Below, one piece after another: positions 1 to 64,000 of a stretch of DNA of 64,000 nucleotides. Within the stretch, counting starts at the first letter, position 1. Each line of letters opens with the position of its first letter. The stretch comes from Syntrophales bacterium (GTDB taxonomy: Bacteria > Desulfobacterota > Syntrophia > Syntrophales > UBA6807), in the NCBI GenBank assembly GCA_040767195.1, contig JAXGPA010000001.1:928419-992418 (forward strand), written 5' to 3'. The position numbers were made by a program, and so were the translations under genes. The notes beneath the pieces were generated by a model. It was not told where the DNA came from. It was given only the letters and a program-made list of their open reading frames with translations, and made no database searches.

Positions 1-628
1 CGGCCTTGCGGTCCATTTCGAGATCGGGAATTTCATTGGCCACGATCATGGACCACATGAGCAGGCCCGGTGCCAGGGAGATGAGGAAGGGTTCCAGGGC
101 AATGGACCTGGTCTGGACATAAAAGGCCCCGAGAACGATGACGGGACCGAAATTGATCAGATGCCCCAATTCTCCCAGGCCGCGGTAGCCGTATCGTACG
201 GGCGGGGCCGAATAGAAAATCGAGGAAAACATGCCGATGCCGGCAAAAACAAGCACACCCGCTCCGACCGCAAAGGCCAGGTAGAGGGCGATGCCCGCCG
301 TGCACACGAAAAAAGCGGCCGCCACCGCAAAAACGGCCCGATGACCCAGTTCGCCGCCGGTCAGGACACCGCTTCCCCCGCTGTACGGGTTTACGCTTTG
401 CGCCGCCACGGGATCGACGGCACGACTGTGATCGAACACGTCGTCGATCATGTTGATCCCCAGATGGTTCAGGGAAACACCCAAAAGAACAAGAAAAAAG
501 TGCCCGGCGTGAAAGACCCCCGCGTTCTGCCAGGCCATCACACCGCCCAGGAGCGCGGGAAGAACGCTCGTGGGGACGAAATGAAGGCGCATCACCCGGA
601 TCCAGGGTGAAGACCCGTGACGACGCAT
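1..628 (-). CDS. UbiA-family prenyltransferase (MenA/UbiA-like), N-terminal ~209 codons; the 3' end lies beyond the left window edge
   Basis: Not in the ORF track because there is no stop in the window. My reverse-strand translation from ATG 628-626 reads MRRHGSSPWIRVMRLHFVPTSVLPALLGGVMAWQNAGVFHAGHFFLVLLGVSLNHLGINMIDDVFDH... It has a multi-TM hydrophobic pattern and an Asp-rich N-x-x-D-D-x-x-D motif typical of the UbiA superfamily. Confidence 0.7.
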   Translation of the reverse strand, partial: MRRHGSSPWIRVMRLHFVPTSVLPALLGGVMAWQNAGVFHAGHFFLVLLGVSLNHLGINMIDDVFDHSRAVDPVAAQSVNPYSGGSGVLTGGELGHRAVFAVAAAFFVCTAGIALYLAFAVGAGVLVFAGIGMFSSIFYSAPPVRYGYRGLGELGHLINFGPVIVLGAFYVQTRSIALEPFLISLAPGLLMWSMIVANEIPDLEMDRKA

Positions 629-678
629 CCGGTCGCCCCCGTCACCGGAGGACATCCCGCGGGATGGCACGGCTTTCC

Positions 679-1200
679 TCACAGGGCCTTGAGAAGCGTC
701 GACCAGCGATTCACGTGGCCTTCCTCGTCATGGAGATTCTTTTCCACGACGGCCCGGCTCCCGTCGTCCCAGGGAATGTCCCGGAGAAGCTCCCCGTAGT
801 GTTTCACCGCCAGGGTCTCCACCCAGACGGCCGTCTTCAGCATGGCCTTCCTTCCCAGGAGCCGGGAAAAAAACCCGAAAAAGAAGCCGACGATCCAGTA
901 CATCCATCGGAACTTGTCCGGCTTCCAGCCGTACTCGTAAAGCTTTTCCTGAAAATCCTGGTAGTGGGTCATCTCGTTGGCCATGGCCGCGATGAGCTGC
1001 CGGTTCATTTCCGAGCGCTCCGCCGTAATCTGGAACTTGTAGATGTTCTGCGCCATGAGTTCCAGTGTGTGCAGCGTCCTGAGACCCTTTTTGATTTTCC
1101 GGAGATCCTCCGGCGACGCGCCCGATCCAAGGAACTGAAAATCAGCCGCTACCCGTTCCGTCCGGATGATTTCTCTGCTTCCCTCACCGCTTTGTGTCAT
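679..1200 (-). CDS. Ferritin-like di-iron carboxylate protein (COQ7 / demethoxyubiquinone-hydroxylase-like family)
   Basis: Four-helix pattern with E / ExxH / E / ExxH ligand motifs (LELMAQ, NEMTHY, VETLAV, DEEGHV). ATG at 1200 is preceded by AAGGAG. The ORF track's longer version starts at TTG 1218. Confidence 0.7.
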   Translation of the reverse strand: MTQSGEGSREIIRTERVAADFQFLGSGASPEDLRKIKKGLRTLHTLELMAQNIYKFQITAERSEMNRQLIAAMANEMTHYQDFQEKLYEYGWKPDKFRWMYWIVGFFFGFFSRLLGRKAMLKTAVWVETLAVKHYGELLRDIPWDDGSRAVVEKNLHDEEGHVNRWSTLLKAL

Positions 1201-1232
1201 CTCTCGCTCCTTTCCCAATCAGGCCGGCCGTG

Positions 1233-2567
1233 TCAGAACTGCCGCATGAGGGCATGGCAGGCGATGTGGACGGGGTCCCAGGCCCCGCCGAAAGGCGGGG
1301 AATAGGCGAGATCCATATAGGCGATTTCGTCGATCTTAAGACCCGACCACAGGGCCGCGGAGAGAAAATTGATCCGGCTCACCGTCCCCCTCGATCCGAC
1401 GGCCTGGGCGCCTAAAAACCTTCCCGTGGAGCGGTCGGCGATGAGTTTCAGATGAATCCTTTCTCCCCGGCTCATGGAACGGGCCGTGGGCGTTCCGGTC
1501 ACTTTTTCGACAACCGGCGTGAATCCGCTCTGTTTCGCCTCCCCTTCGTCGAGACCCGTTGCGGCCACTTGGAGATCGAAAACCTTGAAGGACTGGGCGC
1601 CGACGACCCCGGGAAAGAGGAGGGGCGTTCCCCCGATATTGGATCCGGCCACCCGGCCCTGCTTGTTGGCGATGTCCCCCAGGGGCAGGGACGTCCAGGA
1701 CTGGCTGACCCGGTGAAAGACTTCGGCGCAGTCGCCGACGGCGTACACCCCTTCCCGGGAGGTTTCCTGGGAAAAGTTGACCCGCAGGGCTCTCGTTTCC
1801 CCGACGGCGAGACCGATGGTCTCCGCCAGGCGGGTCTCGGGCCTCACGCCCGTGGCCACGAGGAGGAGGTCCGTGTCGATTTCCCCCCGGTCGGTGACAA
1901 CCCGAAGAGGCGACGAAACTCCTTTTTCGACGGCTTTCGGAGACGTTTCCGGGTGGCAGTGAACGCCGTGCTTCACGAGTTCTTCCTTGACCAAGGTGGC
2001 GTAGTCGGGGTCCCAGCGTCTCACGGGGAGTTTCGCCCGCTGAATGAGGGACGCTTCAACGCCGGCGGTCCGGAAGGCTTCCGCCATTTCCATGGCGATA
2101 AAACCGGCCCCGATGACGGCCGCTTTTTTCACTTTTCCGCTTCCGATGGCCTCCTTGATGGAAAGGGCATCGGGAAGCGTTTTCAAAACATGCACCCCGG
2201 GTAGGTCCAGCCCCGGAACGGGGGGCATCGTCACCGATGCGCCGGTGGCAAAAACGAGAATGTCATAGGGGATTCTTTCGCCCGTCCGAAGGCGAACTTC
2301 CCCTTTATTCTCGTCGACTTCTTCCGCCTCCGTGTTCAGGCGGACCCGAATCCCCGACTTTTCAAAGGCTTCCGGCGTCCTGGCAATCAGTTTCTTTTCG
2401 CTTGCGATTACATCACCGATGTAATAGGGCATCGGTCAGGTGGCATAGGATACATACGGCCCTTTTTCGAGAATGGTGACATCGAGAGAGGGGTCCCGCC
2501 TTTTCGCCTCCGCCGCCGTGGAGGGGCCTCCGGCCCCGCCGCCGATGATGACAAGCCTTTTTCCCAT
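1233..2567 (-). CDS. Selenocysteine-containing pyridine-nucleotide-disulfide oxidoreductase (CoA-disulfide reductase / NADH oxidase-peroxidase family); in-frame UGA at 2438-2436 read as Sec44
   Basis: The track ORF 1233..2432 lacks the FAD-binding N-terminus. Reading upstream in the same frame gives ATG 2567 (SD GAGGAGG) then MGKRLVIIGGGAGGPSTAAEAKRRDPSLDVTILEKGPYVSYAT-TGA-PMPYYIGDVI. The motif SYAT[U]PMPYYIG aligns with SFAN[C]ALPYVIG around the redox Cys43 of CoADR. The full length of 444 aa is typical for the family. Confidence 0.85.
2407..2425 (-). promoter_or_regulatory. Putative bacterial SECIS hairpin downstream of the in-frame UGA
   Basis: The mRNA sense is AUUACAUC-GGU-GAUGUAAU, an 8-bp perfect stem with a G/U-containing apical loop. 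The stem starts 10 nt after the UGA. An alternative smaller stem CCGAUG/CAUCGG lies directly after the UGA. Confidence 0.55.
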
Positions 2568-2586
2568 AATGTTCCTCCTCTAGCGA

Positions 2587-3447
2587 TCATCCCCCGGCTC
2601 GGGATGTACTTTTCTTCCCACTCCATTTCACAACCATGATCCCTGCGCCGGCAAAAATCATGACAAGGCAAAGAACCTGGCCGGCCGTGAACAAGCCGAA
2701 AAGAAAGCCCATCTGGATGTCCGGTTCCCTGAAAAACTCGATGAAAAACCGGACGGTTCCGTAACCCACCAGGTAGAGGGCCACAAAAAAACCCTGGAAG
2801 ACGTTTTTTCGACGGAAGCCCCACAGAACCGCAAAAAGGAAAAGTCCCTCGAAAAAGCCCTCGTAGAGCTGCGAGGGATGACGAAGCTGCCCCGAGGGAT
2901 CGGAAGGGAAGTACATGCCCCAAGGCACCGTGGTGATCCGTCCGTAAAGCTCCCCGTTAATGAAATTTCCGATGCGCCCGAAAGTATACCCCAGGGGGAT
3001 GGCGGGGCACAGGAGATCGCCGAAGGCCCAGAAGCCGATCCCTCGCCGGCGGCAGAAGAAAAGGGACGCCGCCAGGACGCCGAGAAGCCCCCCATGATAG
3101 GACATGCCGCTGATGCCGGTGTATCGTATCGTTCCCGAAGACCATTCGAAGGGTAAAACGATTTCCAGGGGGTGTTGAAGAAAATAGGACGGCTGATAGA
3201 AGATGGCGTAACCGATTCGGGCCCCGATGAGAAGCCCGAGAATGGCCCAGACAAAGTAGTCCTGGATCAGTTCAACGGAAAAGGGCAGGCGTTCCGACCG
3301 GACCCGGTAACGAACGAGGGCATACGTGGTGAGAAAGGCCAGGAGGTACATGAGGCCGTAATACCGCAGCTGAAACGCCCCGAACTGGACAATGACGGGA
3401 TCGATATGGGCCGGGAGATGCTGCCAGAAACGGATGAGCGATTCCAC
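2587..3447 (-). CDS. lgt: Prolipoprotein diacylglyceryl transferase
   Basis: 286 aa polytopic membrane protein with the Lgt motifs YHGGLLG and GRIGNFINGELYG. GTG start. Confidence 0.9.
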   Translation of the reverse strand: MESLIRFWQHLPAHIDPVIVQFGAFQLRYYGLMYLLAFLTTYALVRYRVRSERLPFSVELIQDYFVWAILGLLIGARIGYAIFYQPSYFLQHPLEIVLPFEWSSGTIRYTGISGMSYHGGLLGVLAASLFFCRRRGIGFWAFGDLLCPAIPLGYTFGRIGNFINGELYGRITTVPWGMYFPSDPSGQLRHPSQLYEGFFEGLFLFAVLWGFRRKNVFQGFFVALYLVGYGTVRFFIEFFREPDIQMGFLFGLFTAGQVLCLVMIFAGAGIMVVKWSGKKSTSRAGG

Positions 3448-3507
3448 GCCTCGGGCCTTTCTTTCCTGGAGGTTTCGCCGGCCGCCGGCCGGCGCTTCCG
3501 GTTATCC

Positions 3508-3708
3508 TCAGGTGGAACAGGAGGTGGCGGCGCAGGAGGTGCAGGACGATCCTCCCGAAGAAGTCTGCACACGAGGGGCTGACATCTGCTTTTCCGCCTT
3601 TTTCTTCCCGCAGCCGGGACAGACCACATCCTCATCCCGGTCCTTCAGGGATCTCAGGGTTTCGAACCGGGTTTTGCAATGCTTGCAGCGATATTCGTAA
3701 ATGGGCAC
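3508..3708 (-). CDS. FmdB-family zinc-ribbon protein
   Basis: 66 aa. MPIYEYRCKHCKTRFE...VVCPGCG is the canonical FmdB/CxxC-x-CxxC zinc ribbon. Ser/Cys-rich tail. Confidence 0.75.
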   Translation of the reverse strand: MPIYEYRCKHCKTRFETLRSLKDRDEDVVCPGCGKKKAEKQMSAPRVQTSSGGSSCTSCAATSCST

Positions 3709-3797
3709 GTCGGGACTCCTTCAATGATCATTTTCAAGGTTCAACAGGTTCGATGAACTCGTGAAAGCCTGAAAAAGTTCTTATTGCGGCGGCTTCT

Positions 3798-4766
3798 TCA
3801 ATCATAGGCCCGGCCCTTGAGGCGGTCTACATACAATTCCGACCCGTGAGCCGCCGTCGCCCCGTCGCCGCAGGCGGTGACGACCTGGCGAAAAGCCTTC
3901 CGGACACAGTCGCCGCAGGCGAAAAGGCCTTCCGCCGACGTTTTCATGGCTTCGTCCACGATAATATAGCCATTCCCGTCGCACTTGACAACCTCCCGCA
4001 CGAAATCCGTATTGGGCACAAGGCCGATGAAAATAAAGACGCCGTCCACGGGAATAACGGTCTTGCGATCGGGATCGTTGACATCCCGGAGACGAAGGGA
4101 TGACACGGCTTCCTCCCCGATGATCTCCTCCACCACGGAATTCCAGGCGAAACGGATTTTTTCGTTGGCCAGGGAACGCTCCTGGAGAATTTCCGCCGCC
4201 CGGAGACGATCCCTCCGGTGGATGAGAGTCACCTCCCGGGCAAAGCGGGTGAGAAAGAGGGCTTCCTGAACGGCGGCGTCCCCGCCGCCCACGACGGCCA
4301 CGGCCCGGTTCCGGAAAAAGGGCCCGTCGCAGGTGGCGCAGTAGGACACCCCGCGTCCGGTGAATGTTTTTTCGCCGGGGACGCCCAGGTTCCGCCACAC
4401 CGCACCGGTGGCCACGATAACCGACCAGGCCTCCCAGGTTTCCGACTCCCCGGTGACGGCCCATCGGGGCGGGCCTCCTCCCCGGGCCGGTGTGACCGAG
4501 AGGACCTGCTCGCTTTTGATCTCCACACCGAAGGACACGGCTTGTCCTTTCATCCGGTCGATAAGCTCGAAGCCGCCGATGTCCGGGATTCCCGGATAGT
4601 TTTCGATGATGTCGGTGACGGTGATCTGGCTCACCGTGGAACTGCCCTCCAGAAGAAGCGTCTTCATTCGGGACCGGCCGCAGTAAAGGCCCGCCGTCAA
4701 ACCACCGGGACCGCCGCCTATGATGATCACGTCGTATATGTCCCCCGATTCAACGCTCTTTGTCAT
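3798..4766 (-). CDS. trxB: Thioredoxin-disulfide reductase
   Basis: Motifs GGGPGG (FAD), redox CATC, GGGDAA (NADPH) and GLFACGD. ATG at 4766 is preceded by GGAGG. The track's longest version starts at 4799. Confidence 0.9.
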   Translation of the reverse strand: MTKSVESGDIYDVIIIGGGPGGLTAGLYCGRSRMKTLLLEGSSTVSQITVTDIIENYPGIPDIGGFELIDRMKGQAVSFGVEIKSEQVLSVTPARGGGPPRWAVTGESETWEAWSVIVATGAVWRNLGVPGEKTFTGRGVSYCATCDGPFFRNRAVAVVGGGDAAVQEALFLTRFAREVTLIHRRDRLRAAEILQERSLANEKIRFAWNSVVEEIIGEEAVSSLRLRDVNDPDRKTVIPVDGVFIFIGLVPNTDFVREVVKCDGNGYIIVDEAMKTSAEGLFACGDCVRKAFRQVVTACGDGATAAHGSELYVDRLKGRAYD

Positions 4767-4890
4767 TTCAACCCCTCCTTCCCGCTTATCCTCATCCATC
4801 CCGCCATCCCCTGACGAACCGGTATATTTTTAAAAGTTCATTTTCGACGGCATCGTCAAAGGCTCCAGAGGCCAGGCGCCCCAATCCCCC

Positions 4891-6333
4891 TCACCCCTTG
4901 ATGCAGCCGACGGACCTGAGCCTCGCCACCTTTCGGGAAAGTCCCGCCCGGTGCACCACGTCGACGACATCATCGATATTCTTGTACGCTTCCGGTATTT
5001 CCTCGTGGAGCGTTCCCCGGCCCGCCGCCATGACGATGACCCCCCGGTCCGCCATTTCCCGGGATACGGGCCTGCCCCGGCTCGATTTCATGGCCTGGGT
5101 GCGGCTCATCACCCTTCCGGCGCCATGGCAGGTGCTTCCGAAGGTTTCCCGATACGCCTTTTCGGTCCCCGCGAGAACGTAGGATCCTGTTCCCATGTCG
5201 CCGGGAATCAGCACCGGCTGGCCCGTCGCCTGGAACCGGTCGGGCAGGGCACCGTGGCCCGGCGGGAAGGCCCGGGTCGCCCCTTTCCGGTGGACGCACA
5301 GTTTTTTCTTTTCCCCGGCGACAATGAATTCCTCGACCTTGGCGATATTGTGACACACATCGTAGAGAAGGCGCATCCCCAGTTCCCGGGGGGACAGCCC
5401 GAGGGTCCTCCCGAAAGTCTCCCGGGTCCCGTGCATGAGCATCTGCCGGTTCGTCCAGGCGTAGTTGGCGGCGCAGGCCATGGCGGAAAAGTATTCCTGC
5501 CCCTCCCGGGAGCGGAAGGGGGCGCAGGCGAGCTGGCGGTCCGGCAGGTAAAAATCGAGCCTGGGAATATTTTTCACCATCCGGGCCAGAAAATCGTCGC
5601 AGACCTGATATCCGAATCCCCGGGAGCCGCTGTGGATCATCACCGCCACCTGGCCCGCTTCCAGGCCGAAAGCGGCCGCTGCCGGGGGATCGAAAATTTC
5701 CTCCACCACCTCGATTTCCAGAAAGTGATTGCCCGATCCGAGGGTCCCGAGCTGTTCCCGGCCTCTTTCAAGGGCCCGGGGACTCACCCGTTCCGGGTCG
5801 GCTCCCCCGATCATCCCCCCGTCTTCCGTGGAGAGGAGATCCTCCTCCGTTCCGTACCCTTGCCGGACGGCCCAGCGAGCCCCTTCCAGGAGGACCTTTT
5901 TTTCTTCCGCCAGGGAAAGCTTCATTGTCCCCTTGGAGCCCACGCCGGTGGGAATGTCCCGAAACAGGGCCGTGACGAGGTCCCGGATCCGGTCCCGGAC
6001 ATCGTCGTAGTGAAGCCGGGTTGTCAAGAGACGGCACCCGCAGTTGATATCGTAGCCCACCCCGCCCGGGGAAATGACGCCCTCCTCCAGGTCGAAGGCC
6101 GCCACGCCGCCGATGGGAAATCCGTAACCCCAGTGCATGTCCGGCATGGCCAGGGAATACGAGACGATCCCGGGCAGACAGGCCACGTTGGCCACCTGCT
6201 TGGGGCTTTCGTCGGATCCGATTCCGCCCATCATCGCCTCGCTCGAGTAGATGATCCCCGGAACCCGCATATTCCCCGATGGCGGTATCCGCCATCGGCA
6301 CGCGTCCAGCCTTTCCATGGCGATCTCAGACAT
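4891..6333 (-). CDS. rtcB: RNA-splicing ligase RtcB (3'-phosphate/5'-hydroxyl RNA ligase)
   Basis: 480 aa with RtcB hallmark segments (GYDINCG, HSGSRGFG, HNIA, CHGAGR). The start overlaps the archease stop by 8 nt. Confidence 0.93.
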   Translation of the reverse strand: MSEIAMERLDACRWRIPPSGNMRVPGIIYSSEAMMGGIGSDESPKQVANVACLPGIVSYSLAMPDMHWGYGFPIGGVAAFDLEEGVISPGGVGYDINCGCRLLTTRLHYDDVRDRIRDLVTALFRDIPTGVGSKGTMKLSLAEEKKVLLEGARWAVRQGYGTEEDLLSTEDGGMIGGADPERVSPRALERGREQLGTLGSGNHFLEIEVVEEIFDPPAAAAFGLEAGQVAVMIHSGSRGFGYQVCDDFLARMVKNIPRLDFYLPDRQLACAPFRSREGQEYFSAMACAANYAWTNRQMLMHGTRETFGRTLGLSPRELGMRLLYDVCHNIAKVEEFIVAGEKKKLCVHRKGATRAFPPGHGALPDRFQATGQPVLIPGDMGTGSYVLAGTEKAYRETFGSTCHGAGRVMSRTQAMKSSRGRPVSREMADRGVIVMAAGRGTLHEEIPEAYKNIDDVVDVVHRAGLSRKVARLRSVGCIKG

Positions 6334-6748
6334 CGCAGATCACCCGTCCCTTCCATCCCGTCCCGGTTCGGACGACATCCAGGCCGTGGTAGGTCACGGC
6401 CTTTATTTCCATCTCCATCCGGTGCCTTTGGGGATCGAAAAACTCGCCTCTCCCGGTCCCCGTGACCCGGTATTCCGCCAGGTCTTCTATTGTAAAATCC
6501 CGGAACAGCACGCCTTCGGCGGAGGCCCTGTAGAGAACCTCCCGGAGCAGGTTCACGAGAAGGTCGTCCCACGCGGTCCCGTCCACGGAAAACCGCCAGG
6601 TACGCTCCGGCCGGACGGCCTCGAGATCGGTCATGAGATCGAAGAGGGCGTGGACACCGTTTTGCAGAAGTTCCCCGGGGTCCGCCCCGAAAATCTCGAT
6701 TCCCAGGTCGGCGGTGTGCTCGAAAAGACGGTACCTGGGGAAGTCCAA
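6326..6748 (-). CDS. Archease (RtcB activator)
   Basis: 140 aa. N-terminal F/YEHTADLGIE motif and C-terminal KAVTYH motif typical of archease. The start lies 3 nt after the gyrA stop. Confidence 0.88.
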   Translation of the reverse strand: MDFPRYRLFEHTADLGIEIFGADPGELLQNGVHALFDLMTDLEAVRPERTWRFSVDGTAWDDLLVNLLREVLYRASAEGVLFRDFTIEDLAEYRVTGTGRGEFFDPQRHRMEMEIKAVTYHGLDVVRTGTGWKGRVICDV

Positions 6749-6751
6749 CGC

Positions 6752-9265
6752 TCATTCCTCCAAAAGATCGGCTTCCGGGGGCAGATCCTCTTCATTCATG
6801 ATATCTGTCGTTATCTCAAGGTCTTCTCTGTCGTCTTCGGATCCACGCTCTACCCGGACCACGCCGACAATCGTCTCGTTTTCCGTGAGGTCCATGAGCT
6901 TGATGCCCTGCGTGCCCCGGTGGAGGAGGGAAATTTCGTTTACCCGGAGACGGATGATCTGCCCGCTGTTCGTCAGGAGAATCACATCCTCGTCGCCCGT
7001 CACCTGGCGGACACCGGCGATGAGGCCCACCCGGGGAACGGTCTTCAGGTTGATGATCCCCCGGCCGCCCCTTCCCTGGCGCCGGTATTCGGAAACGTCC
7101 GTCTTCTTGCCGAATCCCTTCTCGGTGACCGTGAGGATGTCGTGCATGTCTCCCACCGTTTCCATGGCCACGACGAAGTCCTCTTTTTCCATGGTGATGC
7201 CGATGACGCCTCGCCCCGTCCGGCCTATGGGACGGACGTCCGTTTCCCGGAACCGGATGGCCTTCCCCTGCTTCGTTCCCAGCAGAATGTCCTGGGTCCC
7301 GTCGGTGAGCTTCACGGCGATGAGTTCGTCGTCCTCGTCGATGGTGATGGCAATGATGCCCGTGGATCGGGGATTGGAATAGGCGGCCAGGTCCGTTTTT
7401 TTGACGATACCCTTCCGGGTGCTGAAAAGGACGTATTTCCCGTCCTCGAAGTCGCGGACAGGCAAAATGGCAGCCACCCGCTCGTCCCGGACCAGCTCGA
7501 TGAGATTGACAACGGCTTTTCCCCTGGCCATCCGCCCCGCCTGGGGGATCTGGTGAACCTTGAGCCAGTGGACCCTTCCCTTGCTCGTGAAGAAAAGGAC
7601 GAAACTGTGCGTGGAAGCGACGAAAATCTTTTCGACGAAATCGTCTTCCCGGGTGATCATCCCCATCCTTCCCCTGCCGCCACGATGCTGGCTCCGGTAA
7701 AGACTCACGGCGTTTCTCTTGATGTACCCCTGGTGCGAGACGGTGACCACCATGTCCTCTTCCACGATGAGGTCCTCCACGGTGATGTCGTCGCTTCCCG
7801 AAACGATTTCCGTTCTTCGGTCGTCTCCGTATCGTTTCTTGATGTCTTCCAACTCGCCGACAATGATATCCAGGATCTTGCCCGGGTCGGCCAGGATACC
7901 TTCCAGTTTTTCCACCAGCTGTTTCGTCTCGCCGTGTTCCTCCAGGATCTTGTCCCGTTCAAGGTTGGTGAGCCTCTGGAGCCGCATTTCCAGAATGGCC
8001 CGGGCCTGGACGACGGTGAGACCGAAACGGTTGCACAGGGCCGTCGACGCTTCCTGCGGGTTGGGCGATTTTTTGATCGTCTCGATGACCCGGTCGATGT
8101 TTTCCAGGGCGATCCTCAACCCTTCCAGGATGTGGAGGCGCTCTCTCGCCCGGCTCAATTCGAAAACGGTTCTCCGGGTGACCACCTCTTTCCTGAAATC
8201 GACGAATCGTTCCAGGACCTCCTTCAGGTTCAGGGTCTTGGGCTGCCCCCGGTCGATGACCATCATGTTGATCCCGAAGGTGGCCTCCATCTGGGTGTGC
8301 TTGTAAAGCTGGTTCAGGATGACGCCGGCCACCTCGTCCTTTTTGAGGTCCATGACGATCCGCATGCCTTCACGGTCCGACTCGTCCCTGAGATCGGAAA
8401 TGCCGCTTATTTTTTTCTCCTTGACGAGATCGGAGATGCGCTCCACCAGGGTGGCCTTGTTGACCATGTAGGGGAGTTCCGTGATGATGATGCTTTCCCG
8501 GTCGTTCCTCGAATTGCGCTCGATGAGGGACCGGGCGCGCATGCGGATGATGCCCCGCCCCGTCCGGTAGGCCGCGAGGATTCCCTCCCGCCCGTTGATG
8601 TACCCGGCCGTGGGAAAATCGGGCCCGTGTATGTGCGTCATGAGCTGTTCCACGGTGATCGCCGGGTCCCGGATGAGAGCCATCGTGCCGTCCAGAACTT
8701 CCCGCAGGTTGTGAGGCGGGATGTTGGAGGCCACGCCGACGGCAATGCCTGCGCCGCCGTTCAGGAGAAGAAGGGGAATCCTGGCCGGAAGAATGGCCGG
8801 CTCCATGAGCGTGTTATCGTAATTCGGCGAAAAATTTACGGTTTCCTTGTCCAGGTCTTCCAGAAGTTCCTCGGCGATGCGGGCCATTCGTATTTCCGTG
8901 TACCGCATGGCCGCCGGCGGGTCGCCGTCAATGGAGCCGAAATTCCCCTGGCCGTCAACCAGGGGATAACGCATAGCGAAATCCTGGGCCATGCGGACAA
9001 TGGTGTCGTAGGCCGCCGAATCCCCGTGAGGATGGTACTTGCCGATGATGTCCCCGACAATGCGGGCTGATTTTTTGTAGGGCCTGTTCCACCGGTTTCC
9101 CAGTTCGTGCATGGCGTAGAGCACCCGGCGATGGACCGGCTTGAGCCCGTCCCGGACATCGGGGATGGCCCGGCCGACAATGACGCTCATGGCGTAGTCC
9201 ATGTAGGACTTCTTCATCTCGTCTTCAATGTCCACGGGAACGTTGCGCTGATAGGTCAATTCCAT
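6752..9265 (-). CDS. gyrA: DNA gyrase subunit A
   Basis: 837 aa. GKYHPHGD and AAMRYTE (catalytic Tyr) motifs, plus a C-terminal beta-pinwheel repeat region. Confidence 0.97.
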
Positions 9266-9359
9266 GGAAAGTCACTCCTGTTGAAATATCGGCCTCTGAT
9301 GGGGTTCGTCATGTCGCCGACGGTCCGAAAAAAATCGCTTTCAGACTGTTTCGGGTTCT

Positions 9360-11786
<2,427 letters not shown>

Positions 11787-12878
11787 TTATTCCCTCAACG
11801 GCATGACCAGGGACTTGTAACTCTTGTCTTCTTTCCCGGAAATAACGCCCGGCCGGTCTCCCTCTCGTATGTCCCCCACGACATTCTCTTCGTCCACCCC
11901 TTCGACGGCGTCGATGAGGTAACGGACATTGTAAGTGACCGAAAATTCCCCGCCGTCATAATCGATGTCTATCTCCTCGTTCGCCTCCCCCACATCGGGA
12001 TTCGTCGAGTGAAGTTCGAGCTTTCCAGGGCTCACTTTCAGTATGACCCCCGTGAAATCCTCATTGGAAACGACGTTCATCCGCTTGAGCGAAGCAATTA
12101 TTATATCTCTTTTCAGGATAATTTTCATCCCCTCGTCAACGGGAAAAACCCTCTCGTAATCCGGATATTCGGCATTGATCAGATGAATCCTGAGGTAACT
12201 TTTTTCATGGCGGAAAAAACAGGCCCTTTCGCGAATTCCCATTTCCAGGACCCCCTCGCGACCTTCCACGAAACGACGGACTTCCGCCACGGCCCTGCGG
12301 GGCATGATAACCCCATCTATGGCGACCCCTTCCGGCGCTTCCTTTTCGACCATGGACAGCCTGTTCCCATCGGTGGACACCATGCGTATCCGACCATCCC
12401 GCGTGTGAAGAAAGGCGCCGCAGAGATAAGGCCTCAATTCGTCTGTTCCGATGGTGGCAAAGGTCTTTCGAATCATTCCCGAGAGCATCGATGATTCCAG
12501 CGCAAAGTCTGGTTCTTCCTCGACCAGCACGGTGGGGAACTGGTCCGCATCGAGTCCCGGCAGGCGATACATGACCTTTCCACAGATCACGTCTACCCGG
12601 TTGTTCTCCGGTCTACGAATCACGACCTCCCGACCTTCCCCCTCTCGAACCATTTCGTATATTTTACGAGCATTTACAAGAACAGTTCCCGCCGTTTCGA
12701 CCTTAGCGGGATAGCTGGCAACCAGCCCGATTTCCCTGTCCGTCGCTGTGATCCGGATTTCATCATCCCCGGATTCCAGCAAAAGATTGTTCAAAATGTC
12801 CAGTCCGGCTTTTCCCACAATGGAGAGCGTCCGTTGAATCCCTTCAAGAAAAACATTTCTTTCCACAGTCAGTTCCAT
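11787..12878 (-). CDS. dnaN: DNA polymerase III beta sliding clamp
   Basis: 363 aa with three-domain clamp length and pattern. Sits in the conserved dnaA-dnaN-gyrB context. Confidence 0.93.
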   Translation of the reverse strand: MELTVERNVFLEGIQRTLSIVGKAGLDILNNLLLESGDDEIRITATDREIGLVASYPAKVETAGTVLVNARKIYEMVREGEGREVVIRRPENNRVDVICGKVMYRLPGLDADQFPTVLVEEEPDFALESSMLSGMIRKTFATIGTDELRPYLCGAFLHTRDGRIRMVSTDGNRLSMVEKEAPEGVAIDGVIMPRRAVAEVRRFVEGREGVLEMGIRERACFFRHEKSYLRIHLINAEYPDYERVFPVDEGMKIILKRDIIIASLKRMNVVSNEDFTGVILKVSPGKLELHSTNPDVGEANEEIDIDYDGGEFSVTYNVRYLIDAVEGVDEENVVGDIREGDRPGVISGKEDKSYKSLVMPLRE

Positions 12879-13002
12879 CGTTATTCCTTCCCTTATATTT
12901 TATATTCTTTAAGTAGTATTTATAGGGCTTGGTAATCTGTGGATAGCCTGTTTTTTTCTTTTAATAACGGTTTCTTGTTCTCTTTGGCGTCTGTGGATGA
13001 AA
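12879..13002. other. Candidate oriC sub-region in the dnaA-dnaN spacer: AT-rich DUE candidate plus two DnaA boxes
   Basis: A 33-nt AT-rich tract spans 12893-12925 and includes the tandem 7-mers TTATATT-TTATATT (12893-12906). TGTGGATAG at 12938-12946 and TGTGGATGA at 12992-13000 each differ by one mismatch from the TTATCCACA reverse complement. Confidence 0.55.
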
Positions 13003-14358
13003 TCAGGGGCGCCCCTTGAGGATTTCCTGGATGTCAGCGATAATTTTTTCCGTTTTCGGGTCGTTTTGTGACAGCTTCTGAATTTTGCGAAAAGCGTAGA
13101 TGACCGTGGAGTGATCCTTACCCCCGATACGGTTCCCGATGTCCGGAAAGGAAGCATCGGTAAGGGTTCTGGACAGGTACATGGCGATCTGTCTCGGGAC
13201 GGCCAGGTTCTTGCTTTTCTTTCGGGACTTGATATCGGGAATCTTAAGGCCGAAATAGTCGGCGGTGGCCTTGACGATCTCCTCGATGTCGTATGGCCGC
13301 CTTTCTTCCTGCTTGATCAGTTTTCTGAGGACGGAGTGGGCAAGTTCCATGTCGATTTCTTTGCCTGTCAGGGATGAGTAAGCCATGAGTCCCGTGAGAA
13401 AACCCTCCAGTTCCCGTATATTGGAGTCCGGAGCATGGGTCGCGATGTATCGGGAGACATTCTCCGGAAGGTGGAGATTGTTTTCCTGTGCCTTTTTTTC
13501 GATGATGGCGATCCGGGTTTCGATTTCGGGAGGCTGTATATCCGCAATGAGGCCCCATTCAAAGCGGGACCGCAGTCTTTCCTCGAGGTTCTGAATGTCC
13601 TTGGGAAAGCGGTCGCTGGTTACGACAATCTGCTTTCCCGAGTCATGGAGGGAGTTGAAGGTGTGGAAAAATTCCTCCTGGGTTCTTTCCTTGCCGGCAA
13701 TGAACTGGATGTCGTCTATGAGGAGGGAGTCTATTTTCCTGTACTTATCTCGAAATTTCGTCATGCGGTCGTAGCGGATTGAGTAAATCAGCTCGTTCAT
13801 GAATTCTTCCGCCGACAGGTACAGAACGGTTTTTTCGGGGTAGAGGTTCAGTGTCTGAAGACCAACAGCATTGAGAAGGTGTGTCTTTCCAAGCCCTACG
13901 CCGCCGTAAATAAAAAGGGGGTTGTATATCCTGGCCGGTTGCTTGGCTACGGCGACCGACGCCGCATGGGCGAACTGGTTGCAGGAACCGACAACGAACC
14001 GGTCGAAACTGTAATTGATGTTGAGACGGGGAGACAGTTTTTGACCGGAGGCGAACGACGGTACCCTGTCGTCTTTTTCCGTTTTTCGGGTTCGTTTAAT
14101 TTCTCCCTGAGACTCTTGGGAGGCCCCAACGACAAGGCGGATTTCCACCTCCGTCCCCAGGGCCGTCGACAGGGCTTCCCGGATACTCTGCAGGTAGTTT
14201 TCCTCGATCCAATCCCTGAAAAAACGATTTGGAACGGACAGTTCAATCGCCTTTCCACTCATTCCGAGAATCCGGATGGGCTGGATCCAGGTTTCAAAAA
14301 GCTGGATATTTATTTTGCCCCGCAGGGATTCCAGTGCTTTTTTCCAGGCCGATTCCAT
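13003..14358 (-). CDS. dnaA: Chromosomal replication initiator DnaA
   Basis: 451 aa. AAA+ Walker A GGVGLGKTHLL, box VII/sensor motifs, and the C-terminal DNA-binding helix region (DHSTVIYA). Confidence 0.97.
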   Translation of the reverse strand: MESAWKKALESLRGKINIQLFETWIQPIRILGMSGKAIELSVPNRFFRDWIEENYLQSIREALSTALGTEVEIRLVVGASQESQGEIKRTRKTEKDDRVPSFASGQKLSPRLNINYSFDRFVVGSCNQFAHAASVAVAKQPARIYNPLFIYGGVGLGKTHLLNAVGLQTLNLYPEKTVLYLSAEEFMNELIYSIRYDRMTKFRDKYRKIDSLLIDDIQFIAGKERTQEEFFHTFNSLHDSGKQIVVTSDRFPKDIQNLEERLRSRFEWGLIADIQPPEIETRIAIIEKKAQENNLHLPENVSRYIATHAPDSNIRELEGFLTGLMAYSSLTGKEIDMELAHSVLRKLIKQEERRPYDIEEIVKATADYFGLKIPDIKSRKKSKNLAVPRQIAMYLSRTLTDASFPDIGNRIGGKDHSTVIYAFRKIQKLSQNDPKTEKIIADIQEILKGRP

Positions 14359-14361
14359 GTT

Positions 14362-14393
14362 TTATTCACAGTTTTATCCACAACTGTGGATCA
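14362..14393. promoter_or_regulatory. Cluster of three DnaA boxes in the 47-bp parB-dnaA spacer
   Basis: TTATTCACA at 14362-14370 has one mismatch. TTATCCACA at 14374-14382 is perfect. TGTGGATCA at 14385-14393 is inverted with one mismatch. The last two form an inverted pair. Confidence 0.7.
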
Positions 14394-14405
14394 AATGGCA
14401 TTGTT

Positions 14406-15263
14406 TTATTTTCCTTCCAGCATTTCATCAAGAAGACGCCGGAGGTCGTCATCATTGTGAAAGCGTATCTCGATCCGTCCCCCTTTGCGTTTTCCCGGCT
14501 TTATGCGGACGCGGGTCATGAGCTTTCTGGAGAGCGTCGTTTCCATATCGCTGATGTAGGGGTGAACCACGTTCTTTTTTTCGGGTGATTTTTTCTCTTT
14601 CTCAAATTTGCGGACCAGGGCTTCCGTCTGGCGTACGTTCAGGTTTTTGGAGAGAATTTCACGAAAAGCACGTGTCTGCTCCTTTTCCGAGGGAAGCACG
14701 AGAAGGGCCCGCCCGTGGCCGGCGGAGATCTCTTTTTTGACGAGGCCGTCCCGAATTGGGGCGGGGAGCTTGAGAAGCCTCAGGAAATTGGAGACGGTGG
14801 ACCGATCTTTGCCGACCCGGGCGGCGATTTCTTCATGGGAAAGGTGGAACGTGTCGTGAAGGGTCCGATACCCCTGCGCTTCTTCTACCGGGTTCAGATC
14901 TTCTCTCTGAAGATTTTCTATCAGGGTGATCTCCGCCGTCTGTCGGTCATCCACGTCCCGGATTACCACGGGGACCGTTTTCAGACCCGCCGCCTGGGCG
15001 GCCCGCCACCGACGCTCACCGGCGATGATTTCGTAGCCCCGATTCTGCCGTCTCACCAGAATGGGCTGGAGAACGCCGGAATCCCGAATCGACGAAGCCA
15101 GGCGGGCCTGCTCCTCCGCGTCGTAGTGCCTCCTGGGCTGAAAGCGGTTGGGCTTCAGGTCCTCAATGGCACACAAGTGAAACTGGCCGCCCTTTTCCGT
15201 GTGATCCAGAAGGTCGGAAAAAATCGCCCCCAGACCGCGTCCAAGGGATTCCTTCTTCGCCAT
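14406..15263 (-). CDS. parB: Chromosome partitioning protein ParB
   Basis: 285 aa. ParB box GERRWRAA, an HTH region, and a position directly downstream of parA. Confidence 0.94.
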   Translation of the reverse strand: MAKKESLGRGLGAIFSDLLDHTEKGGQFHLCAIEDLKPNRFQPRRHYDAEEQARLASSIRDSGVLQPILVRRQNRGYEIIAGERRWRAAQAAGLKTVPVVIRDVDDRQTAEITLIENLQREDLNPVEEAQGYRTLHDTFHLSHEEIAARVGKDRSTVSNFLRLLKLPAPIRDGLVKKEISAGHGRALLVLPSEKEQTRAFREILSKNLNVRQTEALVRKFEKEKKSPEKKNVVHPYISDMETTLSRKLMTRVRIKPGKRKGGRIEIRFHNDDDLRRLLDEMLEGK

Positions 15264-16037
15264 CTAAGCCCTCCCGTTGTTCAAGATTTCCCTGGCCAGT
15301 TCGAAATATGCCACGGCGCCGCGGGACGTGAGATCGTAAAGCAAAACAGGCAACCCATGGCTCGGGCTTTCGGAAAGACGGACATTACGAGGGATTACCG
15401 TCTGAAAAACCTGTTTCCCGAAATATTTTCGAACTTCCTCTTCCACCCGATGGGAAAGGCGGTTTCTCGTATCGAACATGGTCAGAAGGATCCCGCCGAT
15501 GGCCAGCTCCGGATTCAGGCGGCCCTGGACCAGTCGAACGGTGTTCATCAGCTGACTCAGCCCCTCCATGGCGAAGTACTCGCACTGGAGCGGGATGATG
15601 AGGAAATCGGAGGCCACGAGTGCGTTGATCGTGAGAAAGCCGAGGGACGGCGGGCAGTCGATGATAATGAAATCATATTCCTCCGAAAGCTGGGACAGGA
15701 GGCCCTTCATCCTGCGTTCCCGATCGGGCAGGCGGACGAATTCTACCTCTACGCCGATAAGGTCCTGGTTCGCGGGAACCACGGAAAGGGCCGGCAGGGG
15801 GGAGGGATGAAGGGTATCCGAGAGTGGAATTTTACCGATCAGGGCCTGATAAAGGTTCTTTTTCTGTACCTGGGAGCGGTCGATGCCCACGCCGCTGGAC
15901 GTGTTGCCTTGCGGATCGCTGTCGATAAGGAGCGTCTTTTTTTCCGCGGCGGCGAGAGACGCGGCAAGATTGATCGCCGTGGTGGTTTTACCCACACCGC
16001 CCTTCTGGTTGGCAATCGCAAATATTTTTTTTCTCAT
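15264..16037 (-). CDS. parA: Chromosome partitioning ATPase ParA/Soj
   Basis: Deviant Walker A NQKGGVGKTT. ATG 16037 gives the usual MRKKIFAIANQKGG N-terminus. The track's longest version begins at GTG 16073. Confidence 0.93.
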   Translation of the reverse strand: MRKKIFAIANQKGGVGKTTTAINLAASLAAAEKKTLLIDSDPQGNTSSGVGIDRSQVQKKNLYQALIGKIPLSDTLHPSPLPALSVVPANQDLIGVEVEFVRLPDRERRMKGLLSQLSEEYDFIIIDCPPSLGFLTINALVASDFLIIPLQCEYFAMEGLSQLMNTVRLVQGRLNPELAIGGILLTMFDTRNRLSHRVEEEVRKYFGKQVFQTVIPRNVRLSESPSHGLPVLLYDLTSRGAVAYFELAREILNNGRA

Positions 16038-16117
16038 ATTTTTCAGGATGTTGATCGTGACAGCCGGGATCACGAAAGGTAAGCGAAGATTAGCATAAAA
16101 TATCTTTTTTTAGAAGA

Positions 16118-16873
16118 TCAAAGTTCAAGGTCCGGCTTCTCCCCTCCAGCCCCCCGGAAAACGAGAAGATGCCGTTCTTCCTGGGAAAAGGGAAGAGAAA
16201 GGGTGACCTGTCTCACCAGGGCAAGGTTTTTTTCGAAAACGGTTTTTTCGGCGTTTTCGATTTCTTCCCGGACCGATCGGCCCTTCATGGCGATAATGGC
16301 GCCCGTCTCCTTGACAAAGGAACTGGAACGCTCGAGGAAGCGGGCCAGGGGAAAGACCGCCCTGGAAACAACGACGTCAAAGGCGTTCCTGTGGATGCCC
16401 CGGGAAATCCAGTCTTCGATCCGGGCCTGCTCCGCCACGATTCCGTCAAGGCTGAAATGACGGATCATTTCCTTGAGAAAGGACTGTTTTTTTCGGGAGG
16501 AGTCTACGAGAACGACGTAAGCGTCAGGTCTGACCATTTTCAGGGGAATTCCCGGGAGACCCGCCCCGGTCCCCATGTCGAGCAGGGCAAACGGCTTCCG
16601 GGGCAGAAGGGGGAGGACGGTCAGGGAATCGAGAAAATGGCGGACGGCGAGATCCCCTATCGTGTCCGCCGAGACAAGATTGACCGATCGGTTCCAGAAG
16701 AGTATTTCCTGCCCGTAGCCACGGAGCATCTCCACGGTCTTTTTTTCCATGGTCAGACCTAGCGACGAGGCTCCCTCCATGAGGAGCGCCTCGAAGGAAC
16801 GTTTCAAATCTTGACTTTCCGGCATGATCCCATTATGCACTTTTCTTACGCCGTCGTGAGCGTTTTCGTTCAT
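16118..16873 (-). CDS. rsmG: 16S rRNA (guanine527-N7)-methyltransferase RsmG/GidB
   Basis: SAM-binding DMGTGAGLPGIPL and conserved context upstream of parAB. The start is uncertain (alternative ATG at 16825). Confidence 0.88.
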   Translation of the reverse strand: MNENAHDGVRKVHNGIMPESQDLKRSFEALLMEGASSLGLTMEKKTVEMLRGYGQEILFWNRSVNLVSADTIGDLAVRHFLDSLTVLPLLPRKPFALLDMGTGAGLPGIPLKMVRPDAYVVLVDSSRKKQSFLKEMIRHFSLDGIVAEQARIEDWISRGIHRNAFDVVVSRAVFPLARFLERSSSFVKETGAIIAMKGRSVREEIENAEKTVFEKNLALVRQVTLSLPFSQEERHLLVFRGAGGEKPDLEL

Positions 16874-16917
16874 TATCAGAATAACGTTTTTTACAGACCC
16901 CCAGCGGGTTTATTACC

Positions 16918-17667
16918 ATGGTGAAGAATTCAAGGGCAAGGCTCGAAAACATCAGCATCGTTCTGAACAGGCCGAAGTACGGTGGGAATATCGGTTCCGC
17001 CGCCCGGTGCGCCATGAACATGGGCATCGAAAAACTCATCGTGGTGGGCCATCCGGAGCCCGACAGCGAAGCCATGAAACAGATGGCCACCCATGTGGCG
17101 GCTCCCGTGGTGGACGGAATCCGCTATTTCGACGCCCTTTCGGAAGCCCTCGGGGCGTTTCGCTATGTTGTGGGAACGACGGCCCGGAGGGGACACTCGA
17201 CCCTCCGGAGCGTCATGGTGGAGCCCCGGGAGATGGGGAGGACGGTGGCGGAACTCTCCATGAACAACGAAATCGCCCTTCTCTTCGGTCCCGAGGACCG
17301 GGGCCTGACGAACGAGGAGCTTCGGCACTGCCATCTCCTGGTTTCCATTCCCGCCTCCGATCGTTTTCGCTCCCTCAACCTCTCCCATGCCGTCATGATC
17401 CTCTGCTACGAGATCTTCAGCGCCTCATTGCCCCGATTGGCGTCCTTCACCCCCCGGCTCGCCACGTCGGGCGAACTGGAAGACATGTACGCCCACCTGA
17501 AAGACACCCTCCTGGCGATCGATTTCATCCGGGAAGACAACCCGGAATACGGGATGATCGCCCTCCGCCGGTTTCTCTCCCGGGTCCGTCTTTATTCCAA
17601 GGATGTCAAGATCATCCGGGGCATCTGCCGGCAGCTCGGGTGGTTCGCCGGGAAACAAAAGTCTTGA
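16918..17667 (+). CDS. SpoU/TrmH-family RNA 2'-O-methyltransferase (TrmJ-like)
   Basis: 249 aa. SPOUT motifs (NIGSAARCAMNMG, LLFGPEDRGL, IPASDRFRSLNLSHAV). Confidence 0.85.
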   Translation: MVKNSRARLENISIVLNRPKYGGNIGSAARCAMNMGIEKLIVVGHPEPDSEAMKQMATHVAAPVVDGIRYFDALSEALGAFRYVVGTTARRGHSTLRSVMVEPREMGRTVAELSMNNEIALLFGPEDRGLTNEELRHCHLLVSIPASDRFRSLNLSHAVMILCYEIFSASLPRLASFTPRLATSGELEDMYAHLKDTLLAIDFIREDNPEYGMIALRRFLSRVRLYSKDVKIIRGICRQLGWFAGKQKS

Positions 17668-17692
17668 CATTCCCCCGGTGCGGCCATAATAA
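17664..17692 (+). promoter_or_regulatory. Sigma70-type promoter candidate for glnA
   Basis: TTGACA (17664-17669), a 17-nt spacer, then TAATAA (17687-17692), about 50 nt upstream of the glnA ATG. Confidence 0.5.
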
Positions 17693-17742
17693 AGACAGTT
17701 TAAATAACAGGGTTTTTCCCTGATGACCGTTCAGGAGGTTTC

Positions 17743-19071
17743 ATGGACAAAGTCACCGCAGAGCAGGTATTGCGGACAGTCAAGGAAAAAAATATCCATT
17801 TCATCCAGTTCTGGTTTACCGATGTCCTGGGCATGCTGAAGAGCTTTTCCGTGTCGCCGTCGGAACTGGAAACGGCCCTCCAGGAAGGCATGGGGTTCGA
17901 CGGATCCTCCATCGAGGGGTTTGCCAGGATCGAGGAAAGCGACATGATCGCCATGCCCGACCCCGCCACTTTCACCGTCATTCCCTGGCTGGATCAGAAC
18001 GGGTCGGTCGCCCGGGTCTTCTGCGACATCGTCAATCCCGACCTGACCCCCTATGACGGGGACCCCCGGTACGCCCTCAAGAAAATGATCAAGCGGGCCG
18101 CGGACAAGGGATACACATTTTTCGTCGGTCCCGAGCTGGAGTATTTTTATTTCACGGGCAACCAGTCTCCGGAGATCCTGGACCGGGGCGGCTACTTCGA
18201 CATGTCTCCTTCCGACCTGGGCGGGGACATCCGCCGGGCCACGGTGAAAACGCTGCAGCAGATGGGAATCACCGTGGAATACAGCCACCACGAGGTAGCC
18301 CAGAGCCAGCATGAAATCGACCTCCGGTACGGTGACGCCCTCAAGATGGCCGACACGGTCATGACCTCCCGCATCACCGTCAAGGAAATAGCCGGTAAAT
18401 TTGGCATGTACGCCACCTTCATGCCGAAACCCATTCTGGGACAGAACGGGAGCGGCATGCACGTCCACCAGTCCCTTTTCCGGGGGGAAAACAACGCCAT
18501 GTACGATCCCTCCGATGCCTTTCATCTTTCCGACATGGCGAAGCACTACATCGCCGGCCTCCTCAAGCACGCCCGGGAAATCACCGCCGTGACGAGCCAG
18601 TGGGTCAATTCCTACAAGAGGCTCGTCCCGGGTTACGAGGCGCCGGTCTACATTTCTTGGGCCCGGCGGAACCGGTCCACCCTGGTCCGGGTACCCATGT
18701 ACAAGCCGGGTAAGGAAAAGGCCACGAGAATCGAGTACCGGAGCCCGGACCCGTCGTGCAATCCCTACCTGACCTTCGCGGTCATGCTTGCCGCCGGCCT
18801 GGAGGGGATCGAGAAAAAATATCCCCTGCCGGCGCCGGTGGAAGAGGACATTTACACCATGCCGCCGGAAAAGCGGAAAAAGAAAAAGATTTACGACCTG
18901 CCTGGTAGCCTTGTCGAGGCCGTCCAGGAAGTGGAAAAAAGCCGGGTTGTCCGGGACGCCCTGGGAGAGCATATATTCAAGAAATTCATCGAGAACAAGC
19001 GGGTGGAATGGGATCTTTACCGGATGCACGTCTCCCGGTTTGAAATCGACAAATACCTTCCGATCCTGTGA
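17743..19071 (+). CDS. glnA: Glutamine synthetase type I
   Basis: 442 aa. GS beta-grasp N-domain and catalytic-domain motifs (FDGSSIEGF, KPILGQNGSGMHVHQSL, NPYL). Confidence 0.95.
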   Translation: MDKVTAEQVLRTVKEKNIHFIQFWFTDVLGMLKSFSVSPSELETALQEGMGFDGSSIEGFARIEESDMIAMPDPATFTVIPWLDQNGSVARVFCDIVNPDLTPYDGDPRYALKKMIKRAADKGYTFFVGPELEYFYFTGNQSPEILDRGGYFDMSPSDLGGDIRRATVKTLQQMGITVEYSHHEVAQSQHEIDLRYGDALKMADTVMTSRITVKEIAGKFGMYATFMPKPILGQNGSGMHVHQSLFRGENNAMYDPSDAFHLSDMAKHYIAGLLKHAREITAVTSQWVNSYKRLVPGYEAPVYISWARRNRSTLVRVPMYKPGKEKATRIEYRSPDPSCNPYLTFAVMLAAGLEGIEKKYPLPAPVEEDIYTMPPEKRKKKKIYDLPGSLVEAVQEVEKSRVVRDALGEHIFKKFIENKRVEWDLYRMHVSRFEIDKYLPIL

Positions 19072-19102
19072 CATTGCCTGCTCAGGCGGGAAAGGAACCC
19101 AT

Positions 19103-20260
19103 ATGGAAACCCTGTTTACCTATACAGGCGCGAAAAAGATTGTTTTCGGGAGGGGGGCACTGGACCGCCTCCCCGAATTCACGGCCGAACTGAACGGAAA
19201 AAAACCGCTTGTCGTCATGGACGGTTCCCTGGCCCGGTCGGGATTGTCGCGGCGGGTGTCCCTTCTTCTGGAGGGGGCGGGCGCCGCGCCGGTTCTTTAT
19301 GATGCCATCGAGGGAGAGCCGGAACTGGAAAAGGCCGATGAAGGGGCCCGGATCGCCTTGGAGAACCGGTGCGATGTCGTGGTGGGAATCGGCGGCGGCA
19401 GCGCCATGGACGCGGCGAAGGCCATGGCGGCGGTGGCGGGAAATGGTGCCCGGGCGGTGGATTTTCTCGGGTTGAACCGTATCCCGGGGCCCGGTCTTCC
19501 GACGGTCATGATTCCCACGACAGCGGGAACGGGCAGCGAGGTGACCTTCACCGCTGTCTTCATCCGGAAAGACCTGAAGAAAAAGGAAGGCATGAACAGC
19601 CCCTATCTCTATCCCCAGGTCGCCCTTCTCGATCCCCTGCTCACGCTGGGCCTTCCGTCCATGCCCACGGCGACGACAGGCATGGACGCCCTGTGTCATG
19701 CCATCGAGTCCTACACGTCGGTGAACGCCAGTCCCATGAGTGCCCTCGTGTCCCTGGAAGCCATCCGGCTCATCGGCGCGAACCTTCGGACGGCCGTTCA
19801 CGACGGTGGCAACCTGGCCGCCCGGGAGGCCATGCTCCTGGGAAGCCTGTACGCCGGCCTCGGGCTGGCCAACGCCGGCGTGACCGCCGTCCACTCCCTC
19901 TCCTATCCCCTGGGTGGCCGCTTCGGCGTCCCGCACGGCTTGGCCAACACGGTGCTCCTGCCCGCGGTCATGGAATACAACATCCCCGGGGCCCTGGAAA
20001 AGTTCACCCGGGTTGCCGAAGCCCTGGGTGAAGAGACAAGCGGTCTGCCCCTGCGGGAGGCCGCCTGGCTCGCCGTGGAGGCCGTCTCGGGGCTCATCCG
20101 CGACTGTGCCGTTCCCATGGGGCTGGAAGGGTTGGGGGTCAAGGAAGAAGACTTCCCCTCGCTGGCGGAAGTCGCCATGACGGTGGCGCGACCCCTGGCG
20201 AACAATCCTTGTAAAGTGACAGCCAGGGATGCCGTCAACATTTACCGCCAGGCCTTTTGA
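19103..20260 (+). CDS. Iron-containing (class III) alcohol dehydrogenase family protein; KdnB-like by context
   Basis: METLFTYTGAKKIVFGRGAL..., GGGSAMDAAK, and metal-binding His-rich segments (HAIESY, HSLSYPLG). The internal ATG 19103 has an upstream GGAAAGGA. The track ORF 18788 overlaps the glnA 3' end. Confidence 0.85.
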   Translation: METLFTYTGAKKIVFGRGALDRLPEFTAELNGKKPLVVMDGSLARSGLSRRVSLLLEGAGAAPVLYDAIEGEPELEKADEGARIALENRCDVVVGIGGGSAMDAAKAMAAVAGNGARAVDFLGLNRIPGPGLPTVMIPTTAGTGSEVTFTAVFIRKDLKKKEGMNSPYLYPQVALLDPLLTLGLPSMPTATTGMDALCHAIESYTSVNASPMSALVSLEAIRLIGANLRTAVHDGGNLAAREAMLLGSLYAGLGLANAGVTAVHSLSYPLGGRFGVPHGLANTVLLPAVMEYNIPGALEKFTRVAEALGEETSGLPLREAAWLAVEAVSGLIRDCAVPMGLEGLGVKEEDFPSLAEVAMTVARPLANNPCKVTARDAVNIYRQAF

Positions 20261-20314
20261 GAGGATGATGACGAAGGCCTGAAAAGAAAGAAATGGGAAA
20301 GGGAAGGAAAGACC

Positions 20315-21517
20315 ATGCCGGGTTTTGAACTGATCGGTCAGGAAGAGAAGAAGGAAGTTCTCGACATTCTCGAAACGGGCATCTGGATGCGCTACGGGTT
20401 CGACCAGGAAAGGAGGGGGGTCTTCAAGGTCAGGGAACTCGAGGAGGCTTTTTGCCGGTACCACGGCGTCTCTCACGCCCTGGGCGTCACCTCGGGCTCG
20501 GCGGCCCTGAAGGTGGCTCTCGAGGCCCTCGATGTGGGCCCGGGGGACGAGGTCATCGTTCCGGCCTTCACGTTCGTGGCCACCTACGAGGCCGTTCTCG
20601 AAGTCGGGGCCATCCCCGTCATGGCCGATGTCGATGACTCGCTCAACCTGAGTTCCGAAGACATCCCGGCGAAAATAACGGACCGGACGAAGGCGGTCAT
20701 TCCCGTCCACATGTGCGGGGCCGGCGCCCGGATCGACGGAATCCTGGAAGCGGCCCGAAACCACGGGCTTCTCGTTCTTGAAGACAACGCCCAGAGTCTC
20801 GGCGGGGCCTTCCGGGGCCGGAAGCTCGGTACCTTCGGGGACATGGCCACCTTCAGCTTCGATTTCTACAAGACGATCACCACCGGGGAGGGTGGCATGG
20901 TTCTCACGAATCGGAGAGACCTCTATGAACGGGCGGACGGTTATCACGACCACGGCCACGACCACAACCCGGCGGTGAGCCGTGCCCTGGAAGGACGTTC
21001 CATCCTGGGGTTCAACTACCGGATGAACGAGTTCCAGGGGGCCGTGGGTCTCGCCCAGTTCCGGAAACTCGACACCATTGTCTCCCGTCAGCGGGAGAAC
21101 AAGGCGTTTCTCAAGGAGCGGCTGGGCGGGGTTTCCGGCGTCACCTTCCGGCACCTTCCCGATCCCGAAGGTGACACGGCCACGTTTCTGGGCTTACATC
21201 TTCCCGACGGCCCGTCGGCGAAAGCCTTCCAGGCAGCCCTGAGGGAGGAAGGGATCGACTCGATCTATTACAAGGAAAATTTGTGGCATTACGCCCCGAA
21301 CTGGGAGCACCTCATCGCCTGGTCAACGGCGAACTCGAAGAAGTTCCCCTTTATCAACACCCTGAACCCGAGGAAGGCGACCTATGATCGGGAGGCCATT
21401 CCCCACGCCGAGGCGCTTCTGGCGCGCACCCTTTTCATGGCCGTTCCCGTGATCCTGCCGGACGAGCGAAAGGACGCCCTGGCCCGGGGAATCGAGAAGG
21501 CGGCAAAAAAAGGATAG
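20315..21517 (+). CDS. DegT/DnrJ/EryC1/StrS-family PLP-dependent sugar aminotransferase; KdnA-like by context
   Basis: 400 aa. SGSAALKVAL, DEVIVPAFTFVAT, and the PLP-lysine motif FSFDFYKTITTGEGG. Confidence 0.85.
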   Translation: MPGFELIGQEEKKEVLDILETGIWMRYGFDQERRGVFKVRELEEAFCRYHGVSHALGVTSGSAALKVALEALDVGPGDEVIVPAFTFVATYEAVLEVGAIPVMADVDDSLNLSSEDIPAKITDRTKAVIPVHMCGAGARIDGILEAARNHGLLVLEDNAQSLGGAFRGRKLGTFGDMATFSFDFYKTITTGEGGMVLTNRRDLYERADGYHDHGHDHNPAVSRALEGRSILGFNYRMNEFQGAVGLAQFRKLDTIVSRQRENKAFLKERLGGVSGVTFRHLPDPEGDTATFLGLHLPDGPSAKAFQAALREEGIDSIYYKENLWHYAPNWEHLIAWSTANSKKFPFINTLNPRKATYDREAIPHAEALLARTLFMAVPVILPDERKDALARGIEKAAKKG

Positions 21518-21527
21518 GAGTCCGGTC

Positions 21528-22502
21528 ATGTTCATTGTCACCGGAGGGGCGGGGTTCATCGGAAGCGCCGTCGTCTGGCAGCTCAACCGCCAGGGGATCG
21601 ACGACATCCTGGTGGTGGACCGGCTCGGCGAAACGGAGAAGTGGCGGAACCTGGTACCGCTCCGGTACCGGGATTATCTGCGCAAGGACCGGTTCCTCGC
21701 CCAGGTCGTGGAAGACCGCGTTCCTTTTGCCGTGGACGGGGTGATTCACATGGGGGCCTGTTCCGACACCACGGAACGGGACGGGGACTACCTCATGGAG
21801 AACAACTTCCATTACAGCTGCCGGGTGGCCGAGTGGGCCGTGGCCAAGGGGATCCCCATGATCTACGCCAGCAGCGCCGCCACTTACGGCGACGGTTCCC
21901 TGGGGTTTTCCGACGACGACGCCCTCTCTCCCCGTCTCAGGCCGCTCAATTTCTACGGCTATTCGAAGCAGCTCTTCGACCTGTGGGTCCTCCGGAAAGG
22001 GTGGGAGAAGAAGCTGGCCGGACTTCGGTTCTTCAATGTCTTCGGACCCAACGAGTACCACAAGGGGGACATGAGAAGCGTGGTCCTCAAGTCCTTCGAG
22101 CAGATCCAGGACGGGGGCCGTGTCCGCCTTTTCCGGTCCTACCGCTCCCCCTACGGTGACGGGGACCAGATGCGGGACTTCGTGTACGTCAAGGACGCCG
22201 TCGATGTGATCTGGTGGCTCGTGGAGCACCCGGAGGTCCGGGGAATCTTCAACGTGGGGACGGGACAGGCCCGGACCTGGAACGATCTCGTCAGGGCCGT
22301 CTTCAAAGCCGCCGGAAAAGAGCCGGCAGTCGATTACGTGGAAATGCCCGAATCCCTCCGGGGCCAGTACCAGTATTTCACGGAAGCCCCCATGGAAAAG
22401 CTCGCCCGGGCGGGATACCCTCTTGCCTTCCGGTCCCTGGAGGAAGCCGTCGCCGATTACGTGACCGGTTACCTCATGACGGAAAACCCCCGCCTCAAAT
22501 GA
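21528..22502 (+). CDS. hldD: ADP-L-glycero-D-manno-heptose 6-epimerase
   Basis: 324 aa SDR. MFIVTGGAGFIGS, YGYSK catalytic motif, and HldD/RfaD-like length and pattern. Confidence 0.88.
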   Translation: MFIVTGGAGFIGSAVVWQLNRQGIDDILVVDRLGETEKWRNLVPLRYRDYLRKDRFLAQVVEDRVPFAVDGVIHMGACSDTTERDGDYLMENNFHYSCRVAEWAVAKGIPMIYASSAATYGDGSLGFSDDDALSPRLRPLNFYGYSKQLFDLWVLRKGWEKKLAGLRFFNVFGPNEYHKGDMRSVVLKSFEQIQDGGRVRLFRSYRSPYGDGDQMRDFVYVKDAVDVIWWLVEHPEVRGIFNVGTGQARTWNDLVRAVFKAAGKEPAVDYVEMPESLRGQYQYFTEAPMEKLARAGYPLAFRSLEEAVADYVTGYLMTENPRLK

Positions 22503-22518
22503 CAACGGGGAGGTTTCA

Positions 22519-23268
22519 GTGAAAACCGTCTGTCTCATTCCGTGCCGGTATCATTCCACCCGTTTCGAGGGCAAGCCCCTGGCGGAGATTCTCGGGAAAC
22601 CCATGGTCCGGCACGTCTATGAAAGGGTTCTCCGGGCCCGGGGCGTTTCTTTCGCCGCCGTGGTCACCGACGACGAACGGATTGTCCGGGCCGTCCGGTC
22701 TTTCGGCGGAGAAGTGATCCTCACGGGAGGGCACCACCGGTCGGGCACGGACCGGCTGGCGGAAGCGGCGGAAATCCTCGCACTGGATGAGGGGGACATC
22801 GTGGTGAACGTTCAGGGGGATCAGCCGACGGTCCATCCCCGGCAGGTGGAAGAGGTCGTCGCGCCCCTCGCGGCGGATCCGGCCCTTCCTTTTTCGACGC
22901 TCATCTATCCCATTCACGAGGACGAGGAAATTTTTCACCCCAACGTGGTAAAGGTCGTCTTCGACGGCAGGGGAAACGCCCTCTATTTTTCCCGGGCCCC
23001 CATTCCCTTCGTCCGAGACCGGAGGCGGAAGGGGCGGTATTTCAAGCACCACGGTATCTATGCCTACCGGAAAGCCTTCCTGGAGACGTTTTCGAAACTG
23101 CCCGAGAGTCCCCTGGAAAGCTTCGAATCCCTGGAACAGCTCCGGGCCCTGGAGAACGGGTACCCCCTTCGGGTCGTCGAATCCGCCTTCGACTCCATCG
23201 AGGTGGACACGGCGGAGGACCTGAAGACCGTGGAAGCCTTTTTGATGAAGGAAGGAGACGGTCCATGA
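22519..23268 (+). CDS. kdsB: 3-deoxy-manno-octulosonate cytidylyltransferase (CMP-Kdo synthetase)
   Basis: 249 aa. IPCRYHSTRFEGKPL, VNVQGDQP, EQLRALENG. GTG start after GGGGAGG. Confidence 0.9.
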   Translation: MKTVCLIPCRYHSTRFEGKPLAEILGKPMVRHVYERVLRARGVSFAAVVTDDERIVRAVRSFGGEVILTGGHHRSGTDRLAEAAEILALDEGDIVVNVQGDQPTVHPRQVEEVVAPLAADPALPFSTLIYPIHEDEEIFHPNVVKVVFDGRGNALYFSRAPIPFVRDRRRKGRYFKHHGIYAYRKAFLETFSKLPESPLESFESLEQLRALENGYPLRVVESAFDSIEVDTAEDLKTVEAFLMKEGDGP

Positions 23269-24026
23269 CATTTCCCATCATCGATTCCCACATTCACTGC
23301 GGCGTCCAGAACGTGGACCAGCCCTTCGAAATGATCCGGTCCTACCTCGTCCGGGGGGGCATCGACGGGGCCTGCCTCTACGCCCCGGTGGAAGATATTT
23401 ACAACCGTTACGATTTTCATTTTCAGGACACGCCCCACTGGGTGGCCTGCCGGCAGCGGGCGAATGAATACGTCCTTCGCCTCCAGGAAACGGAAACGAA
23501 CGTATACGCCTATTACTTCGTGTGGAACGACTTCCGGAAGGAGGAACTGGCGAAGGGGTATCGCGGGATCAAGTGGCACCGCCACTCCTATGAGCCGGAG
23601 TATCACTACGAGGACGAGAAATGCGAGGCCTTTCTCCAGGAAGTGTACCGTCTCGGCCTTCCCGTCGTGCTCGAGGAATCCTTTGAGAACACCCTCTATT
23701 TCATCGAACGGGTGGGCGGCCGGACCCCCGTGATCATCCCCCACATGGGGGGGCTGAACGGCGGGTTTACCAATCTCTTTCACAGCGGTATCTGGGACAA
23801 CGAGACGATTTTCGCCGACACGGCCCTGGCGGGGCGGGGGGAGATTGCCCGGTTCATCGAAAAATACGGTGTTGACCGGCTTCTGTTCGGAAGCGACTTT
23901 CCCTTCGGAATTCCCGGGGAGGAGCTGGCCAAGCTTCGGGGGCTGGGACTGACGACGGAAGGGTTTGAAAAGGTGGTATCGGCGAACATCCGCGAACTCG
24001 TCGGCGACAGGGGGGGAAAGTCATGA
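23265..24026 (+). CDS. Amidohydrolase-family (TIM-barrel metal-dependent) hydrolase
   Basis: 253 aa. The N-terminal IDSHIH metal-binding motif is typical of amidohydrolase_2. ATGA overlap with the kdsB stop. Confidence 0.72.
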   Translation: MTFPIIDSHIHCGVQNVDQPFEMIRSYLVRGGIDGACLYAPVEDIYNRYDFHFQDTPHWVACRQRANEYVLRLQETETNVYAYYFVWNDFRKEELAKGYRGIKWHRHSYEPEYHYEDEKCEAFLQEVYRLGLPVVLEESFENTLYFIERVGGRTPVIIPHMGGLNGGFTNLFHSGIWDNETIFADTALAGRGEIARFIEKYGVDRLLFGSDFPFGIPGEELAKLRGLGLTTEGFEKVVSANIRELVGDRGGKS

Positions 24027-24667
24027 AAATCGCCGAAGGCCTTCATGGGTTTTTGTGGCAGAGCTCCATGGAGAACAACTGCAACACCTACCTCGTCCAG
24101 GGGAAAAAAACCGTTCTCGTCGATCCCGGCCACAGGCATCTCTTCAGCCATGTGGAGCAGGGTCTCCGGAGGCTGGGTCTTACCGTCGAGGCAGTGGACC
24201 TTGTCGTGGTCACCCACGCCCACCCGGATCACCTGGAGGGGGTGTCGAAGTTTCCGAAAACCACGCTTTTCGCCATGAGCGAGGAGGACTGCCGGTTTCT
24301 TCAGTCCATGGCTTCAGGCCGCTACGCCCTTCCGGAACCTGACTTTTTCCTCCGGGAGGGAGATTTTGCCGTCGGGGACCTTTCCTTCCGGGTTTTTCTG
24401 ACCCCCGGTCATTCCCCCGGATCGATCAGTCTTTATCTGGAGAACCTGAAGGCCCTGTTCACAGGCGACGTGGTCTTTTCCCAGGGAATCGGGAGGACCG
24501 ATCTTCCCGGCGGCGCCGGGCGTGTTCTCCGGGACAGCATCGAAACGCTCAGGCGGCTTCCCATCGACTACCTTCTCCCCGGTCACGGAAACCCCCTCCA
24601 GGGCCGAGAGGCCGTTGAGAAGAATTTCCAGGTCATCGAGGAATACTGGTATCCCTATCTCCGCTGA
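24023..24667 (+). CDS. MBL-fold metallo-hydrolase
   Basis: 214 aa. THAHPDH metal motif and later LTPGHSPG. ATGA overlap with the upstream gene. Confidence 0.85.
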   Translation: MKIAEGLHGFLWQSSMENNCNTYLVQGKKTVLVDPGHRHLFSHVEQGLRRLGLTVEAVDLVVVTHAHPDHLEGVSKFPKTTLFAMSEEDCRFLQSMASGRYALPEPDFFLREGDFAVGDLSFRVFLTPGHSPGSISLYLENLKALFTGDVVFSQGIGRTDLPGGAGRVLRDSIETLRRLPIDYLLPGHGNPLQGREAVEKNFQVIEEYWYPYLR

Positions 24668-24683
24668 CTCCCGTTTCCGCCCG

Positions 24684-25250
24684 TCACCCTTCAAGGCCCT
24701 TCCGAAAAGCGTTGCGTTCCTCTTCGACAAAAGACCGCAAAGCCTCATGAGATTCGACGTTCGGTGAAACGGCCGGACCGGTGATCTTCCGGGCGGCCAG
24801 GTCCGCCAGGACAGCCGCCGAAAGGGCCGCCTTCTTCTCTTCCACCCGTTCCCGATAGGCGGTGAGAGCCTTTTTCAGCCCCTCCGTGTTTTCTCCGCAC
24901 AGGGACTCGAGGAGACCGAGGATCCGCTCGTTGTCTGCGCCGGGATCGATTCTCTCCATGAGTTCCTTTTTCAGAAGAAGAGACGGCGTGACGCCGGGTG
25001 GAGGCGGAGAGGAAGAAAGTTCGGCCAGGAGGGCATCGGAAGACATGGCGCCGTCGAGGACCCGCTGGAGATGTCCCCGTATCTTTCGGGACCACTCCTT
25101 CTCCCGGTGGGCCTTTTTTTCCGCCTCCGTGGGGAGAAGGTCCCGGGTCTTTTCCATGATGAGATCGAGGGTGCTTTTGATTTCCGCCATGTCTTCCCGT
25201 CTCCAAAGGGTATTCCGGGTGATCCTGTCACGGGACGCAGAATCTGTCAA
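24684..25250 (-). CDS. Hypothetical protein (predicted alpha-helical, soluble)
   Basis: ORF only; I recognised no family. A more likely start is ATG 25190 (MAEIKSTLDLIMEKT), which is preceded by GGAGA. Confidence 0.45.
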   Translation of the reverse strand: MTDSASRDRITRNTLWRREDMAEIKSTLDLIMEKTRDLLPTEAEKKAHREKEWSRKIRGHLQRVLDGAMSSDALLAELSSSPPPPGVTPSLLLKKELMERIDPGADNERILGLLESLCGENTEGLKKALTAYRERVEEKKAALSAAVLADLAARKITGPAVSPNVESHEALRSFVEEERNAFRKGLEG

Positions 25251-25448
25251 GACGGGCGGCCTCTTGTCAGGAGCCCCGGGTTACGCGGCCGTTCTCTTCA
25301 CCATCCCGTCCGGCGCCTCCCGGGAAGCATTTCCCCACGGAGGATCTTTTTCGAAAATTCTCGGCAGGGGCTCTTGAGCGGCTTTTACGGGCCTCTCCGG
25401 GCGGGACAGGGAGGAGATGGGTGGCCGTCGGGCGGGAATTCGTACCGC

Positions 25449-26123
25449 TTACTTCAGGGGGGCCGTGAGGAGGTCTATCTGCCGCCTCACCTGTCGTGCC
25501 TTTTCCGGGTTCCCCCTTTCCCCGTAATAGGATTCCAGGGTTTCCAGGTAGACCAGGACGATCCGTTTCCAGCCCTCCCGGGAAGCCGCCTGAAAGGCTT
25601 GCTGCAGGGTGGCTTCATTCCATGTGCCGACTTTCAGGGCGACGGCGGAGGCGATGATCCGGGACAGGGGGTCGTTCATGGCCCCGATGGTTTCATTTAT
25701 TCTTTCAACCCGTTTTTCCCGGAGAGCCTTCAGGAACTCCCGATAAACCCCGGGAAGGCGGGACGGGTCCGATTCGTCCAGGTTCCCCTGGAGAAATGAC
25801 AGGTAGATTTCGTTTTCTTCCGTGTGAGATCGATTCGGCAGGAGGCAGTCCTCCCCGGAAACTTCTTGCAGGGAGGCCCTTCGAAGGGCGCAGCGGGTCA
25901 GAAGGACCCGGTCCAGAAGATCCAGGTCGCCGCTTTTCCTGAATTCGTCGATGGCCCTCTGGAAGTGAAAATCGGCTTTCCCGTCTTCTCCTTCCAGGTA
26001 ATATTTCTTGTAGGATTCAAGAGCGTTGAACCCCTCAAGCTTCCAGTCCGGCACGGGCGGGGAGCCGCAGCCCGCGGCGAGAAACAGAAGCGCCAGGAGG
26101 CTTATAAGACCCGTCCGATTCAT
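25449..26123 (-). CDS. Lipoprotein, predicted alpha-helical, translationally coupled to the MlaD-like gene
   Basis: Signal peptide with lipobox LLFLAAG-C (MNRTGLISLLALLFLAAGCGS). ATGA overlap with the stop of the upstream MCE gene. Confidence 0.65.
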   Translation of the reverse strand: MNRTGLISLLALLFLAAGCGSPPVPDWKLEGFNALESYKKYYLEGEDGKADFHFQRAIDEFRKSGDLDLLDRVLLTRCALRRASLQEVSGEDCLLPNRSHTEENEIYLSFLQGNLDESDPSRLPGVYREFLKALREKRVERINETIGAMNDPLSRIIASAVALKVGTWNEATLQQAFQAASREGWKRIVLVYLETLESYYGERGNPEKARQVRRQIDLLTAPLK

Positions 26124-27031
26124 GGGAGCCGGACCTCCTTTTCCTCCTTCAACGGGATGAGCCTTTCCACCCCCCGGAGGACCTCGTTCACCGAGTCCAC
26201 GGCGCGATCGATGTCCCTGCGAAGGACCTCCAGGTTATCCGTCGAACGGGTCATCTCCCCGGTCATCCGGGGGAGGTCCTCGATCACGGCGTTCAGGGTT
26301 TTCAGCTTGTCCAGGATGTCCCGGAGAATGGACGACACGAGGGGAAGGATGCCTCCATCGGAGAAGAGGCCGTCTTTCGCTTCCCTGGTCATCCCGTCCA
26401 CCTCTTTCGTTATCTTCGAGATGTTAAGCAGGATGTCCTCGGTGGAGGAGGCGAGAGCCGTCAGTTTCAGAAGGGTGTCGTTCACCGCCGTCACGGTGGC
26501 CTTTTCCCCGACCGCCATTTCGAGGAGGGTTTCCCTTTCGGCCAGGGTGGATGTTATCTTGACGATGTTGTCCGCTACCGTACCCACTTTTTCGATGAGG
26601 GGCTGGACACGCTGAACGGCGTCGTTGATGCTGTCCACGGGAAAGACTTCGAGCATGCTTTCCGTGGAGAGGACAGGGCTTTCCAGGTTGCTGGTGTAAA
26701 CGACGATTTTTGGTGTGCCGATGAGGGGCCGGTCGAGGATGAGAATGCTGTCCCCGTGGAGCCACTTGACGTGGCGCTCGGGGATCTTGACGGTGATGAT
26801 GACGACGCCCTTTTCGTTCAACTCCAGGTCATAGACCTTGCCGATTTCGAAACCCGAAAAGACGACGGGCATGCCCTGGCTGAATCCCTCGCCCGACTTG
26901 GCGAAAAGTGTGAAGGTGTATACTTTTGAAAAATAATCTTTTTTCCAGGCGACGTATCCGATGAAAAGCACGATCAGGAGGACGGTGGTGACGACAAAGA
27001 AGCCAACTTTCAGTTCAATGTTCTTCGCCAT
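26120..27031 (-). CDS. MlaD/MCE-domain protein (outer-membrane lipid asymmetry / lipid transport substrate-binding subunit)
   Basis: MAKNIELKVGFFVVTTVLLIVLF TM anchor followed by an MCE fold (GMPVVFSGFEIGKVYDLEL) and a long helical C-terminus. ATG 27031; the track's longer start is 27097. Confidence 0.85.
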   Translation of the reverse strand: MAKNIELKVGFFVVTTVLLIVLFIGYVAWKKDYFSKVYTFTLFAKSGEGFSQGMPVVFSGFEIGKVYDLELNEKGVVIITVKIPERHVKWLHGDSILILDRPLIGTPKIVVYTSNLESPVLSTESMLEVFPVDSINDAVQRVQPLIEKVGTVADNIVKITSTLAERETLLEMAVGEKATVTAVNDTLLKLTALASSTEDILLNISKITKEVDGMTREAKDGLFSDGGILPLVSSILRDILDKLKTLNAVIEDLPRMTGEMTRSTDNLEVLRRDIDRAVDSVNEVLRGVERLIPLKEEKEVRLP

Positions 27032-27479
27032 GGCCCGCCCCGTATCGGTGTTTGTTCCATCGATAATCGAAAATATAACATGCCCTGTAGAAATCAAGCG
27101 TTTTTTTCAAAAGCCCGTCGAAAAAGGTGAAGTCGTGGACTGTCGGGACGAGTTCGAAGGGGCGGTCGATGAGAAGTTCGGCCTCCCTGAATCTCGTGGC
27201 CCGAAGAAGCATGGCGGCGAAACGCTCCTCTTCCAGGAGATCGGGATTGCGCAGGCCGCCGATCCGGCCCATGCCGAGGCGGTTCAGGGCCTCCGAGGCA
27301 TCCCCCATGGCTTCCGCCGCCGGCAGGGATTCATGGTACTGGCGGATCAGGGCGATGTTCTGCCGGACGTCGAGGTTCGAAATCAGCGGGTAGTCCAGCG
27401 AGATGATCCCCCCGTTGGGATGACGGGCCAGGAAGTCATCCCGATCCCGTTCGAGGATGTCCTGCTTGTCGAAGAAAAT
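27015..27479 (-). pseudogene. Vestigial ABC ATPase (MlaF-like) fragment with no Walker A, a degenerate signature and a degenerate Walker B
   Basis: The frame is colinear with the MlaF core from after the Q-loop. PLISNLDVRQNIAL corresponds to ALFTDMNVFDNVAY. LLEEERFAAMLLRA replaces LSGGMARRAALARA. ELLIDRPF replaces DLIMFDEPF. No ATG/GTG/TTG start exists between the mlaE stop (27479) and ATG 27308. The only upstream ATG (27647) lies out of frame inside mlaE. Confidence 0.45.
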
Positions 27480-28267
27480 CAGATGACGGACCGCGCTATT
27501 AATGAGATCACCTCGATGAATATGATGGCCAGGAAAACCCGGATCATGCCGTGAAGCACGGCGATGGGAATGCTCGTCAGCTGATAGGAGGCCCGCATCC
27601 CCGATATGACGGGAATGAGGGTGATAAAAAAGCCGAAGGTGGCGCATTTGAACAGAAGGATCAGTATGTCCGACAGATGAATGGAATTCACCAGGAGATG
27701 GGAGTAGATATTGAGGCCCATGCCGAAAATGATCCGGGAGAAAAGACCCCCGCTGATCACGAGGACGGTGGAAAAAAGACCGGTGAGAAGAATGAGAGAA
27801 ATCACACCGTTCATTATTCTCGGGAGAAACAGGTAATTGATCGGGTCGATTCGAAAGGCCCGGAGGGTGTCCAGTTCACGATTCACCTTCATGACGGCGA
27901 TTTCCGCGTTGATGGCGGACCCGGACCGAAGGGCGATGAGAAGAACGGTGACGAAGGGAGACAGTTCGTTGACGGCGAAGCCGATGAGGATATTCCCCAG
28001 GTACTGGGTCAGCCCGAAAGTCTTCAGCGTCTGGAGGACGATGCCCATGATGAGGGATCCCAGGATAATGGAAACGGTAATGAAAAGAGGGAGGATCTCA
28101 ACGGAGGTAAAGTAAATCTGGCTGAGAAGGACGGAACGGGTGGCACTGTTGTAAGCCCTGGGGTGAAAAACATTCCACAGGATCCGTCGGGAGAACGCGA
28201 TGGTCTCGCCGACGGATCGCGAAAACTGAAGGGTCGTCTTACCGATCCGGGTGATCGTTGCGATCAT
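27479..28267 (-). CDS. MlaE-family ABC transporter permease
   Basis: Polytopic membrane protein. MIATITRIGKTTLQF..., and ALRSGSAINAEIAVMKVNRELDTLR is the MlaE/YrbE signature region. The track's longest start is 28333. Confidence 0.85.
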   Translation of the reverse strand: MIATITRIGKTTLQFSRSVGETIAFSRRILWNVFHPRAYNSATRSVLLSQIYFTSVEILPLFITVSIILGSLIMGIVLQTLKTFGLTQYLGNILIGFAVNELSPFVTVLLIALRSGSAINAEIAVMKVNRELDTLRAFRIDPINYLFLPRIMNGVISLILLTGLFSTVLVISGGLFSRIIFGMGLNIYSHLLVNSIHLSDILILLFKCATFGFFITLIPVISGMRASYQLTSIPIAVLHGMIRVFLAIIFIEVISLIARSVI

Positions 28268-28434
28268 GGAGGCCTCTGGGCGATTAAGGGTTCGGCACCC
28301 ACCGGGCCTTTCGATCCCTGGCCGGCAGTGCAACGGTGCCGTTCTCTCTTATTCCTGTGTGCCGGTTTTTCTTCTTGATGTATTTTAAATATGGCATAAA
28401 AAAACGATCCCTTCAACAGGCCGCTTGCGCCGCT

Positions 28435-28463
28435 TTGCATCTGGGTCACATAATGCTTATAAT
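28435..28463 (+). promoter_or_regulatory. Sigma70-type promoter candidate for the FAH-htrA transcription unit
   Basis: TTGCAT (28435-28440), a 17-nt spacer, then a perfect TATAAT (28458-28463), about 90 nt upstream of GTG 28553. Confidence 0.55.
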
Positions 28464-28552
28464 ACGTCTTGAATTCCATTTTGAGTTGCGGTGATCCCCC
28501 CGAACCAGAGAACATGAAATCTTTCCTACTATGAAATGAAGGGAGAAAAAAC

Positions 28553-29359
28553 GTGAAAATAGTGCGCTTCCTCTCGAAGGATCTCAAGGAATGTTACGGT
28601 GCGTGTCTGCCCGAAGATCCGGGACGGGCCCGGCTTCTCGAAGGGGATCTCTTCGGTTCCTATGCCGTGACGGACAAAACGGAAGAAATCGGGCGGTATC
28701 TTCCGCCTCTCGCGCCTGTTAATATTTTTGCCCTGGGGTTCAATTACGGGAAGCACGCAGAGGAAAGCGAGGTGTCCTATCCGGAAAATCCGGTGTTGTT
28801 CATCAAGGCGACAACCAGCCTCACCGGCCATGAAAGCCCCATTGTCCTTCCCAAGGCCGGTCCGGACGAGGTGGACTACGAAGCGGAACTCGCCATCGTG
28901 ATTGGAAAGGCGGGGAAAAACATTCCCGTGGACAGGGCCCTCGATCACGTTTTCGGGTATACTTGCGCCAACGATGTGAGTTCCCGGGACTGGCAGTTTC
29001 ACAGGCAGAAAAATCAGTGGACCCGCGGAAAGAGTTTCGACACCTTCTGTCCCCTCGGACCGTACCTGGTCACCCGGGACGCGCTGGAAAACCCGAACGA
29101 TCTGCGGATCCGTTCCCTGCTGAACGGAGCCGTGATGCAGGATTCGAGAACGTCGGACATGTTTTTCACCGTTGAAGAAATCGTGAGCGACTTGAGCCAG
29201 TCCATGACCCTGGTGCCCGGGACGGTCATTCTGACGGGGACCCCGGAAGGGGTGGGTTTCGCCCGGGTTCCCCCGGTGTTTCTCCGGGCGGGCGATCGGA
29301 TTACCGTTGAAATCGAGGGGCTGGGCGTTCTTTCCAACCCTGTTGTTATGGAAGACTGA
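28553..29359 (+). CDS. Fumarylacetoacetate hydrolase (FAH) family protein
   Basis: 268 aa. FAH-family motifs (VDYEAELAIVIGK, GKSFDTFCPLGP, VILTGTPEGVG). Confidence 0.88.
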   Translation: MKIVRFLSKDLKECYGACLPEDPGRARLLEGDLFGSYAVTDKTEEIGRYLPPLAPVNIFALGFNYGKHAEESEVSYPENPVLFIKATTSLTGHESPIVLPKAGPDEVDYEAELAIVIGKAGKNIPVDRALDHVFGYTCANDVSSRDWQFHRQKNQWTRGKSFDTFCPLGPYLVTRDALENPNDLRIRSLLNGAVMQDSRTSDMFFTVEEIVSDLSQSMTLVPGTVILTGTPEGVGFARVPPVFLRAGDRITVEIEGLGVLSNPVVMED

Positions 29360-29390
29360 AAAAAAGAAAAAAAGCACAGGAGGCACTTTC

Positions 29391-30830
29391 ATGAATGGAA
29401 CACATCAAAGAAGAACCTTGAGAGGCGCTTTCGCCATCGTCACGGGAATTCTGCTCCTGTTCATGGTTCAGGGATATGGGAACATTGCAGTGACCGGGTG
29501 GGCGTCGGTGACGCCGGACAGCTTCGCCGACCTGGCGGAAAAGCTGAAACCCGCCGTGGTGAACATCAGCACGTCGAAAACGGTCAGGTCCGGGGGGCTG
29601 CAAATGTTTCGGGAGCCCTTCGGCCAGGGCTCCCCCTTCGAGCAGTTTTTTGGGGATGACTTTTTCAGGCGTTTTTTCGGGGACATCCCGGAAAGGCAGT
29701 TCGAGCAGAAAAGCCTCGGGTCGGGTTTTATCATCAGTGAGGACGGGTACATTTTCACGAACAACCACGTGGTGGAAAAGGCCGACGAGATCCTGGTGAA
29801 ACTCTCCGACGAGAAGGAATACAAGGCAAAAGTCGTGGGAACGGACCAGAACATCGACATCGCCCTTCTCAAGATTGAACCGGATGGACGGCTCCCCGTG
29901 GTCACCCTGGGGGATTCGTCGAGACTTCGGGTGGGGGACTGGGTCGTCGCCATCGGGAACCCCTTCGGGCTCAATCAGACCGTGACGGCTGGGATCGTCA
30001 GCGCCAAGGGAAGGGTGATAGGCGCCGGTCCCTATGACGATTTCATTCAGACCGATGCCTCCATCAATCCCGGAAACAGCGGTGGCCCCCTCTTCAACCT
30101 GGCCGGGGAAGTGGTGGGAATCAACACGGCCATCGTCGCCCAGGGCCAGGGCATCGGGTTCGCCATTCCCGTTAACATGGCCAGGGACGTTCTGGACGAT
30201 TTGAAGACCCGGGGGAAGGTGGTCCGGGGCTGGCTCGGGGTCTCCATTCAGGAAATCAGTGAAGACATAGCCAAAAACCTGAATCTCAAATCCCGGGAGG
30301 GGGCCCTGGTGGCCGACGTGTTTGAGGGGGATCCGGCGGACAAGGCCGGCCTCAGGACGGGTGATGTGATTGTCCGTATTGACGGGGAGAAAATCAAAGA
30401 CACCCATGATCTCCTTCAGAAGATCGCCCGGATGCGGGTCGGCCAGAAAACGTCGGTCCAGGTTCTCCGAAACGGAAAGGAAATGACGTTTTCCATAACC
30501 GTTTCCGAACGTCCCGATCAGGAAAGACTCATAGCCAGAGGAAAAACGAGTCAGTACCTGGGCATGACGGTCCAGGAAATAACGCCTGAAATCGCCCGTC
30601 ATTTCGGTCTCAAAGGCACCGAGGGCGTGGTCGTGAGCGCCGTGGAACCGGACAGCCCCGCCGGAAAGGCCGGGATCGAGGCGGAGGACGTCATCCTCCA
30701 GGTAAATCGGACAGGAATCAAAAACCTGCAGGATTACAATGAAGTCATGGGAAAAGCGGCGGATAAGGAAAGTGTCCTCCTTCTTATAAAGCGGGGCAGC
30801 GCCCAGTACTACGTGGTGGTGCGGAAGTAA
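29391..30830 (+). CDS. htrA: Periplasmic serine endoprotease DegP/HtrA (Do family) with two PDZ domains
   Basis: Signal/anchor segment and catalytic triad context TNNHVV, DIALLKI, GNSGGPL, followed by two PDZ-like segments. ATG 29391 follows AGGAGG. Confidence 0.93.
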   Translation: MNGTHQRRTLRGAFAIVTGILLLFMVQGYGNIAVTGWASVTPDSFADLAEKLKPAVVNISTSKTVRSGGLQMFREPFGQGSPFEQFFGDDFFRRFFGDIPERQFEQKSLGSGFIISEDGYIFTNNHVVEKADEILVKLSDEKEYKAKVVGTDQNIDIALLKIEPDGRLPVVTLGDSSRLRVGDWVVAIGNPFGLNQTVTAGIVSAKGRVIGAGPYDDFIQTDASINPGNSGGPLFNLAGEVVGINTAIVAQGQGIGFAIPVNMARDVLDDLKTRGKVVRGWLGVSIQEISEDIAKNLNLKSREGALVADVFEGDPADKAGLRTGDVIVRIDGEKIKDTHDLLQKIARMRVGQKTSVQVLRNGKEMTFSITVSERPDQERLIARGKTSQYLGMTVQEITPEIARHFGLKGTEGVVVSAVEPDSPAGKAGIEAEDVILQVNRTGIKNLQDYNEVMGKAADKESVLLLIKRGSAQYYVVVRK

Positions 30831-30834
30831 GTCC

Positions 30835-31593
30835 TTGCCCGTGCCGGAACGCCGGAAGAAGGGAGAGGGGACCGTGTCCGCGGAAAGAACGGGAACCCGC
30901 AGCGCCCCGGGGGCCGCGAAGAAGCCGCCGTCGGCGTTCATCCGTTCTCTTTATCGTGTCCTGGCCAGGCATTACGGCGATCTTCGATGGTGGCCCGGAG
31001 AGACCCCCTTCGAGGTCGCCGTCGGGGCGATTCTCACCCAGAACACGAACTGGCGGAACGTGGAAAAGGCCATCGAAAACCTGAAAAAAGAGAACCTTCT
31101 CTCCCCCGCGGCCATCAAAGCGTCGGAAGACGGACGGCTGGAAAAGGCTCTGCGCCCGTCCGGCTTCTACCGTGTGAAGTCGAAGCGGCTTCGGGCCTTT
31201 GCGGACTACCTGGTCCGTTTCTGCGGAGGGACCATGGAGGGCCTCATGGCTGAAGGGGCCGGCGAAATTCGCGCGAAACTTCTCACGATCCACGGCATCG
31301 GCGAGGAAACGGCGGACAGCATCGTCCTTTACGGTCTCGGAAAACCCGTTTTCGTCGTCGACGCCTACACCCGGCGCATCCTGGAAAGGCACGGGATTTC
31401 GGAGGCCCGTGAATCTTATGGGGCCGTTCAGCGGCTTTTCGTCGAGGCCCTTCCGCAAAGCCCGGCGGTCTACAACCAGTGCCATGCCCTGCTGGTCCAG
31501 GTTGGAAAGGATTACTGCCGGAAGGAACCCCGTTGCGACAGCTGTCCTCTTTCCGGTATGAATTCCCCCCCTGGTGCGGGAGGAAAGCCATGA
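30835..31593 (+). CDS. HhH-GPD superfamily base-excision repair protein (endonuclease III-related)
   Basis: TQNTNW, the HhH segment LLTIHGIGEETADSIVLY, VVDAYTRRI, and a C-terminal Cys cluster CRKEPRCDSCPL. The start is uncertain (TTG 30835 or GTG 30841). Confidence 0.8.
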   Translation: MPVPERRKKGEGTVSAERTGTRSAPGAAKKPPSAFIRSLYRVLARHYGDLRWWPGETPFEVAVGAILTQNTNWRNVEKAIENLKKENLLSPAAIKASEDGRLEKALRPSGFYRVKSKRLRAFADYLVRFCGGTMEGLMAEGAGEIRAKLLTIHGIGEETADSIVLYGLGKPVFVVDAYTRRILERHGISEARESYGAVQRLFVEALPQSPAVYNQCHALLVQVGKDYCRKEPRCDSCPLSGMNSPPGAGGKP

Positions 31594-32657
31594 GCGGACA
31601 AGGATTCGATTATGGGGGAATCATCCACTTTCATTCCCAGTATTCCCACGACGGCAGGGCCTCCATGGCGGAAATCGTCCAGGCGGCACGACTCAGCGGC
31701 GTCCGGTATCTTCTCCTGACGGACCATTCGACCCTGCAGGCCCGGCGGGAAGGGTGGGAAGGCTGGCATGACGGCGTCCTCATCGCCGTGGGGCAGGAGA
31801 TCGCGCCCCGCTACAACCACTACCTGGCCTTCGGCATCGACGAGGAGTACCCCGTGGACGAAGAGGATCTTGGGCCTCCCGGGGAATACATCGATTTCGT
31901 GAACCGAAAGGGCGGGTTCGGGTTCATCGCCCACCCCGACCACGAGGGAACGGACGTGTTTCACGTGAAACATTACCCGTGGATCGACTGGACCGTCAAG
32001 GGATGTGCGGGGATAAGCATCTGGGATTTCATGACGGACTGGCAGGCCTCTCTCACGGGAACCTTCCGGGGGCTTCTGAGCTACGCCGCGCCGGCGTACT
32101 TTCTCCGGGGACCCCGCCCCGTCACCCTGAGCCGATGGGACATGCTGAACCGGTCTTCCAGGCTGCCCGGGATCGGGGAGTCGGACAACCACGACACGGA
32201 AAAGAAATTCCTGGGACGCCGCTTCTCCGTCTTCCCCTTTCGGAGGGCTTTCCGATTCATCCGAACCCATGTCGTTCTGAAGAGGCCCTTTGAAGGCGAT
32301 GATGCCCGGGATATCGAGACCCTCTACGGGGCCCTCCGGGACGGCCGGTCTTACGTGTCCCTCGACGTTTTCGAAGACCCACGGGGATTTTCCTTCACCG
32401 TTCGCAGCAGAATCGGCGAGGCAACCCTGGGGGAGGACATCGCTCTGTCGGGGGAGACAATCGGCAGCGTGGATCTTCCAGCCAGGGGAAAAATCCGGGT
32501 CGTCCGGAGCGGCCGGGTCATGCTGGAAGAGACGGGGCGTTCTCTTCGCTTTTCCCTGGCCGAAGCCGGGGTCTACCGGGTCGAGGTTTTCCTGAAGCGC
32601 CTCCGGCGCTGGCGTCCCTGGATCTTTTCCAATCCCGTCTACGTGAGGCGCCCATGA
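31590..32657 (+). CDS. PHP-domain (CehA/McbA-like) metal-dependent phosphoesterase
   Basis: MSGQGFDYGGIIHFHSQYSHDG...LLLTDHS...IAHPDH has the PHP His/Asp motifs. ATGA overlap with the upstream stop. Confidence 0.78.
   Translation: MSGQGFDYGGIIHFHSQYSHDGRASMAEIVQAARLSGVRYLLLTDHSTLQARREGWEGWHDGVLIAVGQEIAPRYNHYLAFGIDEEYPVDEEDLGPPGEYIDFVNRKGGFGFIAHPDHEGTDVFHVKHYPWIDWTVKGCAGISIWDFMTDWQASLTGTFRGLLSYAAPAYFLRGPRPVTLSRWDMLNRSSRLPGIGESDNHDTEKKFLGRRFSVFPFRRAFRFIRTHVVLKRPFEGDDARDIETLYGALRDGRSYVSLDVFEDPRGFSFTVRSRIGEATLGEDIALSGETIGSVDLPARGKIRVVRSGRVMLEETGRSLRFSLAEAGVYRVEVFLKRLRRWRPWIFSNPVYVRRP
31957..31972. other. Perfect parS centromere-like palindrome TGTTTCACGTGAAACA, inside the PHP-domain CDS
   Basis: Exact 16-bp match to the canonical ParB-binding consensus, read directly at 31957-31972. 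My manual scan for ACGTG cores found no other close match in the window. Confidence 0.75.
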
Positions 32658-33997
32658 AAAAAAGGCTTCGCATCGGCTGCGGGGCGGGCTACGCGGGCGA
32701 CCGGATCGACCCCGCCGTGACCCTGGCGGAAAGAGGAAACATACAGTACCTGTGTTTCGAGTGCCTGGCGGAGCGGACCATCGCCATCGCCCAGATGGAA
32801 AAACAGGCCGACGCCGGAAAGGGCTACGGCCAGTTCCTGGAGGAACGGATGGCGGCCATCCTGCCCTTCTGCGCCCGGGACGGCCTTGTCGTCGTTTCCA
32901 ACCTGGGAGCGGCCAATCCGCCGGCGGCGCTGGCCAAAACCGTCGAGATCGCCCGGACTCTCGGGGTCGGGGGCTTCCGGATCGGGGCGGTCACGGGCGA
33001 CGACGTCCTCGAGAAGCTCCTTTCGGAAAACGCGGCGGTGGTGGAAACAGGCGGCACCGTTCGGGACCTGGGGGACCGCCTCGTCTCCGCCAATGCCTAC
33101 CTGGGGGCCGAGGCCCTTCTGCCCGCCCTGGAGGCGGGCTGCCGGGTGATCCTGGCCGGCCGGGTGGCCGATCCGTCCCTGTTCCTGGCCCCCATGATCC
33201 ATGAATACCGGTGGGACTTGGCGGACTGGACCCGCCTCGGGGCGGGGACGGCCCTGTCCCACCTTCTCGAATGCGCCGCCCAGGTGACGGGCGGTTATTT
33301 CGCCGACCCCGGCCTGAAGGACGTCGATCGTCTCGAGGATGTGGGCTTTCCCATTGCCGAGGTGACGGAAGACGGGGAAGGGATCATCACCAAGGTTCCC
33401 GGAACGGGAGGCAGGGTTACGCCTGGGACATGCCGGGAACAGCTCCTCTACGAAGTCCATGATCCGGCGTCCTATCTCACGCCGGACGTGACGGCCGATT
33501 TCTCCGGCATCGTTCTGGAAGACATCGGGGATGACCGGGTCCGGGTCGCCGGGGCCGCCGGCCGCCCGCGACCGGAAAATCTGAAGGTTTCCCTGGGGGT
33601 CCGGCAGGGCTTCCTGGGGGAAGGGGAGGTCTCCTATGCCGGTCACGGGGCCATGAACCGGGCCCGCCTGGCAGCGGAAATCGTCCTGAAACGGCTGGAG
33701 CGTCAGGGGTTTCGAAGGGACGACATGCGGGTCGAATTCGTGGGATACGATGCCCTGCTCGGGCCCCTCGCCGGGGGAACCTTTCCCCTTCCGGGGGACG
33801 TGCGGCTTCGAGTGGCCGCCCGGACGGAGAGAAAGCGGGATGCCGAGCGGGTAGGGGAGGAAGTGGAAACCCTCTACCTGAACGGGCCCGCCGGCCCCGG
33901 CGGGGCCCGGAAAACGGTCCGGCCCCTCATCGGTGTATTAACGGCTTTCATTGCCAGGGAACTCGTAAAGACCGGCCTGGCAATCGGGGATGTGTAA
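32654..33997 (+). CDS. AtuA-family (DUF1446, acyclic terpene utilisation-like) protein
   Basis: 447 aa. MKKRLRIGCGAGYAGDRIDPAV...YLCFECLAERTIA is the characteristic AtuA N-terminus. Confidence 0.8.
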   Translation: MKKRLRIGCGAGYAGDRIDPAVTLAERGNIQYLCFECLAERTIAIAQMEKQADAGKGYGQFLEERMAAILPFCARDGLVVVSNLGAANPPAALAKTVEIARTLGVGGFRIGAVTGDDVLEKLLSENAAVVETGGTVRDLGDRLVSANAYLGAEALLPALEAGCRVILAGRVADPSLFLAPMIHEYRWDLADWTRLGAGTALSHLLECAAQVTGGYFADPGLKDVDRLEDVGFPIAEVTEDGEGIITKVPGTGGRVTPGTCREQLLYEVHDPASYLTPDVTADFSGIVLEDIGDDRVRVAGAAGRPRPENLKVSLGVRQGFLGEGEVSYAGHGAMNRARLAAEIVLKRLERQGFRRDDMRVEFVGYDALLGPLAGGTFPLPGDVRLRVAARTERKRDAERVGEEVETLYLNGPAGPGGARKTVRPLIGVLTAFIARELVKTGLAIGDV

Positions 33998-33999
33998 CC

Positions 34000-34350
34000 A
34001 TGAAAAAAGTCAAGCTCTACGAAATCGCCCACAGCCGGGCCGGGGACAAGGGAGAGATCACGAACATCTCCCTGTTCCCCTATGCCGATGAACACTATGA
34101 TCTTCTTTGCCGCCAGGTGACCGCCCAGGCGGTGAAGGCCCACTTCGGGGACCTCGTCCGGGGAGATGTGGTCCGCTATGAAGTTCCGTCCATCGGGGGA
34201 TTCAATTTCGTTCTCCACGGGACCCGCGTCGGCGGCGTTTCCTCGGCCCTGGAGCTGGACCCCCACGGCAAGGCCCTGTCCTTCGGGCTCCTGGAGATGA
34301 CCGTTGAGATGCCTGATGACGGAAGAGAAGAAGACGGAAGCCGTCGATGA
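34000..34350 (+). CDS. Small AtuA-associated protein (DUF4387-like)
   Basis: 116 aa. LYEIAHSRAGDKGEITNISL resembles the small partner usually encoded after AtuA-like genes. This family assignment is from memory. Confidence 0.65.
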   Translation: MKKVKLYEIAHSRAGDKGEITNISLFPYADEHYDLLCRQVTAQAVKAHFGDLVRGDVVRYEVPSIGGFNFVLHGTRVGGVSSALELDPHGKALSFGLLEMTVEMPDDGREEDGSRR

Positions 34351-34398
34351 GGCTGGAAAAGTGACGGACATCCCTTGCGCGGACCGTCGCAGAATGGG

Positions 34399-35418
34399 TC
34401 AATGCTTTTCAATGAAGCCGATTTCCCGGGCGAATTCGAACTGGCGGTTCCAGGGCCGTGTTCCATGGAGCTTGAGAAAGGGCTCCTCCCCGACGGTTTC
34501 GAGGGACGTCCGGTCCAGCGACACGGGATGGTATCCCCCCAGAAAACCGACGTCCCCGGCAATGACCGGGTTGTGCCCCGGCCAGCAGTCGCAGTCCTGG
34601 GTGATGTGGATGAGGGCGTTGACGAGAACCGACCGGCTGCCGATTTTCCGCCAGACCGCCGCGGCGGTTTCCACGAGCCTTTCCTGGAACACCGAGGCAT
34701 CGAGTTCCCAGAAAATCCGCAGGGCCGCTTCGGGACAGAGGCCGATGCACTGGGCACAGCCGATGCAGAGGTCCAGGTCATAGGCGGGATAACCGTCCTC
34801 CTCGGGAAAATGGGCGGCCCCGGTGGGACAGACGTCGACGCAGACGCCGCAGCGGGTGCATTTTTCAGGGTCCAGCACGGGATGGACGTCGGCGTGCATG
34901 CGCTGCTTCTGGGCCCGGGAGGCGAACCCCATGGAGAGGTTCTTGACGGCTCCGCCGAACCCCGAGGCGAGATGGCCCTTGAAATGGGAAAAAATGAAAA
35001 AGCCGTCCGCCCCGTTGACGAGAGAGGTGACCTCGACGGTCTTGAAGTGGCGTTCCCCTGGCAGTTCGACAACGTCCCTTCCGTCCATGCCGTCCCCGAT
35101 GACCAGGGGGCAGCCGACGAATTCCTCGGTGTACCCGTGCCGGGCGGCCGTTTCCAGGGAGGCCCCGCCGGTGCGCCTCCCGCCGGAGTAAAGAACGGTG
35201 GTGTCGAAGAGAAAGGGCCTCCAGCCCTTTTCCTTGAGGAACGCCGCCACTTCCCGGGCATACCTCGGGGAAAGGTAGCTCCTGTTGCCCCGTTCCCCCC
35301 AGTGAACCTTCACGGCGATGCGGCCTCCCTCGGGATAGGGGTAGGAAAGGCCTTCGAGGACTTTTCTGAGGTCGGCAACGTGTCCGTCGGCACGTTGCTC
35401 CGGGATCGTCGATGGCAT
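34399..35418 (-). CDS. DUF362-domain protein with an inserted 2x[4Fe-4S] ferredoxin domain
   Basis: CTRCGVCVDVCP and CIGCAQCIGLCP clusters, with DUF362-like flanks. ATG 35418 is preceded by AGGAGA. The track's longest start is 35478. Confidence 0.82.
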   Translation of the reverse strand: MPSTIPEQRADGHVADLRKVLEGLSYPYPEGGRIAVKVHWGERGNRSYLSPRYAREVAAFLKEKGWRPFLFDTTVLYSGGRRTGGASLETAARHGYTEEFVGCPLVIGDGMDGRDVVELPGERHFKTVEVTSLVNGADGFFIFSHFKGHLASGFGGAVKNLSMGFASRAQKQRMHADVHPVLDPEKCTRCGVCVDVCPTGAAHFPEEDGYPAYDLDLCIGCAQCIGLCPEAALRIFWELDASVFQERLVETAAAVWRKIGSRSVLVNALIHITQDCDCWPGHNPVIAGDVGFLGGYHPVSLDRTSLETVGEEPFLKLHGTRPWNRQFEFAREIGFIEKH

Positions 35419-35687
35419 GGCGTCTCCTCTCGAGAGTCCTTTTTGCCTCATCATAAACGGTTTGGGGCGTTTTTCCAAGCGGGAGTCCGTTTCATGCCAG
35501 TAACAGGTAAACGGTCCGGGTTCGTAACACGTGATTTGTCCGGTTCAGGACGGCCAAACTCCCGGGTATGGCGGATGAGGCGGGCTTATGTGTTACGGGA
35601 GATTCGGAAGAGGCGGTTTGAGAGGGGTTACCGGGCGTGGGACGAGGGTCGTCTGACTTGGGAGGACGCCTTCATGAAGAGAGGAAA

Positions 35688-37643
35688 TCATTCGGTGAGG
35701 ACGGTGACTCTTTCGATTTCCTCTTCCAGCTCCATCCACTGGTCGTAAAGTTCTTCGAGACGGTTCACGGTCCTGTGATAGTCCCGGTGCAGTTCCTGGA
35801 TGTCCCGGCCTCCCCTGGAGGATGGAGCCTCGGCGAGGGCGGCTTCCAGGGAGGCCCTTGTCTCTTCACCGTCCCGGATTTCCGCCTCTACCTTTTTCAG
35901 GGCCTCCCGGAGAGGCTGCAGCTTCCGGGAGAGGCGCTGTCTTTTTTCCGCTTCCAGGCGTTTTCGTTCCTTTTCCGTAACGACTTCGGTCCGCTGGGGG
36001 GTCTCAGGCTCTGCGGGCGGCACCGGTCCGCCGGACTCTTTCCGCTTTTCAAGGTATTCTTCGAGGGAGCCCCGGAAATCCTCGAGAACGCCGTCCCGGA
36101 TTTCCAGGACGCGATCGATGAGGGGGGTCAGAAAGTCCCGGTCGTGGGAAACGATGACAAAGGCCCCGGGAAACGCCAGGAGCCGCTCCTGGAGAAGGGC
36201 CTTGGACGGGATGTCGAGATGGTTCGTCGGTTCATCCAGAACGAGGAGGTTGGCCGGCGTGAGCAGCATTTTGGCCAGGGCGAGACGGCTTTTCTCCCCT
36301 CCCGAAAGGACGGAAACAGGCTTCAGGACATCGTCTCCGGTGAACAGGAAGGATCCCAGGAGGGTCCTCAGTTCCGTCTGGGTCCGTGAAGGGTCCGTCT
36401 CCAGGACGGTTTCATACACCGTTTTTGAAGGGTCGAGGAGTTCGGAGAGATCCTGGGAAAAATAACCCACCGCGGCCCCGTGTCCGGGAAGCCGCGATCC
36501 CTCCTGAAAGGCGTCCGTTCCGGCGATGATCCTGGCCAGGGTCGATTTCCCCGAGCCGTTCACGCCGAGAACGGCCACCCTGTCCGTTCGCCCGATCTGA
36601 AGAGACAGTCGGGAAAACACCTCCAGGGCTCCGTATCGTTTCGCCACATCGGAAAGGGTGAGGACGATCCTGCCGGCCCGGGGCGCTTCGGGAAAACGAA
36701 AGGCGATCCGCCGCTCTTTTGCGGCCGTTTCGACGATTTCCAGTTTTTCCAGCATCCTGATCCTGCTCTGGACCTGCTTCGCCTTGGTGTTCTTGTAGCG
36801 GAAGCGTTCAATGAAGCGAAGACTCTGCTCAATGTAGGCTTCCTGTTTTTCCCTGGCGGCCTCGGCCTGCTGCGCTCGAAGCGCTTTCTGTCGCAGGAAG
36901 GACGTGTAATTGCCCGTATAGGACATCGCCGTTCCCGAAGATATTTCCAGAACGCCGTCGACGAGATTGTCCAGGAAACGGCTGTCGTGAGAGACGACGA
37001 TGATGGATCCCTGGTAGGACATGAGGTAGCTTTCGAGCCATTGGAGAGAATCCATGTCCAGGTGGTTCGTCGGTTCGTCCAGGAGAAGAACTGTCGGCTC
37101 CAGGAGAAGGATCTTTCCCAGTTCGATGCGCATGTGCCATCCGCCGCTGAACGCCTCCACCGGTCTCGCCAGGTCGCTCTCCCGGAACCCGAGTCCCGAA
37201 AGGATTATTTTTATTTTCGTGTCCCGTTGATAGGCGCCTCGATGCTCCAGGAGGTTCTGGATATCCCCGAGTTCCCGCATTTTCCGGGCTGCGGCGGCGG
37301 ATCCGGCGGGACCGCTTTGCGCGGCGATCTCCCGGCCCAGGTCGGTCGCTTTTCGCTGGAGTTCATCCAGTTCGGCGAACACGGAGGACACTTCCTCGAG
37401 AAGCGTACGGCCCTGGTGGTAGACGCCGTCCTGGGGCAGGTACCCCACGGTTTCCGCCCGGGTGAGTGTCACGCTCCCCGAATCGGCGTCCTCCAGGCCG
37501 GCGATGATTTTCATCAGGGTGGATTTTCCGGCGCCGTTGGGGCCCACCAGGGCGACCCGCTCCCGGTTCCCGACCCGGAAGGTCAGGTCGCCAAATAGGA
37601 TTTTCCCGCCGTACTGTTTTGAGAGGTTATCGAACTGAAGCAA
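35688..37643 (-). CDS. ABC-F family ATPase (Uup/EttA-like translation or ribosome-associated factor)
   Basis: 651 aa with two NBDs (GPNGAGKST and GVNGSGKST, two LSGG signatures), no TM domain, and a C-terminal coiled-coil. Confidence 0.92.
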   Translation of the reverse strand: MLQFDNLSKQYGGKILFGDLTFRVGNRERVALVGPNGAGKSTLMKIIAGLEDADSGSVTLTRAETVGYLPQDGVYHQGRTLLEEVSSVFAELDELQRKATDLGREIAAQSGPAGSAAAARKMRELGDIQNLLEHRGAYQRDTKIKIILSGLGFRESDLARPVEAFSGGWHMRIELGKILLLEPTVLLLDEPTNHLDMDSLQWLESYLMSYQGSIIVVSHDSRFLDNLVDGVLEISSGTAMSYTGNYTSFLRQKALRAQQAEAAREKQEAYIEQSLRFIERFRYKNTKAKQVQSRIRMLEKLEIVETAAKERRIAFRFPEAPRAGRIVLTLSDVAKRYGALEVFSRLSLQIGRTDRVAVLGVNGSGKSTLARIIAGTDAFQEGSRLPGHGAAVGYFSQDLSELLDPSKTVYETVLETDPSRTQTELRTLLGSFLFTGDDVLKPVSVLSGGEKSRLALAKMLLTPANLLVLDEPTNHLDIPSKALLQERLLAFPGAFVIVSHDRDFLTPLIDRVLEIRDGVLEDFRGSLEEYLEKRKESGGPVPPAEPETPQRTEVVTEKERKRLEAEKRQRLSRKLQPLREALKKVEAEIRDGEETRASLEAALAEAPSSRGGRDIQELHRDYHRTVNRLEELYDQWMELEEEIERVTVLTE

Positions 37644-37646
37644 GAT

Positions 37647-38672
37647 TTACCGCAGGACCTCCCGGCTGGTTTCGGTTCCGGCGTCTTTCGGCTCACGACC
37701 TTTGCCCGCGGGCTCTTCGCTCTCCCGTTCTTCCTCCGGTTCCAGGACCATGTCCATCCGGTGGGGAATGACAAGGGAAGCCAGGATGGAGAGAGCGAGG
37801 GTGCAAAGAATGACCAGGAGCGAGACCGATACGGGGATGGGGTGTATGTCCGAAAGGAGCATCTTGACGCCGATGTACACGAGGATGAAAGCCAGCCCGT
37901 ACCGGATGAAACGGAAGAGCCGCATGACGCCTGCGAGAGCGAAGAAAAAGGATCTCAGGCCGAGAATGGCGAATATGTTGGACGTGTAGACGATAAAGGG
38001 GTCCGTGGTGATGGCCAGAATGGCCGGAACCGAATCAAGGGCGAAAACGATATCCGTTGTTTCGATCACGAAAAGCACGGCCAGAAGCGGGGTGGCGAAA
38101 AGGCGGCCCCCCCTGCGGACGGTGAAGCGGCCTTCCACGTATGTGGACGTCATGGGAATGAATTTTCGGAAGAGCCGGAAAAAAGGGTTTTTATCGGGAT
38201 GAACCGACGAGTCGCCGCGGCTGAAACCGATTTTCAGGCCCGAGAGGATCAGGAAGGCGCCGAAAAGATAGATGACCCAGTGAAACAGGTTGATCAGGGT
38301 GATCCCCGCCACGATGAACAAGCCGCGCATCAGGATCGCGCCGAGAATTCCCCAGAAAAGGACCCGGTGCTCATATTTCGGCGGGACGCTGAAGTACGAA
38401 AAAATGAGAAGGAAGACGAAAAGGTTGTCAACGCTGAGAGACAGTTCGATAAGGTATCCGGTGAAAAATTCCAGGGCTTTTTCCGATCCCCTGAACAGGA
38501 AAACCCCGCCGTTGAAAGCAAGGGCGAGGCCCACCCAGGCGGCGGCCCACAGGAGGGCTTCCTTCAGATTCGGAACATGGGGGCGCCGCTCAAAGGCTCT
38601 CAGGTCTACATAGAGCAGGCCGGCGACGACGATGATGAATGCGGCCCACAGAAGGGGCTGGTTGTCCAACAT
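37647..38672 (-). CDS. TerC/Alx-family integral membrane protein
   Basis: 341 aa. The TerC signature GYLIELSLSVDNLFVF and a repeated half (ALDSVPAILAIT). Confidence 0.88.
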   Translation of the reverse strand: MLDNQPLLWAAFIIVVAGLLYVDLRAFERRPHVPNLKEALLWAAAWVGLALAFNGGVFLFRGSEKALEFFTGYLIELSLSVDNLFVFLLIFSYFSVPPKYEHRVLFWGILGAILMRGLFIVAGITLINLFHWVIYLFGAFLILSGLKIGFSRGDSSVHPDKNPFFRLFRKFIPMTSTYVEGRFTVRRGGRLFATPLLAVLFVIETTDIVFALDSVPAILAITTDPFIVYTSNIFAILGLRSFFFALAGVMRLFRFIRYGLAFILVYIGVKMLLSDIHPIPVSVSLLVILCTLALSILASLVIPHRMDMVLEPEEERESEEPAGKGREPKDAGTETSREVLR

Positions 38673-38760
38673 TAACCGGTGACCCTATCGGGAAAAGGAT
38701 TTTCCGACCCCTTTACCCTTTTTTAAGAGGGTTGACAAGGCGGGGTTTCAGCGGGGCCGG

Positions 38761-39771
38761 TTAAAGTCCTTTCAGCGCCAGGAGATGGGCCAGGTCGGCC
38801 ACCCGGCAGGAATATCCCCATTCATTGTCATACCAGGCGGTGACCTTGGCCATGTCACTTCGAAGAACCGTTGTGAATTCCAGATCGACGATGGAGGAGA
38901 AGGGGTTTCCCCTGAAGTCCGATGAAACGAGGGGCCGTTCCTCGCAGGCCATGACCTCCCTGAGCCGCCCTTGCGAGGCCTTTCTCAGCACGTCCCGCAA
39001 TTCTTCCGTCGATGTTTTCTTTTTGAGCTGCGCCGTGAAATCGACGATGGAGACCGTCGGCGTGGGGACCCTCAGCGAATACCCGTCAAAGCGGCCTTCC
39101 AGTTCGGGAATCACCAGGGCGAGGGCCCTGGCGGCGCCCGTTGTCGTGGGAATGATGTTCTGGCCCGCCGCACGGGCCCGTCTCAGGTCCTTGTGCGGCA
39201 GGTCGAGAATCCTCTGATCGTTCGTGTAGGAATGGACGGTGGTCATCATGGCCTTTTCGATGCCCAGGGCTTCGTGAACGGCCAGCGCCGGAGGGGCCAG
39301 GCAGTTGGTGGTGCACGACGCGTTGGAAAGGATGTGGTGCTTTTCCGGGTCGTACCGGTCGTCGTTGACGCCCATGACCACCGTCAGGTCCACCCGTTCC
39401 GCCGGGGCGGTGATGATGATTTTCCTGGCGCCTCCTTCGAGATGTATCCCCGCCTTGTCACCGCTTCGGAAAATTCCCGTGCTTTCGATGACGATGTCCA
39501 CGCCCTCGTCCTTCCAGGGGATCAGGGCCGGGTCTCGATAGGCGAAATTTCTAATGTTCCTTCCGTTGACGCGAAAGCCGTCCTTTTCCGCGGCGACGCT
39601 GCCCTCGTAGATGCCGTAGCTCGTGTCAAACTTGAGAAGATGGGCATTCGTTTCCACGTCGAAAAGGTCGTTCACCGCCGCCACCGTGAGGGTTTCCGGA
39701 TACCGTTCCAGGACGGCCTTGAACACCTGCCGTCCGATGCGGCCGAAGCCGTTGATCCCGATCCGCGCCAT
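38761..39771 (-). CDS. gap: Type I glyceraldehyde-3-phosphate dehydrogenase
   Basis: 336 aa. INGFGRIGR and the active site SNASCTTNCLAP. Confidence 0.95.
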   Translation of the reverse strand: MARIGINGFGRIGRQVFKAVLERYPETLTVAAVNDLFDVETNAHLLKFDTSYGIYEGSVAAEKDGFRVNGRNIRNFAYRDPALIPWKDEGVDIVIESTGIFRSGDKAGIHLEGGARKIIITAPAERVDLTVVMGVNDDRYDPEKHHILSNASCTTNCLAPPALAVHEALGIEKAMMTTVHSYTNDQRILDLPHKDLRRARAAGQNIIPTTTGAARALALVIPELEGRFDGYSLRVPTPTVSIVDFTAQLKKKTSTEELRDVLRKASQGRLREVMACEERPLVSSDFRGNPFSSIVDLEFTTVLRSDMAKVTAWYDNEWGYSCRVADLAHLLALKGL

Positions 39772-39781
39772 GGGGGCCTCC

Positions 39782-40360
39782 TCAATTGTCGTCGATACGG
39801 TTCTTGTGGTCGGCCATGAGGTCGCAGCGGCGCTTCAGGGCCTCGTGAAGCCGGGCGTTTTCGATGGCGATGGCGCTGAGCGAACTCACCGCTTCGAGAA
39901 AACGGATATCCGAATCGGGGAACTTTCGCACTTCGCCGGCATATACCCGAAGAACCCCCACCGCCTTTCCCTCGACGAGGAGGGGGAGGGCCAGCACGGA
40001 AAGGATCCCCTCTTTTTCCGCCCGCGCCGGGTACTGAAATCCGCTATCCTTGCGGACATCCGGGATCCAGGCGGTCTTTCCCGAAAGGACGTCCCGGTCG
40101 ATGCCGCTTTCCTCGAGCAGAACGGGTCCCTTCCGGAGATATTCCGCTGAAAGCCCCGCGCTGGTGACAAGGTCGAGGGATTCGCCCCTCGCGGACAGGA
40201 GACGGATGCTGCAGGCCTTCACACCGACCGTTTCAATGACCGCCTCGACGATTCTCTCGAGAACGCGGCCGGAGTCGAGGGAGGCGTTCACGGTCCTCGC
40301 GACACTGTAAAGGGCGGTGAAGTAATCCCGGCCCTGCGACGTGTTTTCATTTTTTGCCAT
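39782..40360 (-). CDS. Stand-alone GAF-domain protein
   Basis: 192 aa from ATG 40360 (GAGGAGG upstream). The GAF-like pattern runs LERIVEAVIETVGVKACSIRLL...LALPLLVEGKAVGVLRVY. No output domain. Confidence 0.78.
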   Translation of the reverse strand: MAKNENTSQGRDYFTALYSVARTVNASLDSGRVLERIVEAVIETVGVKACSIRLLSARGESLDLVTSAGLSAEYLRKGPVLLEESGIDRDVLSGKTAWIPDVRKDSGFQYPARAEKEGILSVLALPLLVEGKAVGVLRVYAGEVRKFPDSDIRFLEAVSSLSAIAIENARLHEALKRRCDLMADHKNRIDDN

Positions 40361-40457
40361 GAAGATCTCCTCCTCTTCACATTTCCTGTAAAATTGGAAT
40401 CGGGTTGCTGTTAAAAAAACCTGCCCGCCGCCCCTGTTCGACAACGCAAGGCTGTCG

Positions 40458-40823
40458 TCAGGCCTCGTCTTTCTTCTGTTCCTTTTTGTCCTCTTCAATG
40501 ACCAGGACTCTCTCCACACGCTGGGGTTCGGGGTACCGCTTCGATTTTCGAATCAGTGTCCAGGAACGGAGATCGTCGGAAAAGTTCCAGTTGTTCAGGG
40601 CGAAATGGATACGTTTAAATCCCGGAAGATGGTTCAGTTCAAGGACGAGGTTCTTGATGTTGTCCGACGTGAATTCCTCACCGGACGTTTTTTTGAGATC
40701 ACCGTAAAGATTCAGGGTGTTCCGGGAGGATGAGAAAAAAAGAAGCGATAGATCGACGAGATTCCGCACCAGGGTCCGCCGCACGGCCTGGTTTTTCTCA
40801 TATCGTGTGAACTCACGTTCCAT
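40458..40823 (-). CDS. Hypothetical protein
   Basis: 121-aa ORF with a Lys/Glu-rich tail and lower GC than its neighbours. I recognised no family. Confidence 0.4.
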   Translation of the reverse strand: MEREFTRYEKNQAVRRTLVRNLVDLSLLFFSSSRNTLNLYGDLKKTSGEEFTSDNIKNLVLELNHLPGFKRIHFALNNWNFSDDLRSWTLIRKSKRYPEPQRVERVLVIEEDKKEQKKDEA

Positions 40824-41060
40824 GGAAACAACGGGCTCGAAAGAAAGTTTTAAATTAATTTTAATGATACCTTACGGTGACTGAAAGGCAAGTCCTTTTT
40901 GCAGACCCCTTTTACGGGTTTCTTATCCTCCCGTAAAACAGCCGTCCCGTCCCGGTGTCCTTCCCCGGGGTGCCAACCGCCGGCCGGTCATATTGCGAAA
41001 AAGTTGGCACCGCCACAGGAAGGGCTTTCAAGTTAAGCAATATATACAGCGAGATAGATC

Positions 41061-41077
41061 TTGGCACGGGTTTTGCT
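41061..41077 (+). promoter_or_regulatory. Sigma54 (RpoN) -24/-12 promoter
   Basis: TTGGCACGGGTTTTGCT is TGGCAC (41062-41067), 5 nt, then TTGC (41073-41076). This is a full match to TGGCAC-N5-TTGC, 26 nt upstream of ATG 41103. Confidence 0.75.
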
Positions 41078-41102
41078 CAATGGCTGTACCGGAGGTGACG
41101 CC

Positions 41103-42848
41103 ATGAAAATAACCGTACCGCCTTTCCTGACGGAGACCCGTTATTTCGCCTTTCTGACCGCTGCGACCCTTGCCGTCTCCATCCTGTGGGCGATTTCCCC
41201 GCCTGTCAGTCAAGCCGAGAGCGGCGGCGTGTGGCGCCCGGCCGGCGCCATGGAGGACGGCCGTTACAACCACACGGCGACGCTGCTGCCTGATGGTTCG
41301 GTTCTCGTAGCGGGGGGACAGCAGGACAGCGAGGACTTTCCGGCCTGCCTGAGCAGCTGCGAGCTTTATGATCCCGCCTCGGCATCGTGGCGCAGGGCCG
41401 CCGACCTGGCGTCCGTCCGGTCAAGCCACACGGCCACGCTCCTCGAAGGCGGCCGCGTTCTTGTGGCCGGCGGGCAGGACCGGAGACGGGAACTTGCCAC
41501 GGTAGAACTCTATGACCCCGGGTCCGGGTGCTGGAGCTCGGCTGAACCGATGACGCAAAGGCGGATGGGTCACACGGCGACACGCCTCGATGACGGCCGG
41601 GTTCTTGTCGCGGGAGGCGTCGACGCGCAGTGGGATACCCTGACGGTTTCGGAAATATACGACCCGGCCGCGGGGACGTGGACGTCGGCCGGGGAAATGA
41701 CCCACCCCCGGGGCTGGCACCGGGCGACCCGCCTGCCTGATGGCCGGGTCTTCGTCTTTGGCGGCTGGGCGGGCCGGGGCCCACAGGAAACCGCTGAAAT
41801 CTTCGATCCCGTAACGTCCACGTGGCACGGGGCGGCCTCCCTGGAGGGAATCCCTCTGTATTTTTCTACCCAGACCCTCCTGCCCGGCGACGGCGGCACG
41901 ATTCTGGTGGCTGGGGGATACGGGAGCGGAAAGACCTGGAAAGCCCTTCATCTTTTCGATCCCGACACCAACGCCTGGTTTCCCCGTACAGCGGAAATGT
42001 TCGAGGAGCGGAATTCCCACACGGCGACTCTCCTGTCAGACGGGAGGGTGCTTCTGGCAGGGGGCTGGTGTCTGGACGGCTTCCGCCACGGGGAATTGTT
42101 CGATCCTGCCAGGGCGGCCTGTACACGGACCGGTTCCATGGCTTTTCCGTCGGCCCACCACACGGCCACCCTCCTGCCGGATGGCACCGTCCTGGTGGCG
42201 GGGGGCCGGACGGCCGACGACGCCCTGAACCGGGCGGAAATTTATGAGCCGTCCCTTCGTCCCGTTCCCGTTCTTATGAAAATCCATCCGCCATCGGCCC
42301 CCACGGGGACCCCGGGCCTCGCCCTGTCCGTTTTCGGCTCCGGTTTCACGGCGGACTCGCGCGTTCGGTGGGCAGGGGAGATCCGGGACACGGCATTCGT
42401 CAGTTCCGAGCGCTTGAAAGCTTTCCTGCCGGCGGCGGATTTCGTCGAGACAGGGGTAAACGAGATCACCATCTGGACACCGCCCCCCGGCGGCGGCATG
42501 TCAGGCGGGGTTCTTTTTAAAGTCGAAAAAACGACAGGGACGGCGCCGGAGATAAGGGCACTGCTGCCGTCTTCGGTCACCGCCGGGGGGGCCGGTTTTG
42601 TCCTGCGGGTATTGGGCGGCCGTTTTACGAAAACCTCGGGTATCCTGTGGAACGGCCGGAAAATCCGGACACGCGTTTACAGTTCCCGGAGCCTGGCGGC
42701 GTTTATTTCTTCCCGGGAAACCGCCGTGCCGGGGACGGCGACGGTTCAAGTTTTCGATGAAAGGTTTCCCCAGGCGCGGTCAGGTGTTTTCCTTTTCTCC
42801 ATTATCCGTCCCAAGCGAGAGCCGGCGCCCCTCGAAATGGCCCCGTAA
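41103..42848 (+). CDS. Secreted Kelch-repeat (7-bladed beta-propeller) protein with two C-terminal IPT/TIG domains
   Basis: Signal peptide ending SQA-ES. Seven repeats of the type HTATLLPDGRVLVAGG...ELYDP, then two Ig-like segments (ALSVFGSGFTADSRVRW and VLRVLGGRFTKTSGILW). ATG 41103 follows GGAGGTG. Confidence 0.85.
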   Translation: MKITVPPFLTETRYFAFLTAATLAVSILWAISPPVSQAESGGVWRPAGAMEDGRYNHTATLLPDGSVLVAGGQQDSEDFPACLSSCELYDPASASWRRAADLASVRSSHTATLLEGGRVLVAGGQDRRRELATVELYDPGSGCWSSAEPMTQRRMGHTATRLDDGRVLVAGGVDAQWDTLTVSEIYDPAAGTWTSAGEMTHPRGWHRATRLPDGRVFVFGGWAGRGPQETAEIFDPVTSTWHGAASLEGIPLYFSTQTLLPGDGGTILVAGGYGSGKTWKALHLFDPDTNAWFPRTAEMFEERNSHTATLLSDGRVLLAGGWCLDGFRHGELFDPARAACTRTGSMAFPSAHHTATLLPDGTVLVAGGRTADDALNRAEIYEPSLRPVPVLMKIHPPSAPTGTPGLALSVFGSGFTADSRVRWAGEIRDTAFVSSERLKAFLPAADFVETGVNEITIWTPPPGGGMSGGVLFKVEKTTGTAPEIRALLPSSVTAGGAGFVLRVLGGRFTKTSGILWNGRKIRTRVYSSRSLAAFISSRETAVPGTATVQVFDERFPQARSGVFLFSIIRPKREPAPLEMAP

Positions 42849-42940
42849 GGCATCGGGATGTTTCCGTATTGGTGCGCGTGGAAAGATATGGCCGGAAAGC
42901 CGGAAAAAAACCTGGACGGCGATTTTTTAACGATCCGAAA

Positions 42941-43900
42941 TCACGCGCCTCGGGCTTTTCGGATCTCCTCGATCAGGTCCGGAACGACCCGGTACAGGTC
43001 ACCGACGATCCCCAGATCGGCCACCTGGAAAATGGGCGCGTTCTCGTCCTTGTTCACGGCAGCGATGAGCCCGGCGTCCCGGATTCCCGTGATGTGCTGA
43101 ATCTGGCCGGAGATGCCCAGTCCGATGTAGAGCTGCGGTTTGACCGATATGCCGGAGAGCCCGATGCACAGTTCGTCGGGAAGCCAGTGGTATTCTTCCG
43201 AAAGGGGGCGTGTGCAGGCGATCTCCCCTCCCAGGGCCTCCGCGAGAGACCGGGCAATTTCGAGATCTTCCTGTTTCGCGAAGCCTCTCCCGGCGGCGAC
43301 GATGATTCGGGCGTCACGAATGTCCCGGGCCGAACGCTCCCGCTTTTTTCGTTCCACGATCCTGACCCGGGAAGGCGGCGGCTCGGGTAGGTGCCGGAAG
43401 GCGCCTTCCCCGGTCTCTTTTGCCGGCGCCGGCCCGTAGGTTCGGGGAGGGATGGTGGCCATGGCGGGCCGGGCCGTAAAAGCGATTTTCTGCACAGCCG
43501 CCCCCCCGTAGGCCAGGCGCTCACATTCGAATGCCTCCGATTCGGGGTTCCATGAAACGGCCGTACAGTCACTGCAAAGGCCCGTGTTCAGGCAGGACGC
43601 GATCCGGGCAGCCATCTCCCGGCCCCGCGTGGTGGCGGGAAACAGGACAAGATCCGGCGAAAGGCGGGCCGCCTCGCCGGCGATGACCGGCACATAACCC
43701 TCCAGGGGCTGATCCCCCGCTATTTCCGGCAGGATCATGATTTCGTCGGCTCCACGAGACAGGTACTCTTTGCCGAGGGATTCATCCCCCCGCAGGATTA
43801 CGGAAACGGTTTGTCCCGAGGCTTCTGCCAGGGAGGTCCCGGCAGTGAGGAGTTCCAGGGTTCGTTCACGGGTTTCGCCGAATATCCAGATTCCTGCCAT
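42941..43900 (-). CDS. etfA: Electron transfer flavoprotein alpha subunit (FixB-type)
   Basis: 319 aa from ATG 43900 (AAGGAGG upstream). C-terminal FAD motif PQLYIGLGISGQIQH. Confidence 0.9.
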   Translation of the reverse strand: MAGIWIFGETRERTLELLTAGTSLAEASGQTVSVILRGDESLGKEYLSRGADEIMILPEIAGDQPLEGYVPVIAGEAARLSPDLVLFPATTRGREMAARIASCLNTGLCSDCTAVSWNPESEAFECERLAYGGAAVQKIAFTARPAMATIPPRTYGPAPAKETGEGAFRHLPEPPPSRVRIVERKKRERSARDIRDARIIVAAGRGFAKQEDLEIARSLAEALGGEIACTRPLSEEYHWLPDELCIGLSGISVKPQLYIGLGISGQIQHITGIRDAGLIAAVNKDENAPIFQVADLGIVGDLYRVVPDLIEEIRKARGA

Positions 43901-43910
43901 GATTTCCTCC

Positions 43911-44675
43911 TTATTCCAGAACGCCTTTCCGGACAAGCGCGTCGACGAACGCGGCCACATCGTCCCTCTCCGCCGTGAAGCGGACACCCTGTCTTTTCAG
44001 GCTTGCCGTTTTCATGGAAAGGGTTTTCATGGTGTCTCCAGGAAGGGACGGAAGGTCGTCCATGCCGATCACGGTCGTTTCTTTTTTGGAGGCCATGAGC
44101 GTGTCCCTGACGCCGGGGATCCGGGGCGTGTTGATGTCCGGGAGAACGGTCACCAGGGCCGGCAGGACTGTCTCGGCCACGTCCACTCCCTCTTCCGTCC
44201 GCCGTTCCGCCACCAGTCGGTTTCCTTCGATGGAAATTTTCTGGACCCCTGTAAGGCAGGGAATGCCAAGTATTTCCGCGAGGCGTGGACCCACCTGTCT
44301 CGCGTAGAGGTCACTCGATCCCTCTCCGCAAAGGATGAGGTCGAAAGGAATCCGGTCTCGGATAACCTCAGCCATGATGGCCGCCGTTTGAGACGGTTCC
44401 AGGTCACGGAACGCCGGGTCCCGGATGAAAAAGGCCTTGTCCGGCCCCCGGGAGAGGGCATCCTTTATCCCCTTGCCCGCTTCCGGAACGCCTACCGTGA
44501 CGGCGGTCACAACGCCCCCGGACCTTTCCCTGACGGCGACGGCTTCCTCCAGGGCATTTTTATCATAGTCGCTGATTTTGTAATCGACGGACGAAAGATC
44601 GAGGTCACCGGACGCTCCCGACCGGACATAGGCTTCATCGACAACCCACTTGAAACAGGCGATCATGTTCGGCAT
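43911..44675 (-). CDS. etfB: Electron transfer flavoprotein beta subunit (FixA-type)
   Basis: 254 aa. MIACFKWVVD..., LILCGEGSSD, and the Etf beta pattern. Confidence 0.9.
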   Translation of the reverse strand: MPNMIACFKWVVDEAYVRSGASGDLDLSSVDYKISDYDKNALEEAVAVRERSGGVVTAVTVGVPEAGKGIKDALSRGPDKAFFIRDPAFRDLEPSQTAAIMAEVIRDRIPFDLILCGEGSSDLYARQVGPRLAEILGIPCLTGVQKISIEGNRLVAERRTEEGVDVAETVLPALVTVLPDINTPRIPGVRDTLMASKKETTVIGMDDLPSLPGDTMKTLSMKTASLKRQGVRFTAERDDVAAFVDALVRKGVLE

Positions 44676-44772
44676 GGGACACCTCGCTGAAATAAGGGAT
44701 CAGAGTGTAAACGAACGGTCAGGCCCGGCGGTTCACGCGGTGAAACCGGGCCTGACCGTAAGATTCCGGCGC

Positions 44773-45912
<1,140 letters not shown>

Positions 45913-45949
45913 GTTCACCCTCCTTAGGCATATGACATTTAGACCGCTT

Positions 45950-46234
45950 TTAACCGAACCGGAACTGAACGCCCGTTCCTCCCTCGGGGTAATTCCATTC
46001 AAGAACCTCCGTCCCGCAGGCGATGCGGCAGGTTCCGCATTCCAGGCAGCCGTCGATGGTCAGCGTGACGGCTCCCTCCTCGTTTTGGGCATACAGGCCG
46101 GCGGGACAGACGATCACCGCTTTTTTCAAGCGGGGATCCTTTTCCATCCCGGCCCGTATCCGGATGTGGGGTTCCCCGCCGGGCTTGAAGACATCAAGTC
46201 CCAGCTTGGCTTTCAGTTTTCCTTCGTCGCTCAT
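45950..46234 (-). CDS. fixX: FixX-type ferredoxin-like protein
   Basis: 94 aa. CPAGLY...CLECGTCRIAC and the C-terminal W-x-YP-x-GG pattern of FixX. Confidence 0.85.
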   Translation of the reverse strand: MSDEGKLKAKLGLDVFKPGGEPHIRIRAGMEKDPRLKKAVIVCPAGLYAQNEEGAVTLTIDGCLECGTCRIACGTEVLEWNYPEGGTGVQFRFG

Positions 46235-46296
46235 GCTTGACCCGTGTTCAAATGGTCTGAAAAGGGTAACTGTTTCGATGTCTTTTTACGGAGGTG

Positions 46297-47583
46297 TCAT
46301 AATTTCGTCAACGACTTCAAATCTTTCGCTAGCTGCCACCAGTCCGAAAAAGGTAGGTGCCTTTTCAGCGTGCGGAAAAGTTTCTCTTTCGGGCCGGCGG
46401 GCACACCGTAGAGGTCCCGGAAAAGGGCCCCCGCCCACTCCGGATAGTAACCAAAAAACCTCTTGTTTTCAAGAATTTCGGGGGCATGTTTGAAATTTTC
46501 GAAATCTTTCAGGACGAAGCTCTCTTCCAGAAGACGCCGGTAGAGGGCGAGATGCTCGGCCGAAAAAGACCCCGCCTCCCGGGCCTTCAGGATGGTCCGG
46601 GCGGCCAGGGCCCCCGAGGCCATGGCGTATTCCATTCCCCGAACGGTGAGGCCCAGGTTCAGCGCCAGGCCGGCGGCGTCGCCGGCGATGAGAATCCCGT
46701 CCCCGTAAAAGGGGCCCAGCCCGCCGTACCCCCTCTCGGCGATGACGTGGGCCGAGTATTCCATTGTTTCGCCACCCCGGAAAAGACGTGCCACTTCAGG
46801 CCTCTTCTTGAAGTCGTCGAGAAAATCGGGCGCTTCCACCGGTGGGCCTTCTTTCATGAGGTCCCGGATGCCAAGGACGACGCCCAGGCTCAGGCTTTCC
46901 CGGTTCGTGTAAACGAACCCGCCGCCGAAGCGGCCTTTCGTCGCCTCTCCGACAAACAGGTGAGCCGCGCCTTCCCCCGGGTCGAGATTGAAGCGGTCTT
47001 CGATCTTCTCGGGGAGCAGGGCGATGACTTCCTTGAGTCCCACCGCATACCCGCCGGCCTGCCCGGGCGTCCTGAGCCCCGCCTTTTCCGGGATCAGGGA
47101 AAGAACACCGTCACAGGCGACGACGACATCCGCCCGAAGGGGGTCTCCTCCGGCGACGACGCCCGTGACGGCGCCGTTTTCCCGCAAAACGTCGGAGACC
47201 AGGGTTTTGGTCAAGAGCATGGCTCCGGCGGCCTCGACCTGTTCCGCCAGCCAGCGGTCGAACCTCGAACGGAGAATGGTGAAGCTTGACGGGGGTTTTT
47301 CGATGAGTTCACGACCCTCGTAGGTAGACGTCAGGGAGCGCTCCCGGGCAAGAAGGGTGGTTCCTTCTCGGACAACAGGGCGCTCGAGGGGGGCTTTTTC
47401 AAACAAGTCCGGGAAGATATCCCGGATCGGATTGAGATAGATGCGGCCGCCGGTAACGTTTTTGGCGCCGGCGTAATCCCCCCTCTCCAGGACAAGAACC
47501 TCCACGCCGCCGCGGGCGAGCAGATACGCGCAGGACAGGCCGGCGAGCCCGCCGCCGACAACGATGACTTCAAACTTTTCCAC
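46297..47583 (-). CDS. fixC: FixC-type electron-transfer-flavoprotein:quinone oxidoreductase (FAD-dependent)
   Basis: 428 aa. VVGGGLAGLSCAYLLA Rossmann motif. GTG start after GGGAGGG. Confidence 0.9.
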   Translation of the reverse strand: MEKFEVIVVGGGLAGLSCAYLLARGGVEVLVLERGDYAGAKNVTGGRIYLNPIRDIFPDLFEKAPLERPVVREGTTLLARERSLTSTYEGRELIEKPPSSFTILRSRFDRWLAEQVEAAGAMLLTKTLVSDVLRENGAVTGVVAGGDPLRADVVVACDGVLSLIPEKAGLRTPGQAGGYAVGLKEVIALLPEKIEDRFNLDPGEGAAHLFVGEATKGRFGGGFVYTNRESLSLGVVLGIRDLMKEGPPVEAPDFLDDFKKRPEVARLFRGGETMEYSAHVIAERGYGGLGPFYGDGILIAGDAAGLALNLGLTVRGMEYAMASGALAARTILKAREAGSFSAEHLALYRRLLEESFVLKDFENFKHAPEILENKRFFGYYPEWAGALFRDLYGVPAGPKEKLFRTLKRHLPFSDWWQLAKDLKSLTKL

Positions 47584-48051
47584 GGTGATTCCCTCCCCTC
47601 TCCCCGTGGCTTGATTGCGGGCACTTTGCGATACCTTCCCCCAGGAAAGGGGGTTCTGTCAAGGAAAAACCATGCCCGGGCATGACCGGAAGGCCGTCCG
47701 GCGGGGCTGGCGTCACGCCAGCTTTGAGCACTGTCATCGGAACCGGATCGTGACCCCCGTAATCGATTCGGAGAGCCTTCGAGGCAGAAAAAAACAGCAT
47801 GGCATTCAACCGGAAATATTGTTATACTGACTTCAAAGATGCTTGAGGCTGCTGATGAAACGATGCCCTGCCTCTTTTTCACGTCACCCGCTCAGGAATT
47901 ATCACGGACCGATATGACGAACTGATATCTGGTCTCCATCCCGTTTTTCTACGGCTTTTCTCCGCGAGGTCTTTTCCTTTACGTGGCCCATGAACGCCCG
48001 CTCGTCTCTGCCGGGCAGGCATTCTTGAAGGGAGAGGAGGACGATGATCCC

Positions 48052-48774
48052 ATGAAGAAGATAACGAACGCCGTGGGCATGCTCTTTGTCCTGATACCTT
48101 CGGGGATCTTCGTCATGGGGAGCCCGCGAGGCGAAAAAAAAAGGTATGACGACGAAACGCAGCACCGGGTGACTCTCACAGAGCCTTTTTACATGCAGGT
48201 AACGGTCGTCACCCAGGGACAGTGGAAAGCCGTCATGGGGAACAATCCTTCCTTCTATGACGGCTGTGGTGACCGTTTCCCGGTGGAACAGGTTTCCTGG
48301 GATGACTGCCAGGCTTTCATAGAGGTGCTGAACCAGCGGGAGGGCGCGTCGAAATACCGCCTTCCCACGGAGGCGGAGTGGGAGTACGCCTGCCGGGCGG
48401 GAACAGGGACGCCGTTCAATACGGGGAAGTGCCTTTCCACCGATCAGGCGAACTACAATGGAAATTATGCCTATCCGGGGTGTTCAAAAGGAAAATTCAG
48501 GCACATAACCACGTCTGTGGGCTCTTTTCCGCCCAATGCGTGGGGTCTTTACGACATGCACGGAAATGTCTGGGAGTGGTGTTCCGACTGGTACGGCGAA
48601 TATCCCGCCGGGCCCGCCACGGACCCCAGGGGACCGGAAAGCGGCACGATCCGCGTCCACCGGGGCGGCAGCTGGAATTACTGCGCCGAATGCTGCCGCT
48701 GTGCCTATCGTGTCAAGCGGGCGCCCGATTTCCGCATTGACTTCTGTGGCTTTCGCCTGGTCATGGCGGCATGA
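48052..48774 (+). CDS. Formylglycine-generating enzyme (SUMF1/EgtB/PvdO) family protein
   Basis: NAVGMLFVLIPSGIFVMGS, TEAEWEYACRAG, NAWGLYDMHGNVWEW, VHRGGSW. The track's longest start is 47983. Confidence 0.85.
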   Translation: MKKITNAVGMLFVLIPSGIFVMGSPRGEKKRYDDETQHRVTLTEPFYMQVTVVTQGQWKAVMGNNPSFYDGCGDRFPVEQVSWDDCQAFIEVLNQREGASKYRLPTEAEWEYACRAGTGTPFNTGKCLSTDQANYNGNYAYPGCSKGKFRHITTSVGSFPPNAWGLYDMHGNVWEWCSDWYGEYPAGPATDPRGPESGTIRVHRGGSWNYCAECCRCAYRVKRAPDFRIDFCGFRLVMAA

Positions 48775-48803
48775 TTCACCGGGACGTCCTGTCACCGTTG
48801 CAT

Positions 48804-48837
48804 AAAAAAACGGCCGCTTTGAAGCGGCCGTTTTTTT
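48804..48837. terminator. Bidirectional rho-independent terminator between convergent genes
   Basis: AAAAAAA-CGGCCGC-TTTGAA-GCGGCCG-TTTTTTT is a 7-bp GC stem flanked by A7 and T7. Confidence 0.85.
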
Positions 48838-48859
48838 ATGCCCGTGTGAGCCGGTGTTT

Positions 48860-50170
48860 TTAAGCCCTTTTTGGCGGCTTGGACAGGGCGGTGAGAATAA
48901 CGCCGGCGAGACAGGCGACGGCGGCGATGGTGAAGGGCGTGATCCAGATGGCCGGGTCGGGATTTCCCTTGGCGGCATCCTTGAAGAAGGCGGCGATCTG
49001 GGGGCCCACAACGCCGGCGACACCATAGGAAACAAAGATGTATCCGTAGTTGAGTCCCACGTTCTTGTTTCCGAAGTAGTCCGCCGTGGCCGCCGGGAAA
49101 AGGGCGAAGTTCCCGCCGAAATTGAAGCCGATGATGCAGGCGCCGGCGGTCAGGGTCGCCGGAACGCTCCCCATCTTGTAAAACATGAACATGATAATGC
49201 TCTGGAAGAGGCACATGAGGAGGATAGCCATTTTCCGGCCAATCTTGTCGGACACCGTCCCCCAGACGATCCTGCCGAGGCCGTTGAAGATGGCCAGGAA
49301 GGCCAGGGCCGTTCCCGTGACGGCCGAGGCCTCCGCCGCGCTGATTCCCACGGATTGAAGGATATCCATGCCGAAGAGCTTGATGTTTCCGATGACCATG
49401 AGGCCGGCGATGGCGGAAAAGTGAAAGGTGAACCACATCATGTAGAACTGGGGGGTCCTTATCATTTCACCGGGGTTGAAATTGTCCATGCCGAGAGCGG
49501 AGGCGCCCGTCGCCGTGGGTTCCGGCGGCGTCCACCCTTCAGGAAGCCACCCCGCCGGGGGGTCGATCATGACGACGCTGCCGGCAAAAACGAGGAGAAA
49601 GAAAAGAATGCCATACAGGAAAAAGGTGCTCTGAACGCCGCCGAGACCGAAGAAGTTCAACGTTTCGAGGAGGTTGAACCAGGTACCCGCTGATTTGACC
49701 CAGATCATGGCGCCGAATCCGAATCCCGCCACGGCGAGCCCCGTCACCATGCCTTTCTTGTCGGGGAACCATTTGACACCTACGGCGATGGGCACGGCGT
49801 ATCCCAGGCCGATCCCGAACCCGCCGATGATGCCGATGAACAGCAGCTGGGCGAAGAAGGAACTTCCGAAGAGACCGCCCAGCATGTAACCGGCGCCGAG
49901 AACGACGGCGCTCGCCACGGCGAGCTTCCGGGGACCCGTTTTGCCCATGATCCTGCCGGAGAGAATGATGGTGAACGAAAAAACGAGAAGGCCGATGGAG
50001 AAGATCCAGTTCGCCTGGGAAGCGCTGAATCCATACATACCCCCCTCGGCGATGGGTTTGATGAGTTTAGGTGTGAAGACCGACCAGGCGTAGATCGCAC
50101 CGAGACAGAGCTGAATGAGAACAGCCCCGATGACAACGAGCCAACGATTCATTACCTTTTCTTGAGCCAT
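48860..50170 (-). CDS. MFS transporter, oxalate/formate antiporter (OFA) family
   Basis: 436 aa with 12 TM segments. The N-terminal RWLVVIGAVLIQLCLGAIYAWSVF is typical of the OFA family. Confidence 0.88.
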   Translation of the reverse strand: MAQEKVMNRWLVVIGAVLIQLCLGAIYAWSVFTPKLIKPIAEGGMYGFSASQANWIFSIGLLVFSFTIILSGRIMGKTGPRKLAVASAVVLGAGYMLGGLFGSSFFAQLLFIGIIGGFGIGLGYAVPIAVGVKWFPDKKGMVTGLAVAGFGFGAMIWVKSAGTWFNLLETLNFFGLGGVQSTFFLYGILFFLLVFAGSVVMIDPPAGWLPEGWTPPEPTATGASALGMDNFNPGEMIRTPQFYMMWFTFHFSAIAGLMVIGNIKLFGMDILQSVGISAAEASAVTGTALAFLAIFNGLGRIVWGTVSDKIGRKMAILLMCLFQSIIMFMFYKMGSVPATLTAGACIIGFNFGGNFALFPAATADYFGNKNVGLNYGYIFVSYGVAGVVGPQIAAFFKDAAKGNPDPAIWITPFTIAAVACLAGVILTALSKPPKRA

Positions 50171-50288
50171 GCTCCCTCCTAAATTAAGTTGTTCAAAAAA
50201 CTCAATGATCCCGAATTTCCCGGGCGGGCAAAATTGCCCGTTTGAGTATTAAAAAAAAAGGGAATTGTCAATTGAAAAAAAAGGGGGG

Positions 50289-50864
50289 TCACGGCCCGGA
50301 AAGCGCCGCCAGGTCCGTTTCGGTATTGATGTTCATGAACATCCGGCCTTCAGGGTCGAAGGAGGCGATGACTTCCGGCGGTATCACGCAGGTCCGGGCC
50401 TTTCTGAAAAGAAGGGCGATCTTCAGGCGTTCCTCCCCGATCATCCTTTCCATGGCCGGGATCAGCCGCCGGGCGTAGACGGCGTGGAGGGGCTGGAACC
50501 CGTCGGGAGAGCGCGGCACCACGATGTCTTTTTCCGGGGCCCGGGCCAACAAGAACCGTATGAACGATTCGTCCAGGTACGGCATGTCGCAGGCGGCGAC
50601 GAAGCCGTGTTCGCAGGCGGCGTAAAGAAGTCCCGAATAAATGCCCCCGAGAGACCCCTTCCCCTTGATCACATCCGTTACGATGCGGCAATCATAGGTG
50701 ACATAGTCCAGGGGCGAGTTGGTGACGATGAGAATTTCCCGGAAGAGTTTCCGGTAAACCGCCAGGATGCGTTCAATGAGAGGTTTCCCGTCGATGACGA
50801 GAAAGGCCTTGTTTTTTCCACCCATGCGCCGGTTCTGGCCCCCGGCGAGAATGATCCCCGTCAT
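50289..50864 (-). CDS. mobA: Molybdenum cofactor guanylyltransferase
   Basis: 191 aa. MTGIILAGGQNRRMGGKNKAFL. ATGA overlap with the upstream Fe-ADH stop. Confidence 0.87.
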   Translation of the reverse strand: MTGIILAGGQNRRMGGKNKAFLVIDGKPLIERILAVYRKLFREILIVTNSPLDYVTYDCRIVTDVIKGKGSLGGIYSGLLYAACEHGFVAACDMPYLDESFIRFLLARAPEKDIVVPRSPDGFQPLHAVYARRLIPAMERMIGEERLKIALLFRKARTCVIPPEVIASFDPEGRMFMNINTETDLAALSGP

Positions 50865-52048
50865 GTCCGCTCCTCGTCGAAGTGAACGGTGCATCGTTTC
50901 AGGACGTCCAGGATAACGTCCTTCGTGTATTCTTCCAGTTGCCAGACCTCGGCGAGGGCGAGGGCGTGCTCCGCGATGTCGTCCACGCTTCCCTCGGGGA
51001 TGCCGCCCTCCTGCAGGGTGACGGGGGCCCCGATCATCTGGAACCAGGCCTTGAGGAACCGGCCGCCCCGGCGTGCGGCCGTCCGGTCGTCCCGATCCTC
51101 GACGCCGAAGATTTCCCGGCCGAAACGGGCAAGTTTTCGAGGGTCCCGGGTGCTTTGAAAAGACATCCAGGCGGGAAGAAGGATGGAAAGGCCGGCTCCG
51201 TGGGGAAGATCGTAAAGGGCGCTCAGGGAGTGCTCGATCATGTGAACGGGAAGGGTCACCCGGCCCCGGCCCGCCGTGGTGAGACCGTTGAAGGCCAGGA
51301 CGGCGGACCACATCATGGCGGCCCGGGCCTCGTAGTTCCGGGGTTCCCGAAGGATGACCTCGGTATTTTCCATGATCGTCCGGATGAGCGCCTCGACGAG
51401 GCGGTCCTGAAGGGTGCTTTCCGTTGCCGTATGATTGAAATATCCCTCCAGGGCGTGGGTAATGGCGTCCACGGCGCTGTATGCGCTGTAGGCGGGATTA
51501 AGGGAAAAAAGGACGGAGGGGTCGAGAATGGATGTCCGGGGGTTGAGAAGGGGGGAGCGGGCGCTGAACTTGCGGGCCCCCTCTTCTTTCGTGATGACCG
51601 CCGCCCCGTTCATTTCGGAGGCGCTTGCTGAAACGGTGGGCACGGTAAACACGGGAAGGGCCCGTTTCACCGTTTTCCGAAAGAGAAAGAAATCCCACAC
51701 GTCATGCTCCGCGGGGACCCCGGCGGCGATGGCCTTCGCCGTGTCCATGACGCTTCCGCCTCCCACGGCGAGAAGGACGTCCACCTTTTCCCGACGGGCC
51801 GCGTCGATCCCCTCGTAAACCCGTGAGAGCACCGGGTTGGACCGGACACCGGGAAGCTCCACCCGGTGGATGCCCCGTCCTTCGAGGGCCCGAACGACCT
51901 GATCGTAGATCCCGTTTTCCCGGATGCTGCCCTGGCCGTAGACAAAGAGGGCCCGTTTCCCGACAGGCTCGATTTCCCGCCCCAGTTCGGCGATTTTACC
52001 GCGGCCGAAAATGATCTTCGTGGGGTTGTGAAACATGAAGTCTTCCAT
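50861..52048 (-). CDS. Iron-containing alcohol dehydrogenase (butanol dehydrogenase-like)
   Basis: 395 aa from ATG 52048. FHNPTKIIFGRG, GGGSVMDTAKA, and metal His motifs (HALEGY, HSLSALY). Confidence 0.9.
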   Translation of the reverse strand: MEDFMFHNPTKIIFGRGKIAELGREIEPVGKRALFVYGQGSIRENGIYDQVVRALEGRGIHRVELPGVRSNPVLSRVYEGIDAARREKVDVLLAVGGGSVMDTAKAIAAGVPAEHDVWDFFLFRKTVKRALPVFTVPTVSASASEMNGAAVITKEEGARKFSARSPLLNPRTSILDPSVLFSLNPAYSAYSAVDAITHALEGYFNHTATESTLQDRLVEALIRTIMENTEVILREPRNYEARAAMMWSAVLAFNGLTTAGRGRVTLPVHMIEHSLSALYDLPHGAGLSILLPAWMSFQSTRDPRKLARFGREIFGVEDRDDRTAARRGGRFLKAWFQMIGAPVTLQEGGIPEGSVDDIAEHALALAEVWQLEEYTKDVILDVLKRCTVHFDEERT

Positions 52049-52256
52049 GGCGGTTCCTTCCCCTTGTGCCCTCTTTGTCAGTCTTTCCATGGGGAGGCAA
52101 ACGGTTTTCCGACCGGGACACCGGTTCACGATCTTCTCCCCCTATATCGGAGACCCTTCCGTCCTGTCAAGGAATCCCTGGCTTTCCGTTTCCTTTGACA
52201 TTAGCCGTTTCCCTGTAGTATGACAAATCCACCTGTCTCAATGTTTTCGAGGTTAC

Positions 52257-53000
52257 ATGGTGACCACTGCAACGGGCGACCCCTCCCTCCAGGACCCTCT
52301 TCCCAGGATCCTCGAAGACGGGGTCCGGGCGGCCTGGCCCATCTGCCTGGGTTATCTTCCCATCGGTCTCGCTTTCGGCGTCATCGCCCAGAAGGGCGGC
52401 CTGTCCCCTTTTGAAATCGGTCTCATGTCCCTTCTCGTTTTTGCCGGAAGTTCCCAGTTCATCGCCCTTTCCATGATGGGGTCGGGCGCCGGTCTTCCCG
52501 CCATCGTCATGACCACGTTTCTGGTGAATTTTCGCCACTTCCTGATGAGTTCGACCCTGGCCGTCCGGCTTCGGGGCATTCCGCAGAAATGGATTTCCCT
52601 TTATGCCTACGGCATCACGGACGAAAGCTTTGCCCTCAACCTGACGCGCTTTCAGGAGGGACCCTGGGACTGGAAACGGGCTTTCGTGGTGAACCAGACG
52701 GCCAATGTCGCCTGGATCGGGAGCACCGTGCTGGGCGGGGCGGGAGGAACCTTCCTGCCCGCGGGGGCTTTCGGCATGGATTTCGCCCTTCCGGCCATGT
52801 TTCTCTGTCTTCTGGTATTTCAGCTCAAGGGGGCTTTCCACGGGTCCGCCGCCCTGTTCGCCGGGGGATCGGCCGTGGTTCTATCCCTTCTCTTCGAGGG
52901 GAACGGGCACATCGTCGCCGCTTCGCTCCTGGGGGCGACGGCGGGCCTCTTCCTGAAAAAGGCCTTTTCCCGGGGAAGAGGGAAAGAAGAAAGACAATGA
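52257..53000 (+). CDS. azlC: AzlC-family branched-chain amino acid exporter subunit
   Basis: 247 aa. LGYLPIGLAFGV and FAGSSQF motifs. Confidence 0.87.
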   Translation: MVTTATGDPSLQDPLPRILEDGVRAAWPICLGYLPIGLAFGVIAQKGGLSPFEIGLMSLLVFAGSSQFIALSMMGSGAGLPAIVMTTFLVNFRHFLMSSTLAVRLRGIPQKWISLYAYGITDESFALNLTRFQEGPWDWKRAFVVNQTANVAWIGSTVLGGAGGTFLPAGAFGMDFALPAMFLCLLVFQLKGAFHGSAALFAGGSAVVLSLLFEGNGHIVAASLLGATAGLFLKKAFSRGRGKEERQ

Positions 53001-53323
53001 CGGACCACCTTCTTCTTTTCGCGGCCATGGGGGTGGTGACCTACCTGCCCCGCTGGATTCCCCTGTATCTCCTCGCGGGCCGCCATCTCCCCGGGATCTG
53101 GGTCGAGTGGCTCGAACTCATTCCCCCGGCCATTCTCAGCGCCCTCATCGCCCCCGCCCTTTTGACCGCCGGGAGTCCCAGGCATTTCGATTTCCTGACG
53201 CCCGAGTTCCTGGTGGCCCTTCCCACCTTCGCCGTCGCCTGGAAAACCCGATCCCTGGCGGTGACCGTTCTGACGGGCATGTTTCTTTACTGGCTCGCGG
53301 GACTGTATCTCTGCCAGGGTTGA
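52997..53323 (+). CDS. azlD: AzlD-family small membrane subunit
   Basis: 108 aa with 3-4 TM segments. ATGA overlap with the azlC stop; YLPRW motif. Confidence 0.8.
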   Translation: MTDHLLLFAAMGVVTYLPRWIPLYLLAGRHLPGIWVEWLELIPPAILSALIAPALLTAGSPRHFDFLTPEFLVALPTFAVAWKTRSLAVTVLTGMFLYWLAGLYLCQG

Positions 53324-54246
53324 CGGCCGTGACGGAAACGAATCGTCCGATCCCGGCACGTCCCGATTCCGTGGTGTATGCCAGGCTTCTTGTTACCGCC
53401 CTTTTCTGGGGCGGCACGTTCATAGCTGGAAGATCCCTGTCCCAGGACATGGCGCCTTTTTCCGCCGCCTTTCTCAGGTTTGCCTTTGCCTCCCTCTTTC
53501 TGGTCACCATGGTTTCTTACAGGGAAGGGGGCCTTCCCAGGCCTGAAAAAAGCATTCTCGTTTCCTTGTTTTTCCTCGGGATGACGGGTGTTTTTCTGTA
53601 TAATTTCTTCTTTTTTTCAGGGCTCAGGTTCATCCCCGCCGGCCGGGCGTCTCTCATCATCGCGGCAAATCCCGTCTTCATCGCCCTGTTCGCCGCCGTT
53701 TTTTTTCGGGAAAAACTTTCGCCTCTTCGGATTTTCGGAATCCTTCTTTGTGTCACCGGGGCCGTCACCGTCATATCGCGAGGGAATCTGCCGTCCCTTT
53801 TTACCGGAGACATCGGCCGGGGGGAGCTTCTCATCCTCGGCTGCGTGGCCAGCTGGGTCCTCTATTCCCTGATCGGGAAGCACGTCATGGGACGAATGTC
53901 CCCCATGGCGGCCGTGACGTGGTCCTGTATCATCGGCGCGGCAGCCCTCCTGCCGGCGGCGGCGGCGGAAGGCCTTTTCCCCGCTCTCCGGGACATTTCA
54001 CCGAAAAACTGGGCAAGCCTTTTTTATCTCGGTTTTTTCGGTTCCGCTCTCGGCTTTACATGGTACTACGACGGGATTTTGCGGATCGGCCCCTCCCGGG
54101 CGGGGATTTTCATCAACTTCGTACCGCTTTTCGCCGTTGCCCTTGCTTTCGTGATTCTCCATGAATCCCTGGACAGGAGCCTCCTGGCAGGCGCTTTCCT
54201 CGTTATATCCGGTGCATATCTTACGAATCGAAAAACCGCGGCTTGA
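53320..54246 (+). CDS. EamA/DMT-family transporter
   Basis: Ten-TM pattern with two EamA halves (LLVTALFWGGTFIAGR...). The start is uncertain (TTG 53320 or GTG 53329). The track ORF 53107 overlaps azlD. Confidence 0.83.
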   Translation: MTAVTETNRPIPARPDSVVYARLLVTALFWGGTFIAGRSLSQDMAPFSAAFLRFAFASLFLVTMVSYREGGLPRPEKSILVSLFFLGMTGVFLYNFFFFSGLRFIPAGRASLIIAANPVFIALFAAVFFREKLSPLRIFGILLCVTGAVTVISRGNLPSLFTGDIGRGELLILGCVASWVLYSLIGKHVMGRMSPMAAVTWSCIIGAAALLPAAAAEGLFPALRDISPKNWASLFYLGFFGSALGFTWYYDGILRIGPSRAGIFINFVPLFAVALAFVILHESLDRSLLAGAFLVISGAYLTNRKTAA

Positions 54247-54264
54247 AAATGTTCAAGATGTTCC

Positions 54265-54292
54265 TTGACGGGCCTGGAAATTGCTTTATATT
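54265..54292 (+). promoter_or_regulatory. Sigma70-type promoter candidate for the TlpA-like gene
   Basis: TTGACG (54265-54270), a 16-nt spacer, then TATATT (54287-54292), about 35 nt upstream of ATG 54327. Confidence 0.5.
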
Positions 54293-54326
54293 GGAAAAAC
54301 AGTAAAATGAAATTCGAGGGAACGAC

Positions 54327-54818
54327 ATGAAGCGAAAGCTGCTGTTAGTATTCTTTTTCATGATTGTCCTTCTCCCTGTCGCCCTGTCCGGCGACAGGGT
54401 GGAGGGGAAAAACACGGTGACCCCCATCGATCACGCCGGTTTTCAGGGCATTCTCAAAAACGCGTCCTGCCCAGTCATGGTCGTCGCCATGGCTGCATGG
54501 TGCGCGCCCTGCCGGGAAGAGCTCCCGACGCTCGGCAATCTTTACCGGAAATACAAGGACAAGGGGTTCAACATGATCGGCCTCAGCCTGGATGTAGGAG
54601 GGCCCGGGGTGATCCAGCCCATCGTGGACAGGATGGACGTTCCTTTTCCTGTTTTCTGGGGGGGCGATAAGCTGGCCTTTCGATACCGCATCTCGGCCAT
54701 ACCCCTTATCATGATCGTCCACAAGGGCGAAGTGAAGGAAAAGATCATCGGTCAGCGTTCCGAATCGTTCCTTGAAGAAAAAGTGACCGCCATGCTGACC
54801 GAGTGCAAGGCCCTGTAA
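54327..54818 (+). CDS. TlpA/ResA-like periplasmic thiol:disulfide oxidoreductase (thioredoxin fold)
   Basis: 163 aa. Signal/anchor MKRKLLLVFFFMIVLLPVALSG, the active site WCAPC, and the cis-Pro region ISAIPL. Confidence 0.85.
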   Translation: MKRKLLLVFFFMIVLLPVALSGDRVEGKNTVTPIDHAGFQGILKNASCPVMVVAMAAWCAPCREELPTLGNLYRKYKDKGFNMIGLSLDVGGPGVIQPIVDRMDVPFPVFWGGDKLAFRYRISAIPLIMIVHKGEVKEKIIGQRSESFLEEKVTAMLTECKAL

Positions 54819-54975
54819 CGCCGTCTTTTGGTCTTTTTGCACCATGACAGTCTCGCGAACTACAGCGCCGGGACAGGGGGCCGAAGACCGGGATAGCGCA
54901 GCGGTCCGATGCCGGACCTGGAAATTACCGGTGCCGCACCGGTGCTTTTGTCGAAACCGTCAAGGTGGTGGGAAA

Positions 54976-55107
54976 GTGAAAAACCTGCCTTTTCTGGTCA
55001 TCGTTCTGTCCCTCCTTCTTTTTCTCGGCGGTCTGAACCTGGGGGAACCCGCTTTCGTCTGGGAGCGGGCCGTCCGGATCTGCCTCAGCTGTATCGGGAT
55101 CGGGTGA
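54976..55107 (+). CDS. 43-aa single-TM CXXC micro-protein (resembles the 'CD1871A family CXXC motif-containing protein')
   Basis: GTG 54976 follows GGTGGTGGG. The sequence VKNLPFLVIVLSLLLFLGGLNLGEPAFVWERAVRICLSCIGIG has an N-terminal TM helix and a C-terminal C-L-S-C-IGIG motif. Its stop overlaps the next ATG by 1 nt (TGATG). The family name is recalled from memory. Confidence 0.6.
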   Translation: MKNLPFLVIVLSLLLFLGGLNLGEPAFVWERAVRICLSCIGIG

Positions 55108-56072
55108 TGGAGTTCCTTCGCCGCTGGGTTCAGGCCGTCGCGACAGCCCTCACGAACGGGTACCTTGTCTTTCCCTGGACAAAGACGATCTACCAGGGAA
55201 GGCTGAAAGCCTTCTGTGTTCCAGGACTTAACTGTTATTCCTGCCCCGCCGCCGCCGGGGCCTGCCCCCTGGGCGCCCTCCAGAACTTTTTCGCCTATTT
55301 TCGCGCCGGCCTGCGGGAGGGGATTTTCATGCCGGGGATCTACGTTGTCGGGTTCCTCGGGATTCTGGGCGGGTTTGTCGGAAGAATGCCATGCGCCTGG
55401 CTTTGCCCTTTCGGCCTTTTACAGGAGCTCCTCCACAAGATCCCGTCACCCAAGAAGGAATTTCCGTTCTTCCTCCGCTTCGTCAAATACGGCTTCCTCC
55501 TCTTCTTCGTTTTACTGCTCCCCCTTCTCGTGGTGGACGAATTCGGTTATGGGGTTACCTGGTTCTGTAAATTCGTCTGTCCCGCCGGCACCCTCGAGGC
55601 CGGTCTCCCCATGATGGCTCTTGAACCGGGGTTCCGGGATCTCGCCGGGGTCCTCTTCAGCTGGAAAGTTTCTCTTCTCGTCCTCTTCGTGGCGGCGGCC
55701 GTCGCGTACCGGCGCCCGTTCTGCCGGGTCGTCTGCCCCCTGGGAGCGATCTATTCCCTCTTCAACCGCGTCAGCCTGTTCCGGATGACTTACCACCCCG
55801 ATCGCTGCATTCACTGCGGGGCCTGCGCCCGGAACTGCCCCATGGGGGTCCGTCCCTACGAAGCGGTCAACCAGGCAGACTGCATACGGTGCCTGCGGTG
55901 CGTCTACGAGTCCTGTCCCACGGGGGCCCTTTCCTGGGGAATACCGTCAAAAAAGAGCGTCCATGAGGTCTCTCACGTGGGCGATGGGAACAAGGTCGAG
56001 CCCCTCCCGGGACAGGTTCTCCCCGGGAACGCTCCGGGGGAGAAGGATCCTGGCGAACCCCATCTTCGATGA
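55107..56072 (+). CDS. NapH/MauN-like integral-membrane polyferredoxin (4Fe-4S binding protein)
   Basis: Four CxxCP-type motifs in the membrane domain (CYSCP, CAWLCPFG, CKFVCPAG, CRVVCPLG). Two cytoplasmic [4Fe-4S] motifs (CIHCGACARNCP, CIRCLRCVYESCP). The 3' tail overlaps radA by 126 nt. Confidence 0.85.
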   Translation: MEFLRRWVQAVATALTNGYLVFPWTKTIYQGRLKAFCVPGLNCYSCPAAAGACPLGALQNFFAYFRAGLREGIFMPGIYVVGFLGILGGFVGRMPCAWLCPFGLLQELLHKIPSPKKEFPFFLRFVKYGFLLFFVLLLPLLVVDEFGYGVTWFCKFVCPAGTLEAGLPMMALEPGFRDLAGVLFSWKVSLLVLFVAAAVAYRRPFCRVVCPLGAIYSLFNRVSLFRMTYHPDRCIHCGACARNCPMGVRPYEAVNQADCIRCLRCVYESCPTGALSWGIPSKKSVHEVSHVGDGNKVEPLPGQVLPGNAPGEKDPGEPHLR

Positions 56073-57308
56073 TTCCCGGACCCGGGCGTCGATCCTGCCG
56101 ACTCCCCGGATTTCCCCGGTCAGTCCCACCTCGCCGCACACCACCGTGCGGCGGTCGATGGGCCGGTTCAGAAAACTGGACAGGAGGGAGGACACGATCC
56201 CCACATCGACGGCCGGTTCGTTAAGCCGAACCCCCCCGGCCACATTCATGTAAATGTCGTGGTTGTTGAGGTTGAACCCGCCGATCCGGTCCATGACCGC
56301 CGCGAGGAGGGACACCCGGTTGTGGTCCACGCCGATGGTTGTCCGCCGGGGCATGCCGAACTGGGTCTCGCTCGTCAGGGCCTGAATTTCCACGAGAATG
56401 GGCCTTGTGCCTTCCATGCTCGGAACGACGACGGAGCCGGGGGCCCCTTCCGGCCTTTCCGTCAGAAAAAGGGCGGAAGGATTGGCCACCTCGGTGAGCC
56501 CCCTCTCGCCCATTTCGAAAACACCGATTTCATTGCTCGGCCCGTAGCGGTTTTTCACGCTCCGGACGATGCGGAACGGGTGGCCCGATTCACCCTGGAA
56601 ATAGAGAACGGCATCCACCATGTGCTCCAGCACCCGGGGACCGGCGATGGACCCGTCCTTGGTGACATGGCCGATGAGAAAGACGGGAATGCCCGTTTTC
56701 TTGGCCAGGAGAATGAGTTGCTCCGACGATTCCCGGACCTGTCCCACGCTTCCCGGGGCGGAGGCGAGATCGGCGGAATAGAGCGTCTGTATGGAATCCA
56801 CGACCACGACATGGGGTGCCGCCGACCGGATTTCCCTGAGGATTTTTTCCAGGGCGATTTCCACGTAGACGAGGAGGTTTTCCGACGAGGCCCCGACCCG
56901 GCTTCCCCGGAGCTTGATTTGCCTCGCCGACTCTTCTCCCGAAATGTAAAGTCCCCGGTTTCCCCTTCGGGCGAGGGCCTCCACGACCTGGAGCATGAGG
57001 GTGGATTTTCCGATTCCCGGGTCGCCGCCCACGAGAACGGAAGACCCCGGGACAATGCCGCCGCCGAGGACCCGGTCCATCTCTGCGATTCCCGTGAGGA
57101 TCCTTTCCCCGTCGTCCGCCTCGATCCGGTCGATGGGAACGGGGCCGTCGTCCTTTCCGGGACCGGAATAGCGGGGATATCCCGAGTCGCTGCGGGTTCC
57201 CCGTTCTTCAACGAACCGGTTCCACTCTCCGCAGGCGGGACATCGACCCAACCACTTGGGCGACTCGTAACCGCAGCTCTGACAGAAAAAGAGCGTTTTT
57301 TCCTTCAT
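55947..57308 (-). CDS. radA: DNA repair protein RadA/Sms
   Basis: 453 aa. Zinc finger CQSCGYESPKWLGRCPACGEW, Walker A GDPGIGKST, the KNRYGP motif, and a Lon-like C-domain. Confidence 0.95.
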   Translation of the reverse strand: MKEKTLFFCQSCGYESPKWLGRCPACGEWNRFVEERGTRSDSGYPRYSGPGKDDGPVPIDRIEADDGERILTGIAEMDRVLGGGIVPGSSVLVGGDPGIGKSTLMLQVVEALARRGNRGLYISGEESARQIKLRGSRVGASSENLLVYVEIALEKILREIRSAAPHVVVVDSIQTLYSADLASAPGSVGQVRESSEQLILLAKKTGIPVFLIGHVTKDGSIAGPRVLEHMVDAVLYFQGESGHPFRIVRSVKNRYGPSNEIGVFEMGERGLTEVANPSALFLTERPEGAPGSVVVPSMEGTRPILVEIQALTSETQFGMPRRTTIGVDHNRVSLLAAVMDRIGGFNLNNHDIYMNVAGGVRLNEPAVDVGIVSSLLSSFLNRPIDRRTVVCGEVGLTGEIRGVGRIDARVRESSKMGFARILLPRSVPGENLSREGLDLVPIAHVRDLMDALF

Positions 57309-57549
57309 CGGGGCGCTTGAGGGTCTTCCTTCGAAAACAGAGGATTTTCTCCACTATAGGGCCCTTTGGGGCTCTCGTCAACTGAAAGGAAACCCCTTGT
57401 TTAAAGGTGTAATATCTGATATCTGAATTTTCTTGGAATAACGAGGAAAGAGAGCAGGGGGCGCGGTAAAGGAGGTTGAAAAAGGGCTGTCATCGCGGAG
57501 GGATTGACCTCCGTGGCCCCCTATCACGAAAGAGAGGTTTCGAAGAGAC

Positions 57550-58674
57550 ATGAACAATCCCAATTTCAGCTCCGGGCCCTGCAGCAAGAGGCCGGGATGG
57601 CATCTCGGCCTTCTGGAAGACGCCGCCCTGGGCCGTTCACACCGAAGCGCCCTGGGAAAGTCCAAGTTGGCCAGGGCCATCGCGGAAAGCAAGGATCTCC
57701 TCGGTGTTCCCGCCGATTATCTTCTGGGAATCCTGCCCGGTTCCGACACGGGGGCCTTCGAGGCGGCCCTGTGGTCGATCCTCGGGCCGAGACCGGTCAC
57801 CGTCCTGGTTTGGGAAAGCTTCAGCGAGGGATGGGCCACGGACGTGGAAAAACAACTCAAGCTGAAACCGACGGTTCTTCGGGCCGATTACGGAAAAATC
57901 CCGGACCTGAGGCAGGTGGACTGGACGACGGATGTCATTTTTGTGGCCAACGGCACCACGAGCGGCGTGAAAGTACCCCATTGGGACTGGATTCCCGCCG
58001 ACCGGCAGGGGCTCACGCTTTGTGACGCCACCAGCGCCGCCTTCGCCATGCCCATCGACTGGTCGCGGGTGGACGTGCTCACCTATTCGTGGCAGAAATG
58101 CCTCGGCGGAGAAGCGGCCCACGGCGTCCTCGTTCTCGGTCCCCGGGCCGTGGAGCGCATCGAATCCTACGATCCCCCCTGGCCCATGCCCAAGGTTTTC
58201 CGCATGAAGAAGGGCGGAAAGCTGAACCGTGCCATTTTTGACGGTGATACCATCAACACCCCGTCCATGCTCTGCGTGGAAGACTACCTGGACAGCCTCC
58301 AGTGGGCGAAATCGATCGGCCTGACGGGACTTTTCGATCGTTCCCTGAAAAATCTTCAGATCGTGGAAGACTGGGTGAAAAAAACGGACTGGGTCGATTT
58401 TCTGGCCGAAAGTCCGGAGATACGGTCCAACACCTCCGTGTGCCTGAAGGTGACCCATCCCCGCTTCACCGCCATGGACCGGGAATCCCAATCCCGGTTC
58501 GTCAAGGACGTTTCGGGGGTTTTGAGCCGGGAAGGGGCGGCCCACGACATCGCCTCCTACAAGGACGCGCCCCCCGGGTTCCGCATCTGGTGCGGACCGA
58601 CCGTCGCGTCCGATGATGTGAAAGGCGCCGTCGCGGCTCTGGACAGGGTCTTTCGGGAAAAGATGGCCGAATAA
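57550..58674 (+). CDS. serC: Phosphoserine aminotransferase (the ~370-aa SerC subtype)
   Basis: 374 aa. N-terminal NFSSGPC, and a position directly upstream of serA. Confidence 0.9.
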
Positions 58675-58704
58675 CGGCTTGATGAAGATTAAGGAGCTCC
58701 TAAT

Positions 58705-60291
58705 ATGACACAGAAGGTACTCATCAGCGATACGCTGTCGAAGGAAGGAATCGAAATTCTGAAAAAAGCGCCGGGGATCGAGGCGGATGTCATGACCAAC
58801 CTGACCAAGGAAGAGTTGAAAGGGGTCATCAAGGATTACGACGGTCTCGTCATTCGCAGCGCCACGAAGGTCACCGCCGAAATCATCGATGCCGCCGTGA
58901 AACTGAAAGTCATCGGGCGAGCGGGCATCGGGCTGGACAACGTCGACGCCGCCGCGGCGAGCAAGCGGGGGATCGTCGTCATGAATACTCCGGGCGGCAA
59001 CACGATCACCACGGCGGAACACGCCATCGCCATGATGTTGTCCCTGGCCCGTAAGATTCCCCAGGCCACCGGTTCCATGAAGACGGGAAAGTGGGAAAAG
59101 AGCAAATTCATGGGATCCGAAGTCTACAACAAGACCCTCGGCGTCGTCGGCATGGGCCGTGTTGGCTCCATCGTCGCCAACCGGGCCCAGGGGCTTCGGA
59201 TGAACGTCCTCGCCTACGACCCCTTCCTGTCGCCCGAGGCGGCGGAAAAAATGGGCATCACCCTGGTTTCTTTCGACAAACTCCTCGCGGAAGCGGATTT
59301 CATCACCATTCACACGCCCCTGACGGCGGAAACCCGGAACCTCATCAACAAGGTCACCATCGAGAAAATGAAAAAGGGCGTCTATATCATCAACTGCGCC
59401 CGGGGAGGAATCGTGTGCGAGGCGGATCTCCAGGAGGCCCTCGCGTCCGGCCGGGTGGGGGGAGCGGCCCTCGATGTATTCGAGGAGGAACCGACGAAGA
59501 ACCGGGAACTTCTCGCCATGGAGAACCTGATCGCAACACCGCACCTGGGAGCCTCCACAGACGAGGCGCAGCGAAACGTGGCCATCGCCATCGCCCAGCA
59601 GGTGGCCGATTATTTCACCAAGGGCGAGATCAGAAATGCCGTGAATTTTCCCTCGGTAAGCGGTGAAATCCTGAACCTCATCCGTCCTTTCCTGACACTT
59701 GCGGAAAAGATGGGCCTGTTTCTGGCCCAGACGGTAAAAGGGGGTGTCGAGGAGGTAGAGATCACATACAGCGGCGACATCCTGGACTACAACCTGGAAC
59801 CGATGACCATCGCCTTCCTCAAGGGGCTTCTCACCCCGATCCTGAAGGAGAATGTCAACTTCATCAACGCCCCCCTCATCGCCCGTGACCGCGGAATACG
59901 GGTGATCGAATCGAGAAGTTCCGAGGCGAAGGACTACAAGAGCATGATTTCCGTCACCATGAAGACGACCCAGGATAAGGGGTACACCGCCGGGACCATA
60001 TTCGGCCAGAAGGACTACCGCATTGTCCGAATCAACAAGTTCACCCTGGACGTGATTCCCGAAGGGAACATGATCGTTCTTTACAACTATGACAAGCCCG
60101 GCGTCATAGGGAACATCGGCACCACCCTGGGGGCCAGCAATGTCAACATCGCCCGCCTCCATTTGAGCCGGCAGCAGGTGGACGGCCAGGCCCTGGTCGT
60201 TCTGACGACGGACGGGACGGTTCCCGAGGAAGTGATCCAGAGACTTCGGGATCTTCCCAACGTGATATCGGTGAACCAGCTGGAACTTTAA
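58705..60291 (+). CDS. serA: D-3-phosphoglycerate dehydrogenase with a C-terminal ACT domain
   Basis: 528 aa. GRAGIGLDNVD, GVVGMGRVGS, and an ACT-like C-terminus. AAGGAG SD. Confidence 0.95.
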   Translation: MTQKVLISDTLSKEGIEILKKAPGIEADVMTNLTKEELKGVIKDYDGLVIRSATKVTAEIIDAAVKLKVIGRAGIGLDNVDAAAASKRGIVVMNTPGGNTITTAEHAIAMMLSLARKIPQATGSMKTGKWEKSKFMGSEVYNKTLGVVGMGRVGSIVANRAQGLRMNVLAYDPFLSPEAAEKMGITLVSFDKLLAEADFITIHTPLTAETRNLINKVTIEKMKKGVYIINCARGGIVCEADLQEALASGRVGGAALDVFEEEPTKNRELLAMENLIATPHLGASTDEAQRNVAIAIAQQVADYFTKGEIRNAVNFPSVSGEILNLIRPFLTLAEKMGLFLAQTVKGGVEEVEITYSGDILDYNLEPMTIAFLKGLLTPILKENVNFINAPLIARDRGIRVIESRSSEAKDYKSMISVTMKTTQDKGYTAGTIFGQKDYRIVRINKFTLDVIPEGNMIVLYNYDKPGVIGNIGTTLGASNVNIARLHLSRQQVDGQALVVLTTDGTVPEEVIQRLRDLPNVISVNQLEL

Positions 60292-60435
60292 TGCTGTAGA
60301 CTTCGAACAGGTCCATTCGGGGGTGTCGCGGGAGGAAAACCGCGTTGCAATTCGATAAAAAGACCAAAGGAACGGCGGGGCTTCTCGCGAAGCTTTCGAA
60401 ACAGCGTTCTTGAAAACTTTTCGCAAGTCCGTTAA

Positions 60436-62214
<1,779 letters not shown>

Positions 62215-62218
<4 letters not shown>

Positions 62219-62961
62219 TTCCCGCTTCACTGGCCTCTCTCTGCCGCCTCGTCCTTCACGAAGCCTGCCCCCTGTGCGGTACCCTTCTCGAGTTGCCGGG
62301 GGGCGAAACGTTCTGTCTTTCCTGCCGGAATGCCCTTCCACTCATCCGTTCGCCGTTATGTTTCCGGTGCGGAATGCCTTTCCGTTCCCCCGAAGGGGAG
62401 GATCATATCTGCGGGCCGTGCCTCCTCGACCCACCCCCCTTTTCATCGGCCCGGTCCCTGGGTCGATACGAAGGCCCGCTCCACGATGCCATCCACCGGT
62501 TCAAGTACCGCCGGATAATACCCCTGGGAGAAGCGCTGGGAAGGCTCATGGGCAACCTTTCCATACCGGGAACCTCCTGGACCGCTTTTGACGTGGTTTT
62601 CCCCGTTCCGCTTCACGAAAAGAAACTTCGGGCACGGGGATTCAACCAGTCAGCCGTTCTGGCGAAGGCCCTGGCGCGGGTCGCGGCCCTCCCCCTGGAT
62701 GTGTTCTCTTTCCGAAAAATTCGGGAAACAAGGCCACAGACATTCCTCAACGCCGAAGAACGGGTAAAAAACGTCCGCGGGGTCTTTGAAGTGGTTAATC
62801 CCGACGCCGTCGAGGGAAAGGTGATTCTCCTGGTGGACGATGTCTTTACGACGGGAAGCACGGTCAGAGAGGGTGTCCGGGAACTCCTTCGAAGGGGCGC
62901 CGCGGACGTGGCCGTGCTGACCGCTGCCCGTGCCGTGCCCCGTTTTATGGGAGGTTCCTGA
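62215..62961 (+). CDS. comF: ComF-family protein (phosphoribosyltransferase fold with N-terminal Cys-rich zinc finger)
   Basis: 248 aa. CPLCG...CLSC...CFRCG...CGPC, and the PRTase motif [18 protein letters not shown] overlap with the rsfS stop. Confidence 0.85.
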
Positions 62962-63440
62962 TGGGGGCGGAGAAGATCGTTTCCCGGGAGACCCTCCTGG
63001 TTCTGTTGAAAGAACACAGGCGGCAGGGCCGCCGGATCGTTTTTACCAACGGGTGCTTCGACATCCTCCACGCGGGACACGTCCGGTATCTTGCCCAGGC
63101 CCGGCGGCTCGGTGACGTTCTTGTCGTGGCACTCAACACGGACCGTTCCGTCCGGTCCATCAAGGGGCCGGACCGGCCCGTCGTCAGACAGGAGGAGAGG
63201 GCTTTTGTCATGGCGGGCCTCGAATCGGTGGACTACGTTACCTTTTTTGACGACGAAACCCCTCTCTCCCTCATCGAGGCCCTTCAACCGGACATTCTCG
63301 TCAAGGGCGGGGACTGGAAGGCCGACGGTGTCGTGGGAGGTGATTTCGTCCGCTCCAAGGGCGGTGATGTGGTCGTTCTTCCGTACCTGGAAGGGGCCTC
63401 GACGACGAACATCATCGAAAAAATCAGGCGCTCATCCTGA
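62961..63440 (+). CDS. rfaE2: D-glycero-beta-D-manno-heptose 1-phosphate adenylyltransferase (stand-alone RfaE/HldE domain II)
   Basis: 159 aa. The cytidylyltransferase motif [16 protein letters not shown]. Confidence 0.9.
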
Positions 63441-63442
63441 AT

Positions 63443-64000
63443 ATGGAAGCGTATTCGGCTACTTCGAGAACGGAAATGACGACTCGGGCATTAAAAATCG
63501 GGAATGGGTGTTCCGGAGGAGAATTGGATCGAGGGAAGAATGAACTCTGTCTGGCTTGCGGGCTCTGCTGCCAGGGTTATCTGCATAGCAAGGCTGCCCT
63601 GGGGGACATGGAACGGTCCCGGGCGAAGATGCTGAACATGGAAATTTCTGAAAAAAAAGGGAAGTTTTTTTTCGTTCTTCCCTGTCCTCACCATCGCCGG
63701 AATTTCTGCACGATTTATGAGGAGCGGTTCAACGTCTGCCGTCGCTATAAATGTGCGCTCCTTGAAAAGTGGTCTTGCGGGGAAGTTTCCTGGGATTCGG
63801 CTCTGGAAATCATCGAAACGGTGCGGGCCCAGTTTCAGTGTGTTAGAAGAAAATCTCCCGTGCCTTTGCCGTCGCTGACGATCAAGGCCTTGAGCGATGC
63901 TGTCCGGCAAATCGAGGAAGACACCGAGTCCCCGGGTTTTCGAGAAGAGCACCGGGAATTTTTGCTGGGCTTAACGATACTCAAATTGAGCCTCGACCGT
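63443..64000 (+). CDS. YkgJ-family Cys-cluster protein (CxxCxxCC zinc/iron-chelating domain), 5' part; runs off the right window edge
   Basis: Not in the ORF track (no stop in window). My translation reads MEAYSATSRTEMTTRALKIGNGCSGGELDRGKNELCLACGLCCQGYLH...CPHHRRNFCTIYEERFNVCRRYKC. The alternative start is ATG 63476. Confidence 0.6.
   Translation, partial: MEAYSATSRTEMTTRALKIGNGCSGGELDRGKNELCLACGLCCQGYLHSKAALGDMERSRAKMLNMEISEKKGKFFFVLPCPHHRRNFCTIYEERFNVCRRYKCALLEKWSCGEVSWDSALEIIETVRAQFQCVRRKSPVPLPSLTIKALSDAVRQIEEDTESPGFREEHREFLLGLTILKLSLDR

Follow-up and report, generated by a model that had tools for sequence, protein, structure and literature searches.

Located on the minus strand of the window (the whole 64-kb stretch of DNA analysed here, which comes from a Syntrophales MAG) is a reading frame, 2567..1233, that translates as MGKRLVIIGGGAGG...GPYVSYAT*PMPYYIGD... 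and contains a single in-frame TGA. The list of open reading frames has only two pieces here, one of 399 aa (1233..2432) and one of 43 aa (2436..2567), and GenBank carries the former as a truncated protein (HOP34896.1, 'FAD-dependent oxidoreductase'). Such a mis-annotation by gene callers had been predicted in the first-pass annotation, which was made from the sequence alone, and the frame, the TGA at 2438-2436, the Shine–Dalgarno sequence, the ATG, the GxGxxG motif and the downstream hairpin that it described are all present. The features of the locus are as follows.

679..1218, minus: downstream neighbour, COQ7-like ferritin-like di-iron protein (NF033656, 45.8 bits, a weak match)
1233..2567, minus: full predicted selenoprotein gene; codon 44 of its 444 (stop not counted) would encode Sec (translation, Pfam, TIGR03385, PDB homologues)
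1233..1235, minus: ordinary stop codon, also TGA (sequence, translation)
2407..2425, minus: putative bacterial SECIS core of 19 nt, made up of 5' arm AUUACAUC (2425-2418), loop GGU (2417-2415) and 3' arm GAUGUAAU (2414-2407) (RNAalifold consensus, invariant stem wobble positions)
2415..2436, minus: competing 7-bp stem, ACCGAUG (2436-2430) with CAUCGGU (2421-2415) (MFE structure of the window sequence)
2426..2435, minus: 10-nt spacer between UGA and hairpin, CCGAUGCCCU (wobble positions vary among homologues)
2436..2438, minus: in-frame UGA at codon 44, predicted to be read as Sec (redox-Cys position by alignment); the peptide across the site would be GPYVSYAT-U-PMPYYIGDVIASEK
2439..2567, minus: N-terminal 43 codons with the FAD-binding GxGxxG (IIGGGAGG), a separate 43-aa ORF for gene callers
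2565..2567, minus: ATG start (equivalent ATG in 124 of 125 homologous loci)
2574..2580, minus: Shine–Dalgarno sequence GAGGAGG, with a 6-nt spacer to the ATG (similar motif in 121 of 125 homologous loci)
2587..3447, minus: upstream neighbour lgt, prolipoprotein diacylglyceryl transferase (TIGR00544, 239.8 bits)
3798..4799, minus: trxB, thioredoxin-disulfide reductase (TIGR01292, 369.8 bits, above cutoff; synteny conserved)

The lgt gene ends 19 nt before the ATG of the selenoprotein gene, 4 nt are shared by both genes in several homologous loci, and they adjoin each other in all loci examined; they are probably co-transcribed. On the downstream side, homologous loci have a PF03232 COQ7 gene at the position of the COQ7-like gene, followed by UbiA. 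Scanning the 64-kb window for ORFs interrupted by a single TGA gave only noise and no second selenoprotein. Two other candidates were rejected. An apparent split gene on the minus strand (34399-35478 and 33874-34371) turns out to consist of a complete DUF362/Fer4 protein and, after it, an ORF that matches no family, and a thioredoxin-fold ORF (54327-54818) has the motif WCAPC, making it a Cys form.

The product of the 444 codons matches Pfam families Pyr_redox_2 (PF07992, 8.7e-58), Pyr_redox (PF00070, 2.6e-21) and Pyr_redox_dim (PF02852, 2e-15), and all domains of the single-Cys pyridine-nucleotide-disulfide oxidoreductases are present: a FAD Rossmann domain with GxGxxG, a NAD(P)H Rossmann domain and a C-terminal dimerisation domain. 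The best NCBIfam match is TIGR03385, which scores 386.1 bits, below its equivalog cutoff of 578.8, and NF007123 likewise scores below cutoff (366.8 versus 458); the protein is therefore referred to here as CoADR-like, CoA-disulfide reductase activity not being established by these scores. As judged from these matches, the predicted product is a CoADR/Nox-family FAD/NAD(P)H flavoprotein, in agreement with the family first assigned to it.

In Thermus Nox (VSYGAC, PDB 6ruz) and in Pyrococcus CoADR (VSHAPC, PDB 4fx9 and 5l1n), homologues that align over the full length (3.6e-95 for 6ruz, ~1e-85 for 4fx9/5l1n), the residue aligned with codon 44 is the active-site Cys. All of the more than 100 full-length homologues compared also have Cys at this position, in many cases as part of an identical peptide, C-PMPYYIGDVIKD, and the closest Cys form has TGT at this codon; the earlier placement of the UGA at the redox Cys is borne out by these alignments. 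The redox position is a single one, as SYAT-U-PMPYY has no second Cys and there is no CxxxxC pair.

Most similar to the window protein are the Pyrococcus CoADR/CoA-dependent NAD(P)H sulfur (polysulfide) reductase (4fx9, 5l1n, 3kd9) and the Thermus thermophilus 'NADH oxidase' (6ruz), with E values of 1e-84 to 1e-95; they share its FAD/NAD(P)H Rossmann and dimerisation domains and, like it, have just one redox residue, located in the corresponding motif, but this residue is encoded as Cys, whereas the window gene has a UGA codon. Enterococcus NADH peroxidase (Npx; 1joa/1nhp) and the H2O-forming NADH oxidases of Streptococcus and Lactobacillus (2bc0, 5vn0) have the same fold and single-Cys position, but are far more distant (E ~1e-48 or weaker). 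The single Cys of these enzymes forms Cys-sulfenic acid, and they carry what we take to be a catalytic His10 (GSSHGG) where the window protein has GGGAGG. Related in their catalytic domain are also the CoADR–rhodanese fusions (Shewanella NACR/Npsr, 3ntd; Bacillus anthracis CoADR-RHD, 3icr; CoA-persulfide reductase, 8a56), although the window protein has no rhodanese domain by Pfam. At least one Sec-form relative (P0107/L011), with 504 aa after the UGA, does end in a rhodanese domain.

The interrupted gene is widespread. In 10 of 10 loci of 'truncated' homologues (399, 400 or 504 aa, 58-83% identity) TGA occupies codon 44 and the 43-codon N-terminus is kept, and a pattern search spanning the TGA returned at least 120 species genomes, among them ~107 true family members and 5 chance matches. 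More than 100 species-level genomes, mostly Syntrophales, thus have TGA at the same codon. Every Sec-form locus conserves the protein sequence of the 43 codons before the TGA, with pairwise differences at codon positions 1, 2 and 3 of 0.27, 0.16 and 0.60, respectively, which is a coding signature. Complete homologous genes mostly span 443-445 codons, with no extra stops or frameshifts seen. The clade of Sec forms is also found in MAGs labelled Acidobacteriota and Aminicenantes.

Beginning 10 nt after the UGA is a perfect hairpin of 8 bp with a 3-nt loop, the loop lying 18 nt from the UGA. The bacterial SECIS (bSECIS) model of Zhang and Gladyshev (2005), as given in PMC13188914, has a 3-9-nt apical loop, a 4-16-bp upper stem, a G in the first two loop positions and 16-37 nt from UGA to loop, and the hairpin shows all four of these features. 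The stability threshold of the model in the same text is an MFE of -7.5 kcal/mol or lower; the core hairpin alone is weaker, at -5.2 to -5.8 kcal/mol, and adding non-conserved flanking pairs brings the window sequence to -10.7 kcal/mol. With the hairpin enforced, 104 of 113 homologues lie at -7.5 kcal/mol or lower. As in the E. coli fdhF SECIS and the bSECIS model, the hairpin lies within the coding region ~10-11 nt past the UGA and has a small apical loop opening with G, but it differs from them in having no bulged U, no conserved loop U (the loop is GGN) and a loop of just 3 nt.

In the fold of the window RNA alone, the MFE structure uses the competing stem, which pairs A2436-G2430 with C2421-U2415 (P ~0.997) and overlaps the UGA and, within the putative SECIS, both the loop and the 5' arm; the z-score of this fold is -1.6. 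Of the earlier description of a hairpin with SECIS-like spacing, the geometry thus stands, together with the RNAalifold consensus described below, but not its formation in the isolated sequence. We reject the competing stem as the functional structure, as its G2433 is replaced in 37 of 117 homologues while positions 24 and 27, which lie outside it, are invariant. Perfect 8-bp hairpins with 3-9-nt loops number 21 in the window compared with ~8 in shuffled sequences, and for any given site the probability that one begins in a 7-nt placement window behind it is ~0.002; what decisively sets the hairpin beyond chance is the comparative evidence and not the single sequence. Searched against Rfam at gathering thresholds, the whole window gave no match, and a permissive local Rfam scan gave nothing but a chance snoRNA match (E = 2.6).

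For the comparison, positions are numbered in nucleotides downstream of the UGA (with the hairpin starting at +11) across 117 Sec forms, or 113 unique Sec forms for RNAalifold. As the search pattern itself fixed part of the 5' arm, this large set is free of bias only at positions 12, 15 and 18 and in the 3' arm. The RNAalifold consensus is exactly the 2425-2407 hairpin. Stem wobble positions 15, 18, 24 and 27 are invariant in 117/117 Sec forms, as is the Val codon GTA within the stem, a codon whose background share among Val codons is 0.10. Wobble positions 3, 9, 21 and 30, in the flanks and the loop, vary: position 3 of the spacer is G80/C28/T5/A4, position 9 is C87/T23/G6/A1, and the third base of the loop is free (T60/C38/G15/A4). 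A compensatory change from U-A to C-G is present in the stem of two loci (L049 and L057), and substitution of Ile by Val is tolerated where it restores pairing. Synonymous-site conservation and covariation are thus both found, pointing to selection on the RNA structure.

Sec machinery was sought in the window, whose 64 kb are a small part of a genome, as well as in related loci totalling 1.54 Mb: tblastn with E. coli SelA, SelB and SelD gave no matches to selA, selB or selD, and ARAGORN found no tRNA-Sec. For Syntrophus aciditrophicus, a survey of 2006 reported 19 selenoproteins, SelD included, and did not list the CoADR-like family; the presence of SelD and of these selenoproteins in a member of the same order lends indirect support to Sec machinery in the source genome. 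This TIGR03385-type family has been on selenoprotein lists since 2004, so that current knowledge is not overturned, and the tentative first-pass mention of NADH-oxidase-like selenoproteins in surveys proves correct. In PMC13188914 the motif of the listed family is given as Sec at UGxP. The listed Geobacter metallireducens form (WP_011365774.1), which we compare by its description, is TIGR03385-type and has Sec directly before x-x-P at the redox-Cys position; it and the window gene are both computationally predicted and both from bacterial, formerly 'deltaproteobacterial' anaerobes. The window gene differs in its host order, Syntrophales, and in its motif, UPMP, where the second residue is Pro and not Gly. 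It is probably a new member, from Syntrophales and carrying UPMP, of an already known selenoprotein family.

Could UGA44 instead be read by a standard tRNA (a suppressor, or a near-cognate for Trp, Cys or Gly), with the hairpin promoting read-through in a generic way? Hairpins downstream of a stop can have this effect in other systems, and the searches for Sec machinery in the window and related loci, being negative, are compatible with this. We nonetheless consider it very unlikely: the codon occupies the catalytic Cys position, where established family enzymology leads one to expect only Cys or Sec to be functional, the hairpin fits the bSECIS geometry with GG in its loop, and the order is rich in selenoproteins. 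In addition, TGA ends 14 of the 22 family-supported genes in the window and is the commonest stop there; as it is a normal stop in these genes, recoding of UGA44 is local and not global.

It is highly improbable that the locus makes two products without recoding, namely a 43-aa peptide and a 399-aa protein re-initiating at ATG 2432, two codons past the UGA. An ATG does lie 3 nt past the TGA in every locus examined, and gene callers report the 399-aa ORF, but the same Met is part of the CPMPYY motif conserved in Cys forms too and is therefore not a dedicated start. The 399-aa protein would have neither the FAD-binding GxGxxG fold nor the catalytic residue, and re-initiation would leave unexplained the invariant wobble positions of the hairpin and its decay in Cys forms.

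These Cys forms also bear on whether the hairpin has anything to do with the UGA, or whether it stems from a constraint on codons or peptide, or from a regulatory element of another kind. Cys forms, too, conserve YYIGDVI, and one of them (L189) retains the entire hairpin. The control available is a metagenome scan with 12 Cys-form family members, only 3 of which have the identical peptide. Among these three, GTG, GTC and GAC codons are in use, so that the stem decays; GTA, present in every Sec form, occurs in 1/3. Other Cys forms of the family are left with 4-6 of the 8 stem pairs, and one (L012) combines TGT with an altered loop. All Sec forms recovered encode Gly at the loop position, where many Cys forms have Ala, Gln or Ser instead, and the acceptance of Val for Ile where pairing is restored likewise argues against a constraint on the peptide. 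A hairpin unrelated to the UGA is hardly credible on this evidence.

A further alternative is a pseudogene or assembly error: an ordinary CoADR-like gene would have been disrupted at a Cys codon (TGC/TGT to TGA), either by a nonsense mutation or by a miscalled base. This would take only one base change (TGY to TGA), fits the existence of close Cys forms (L012, with TGT, and L189) and suits the 399-aa GenBank entry, but is effectively refuted by the conservation of the TGA and of the gene: three independent assemblies of the source organism carry the same TGA and the same 43/399 split, the TGA recurs in more than 100 other species, coding selection still acts on the Shine–Dalgarno sequence, the start codon and the 43 codons before the TGA, and complete genes have no further stops or frameshifts.

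We are thus highly confident that the 43-aa and 399-aa ORFs form one gene, encoding a 444-residue flavoprotein of the CoADR/Nox group that uses FAD and NAD(P)H and has Sec44 as its sole redox-active residue. The correspondence of UGA and Cys, the conservation across more than 100 genomes, the invariant stem wobble positions and the covariation support the initial reading of a probable selenoprotein; on this comparative sequence evidence, the gene is very probably a genuine selenoprotein gene mis-annotated as a truncated protein.

By the established bacterial mechanism, the ribosome would reach UGA44 with the mRNA from the UGA to ~+10 inside it. We propose that the competing stem is thereby melted, which would leave the 19-nt hairpin, from +11, exposed at the mRNA entrance. 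SelB·GTP·Sec-tRNA(Sec) would be expected to bind the GG-containing apical loop and deliver Sec, assuming the usual dependence on SelB; if selenium or SelB were lacking, the nascent chain would end at residue 43. Family enzymology suggests that NAD(P)H reduces FAD and that the flavin then reduces oxidised Sec44, which may be either a selenenic acid (Nox/Npx-like) or a selenenylsulfide with CoA, another thiol or a persulfide (CoADR/NSR-like). Once restored in this way, the selenolate would attack a disulfide, persulfide, polysulfide, peroxide or O2-derived substrate. A literature search found nothing relevant by way of experimental work on a Sec-containing CoADR, and we know of no selenenylsulfide or selenenic-acid catalytic cycle characterised biochemically in the CoADR-like family.

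Within the clade, ~20 switches between Sec and Cys are observed. A reading that we rate as slightly less likely than not places the window gene in the Syntrophales part of a large clade of CoADR-like selenoenzymes that had not been catalogued before, in which Sec would be ancestral and kept by an unusually small, invariant 19-nt SECIS, and would have given way to Cys ~20 separate times, leaving fossil hairpins behind. If this is true, nature has in this clade repeatedly run the comparison of Sec with Cys in a single-chalcogen flavoenzyme.

The deposited 399-aa protein has neither its FAD-binding N-terminus nor its catalytic residue, and the same error recurs in more than 100 species genomes, mostly of Syntrophales. 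The 19-nt sequence-invariant hairpin is a compact and well-supported example of a putative SECIS, and a possible search model for the SelB specificity of this lineage. The many switches between Sec and Cys in one orthologous group provide matched pairs for assessing the benefit of selenium in a single-Cys flavoprotein. For the organisms themselves, which are strictly anaerobic syntrophs, the corrected annotation would restore, near trxB, a probable enzyme of thiol/persulfide metabolism or oxygen defence.

Very probably a genuine selenoprotein gene, judging from its sequence, is the minus-strand gene at 2567..1233 (the Sec gene; 444 codons and a stop), a reading supported by the Cys/Sec correspondence, the conservation of its TGA and the Sec-linked fixation of a hairpin. 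On translation its frame is open apart from a single TGA at 2438–2436, which is codon 44. The ATG (2567–2565) is preceded, with a 6-nt spacer, by the Shine–Dalgarno (SD) sequence GAGGAGG (2580–2574), and the product begins MGKRLVIIGGGAGG and reads GPYVSYAT-*-PMPYYIGD around codon 44. The mechanical ORF list holds the gene only as pieces of 43 aa (2436..2567) and 399 aa (1233..2432), the split described in the first-pass annotation, whose coordinates and sequences for the frame, TGA, ATG, SD and hairpin were all correct on re-reading. The mis-annotation as a truncated gene that it anticipated is seen in the GenBank record, a 399-aa ‘FAD-dependent oxidoreductase’ (HOP34896.1).

With codon 44 set to Cys, the product matches Pyr_redox_2, Pyr_redox and Pyr_redox_dim, and its top NCBIfam models are those of CoA-disulfide reductase (CoADR; TIGR03385, 386 bits, and NF007123, 367 bits), each score lying below the equivalog cutoff. 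The nearest solved structure, aligned over the full length, is the Thermus thermophilus ‘NADH oxidase’ (6ruz, 3.6e-95); the Pyrococcus CoADRs 5l1n, 4fx9 and 3kd9 also align full-length (about 1e-85), and farther matches are NADH peroxidase, H2O-forming NADH oxidases and S. aureus CoADR. Aligned with codon 44 is the conserved Cys of the solved structures (VSYGAC-GLPY, VSHAPC-GIPY), and the protein search gave more than 100 full-length homologues, all with Cys at this position and frequently with the identical peptide C-PMPYYIGDVIKD. Both the proposed CoADR/NADH-oxidase family and the placing of the UGA at the redox Cys are thus upheld.

The protein search also returned many homologues of exactly 399–400 aa, spanning 90% of the query. 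DNA was fetched for ten loci of this type (58–83% identity); in all ten, a 43-aa ORF stops 3 nt ahead of the called gene, the codon between is TGA, and the 43 codons specify the conserved GxGxxG N-terminus. The exact 399-aa product occurs in three independent assemblies (ENA, NCBI GCA_035380265.1 and JGI; 99.3–100% nucleotide identity), each of which has the identical TGA split. A scan of one-genome-per-species contigs with the TGA-spanning pattern TGA CCN ATG CCN TAY TAY AT matched at least 120 genomes; among the matches listed, about 107 are true family members with the upstream frame intact and five hit unrelated contexts by chance. The vast majority of carriers among the matches listed are Syntrophales, Syntrophaceae, Smithellaceae or ‘Deltaproteobacteria’ MAGs, and a few are labelled Acidobacteriota or Aminicenantes. 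MAGs so labelled (L015, L020, L023, L084, L087) have the Sec form, with TGA at codon 44, and the identical hairpin; possible explanations are horizontal transfer, an old common ancestry and mistakes in binning. Most differences within the upstream 43 codons fall at third positions (0.27, 0.16 and 0.60 per site at codon positions 1, 2 and 3), with an ATG at the equivalent place in 124 of 125 loci and an SD-like motif in 121 of 125. The conserved TGA, the agreement of three assemblies, the third-position bias and the retained ATG and SD therefore rule out, for practical purposes, a pseudogene or sequencing error.

Recoding of UGA is local, not global: TGA terminates 14 of the 22 family-supported window genes, including lgt directly upstream and the Sec gene itself. 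Neither selA, selB nor selD (tblastn with E. coli proteins), nor tRNA-Sec, nor a second selenoprotein was found in the 64-kb window, a small visible part of the genome. In Syntrophus aciditrophicus, 19 selenoproteins including SelD have been reported (PMC1794560).

Ten nucleotides past the TGA is a perfect 8-bp hairpin with a 3-nt loop, a putative bacterial SECIS core, present as the first-pass annotation had described it.

Elements of the hairpin, read from the sequence
2425–2418, minus strand, 5′ arm, AUUACAUC
2417–2415, minus strand, loop, GGU
2414–2407, minus strand, 3′ arm, GAUGUAAU

The stem is built from the codons TAT TAC ATC (GGN) GAT GTA AT, so its integrity rests on wobble positions free of protein constraint. 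Among 117 unique Sec-form sequences, the in-stem wobbles +15 C, +18 C, +24 T and +27 A (nucleotides downstream of the UGA) are each found in 117, and +12 is T in 114. Wobbles just outside the stem are free (+3 G80/C28/T5/A4, +9 C87/T23/G6/A1, +30 C85/T21/A11), as is the loop wobble +21 (T60/C38/G15/A4); in the rest of these genes only 10% of Val codons are GTA. Three Sec forms have C at +12, two of which (L049, L057) also have G at +28, a compensatory U–A to C–G change costing Ile to Val; L044 has a G·U pair in the stem and L088 a single mismatch. The RNAalifold consensus of 113 unique sequences is exactly the 8-bp/3-nt hairpin, with no further conserved pairing. As the search pattern preset most of the 5′ arm, the unbiased evidence is +12, +15, +18 and the whole 3′ arm; the hairpin is also present in all ten loci found by protein similarity, a sample independent of the pattern.

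Serving as a control are 12 family members of the Cys form (TGY at codon 44), recovered from metagenome contigs with the same pattern carrying TGY. Nine have another loop peptide (IAD or IQD) and form only 4–5 of the 8 pairs that the stem could have. The peptide CPMPYYIGDVI is identical in the other three: one with GAT GTG ATT and one with GAC GTC ATC, stem broken, and L189, which retains the complete 8-bp hairpin. Closest to the window is the Cys form L012/P0003 (72% identity), with TGT, and ATA GCC replacing ATC GGT; in L012 the Cys codon lies at 541–543 and the stem is damaged only at its top and loop. L012 and L189 look like fossil SECIS carriers, very recent Sec-to-Cys conversions. Since Cys-form stems are mostly decayed, fixation of the stem goes with the TGA rather than with the peptide, in a small control (12 Cys forms, three peptide-identical).

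The single-sequence minimum free energy (MFE) fold prefers a competing stem. In the window RNA alone, A2436–G2430 pair with C2421–U2415 (z-score only −1.6), and the partition function assigns this stem a probability of about 0.997 and the conserved hairpin one of 0.003. The competing stem is unconserved, the G at 2433 being replaced in 37 of 117 sequences, and it takes in the third base of the UGA together with the next six bases. With the UGA in the ribosomal A site, those bases would be inside the mRNA channel, so the competing stem could not exist then; its 3′ partner would be released and the hairpin from +11 would form, as we infer from the ribosome footprint and the E. coli fdhF model. 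Published bSECIS criteria are a loop of 3–9 nt, an upper stem of 4–16 bp, G in the first two loop positions, a UGA-to-loop distance of 16–37 nt and an MFE of −7.5 kcal/mol or lower (PMC13188914). The hairpin agrees in shape (loop 3 nt, stem 8 bp, loop GG, UGA-to-loop 18 nt); its core MFE of −5.2 to −5.8 kcal/mol falls short, the energy threshold being reached only with non-conserved flanking pairs (−10.7 in the window). No Rfam family matched in the window.

Gene order in relatives is kept as gyrB–gyrA–archease–RtcB–trxB–(zinc ribbon)–lgt–[Sec gene]–COQ7-like–UbiA, and in several there is a 4-nt overlap between the lgt stop and the start of the Sec gene, a sign that the two may be co-transcribed. 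The archease and RtcB RNA-ligase pair (4891–6748, minus strand) lies between gyrA and trxB, a placement kept in L001, L004, L204 and L205. Inserted between lgt and the Sec gene in locus L008 is a rubrerythrin gene (3125–3700), consistent with an oxidative-stress context. The Sec form L011/P0107 (L011 3001–4515) has a C-terminal rhodanese domain (PF00581), shared with CoADR–rhodanese persulfide reductases, a hint that the clade may carry out sulfur or persulfide chemistry; one 549-codon gene was noted alongside it in the genome set. A thiol/persulfide or oxidative-stress role would fit these neighbours.

The window is a chromosomal origin-proximal region (dnaA, dnaN, gyrB, gyrA, parAB, rsmG), with housekeeping and ETF/acyl-CoA dehydrogenase genes.

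Other features of the window
9360–16873, minus strand, origin-type cluster gyrB, dnaN, dnaA, parB, parA, rsmG
13003–14358, minus strand, dnaA
14406–15263, minus strand, parB
15264–16073, minus strand, parA
16118–16873, minus strand, rsmG
34399–35478, minus strand, DUF362/4Fe-4S protein, ending in TGA
42941–47583, ETF alpha and beta, acyl-CoA dehydrogenase, FixX-like and FixC/ETF-QO-like cluster
54327–54818, plus strand, secreted thioredoxin-fold/AhpC-TSA/Redoxin protein, WCAPC motif, Cys version
57550–58674, plus strand, unassigned ORF opposite the 57637–61935 artefact
58705–60291, plus strand, serA-like
60463–61770, plus strand, purA

The parA and parB ORFs share a frame, parB starting immediately past the stop codon of parA, and the dnaA–parB gap is only about 48 nt. 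Syntrophic oxidisers of fatty or aromatic acids typically have ETF/acyl-CoA dehydrogenase clusters, and that at 42941–47583 fits the Syntrophales assignment. The family of the thioredoxin-fold protein is often Sec-containing in Syntrophus and Geobacter. In frame after the TGA of the DUF362 gene comes a 165-aa ORF that matches no family and has a GC3 like that of coding sequence (the pair spans 33874–35478); because the DUF362 domain is complete, these are probably two adjacent genes, read-through being the alternative. The 1432-aa ORF at 57637–61935 (minus strand; no Pfam match, GC1/2/3 = 0.73/0.43/0.59) is an antisense artefact of high GC, the real genes there (the plus-strand ORF, serA-like and purA) being on the opposite strand, and similar long-ORF artefacts lie at 6251–9070 (plus), 17731–19074, 19082–21154 and 29346–30941 (all minus).

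Sec and Cys states are interleaved in a neighbour-joining tree (94 Sec and 108 Cys forms), with about 20 parsimony changes, and the Cys form L012 adjoins the Sec form L003. One hairpin sequence is common to all Sec forms and some Cys forms keep all or part of it; a Sec-containing ancestor with repeated Sec-to-Cys loss would therefore be the economical reading. NADH-oxidase-like selenoproteins, mentioned in the first-pass annotation, do appear in surveys: ‘NADH oxidase’ was listed in 2006 as a bacterial selenoprotein family, carried by Geobacter metallireducens and not listed for Syntrophales (PMC1794560), and was found again in an Olavius symbiont metagenome (PMC1976440). No paper on the biochemistry of a Sec-containing member was found in the open-access literature. 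The Sec gene shares with these the protein family and the position of Sec, and differs in its UPMP motif and Syntrophales host; it would add a member to an already known selenoprotein family. What it offers is the correction of a widespread mis-annotation, a very compact putative SECIS of exceptional conservation, and a clade that has switched between Sec and Cys many times.

Follow-up and report, generated by a model that had tools for sequence, protein, structure and literature searches.

The window analysed here, a 64,000-nt stretch of DNA to which all coordinates refer, comes from an uncultured anaerobe of the order Syntrophales. Between positions 19103 and 23268, it carries a block of four genes, all on the + strand and arranged head-to-tail: an iron-containing alcohol dehydrogenase (Fe-ADH), a DegT-family aminotransferase, hldD and kdsB (Table 1). 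These four open reading frames, their coordinates and the gaps of 54, 10 and 16 nt that separate them had been described in a first-pass annotation of the sequence, and all were confirmed. The ATGs at 19103 and 20315 are preceded by purine-rich ribosome-binding sites, which are of the GGAA type and not the canonical GGAGG. A longer ORF (18788-20260) was rejected as the Fe-ADH gene, since the nearest homologues listed are almost all 385 aa long, a length that fits a start at the ATG at 19103.

Table 1. Genes of the cluster and of its immediate surroundings, with the profile or structure matches on which the assignments are based
Feature	Position	Strand	Evidence and remarks
glnA, type I glutamine synthetase	17743..19071	+	TIGR00653 535 bits
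Group III Fe-ADH, kdnA-linked ('F-type') clade, predicted NAD(P)+-dependent Kdo 8-dehydrogenase	19103..20260	+	PF00465 162 bits, PF25137 190 bits
KdnA-family PLP aminotransferase, predicted 8-oxo-Kdo -> 8-amino-Kdo	20315..21517	+	PF01041 291 bits (fold-type I DegT/DnrJ/EryC1); 5k8b match
hldD, ADP-L-glycero-D-manno-heptose 6-epimerase (inner-core heptose)	21528..22502	+	TIGR02197 408.8 bits (cut-off 274.6)
kdsB, CMP-Kdo synthetase	22519..23268	+	GTG start; NF003952 303.5 bits (cut-off 193); TIGR00466 234.6 bits (cut-off 155.2)
Amidohydrolase_2-family protein, possible operon tail	23265..24026	+	PF04909 35.7 bits; overlaps kdsB stop (ATGA)
Metallo-beta-lactamase-fold hydrolase	24023..24667	+	PF00753 103 bits; overlaps stop of the Amidohydrolase_2 gene

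The aminotransferase belongs to the family of KdnA, the 8-amino-3,8-dideoxy-manno-octulosonate transaminase (EC 2.6.1.109, PDB 5k8b). It aligned with S. oneidensis KdnA over residues 1-387 with 357 bits (E 1.2e-105, 43% identity), against 190 bits for the next solved structure, and among 1.8 billion library representatives only one protein, P0128, scored higher (427 bits, 50% identical). In the reciprocal search, Shewanella KdnA retrieved the window aminotransferase with 339 bits, the next DegT protein of the genome reaching 159 bits. In a quick IQ-TREE phylogeny with SH-aLRT supports, the KdnA family (75 sequences) separated from the nearest DegT subfamily with a support of 100, and the window protein fell in a clade of 15 Syntrophales sequences (support 99) distinct from the Shewanella-type sub-clade. 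The PLP-lysine motif noted previously, FDFYKTITTGEGG, is present; its lysine, K186, occupies an alignment position that is conserved among DegT relatives, and it aligns with the lysine of 5k8b. Moreover, 63 columns are conserved in both KdnA clades, including Y27 and H217 (in a DHGHDH motif), which are rare elsewhere. The reciprocal best hit, the position within the KdnA clade and the link to the only kdsB of the genome all bear out the KdnA assignment.

The nearest DegT subfamily (P0129 and P0130, ∼391 aa) shares 45-50% identity with the window KdnA in the catalytic core, and M1, G3, E5, R33, E92, D183 and H215 are common to both. However, it can be aligned with the window protein only to residue ∼335, and it lacks Y27, H217 and the KdnA-type C-terminus. 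A Methylomirabilia locus (L130) also belongs to this subfamily and not to KdnA.

The Fe-ADH was rejected as a member of the clade of KdnB, the 3-deoxy-manno-octulosonate 8-oxidase (EC 1.1.3.48, PDB 5k8c, CDD cd08184 FeADH3). It matched 5k8c with 76 bits (E 2.7e-20), which ranks 37 among the solved Fe-ADHs, is 25-28% identical to Shewanella KdnB and lies outside the KdnB clade, which is monophyletic (support 100, stem 2.18). A search of the genome with Shewanella KdnB gave no clear counterpart, two paralogues scoring 68 and 63 bits. The KdnB identity considered in the first-pass annotation is thus not borne out: it is the Fe-ADH, and not the aminotransferase, that groups away from its Shewanella equivalent. 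The best solved relative of the Fe-ADH is 3bfj (253 bits), and DhaT/FucO-type enzymes score ∼250 bits. The FucO/DhaT/methanol dehydrogenase-type proteins (1rrm, 3bfj and 8zrl, 229-253 bits) have the highest overall similarity and share the GGGS motif and the Asp/His3 metal site, but they are not sugar-acid enzymes and have no linkage to kdnA or kdsB. By comparison, 40 of the 60 sequences of the window's Fe-ADH clade are kdnA-linked, and unlinked paralogues form a separate subclade of 12 sequences (support 99). The window Fe-ADH belongs to a separate clade that looks mainstream, yet is dedicated to kdnA.

GGGS 97-100 and the metal ligands D195, H199, H264 and H278 of the window Fe-ADH are unchanged in FucO and KdnB. 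The window enzyme has an aspartate, D40, at the position of FucO D39, where Asp favours NAD+. Four further pocket residues that it has in common with Shewanella KdnB, T150, N165, E72 and D79, are conserved at 90-100% in the linked Fe-ADHs and at 81-100% in true KdnB, and at 0% in the unlinked subclade. T150 corresponds to N151 of FucO, a residue in contact with the C2 hydroxyl of the substrate (PMC10087678); at this position, the window Fe-ADH resembles KdnB and differs from FucO. Other KdnB-conserved residues differ in the window protein, R at 149 and L at 153 being two examples, and its C-terminus is full-length, whereas that of KdnB is shorter.

The gene order recurs well beyond this genome. 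Fe-ADH, aminotransferase, optionally hldD, and kdsB follow one another in 14 of the 15 related loci, and the Fe-ADH is directly upstream of kdnA in every close locus with enough flanking sequence (14/14). Across the phylum, 67 of the 106 KdnA-bearing genomes, distributed over many families, have an Fe-ADH of the window type immediately upstream of kdnA and in the same orientation. This recurrence indicates that the Fe-ADH-kdnA-kdsB arrangement is not due to chance. The same type of Fe-ADH also precedes kdnA in a Synergistaceae and a Ratteibacteria metagenome-assembled genome.

In Shewanella oneidensis, the pathway to 8-amino-Kdo (Kdo8N) involves KdnB, KdnA and the KdsB of the cluster, according to Gattis et al. 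(2013) as related in PMC4402001 and PMC5125639. The window likewise encodes a three-gene module of an Fe-ADH-family oxidoreductase, a KdnA-family aminotransferase and KdsB, its KdsB being 48% identical to that of the Shewanella cluster. The two clusters differ in that the Fe-ADH is upstream of kdnA in the window, whereas kdnB is downstream of kdnA in Shewanella, in the insertion of hldD, and in the host, here an anaerobe of another phylum. As for the earlier statement that Kdo8N is confined to Shewanella, it holds for the literature covered, where the sugar is reported from this genus only (PMC4402001); the genes, however, are widespread, kdnA-type genes being found in 107 of 401 sampled genomes of the phylum, in Bacteroidota and in others. 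Authentic kdnA-kdnB(-kdsB) clusters occur outside Shewanella in Paraferrimonas, Corallincola, several Bacteroidota, Desulfobacterales and six genomes of the window's phylum. Their predicted pathway and KdnA family are those of the window, but their KdnB and KdnA are 51-61% and 53-61% identical to the Shewanella proteins, respectively, and neither type is present in the window.

Taken from the sequence, the most probable reading, to which we give roughly a 60% chance, is that 19103-23268 is an LPS inner-core operon for a Kdo8N-type pathway (oxidation of C8, transamination, activation) with an alternative dehydrogenase. Of the original Kdo8N proposal, the pathway logic and the KdnA assignment stand, and the equation of the dehydrogenase with KdnB does not. 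In such a pathway, the Fe-ADH would oxidize C8, the sole primary alcohol of free Kdo, to the aldehyde with NAD(P)+. The aminotransferase, judging from its family, would then use PLP and an amino acid donor, probably glutamate, to turn the aldehyde into the amine. KdsB, the sole CMP-Kdo synthetase of this 98.8%-complete genome, would activate the product (Kdo8N and/or Kdo), and WaaA would transfer the activated sugar onto lipid A, while HldD would provide the core heptose. The genes kdsA, kdsD and waaA are all present elsewhere in the genome.

More tentatively, and with the odds somewhat against it, the whole kdnA-linked Fe-ADH clade may represent a genuine Kdo 8-dehydrogenase that uses NAD(P)+, possibly the slowly evolving ancestor of the aberrant Shewanella KdnB 'oxidase', and Kdo8N may be common in anaerobes. 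KdnB reportedly contains tightly bound NAD(H) and shows O2-linked turnover on Kdo, in work of Zachman-Brockmeyer and co-workers dated 2016. If this proposal is true, Kdo8N would not be a Shewanella curiosity. It would be a common sugar of the LPS inner core in anaerobic Desulfobacterota, in about a quarter of the genomes sampled, and also in some Synergistota, Bacteroidota and candidate phyla.

The same oxidize-then-transaminate chemistry could instead act on another LPS sugar, for instance on the core heptose at its terminal carbon or on a relative of Kdo such as Ko, with an amino sugar other than Kdo8N as the product. The location of hldD between kdnA and kdsB, in the window and in most Syntrophales loci, is compatible with this idea, as is the separate lineage of the Fe-ADH. 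Moreover, 16 positions conserved in the KdnB-linked KdnA clade differ in the window's clade, which is 41-46% identical to Shewanella KdnA, and it does not follow that the substrate specificity is the same. However, kdsB is the constant partner, whereas hldD is absent from the cluster in five loci (L003, L007, L010, L014 and L015); Y27 and H217 are retained across both KdnA clades, and some pocket residues of the linked Fe-ADHs are shared specifically with true KdnB. The genome also has no real NeuB-type nonulosonate synthase, the lone match (48.6 bits) being an ORF with a better fit to KDO8P/DAHP synthase. We regard another substrate as rather unlikely.

It is less plausible still that the Fe-ADH has a role of its own, LPS-related or other, that its adjacency to kdnA reflects operon history, and that another enzyme makes the aldehyde used by KdnA. 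Several genomes separate the two genes: a complete relative (G210) has kept a 66%-identical Fe-ADH with hldD-kdsB, and no kdnA was found genome-wide above 37% identity; in G017 and G279, kdnA-kdsB is present and a related Fe-ADH lies ∼50 kb and ∼375 kb away, respectively; and kdnA occurs without the partner in genomes of family f23 and in Puia. Against this stand the direct same-strand adjacency across many families of the phylum, the residues shared with KdnB but missing from the subclade of unlinked paralogues, and the identities of Fe-ADH and KdnA to the window proteins, which drop in step across loci. Finally, the view that the Fe-ADH serves energy metabolism as an ordinary alcohol/aldehyde oxidoreductase, and that a Kdo8N pathway reads too much into the presence of a DegT gene among LPS genes, appears very improbable: the best named matches are ErcA, sulfoacetaldehyde reductase, lactaldehyde reductase and 1,3-propanediol oxidoreductase, none of which reaches its family cut-off, and homologues in public sources are named just 'alcohol dehydrogenase', but the conserved operon position, the supported split from unlinked paralogues, the pocket residues in common with KdnB and the strong match of the partner to KdnA argue against it.

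The genes that flank the Kdo8N-type cluster are less conserved. The glnA gene ends 31 nt upstream of the Fe-ADH and is possibly in the same transcription unit. It is adjacent to the cluster only in the nearest relatives (L001), with a downstream location in L015, which indicates that it is not a core part of the cluster. On the other side, the Amidohydrolase_2 gene after kdsB is kept only in three related loci (L001, L002 and L004), and the metallo-beta-lactamase-fold gene is present in L001 and L004 and, farther off, in L002. In a single anaerobic-digester study, four metatranscriptome runs contained 95-97% of the sampled words. RNA contigs extend unbroken from ∼17712 through kdsB and bridge every junction from glnA to kdsB, a pattern compatible with a single transcript but no proof of one; most of them end at 23290-23430.

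In the open literature consulted, 8-amino-Kdo (Kdo8N) is treated as exclusive to Shewanella, where strains that lose it become more sensitive to bile salts and polymyxin (PMC4402001). The Syntrophales genome studied here (2.39 Mb, 98.8% complete) would probably encode a Kdo8N-type pathway as well, with a different Fe-ADH lineage in the role of KdnB, a sequence-based reading to which we give a probability of about 0.6. The first-pass annotation had proposed such a pathway from an Fe-ADH and a DegT aminotransferase next to hldD and kdsB, by analogy with the S. oneidensis oxidoreductase KdnB and aminotransferase KdnA. For Shewanella, reconstitution of the pathway in a heterologous host is reported. 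The aminotransferase indeed belongs to the KdnA family, whereas the Fe-ADH falls outside the KdnB clade, yet is linked to kdnA. The four genes were found where they had been placed, all on the forward strand, and the gaps of 54, 10 and 16 nt between them agree. Purine-rich ribosome-binding sites precede the starts of the Fe-ADH and aminotransferase genes.

Genes of the operon and its immediate flanks (positions in the window)
Feature	Position	Strand	Remarks
glnA	17743-19071	+	31 nt upstream of Fe-ADH
Fe-ADH	19103-20260	+	385 aa; family scans agree with name
DegT aminotransferase	20315-21517	+	400 aa; family scans agree with name
hldD	21528-22502	+	above curated cut-off
kdsB	22519-23268	+	GTG start; above curated cut-off
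Amidohydrolase_2 gene and MBL-fold gene	23265-24667	+	after kdsB, overlapping stop/start codons

Among all solved structures, S. oneidensis KdnA (5k8b) matched the window aminotransferase best, with 357 bits (E 1.2e-105) across residues 1-387; a perosamine synthetase came second with 190 bits. Conversely, Shewanella KdnA used as a query against the source genome retrieved the window aminotransferase first, with 339 bits versus 159 bits for the next protein. When 1.8 billion cluster representatives were searched exhaustively, a single protein (P0128, 427 bits) scored above the level of 5k8b, and the next tier was a subfamily of 391 aa alignable only to about residue 335. For comparison, an authentic Shewanella pair (locus L144) gave 863 bits to 5k8b for KdnA and 775 bits to 5k8c for KdnB; the Shewanella loci were reached by a DNA pattern for MPGFELFGPEE. 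A tree of 80 rows separated the KdnA family from the nearest DegT subfamily outside it (support 100), and placed the window aminotransferase inside a 15-row Syntrophales clade (99), with Shewanella KdnA and the other KdnB-linked KdnA proteins in another clade (99). Both KdnA clades conserve Y27 and H217, two residues that are rare elsewhere. These signature residues were computed on a dereplicated set, as near-identical Shewanella rows had dominated. The reciprocal best match and the position in the tree thus bear out the KdnA-type assignment, and many Syntrophales homologues are already named KdnA by the JGI automatic annotation. On these comparisons family membership is solid, although the clade of the window aminotransferase departs from the Shewanella-type clade at 16 positions that the latter conserves, so that its specificity may differ from that of Shewanella KdnA. 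In a Methylomirabilia locus (L130, 844-3231), a DegT protein is paired with an Fe-ADH that is very divergent in the tree (end-branch length 2.0); this DegT belongs to the nearest outside subfamily and not to KdnA proper.

The assignment of the Fe-ADH as KdnB did not hold. The window Fe-ADH scored 229-253 bits against 1,3-propanediol oxidoreductase, methanol dehydrogenases and FucO, and only 76 bits (rank 37) against true KdnB (5k8c), a member of CDD cd08184 (PMC5125639). The Fe-ADH tree recovers KdnB as a monophyletic clade (support 100) that sits on a very long stem (length 2.18) and excludes the window protein. A Shewanella KdnB query found no clear counterpart in the source genome, reaching two paralogues with 68 and 63 bits. 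In the window Fe-ADH, the GGGS motif and all four metal ligands are retained, and Asp occupies the position of FucO D39, where this residue favours NAD+; for these reasons the protein looks like a conventional NAD-type enzyme. Its homologues in public sources are named only 'alcohol dehydrogenase'. The window encodes another Fe-ADH paralogue on its reverse strand (about 50951-52039), which shares 27% identity with the enzyme of the operon and is placed towards YqhD in the tree.

The Fe-ADH type of the window is dedicated to kdnA. The order Fe-ADH, kdnA, (hldD), kdsB was observed in each of the 14 close loci whose flanks were long enough, and the identities of the Fe-ADH and KdnA to the window proteins drop in parallel across close loci. 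Across the phylum, 107 of the 401 genomes sampled carry a KdnA-family gene (E <= 1e-90); within the taxonomic order of the window, the figure is 12 of 13. When coordinates were compared by eye with an Fe-ADH search, the window type lay directly upstream of kdnA on the same strand in 67 of 106 genomes, the own genome excluded; the pairing was confirmed in the 20 linked genomes that were fetched, mostly with kdsB downstream. The same pairing occurs in one Synergistaceae MAG and one Ratteibacteria MAG. The clade of the window Fe-ADH (hereafter F-type) holds 60 rows, 40 of them kdnA-linked; 12 rows that are unlinked paralogues form a subclade of their own (support 99). The pairing is not invariable: one complete Syntrophales genome (G210) has an Fe-ADH-hldD-kdsB cluster (L228 = G210:C8:500000-514000, 6301-9321) that carries the signature residues described below and lacks kdnA, a 55-nt gap being at its place. 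No KdnA orthologue was found in the rest of this genome, where the best DegT is 37% identical. In two other genomes, G017 and G279, kdnA-kdsB and the Fe-ADH are far apart on one chromosome (∼50 kb and ∼375 kb, respectively).

Other arrangements of kdnA were also observed. True kdnA-kdnB(-kdsB) clusters are present instead in six genomes of the window's phylum, a Desulfobacterales MAG, Paraferrimonas, Corallincola and several Bacteroidota. Because true KdnB thus occurs in the Desulfobacterales MAG and in six genomes of a phylum that is itself largely anaerobic, we rejected as a rule the idea that the window Fe-ADH type replaces an O2-dependent KdnB under anoxia. In one family of the phylum and in Puia/Chitinophagaceae, kdnA stands alone amid unrelated genes, as at L219 (6489-7691, with panC and a cell-wall hydrolase gene as neighbours) and at the Puia locus L185 (5616-6911, with a GHL10/MarR gene and rpoN); no partner oxidoreductase was found near either. 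Individual sequences deserve mention: kdnA of G388 is split into two overlapping ORFs (L253, 1789-3161), which suggests a frameshift or an assembly error, and the Fe-ADH of G203 (G203:C84:52191-53015) contains an in-frame TAG. A MAG labelled Polaribacter has a kdnA-kdnB-kdsB cluster (L153, 1038-4318) whose KdnA is 85% identical to that of Shewanella and nests among Shewanella sequences in the tree, through either binning contamination or recent transfer.

Residues E72, D79, T150, N165 and P364 are among the columns conserved in the kdnA-linked Fe-ADHs and absent from the unlinked subclade; at positions 150 and 165 the unlinked paralogues carry Ile and Val, respectively. Of the true KdnB rows, 76-100% share the residue at each of these conserved columns, and FucO, EutG, YqhD and the genome's own paralogues lack these residues, except for a Glu at the E72 column of EutG. 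The P364 column carries little weight, as the alignment there is ambiguous; it is unambiguous at positions 136-170. T150 aligns with FucO N151, which hydrogen-bonds the hydroxyl adjacent to the reacting carbon (PMC10087678), and this correspondence is the strongest sequence argument that both Fe-ADH lineages may use the same kind of substrate. The KdnB-like residues of the F-type clade could reflect either common descent or convergence. KdnB and the F-type clade are grouped apart from FucO and EutG with an SH-aLRT of 94, in a tree that included only three outside references. The mean BLAST score of KdnB is 119 bits against the F-type clade, 95 against EutG and 70 against FucO, and by profile score too the F-type clade is slightly nearer to KdnB than the three references are. 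By phmmer, KdnB scored 76 bits against the window Fe-ADH, no better than against methanol dehydrogenases (77 bits). The case for KdnB as an offshoot of the F-type clade is weak.

If the module does function, digester and sediment anaerobes would commonly bear an amino group on the innermost sugar of their LPS, which would change expectations for their outer-membrane charge and resistance to cationic peptides. A second, conventional-looking dehydrogenase would also be available for the first step, and could help to settle the real turnover of KdnB, an 'oxidase' within an NAD-dependent Fe-ADH family. T150 and N165, together with kdnA linkage, provide a means to recognise partner Fe-ADHs annotated only as alcohol dehydrogenases.

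The genomic context was also considered. The kdsB of the operon is the sole one of the genome, with kdsA, kdsD and waaA located elsewhere. The only match to NeuB in the genome was partial (48.6 bits, on a DAHP/KDO8P-synthase-like ORF); as there is no credible NeuB, Kdo is the sole 3-deoxy-2-ulosonic acid that the genome is predicted to make. In four metatranscriptome runs of one anaerobic-digester study, 95-97% of sampled words were present, and RNA contigs (16863-23055, 17712-23292 and others) span every junction from glnA to kdsB, consistent with a single transcription unit. These contigs mostly terminate at 23.3-23.4 kb; the drop beyond 23.3 kb does no more than hint at a transcript end, and depth per contig cannot rank genes. 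A promoter and terminator scan gave a number of sites not above that of shuffles. glnA adjoins the Fe-ADH only in the nearest relatives (L001) and lies downstream of kdsB at L015; a link to amino-donor supply is speculation. The Amidohydrolase_2 and MBL-fold genes after kdsB are conserved only in L001, L002 and L004. Farther downstream, four forward-strand ORFs of 197-275 aa (25071-28378) have no Pfam match at E <= 1e-5, and some may not be genes, the window being GC-rich. On the other side, dnaN, dnaA, parB, parA and rsmG (gidB) lie in a row on the reverse strand (11787-16873) and cumulative GC skew is lowest at 12-14 kb, so the chromosomal replication origin falls inside the window, at a distance of ∼5 kb from the operon.
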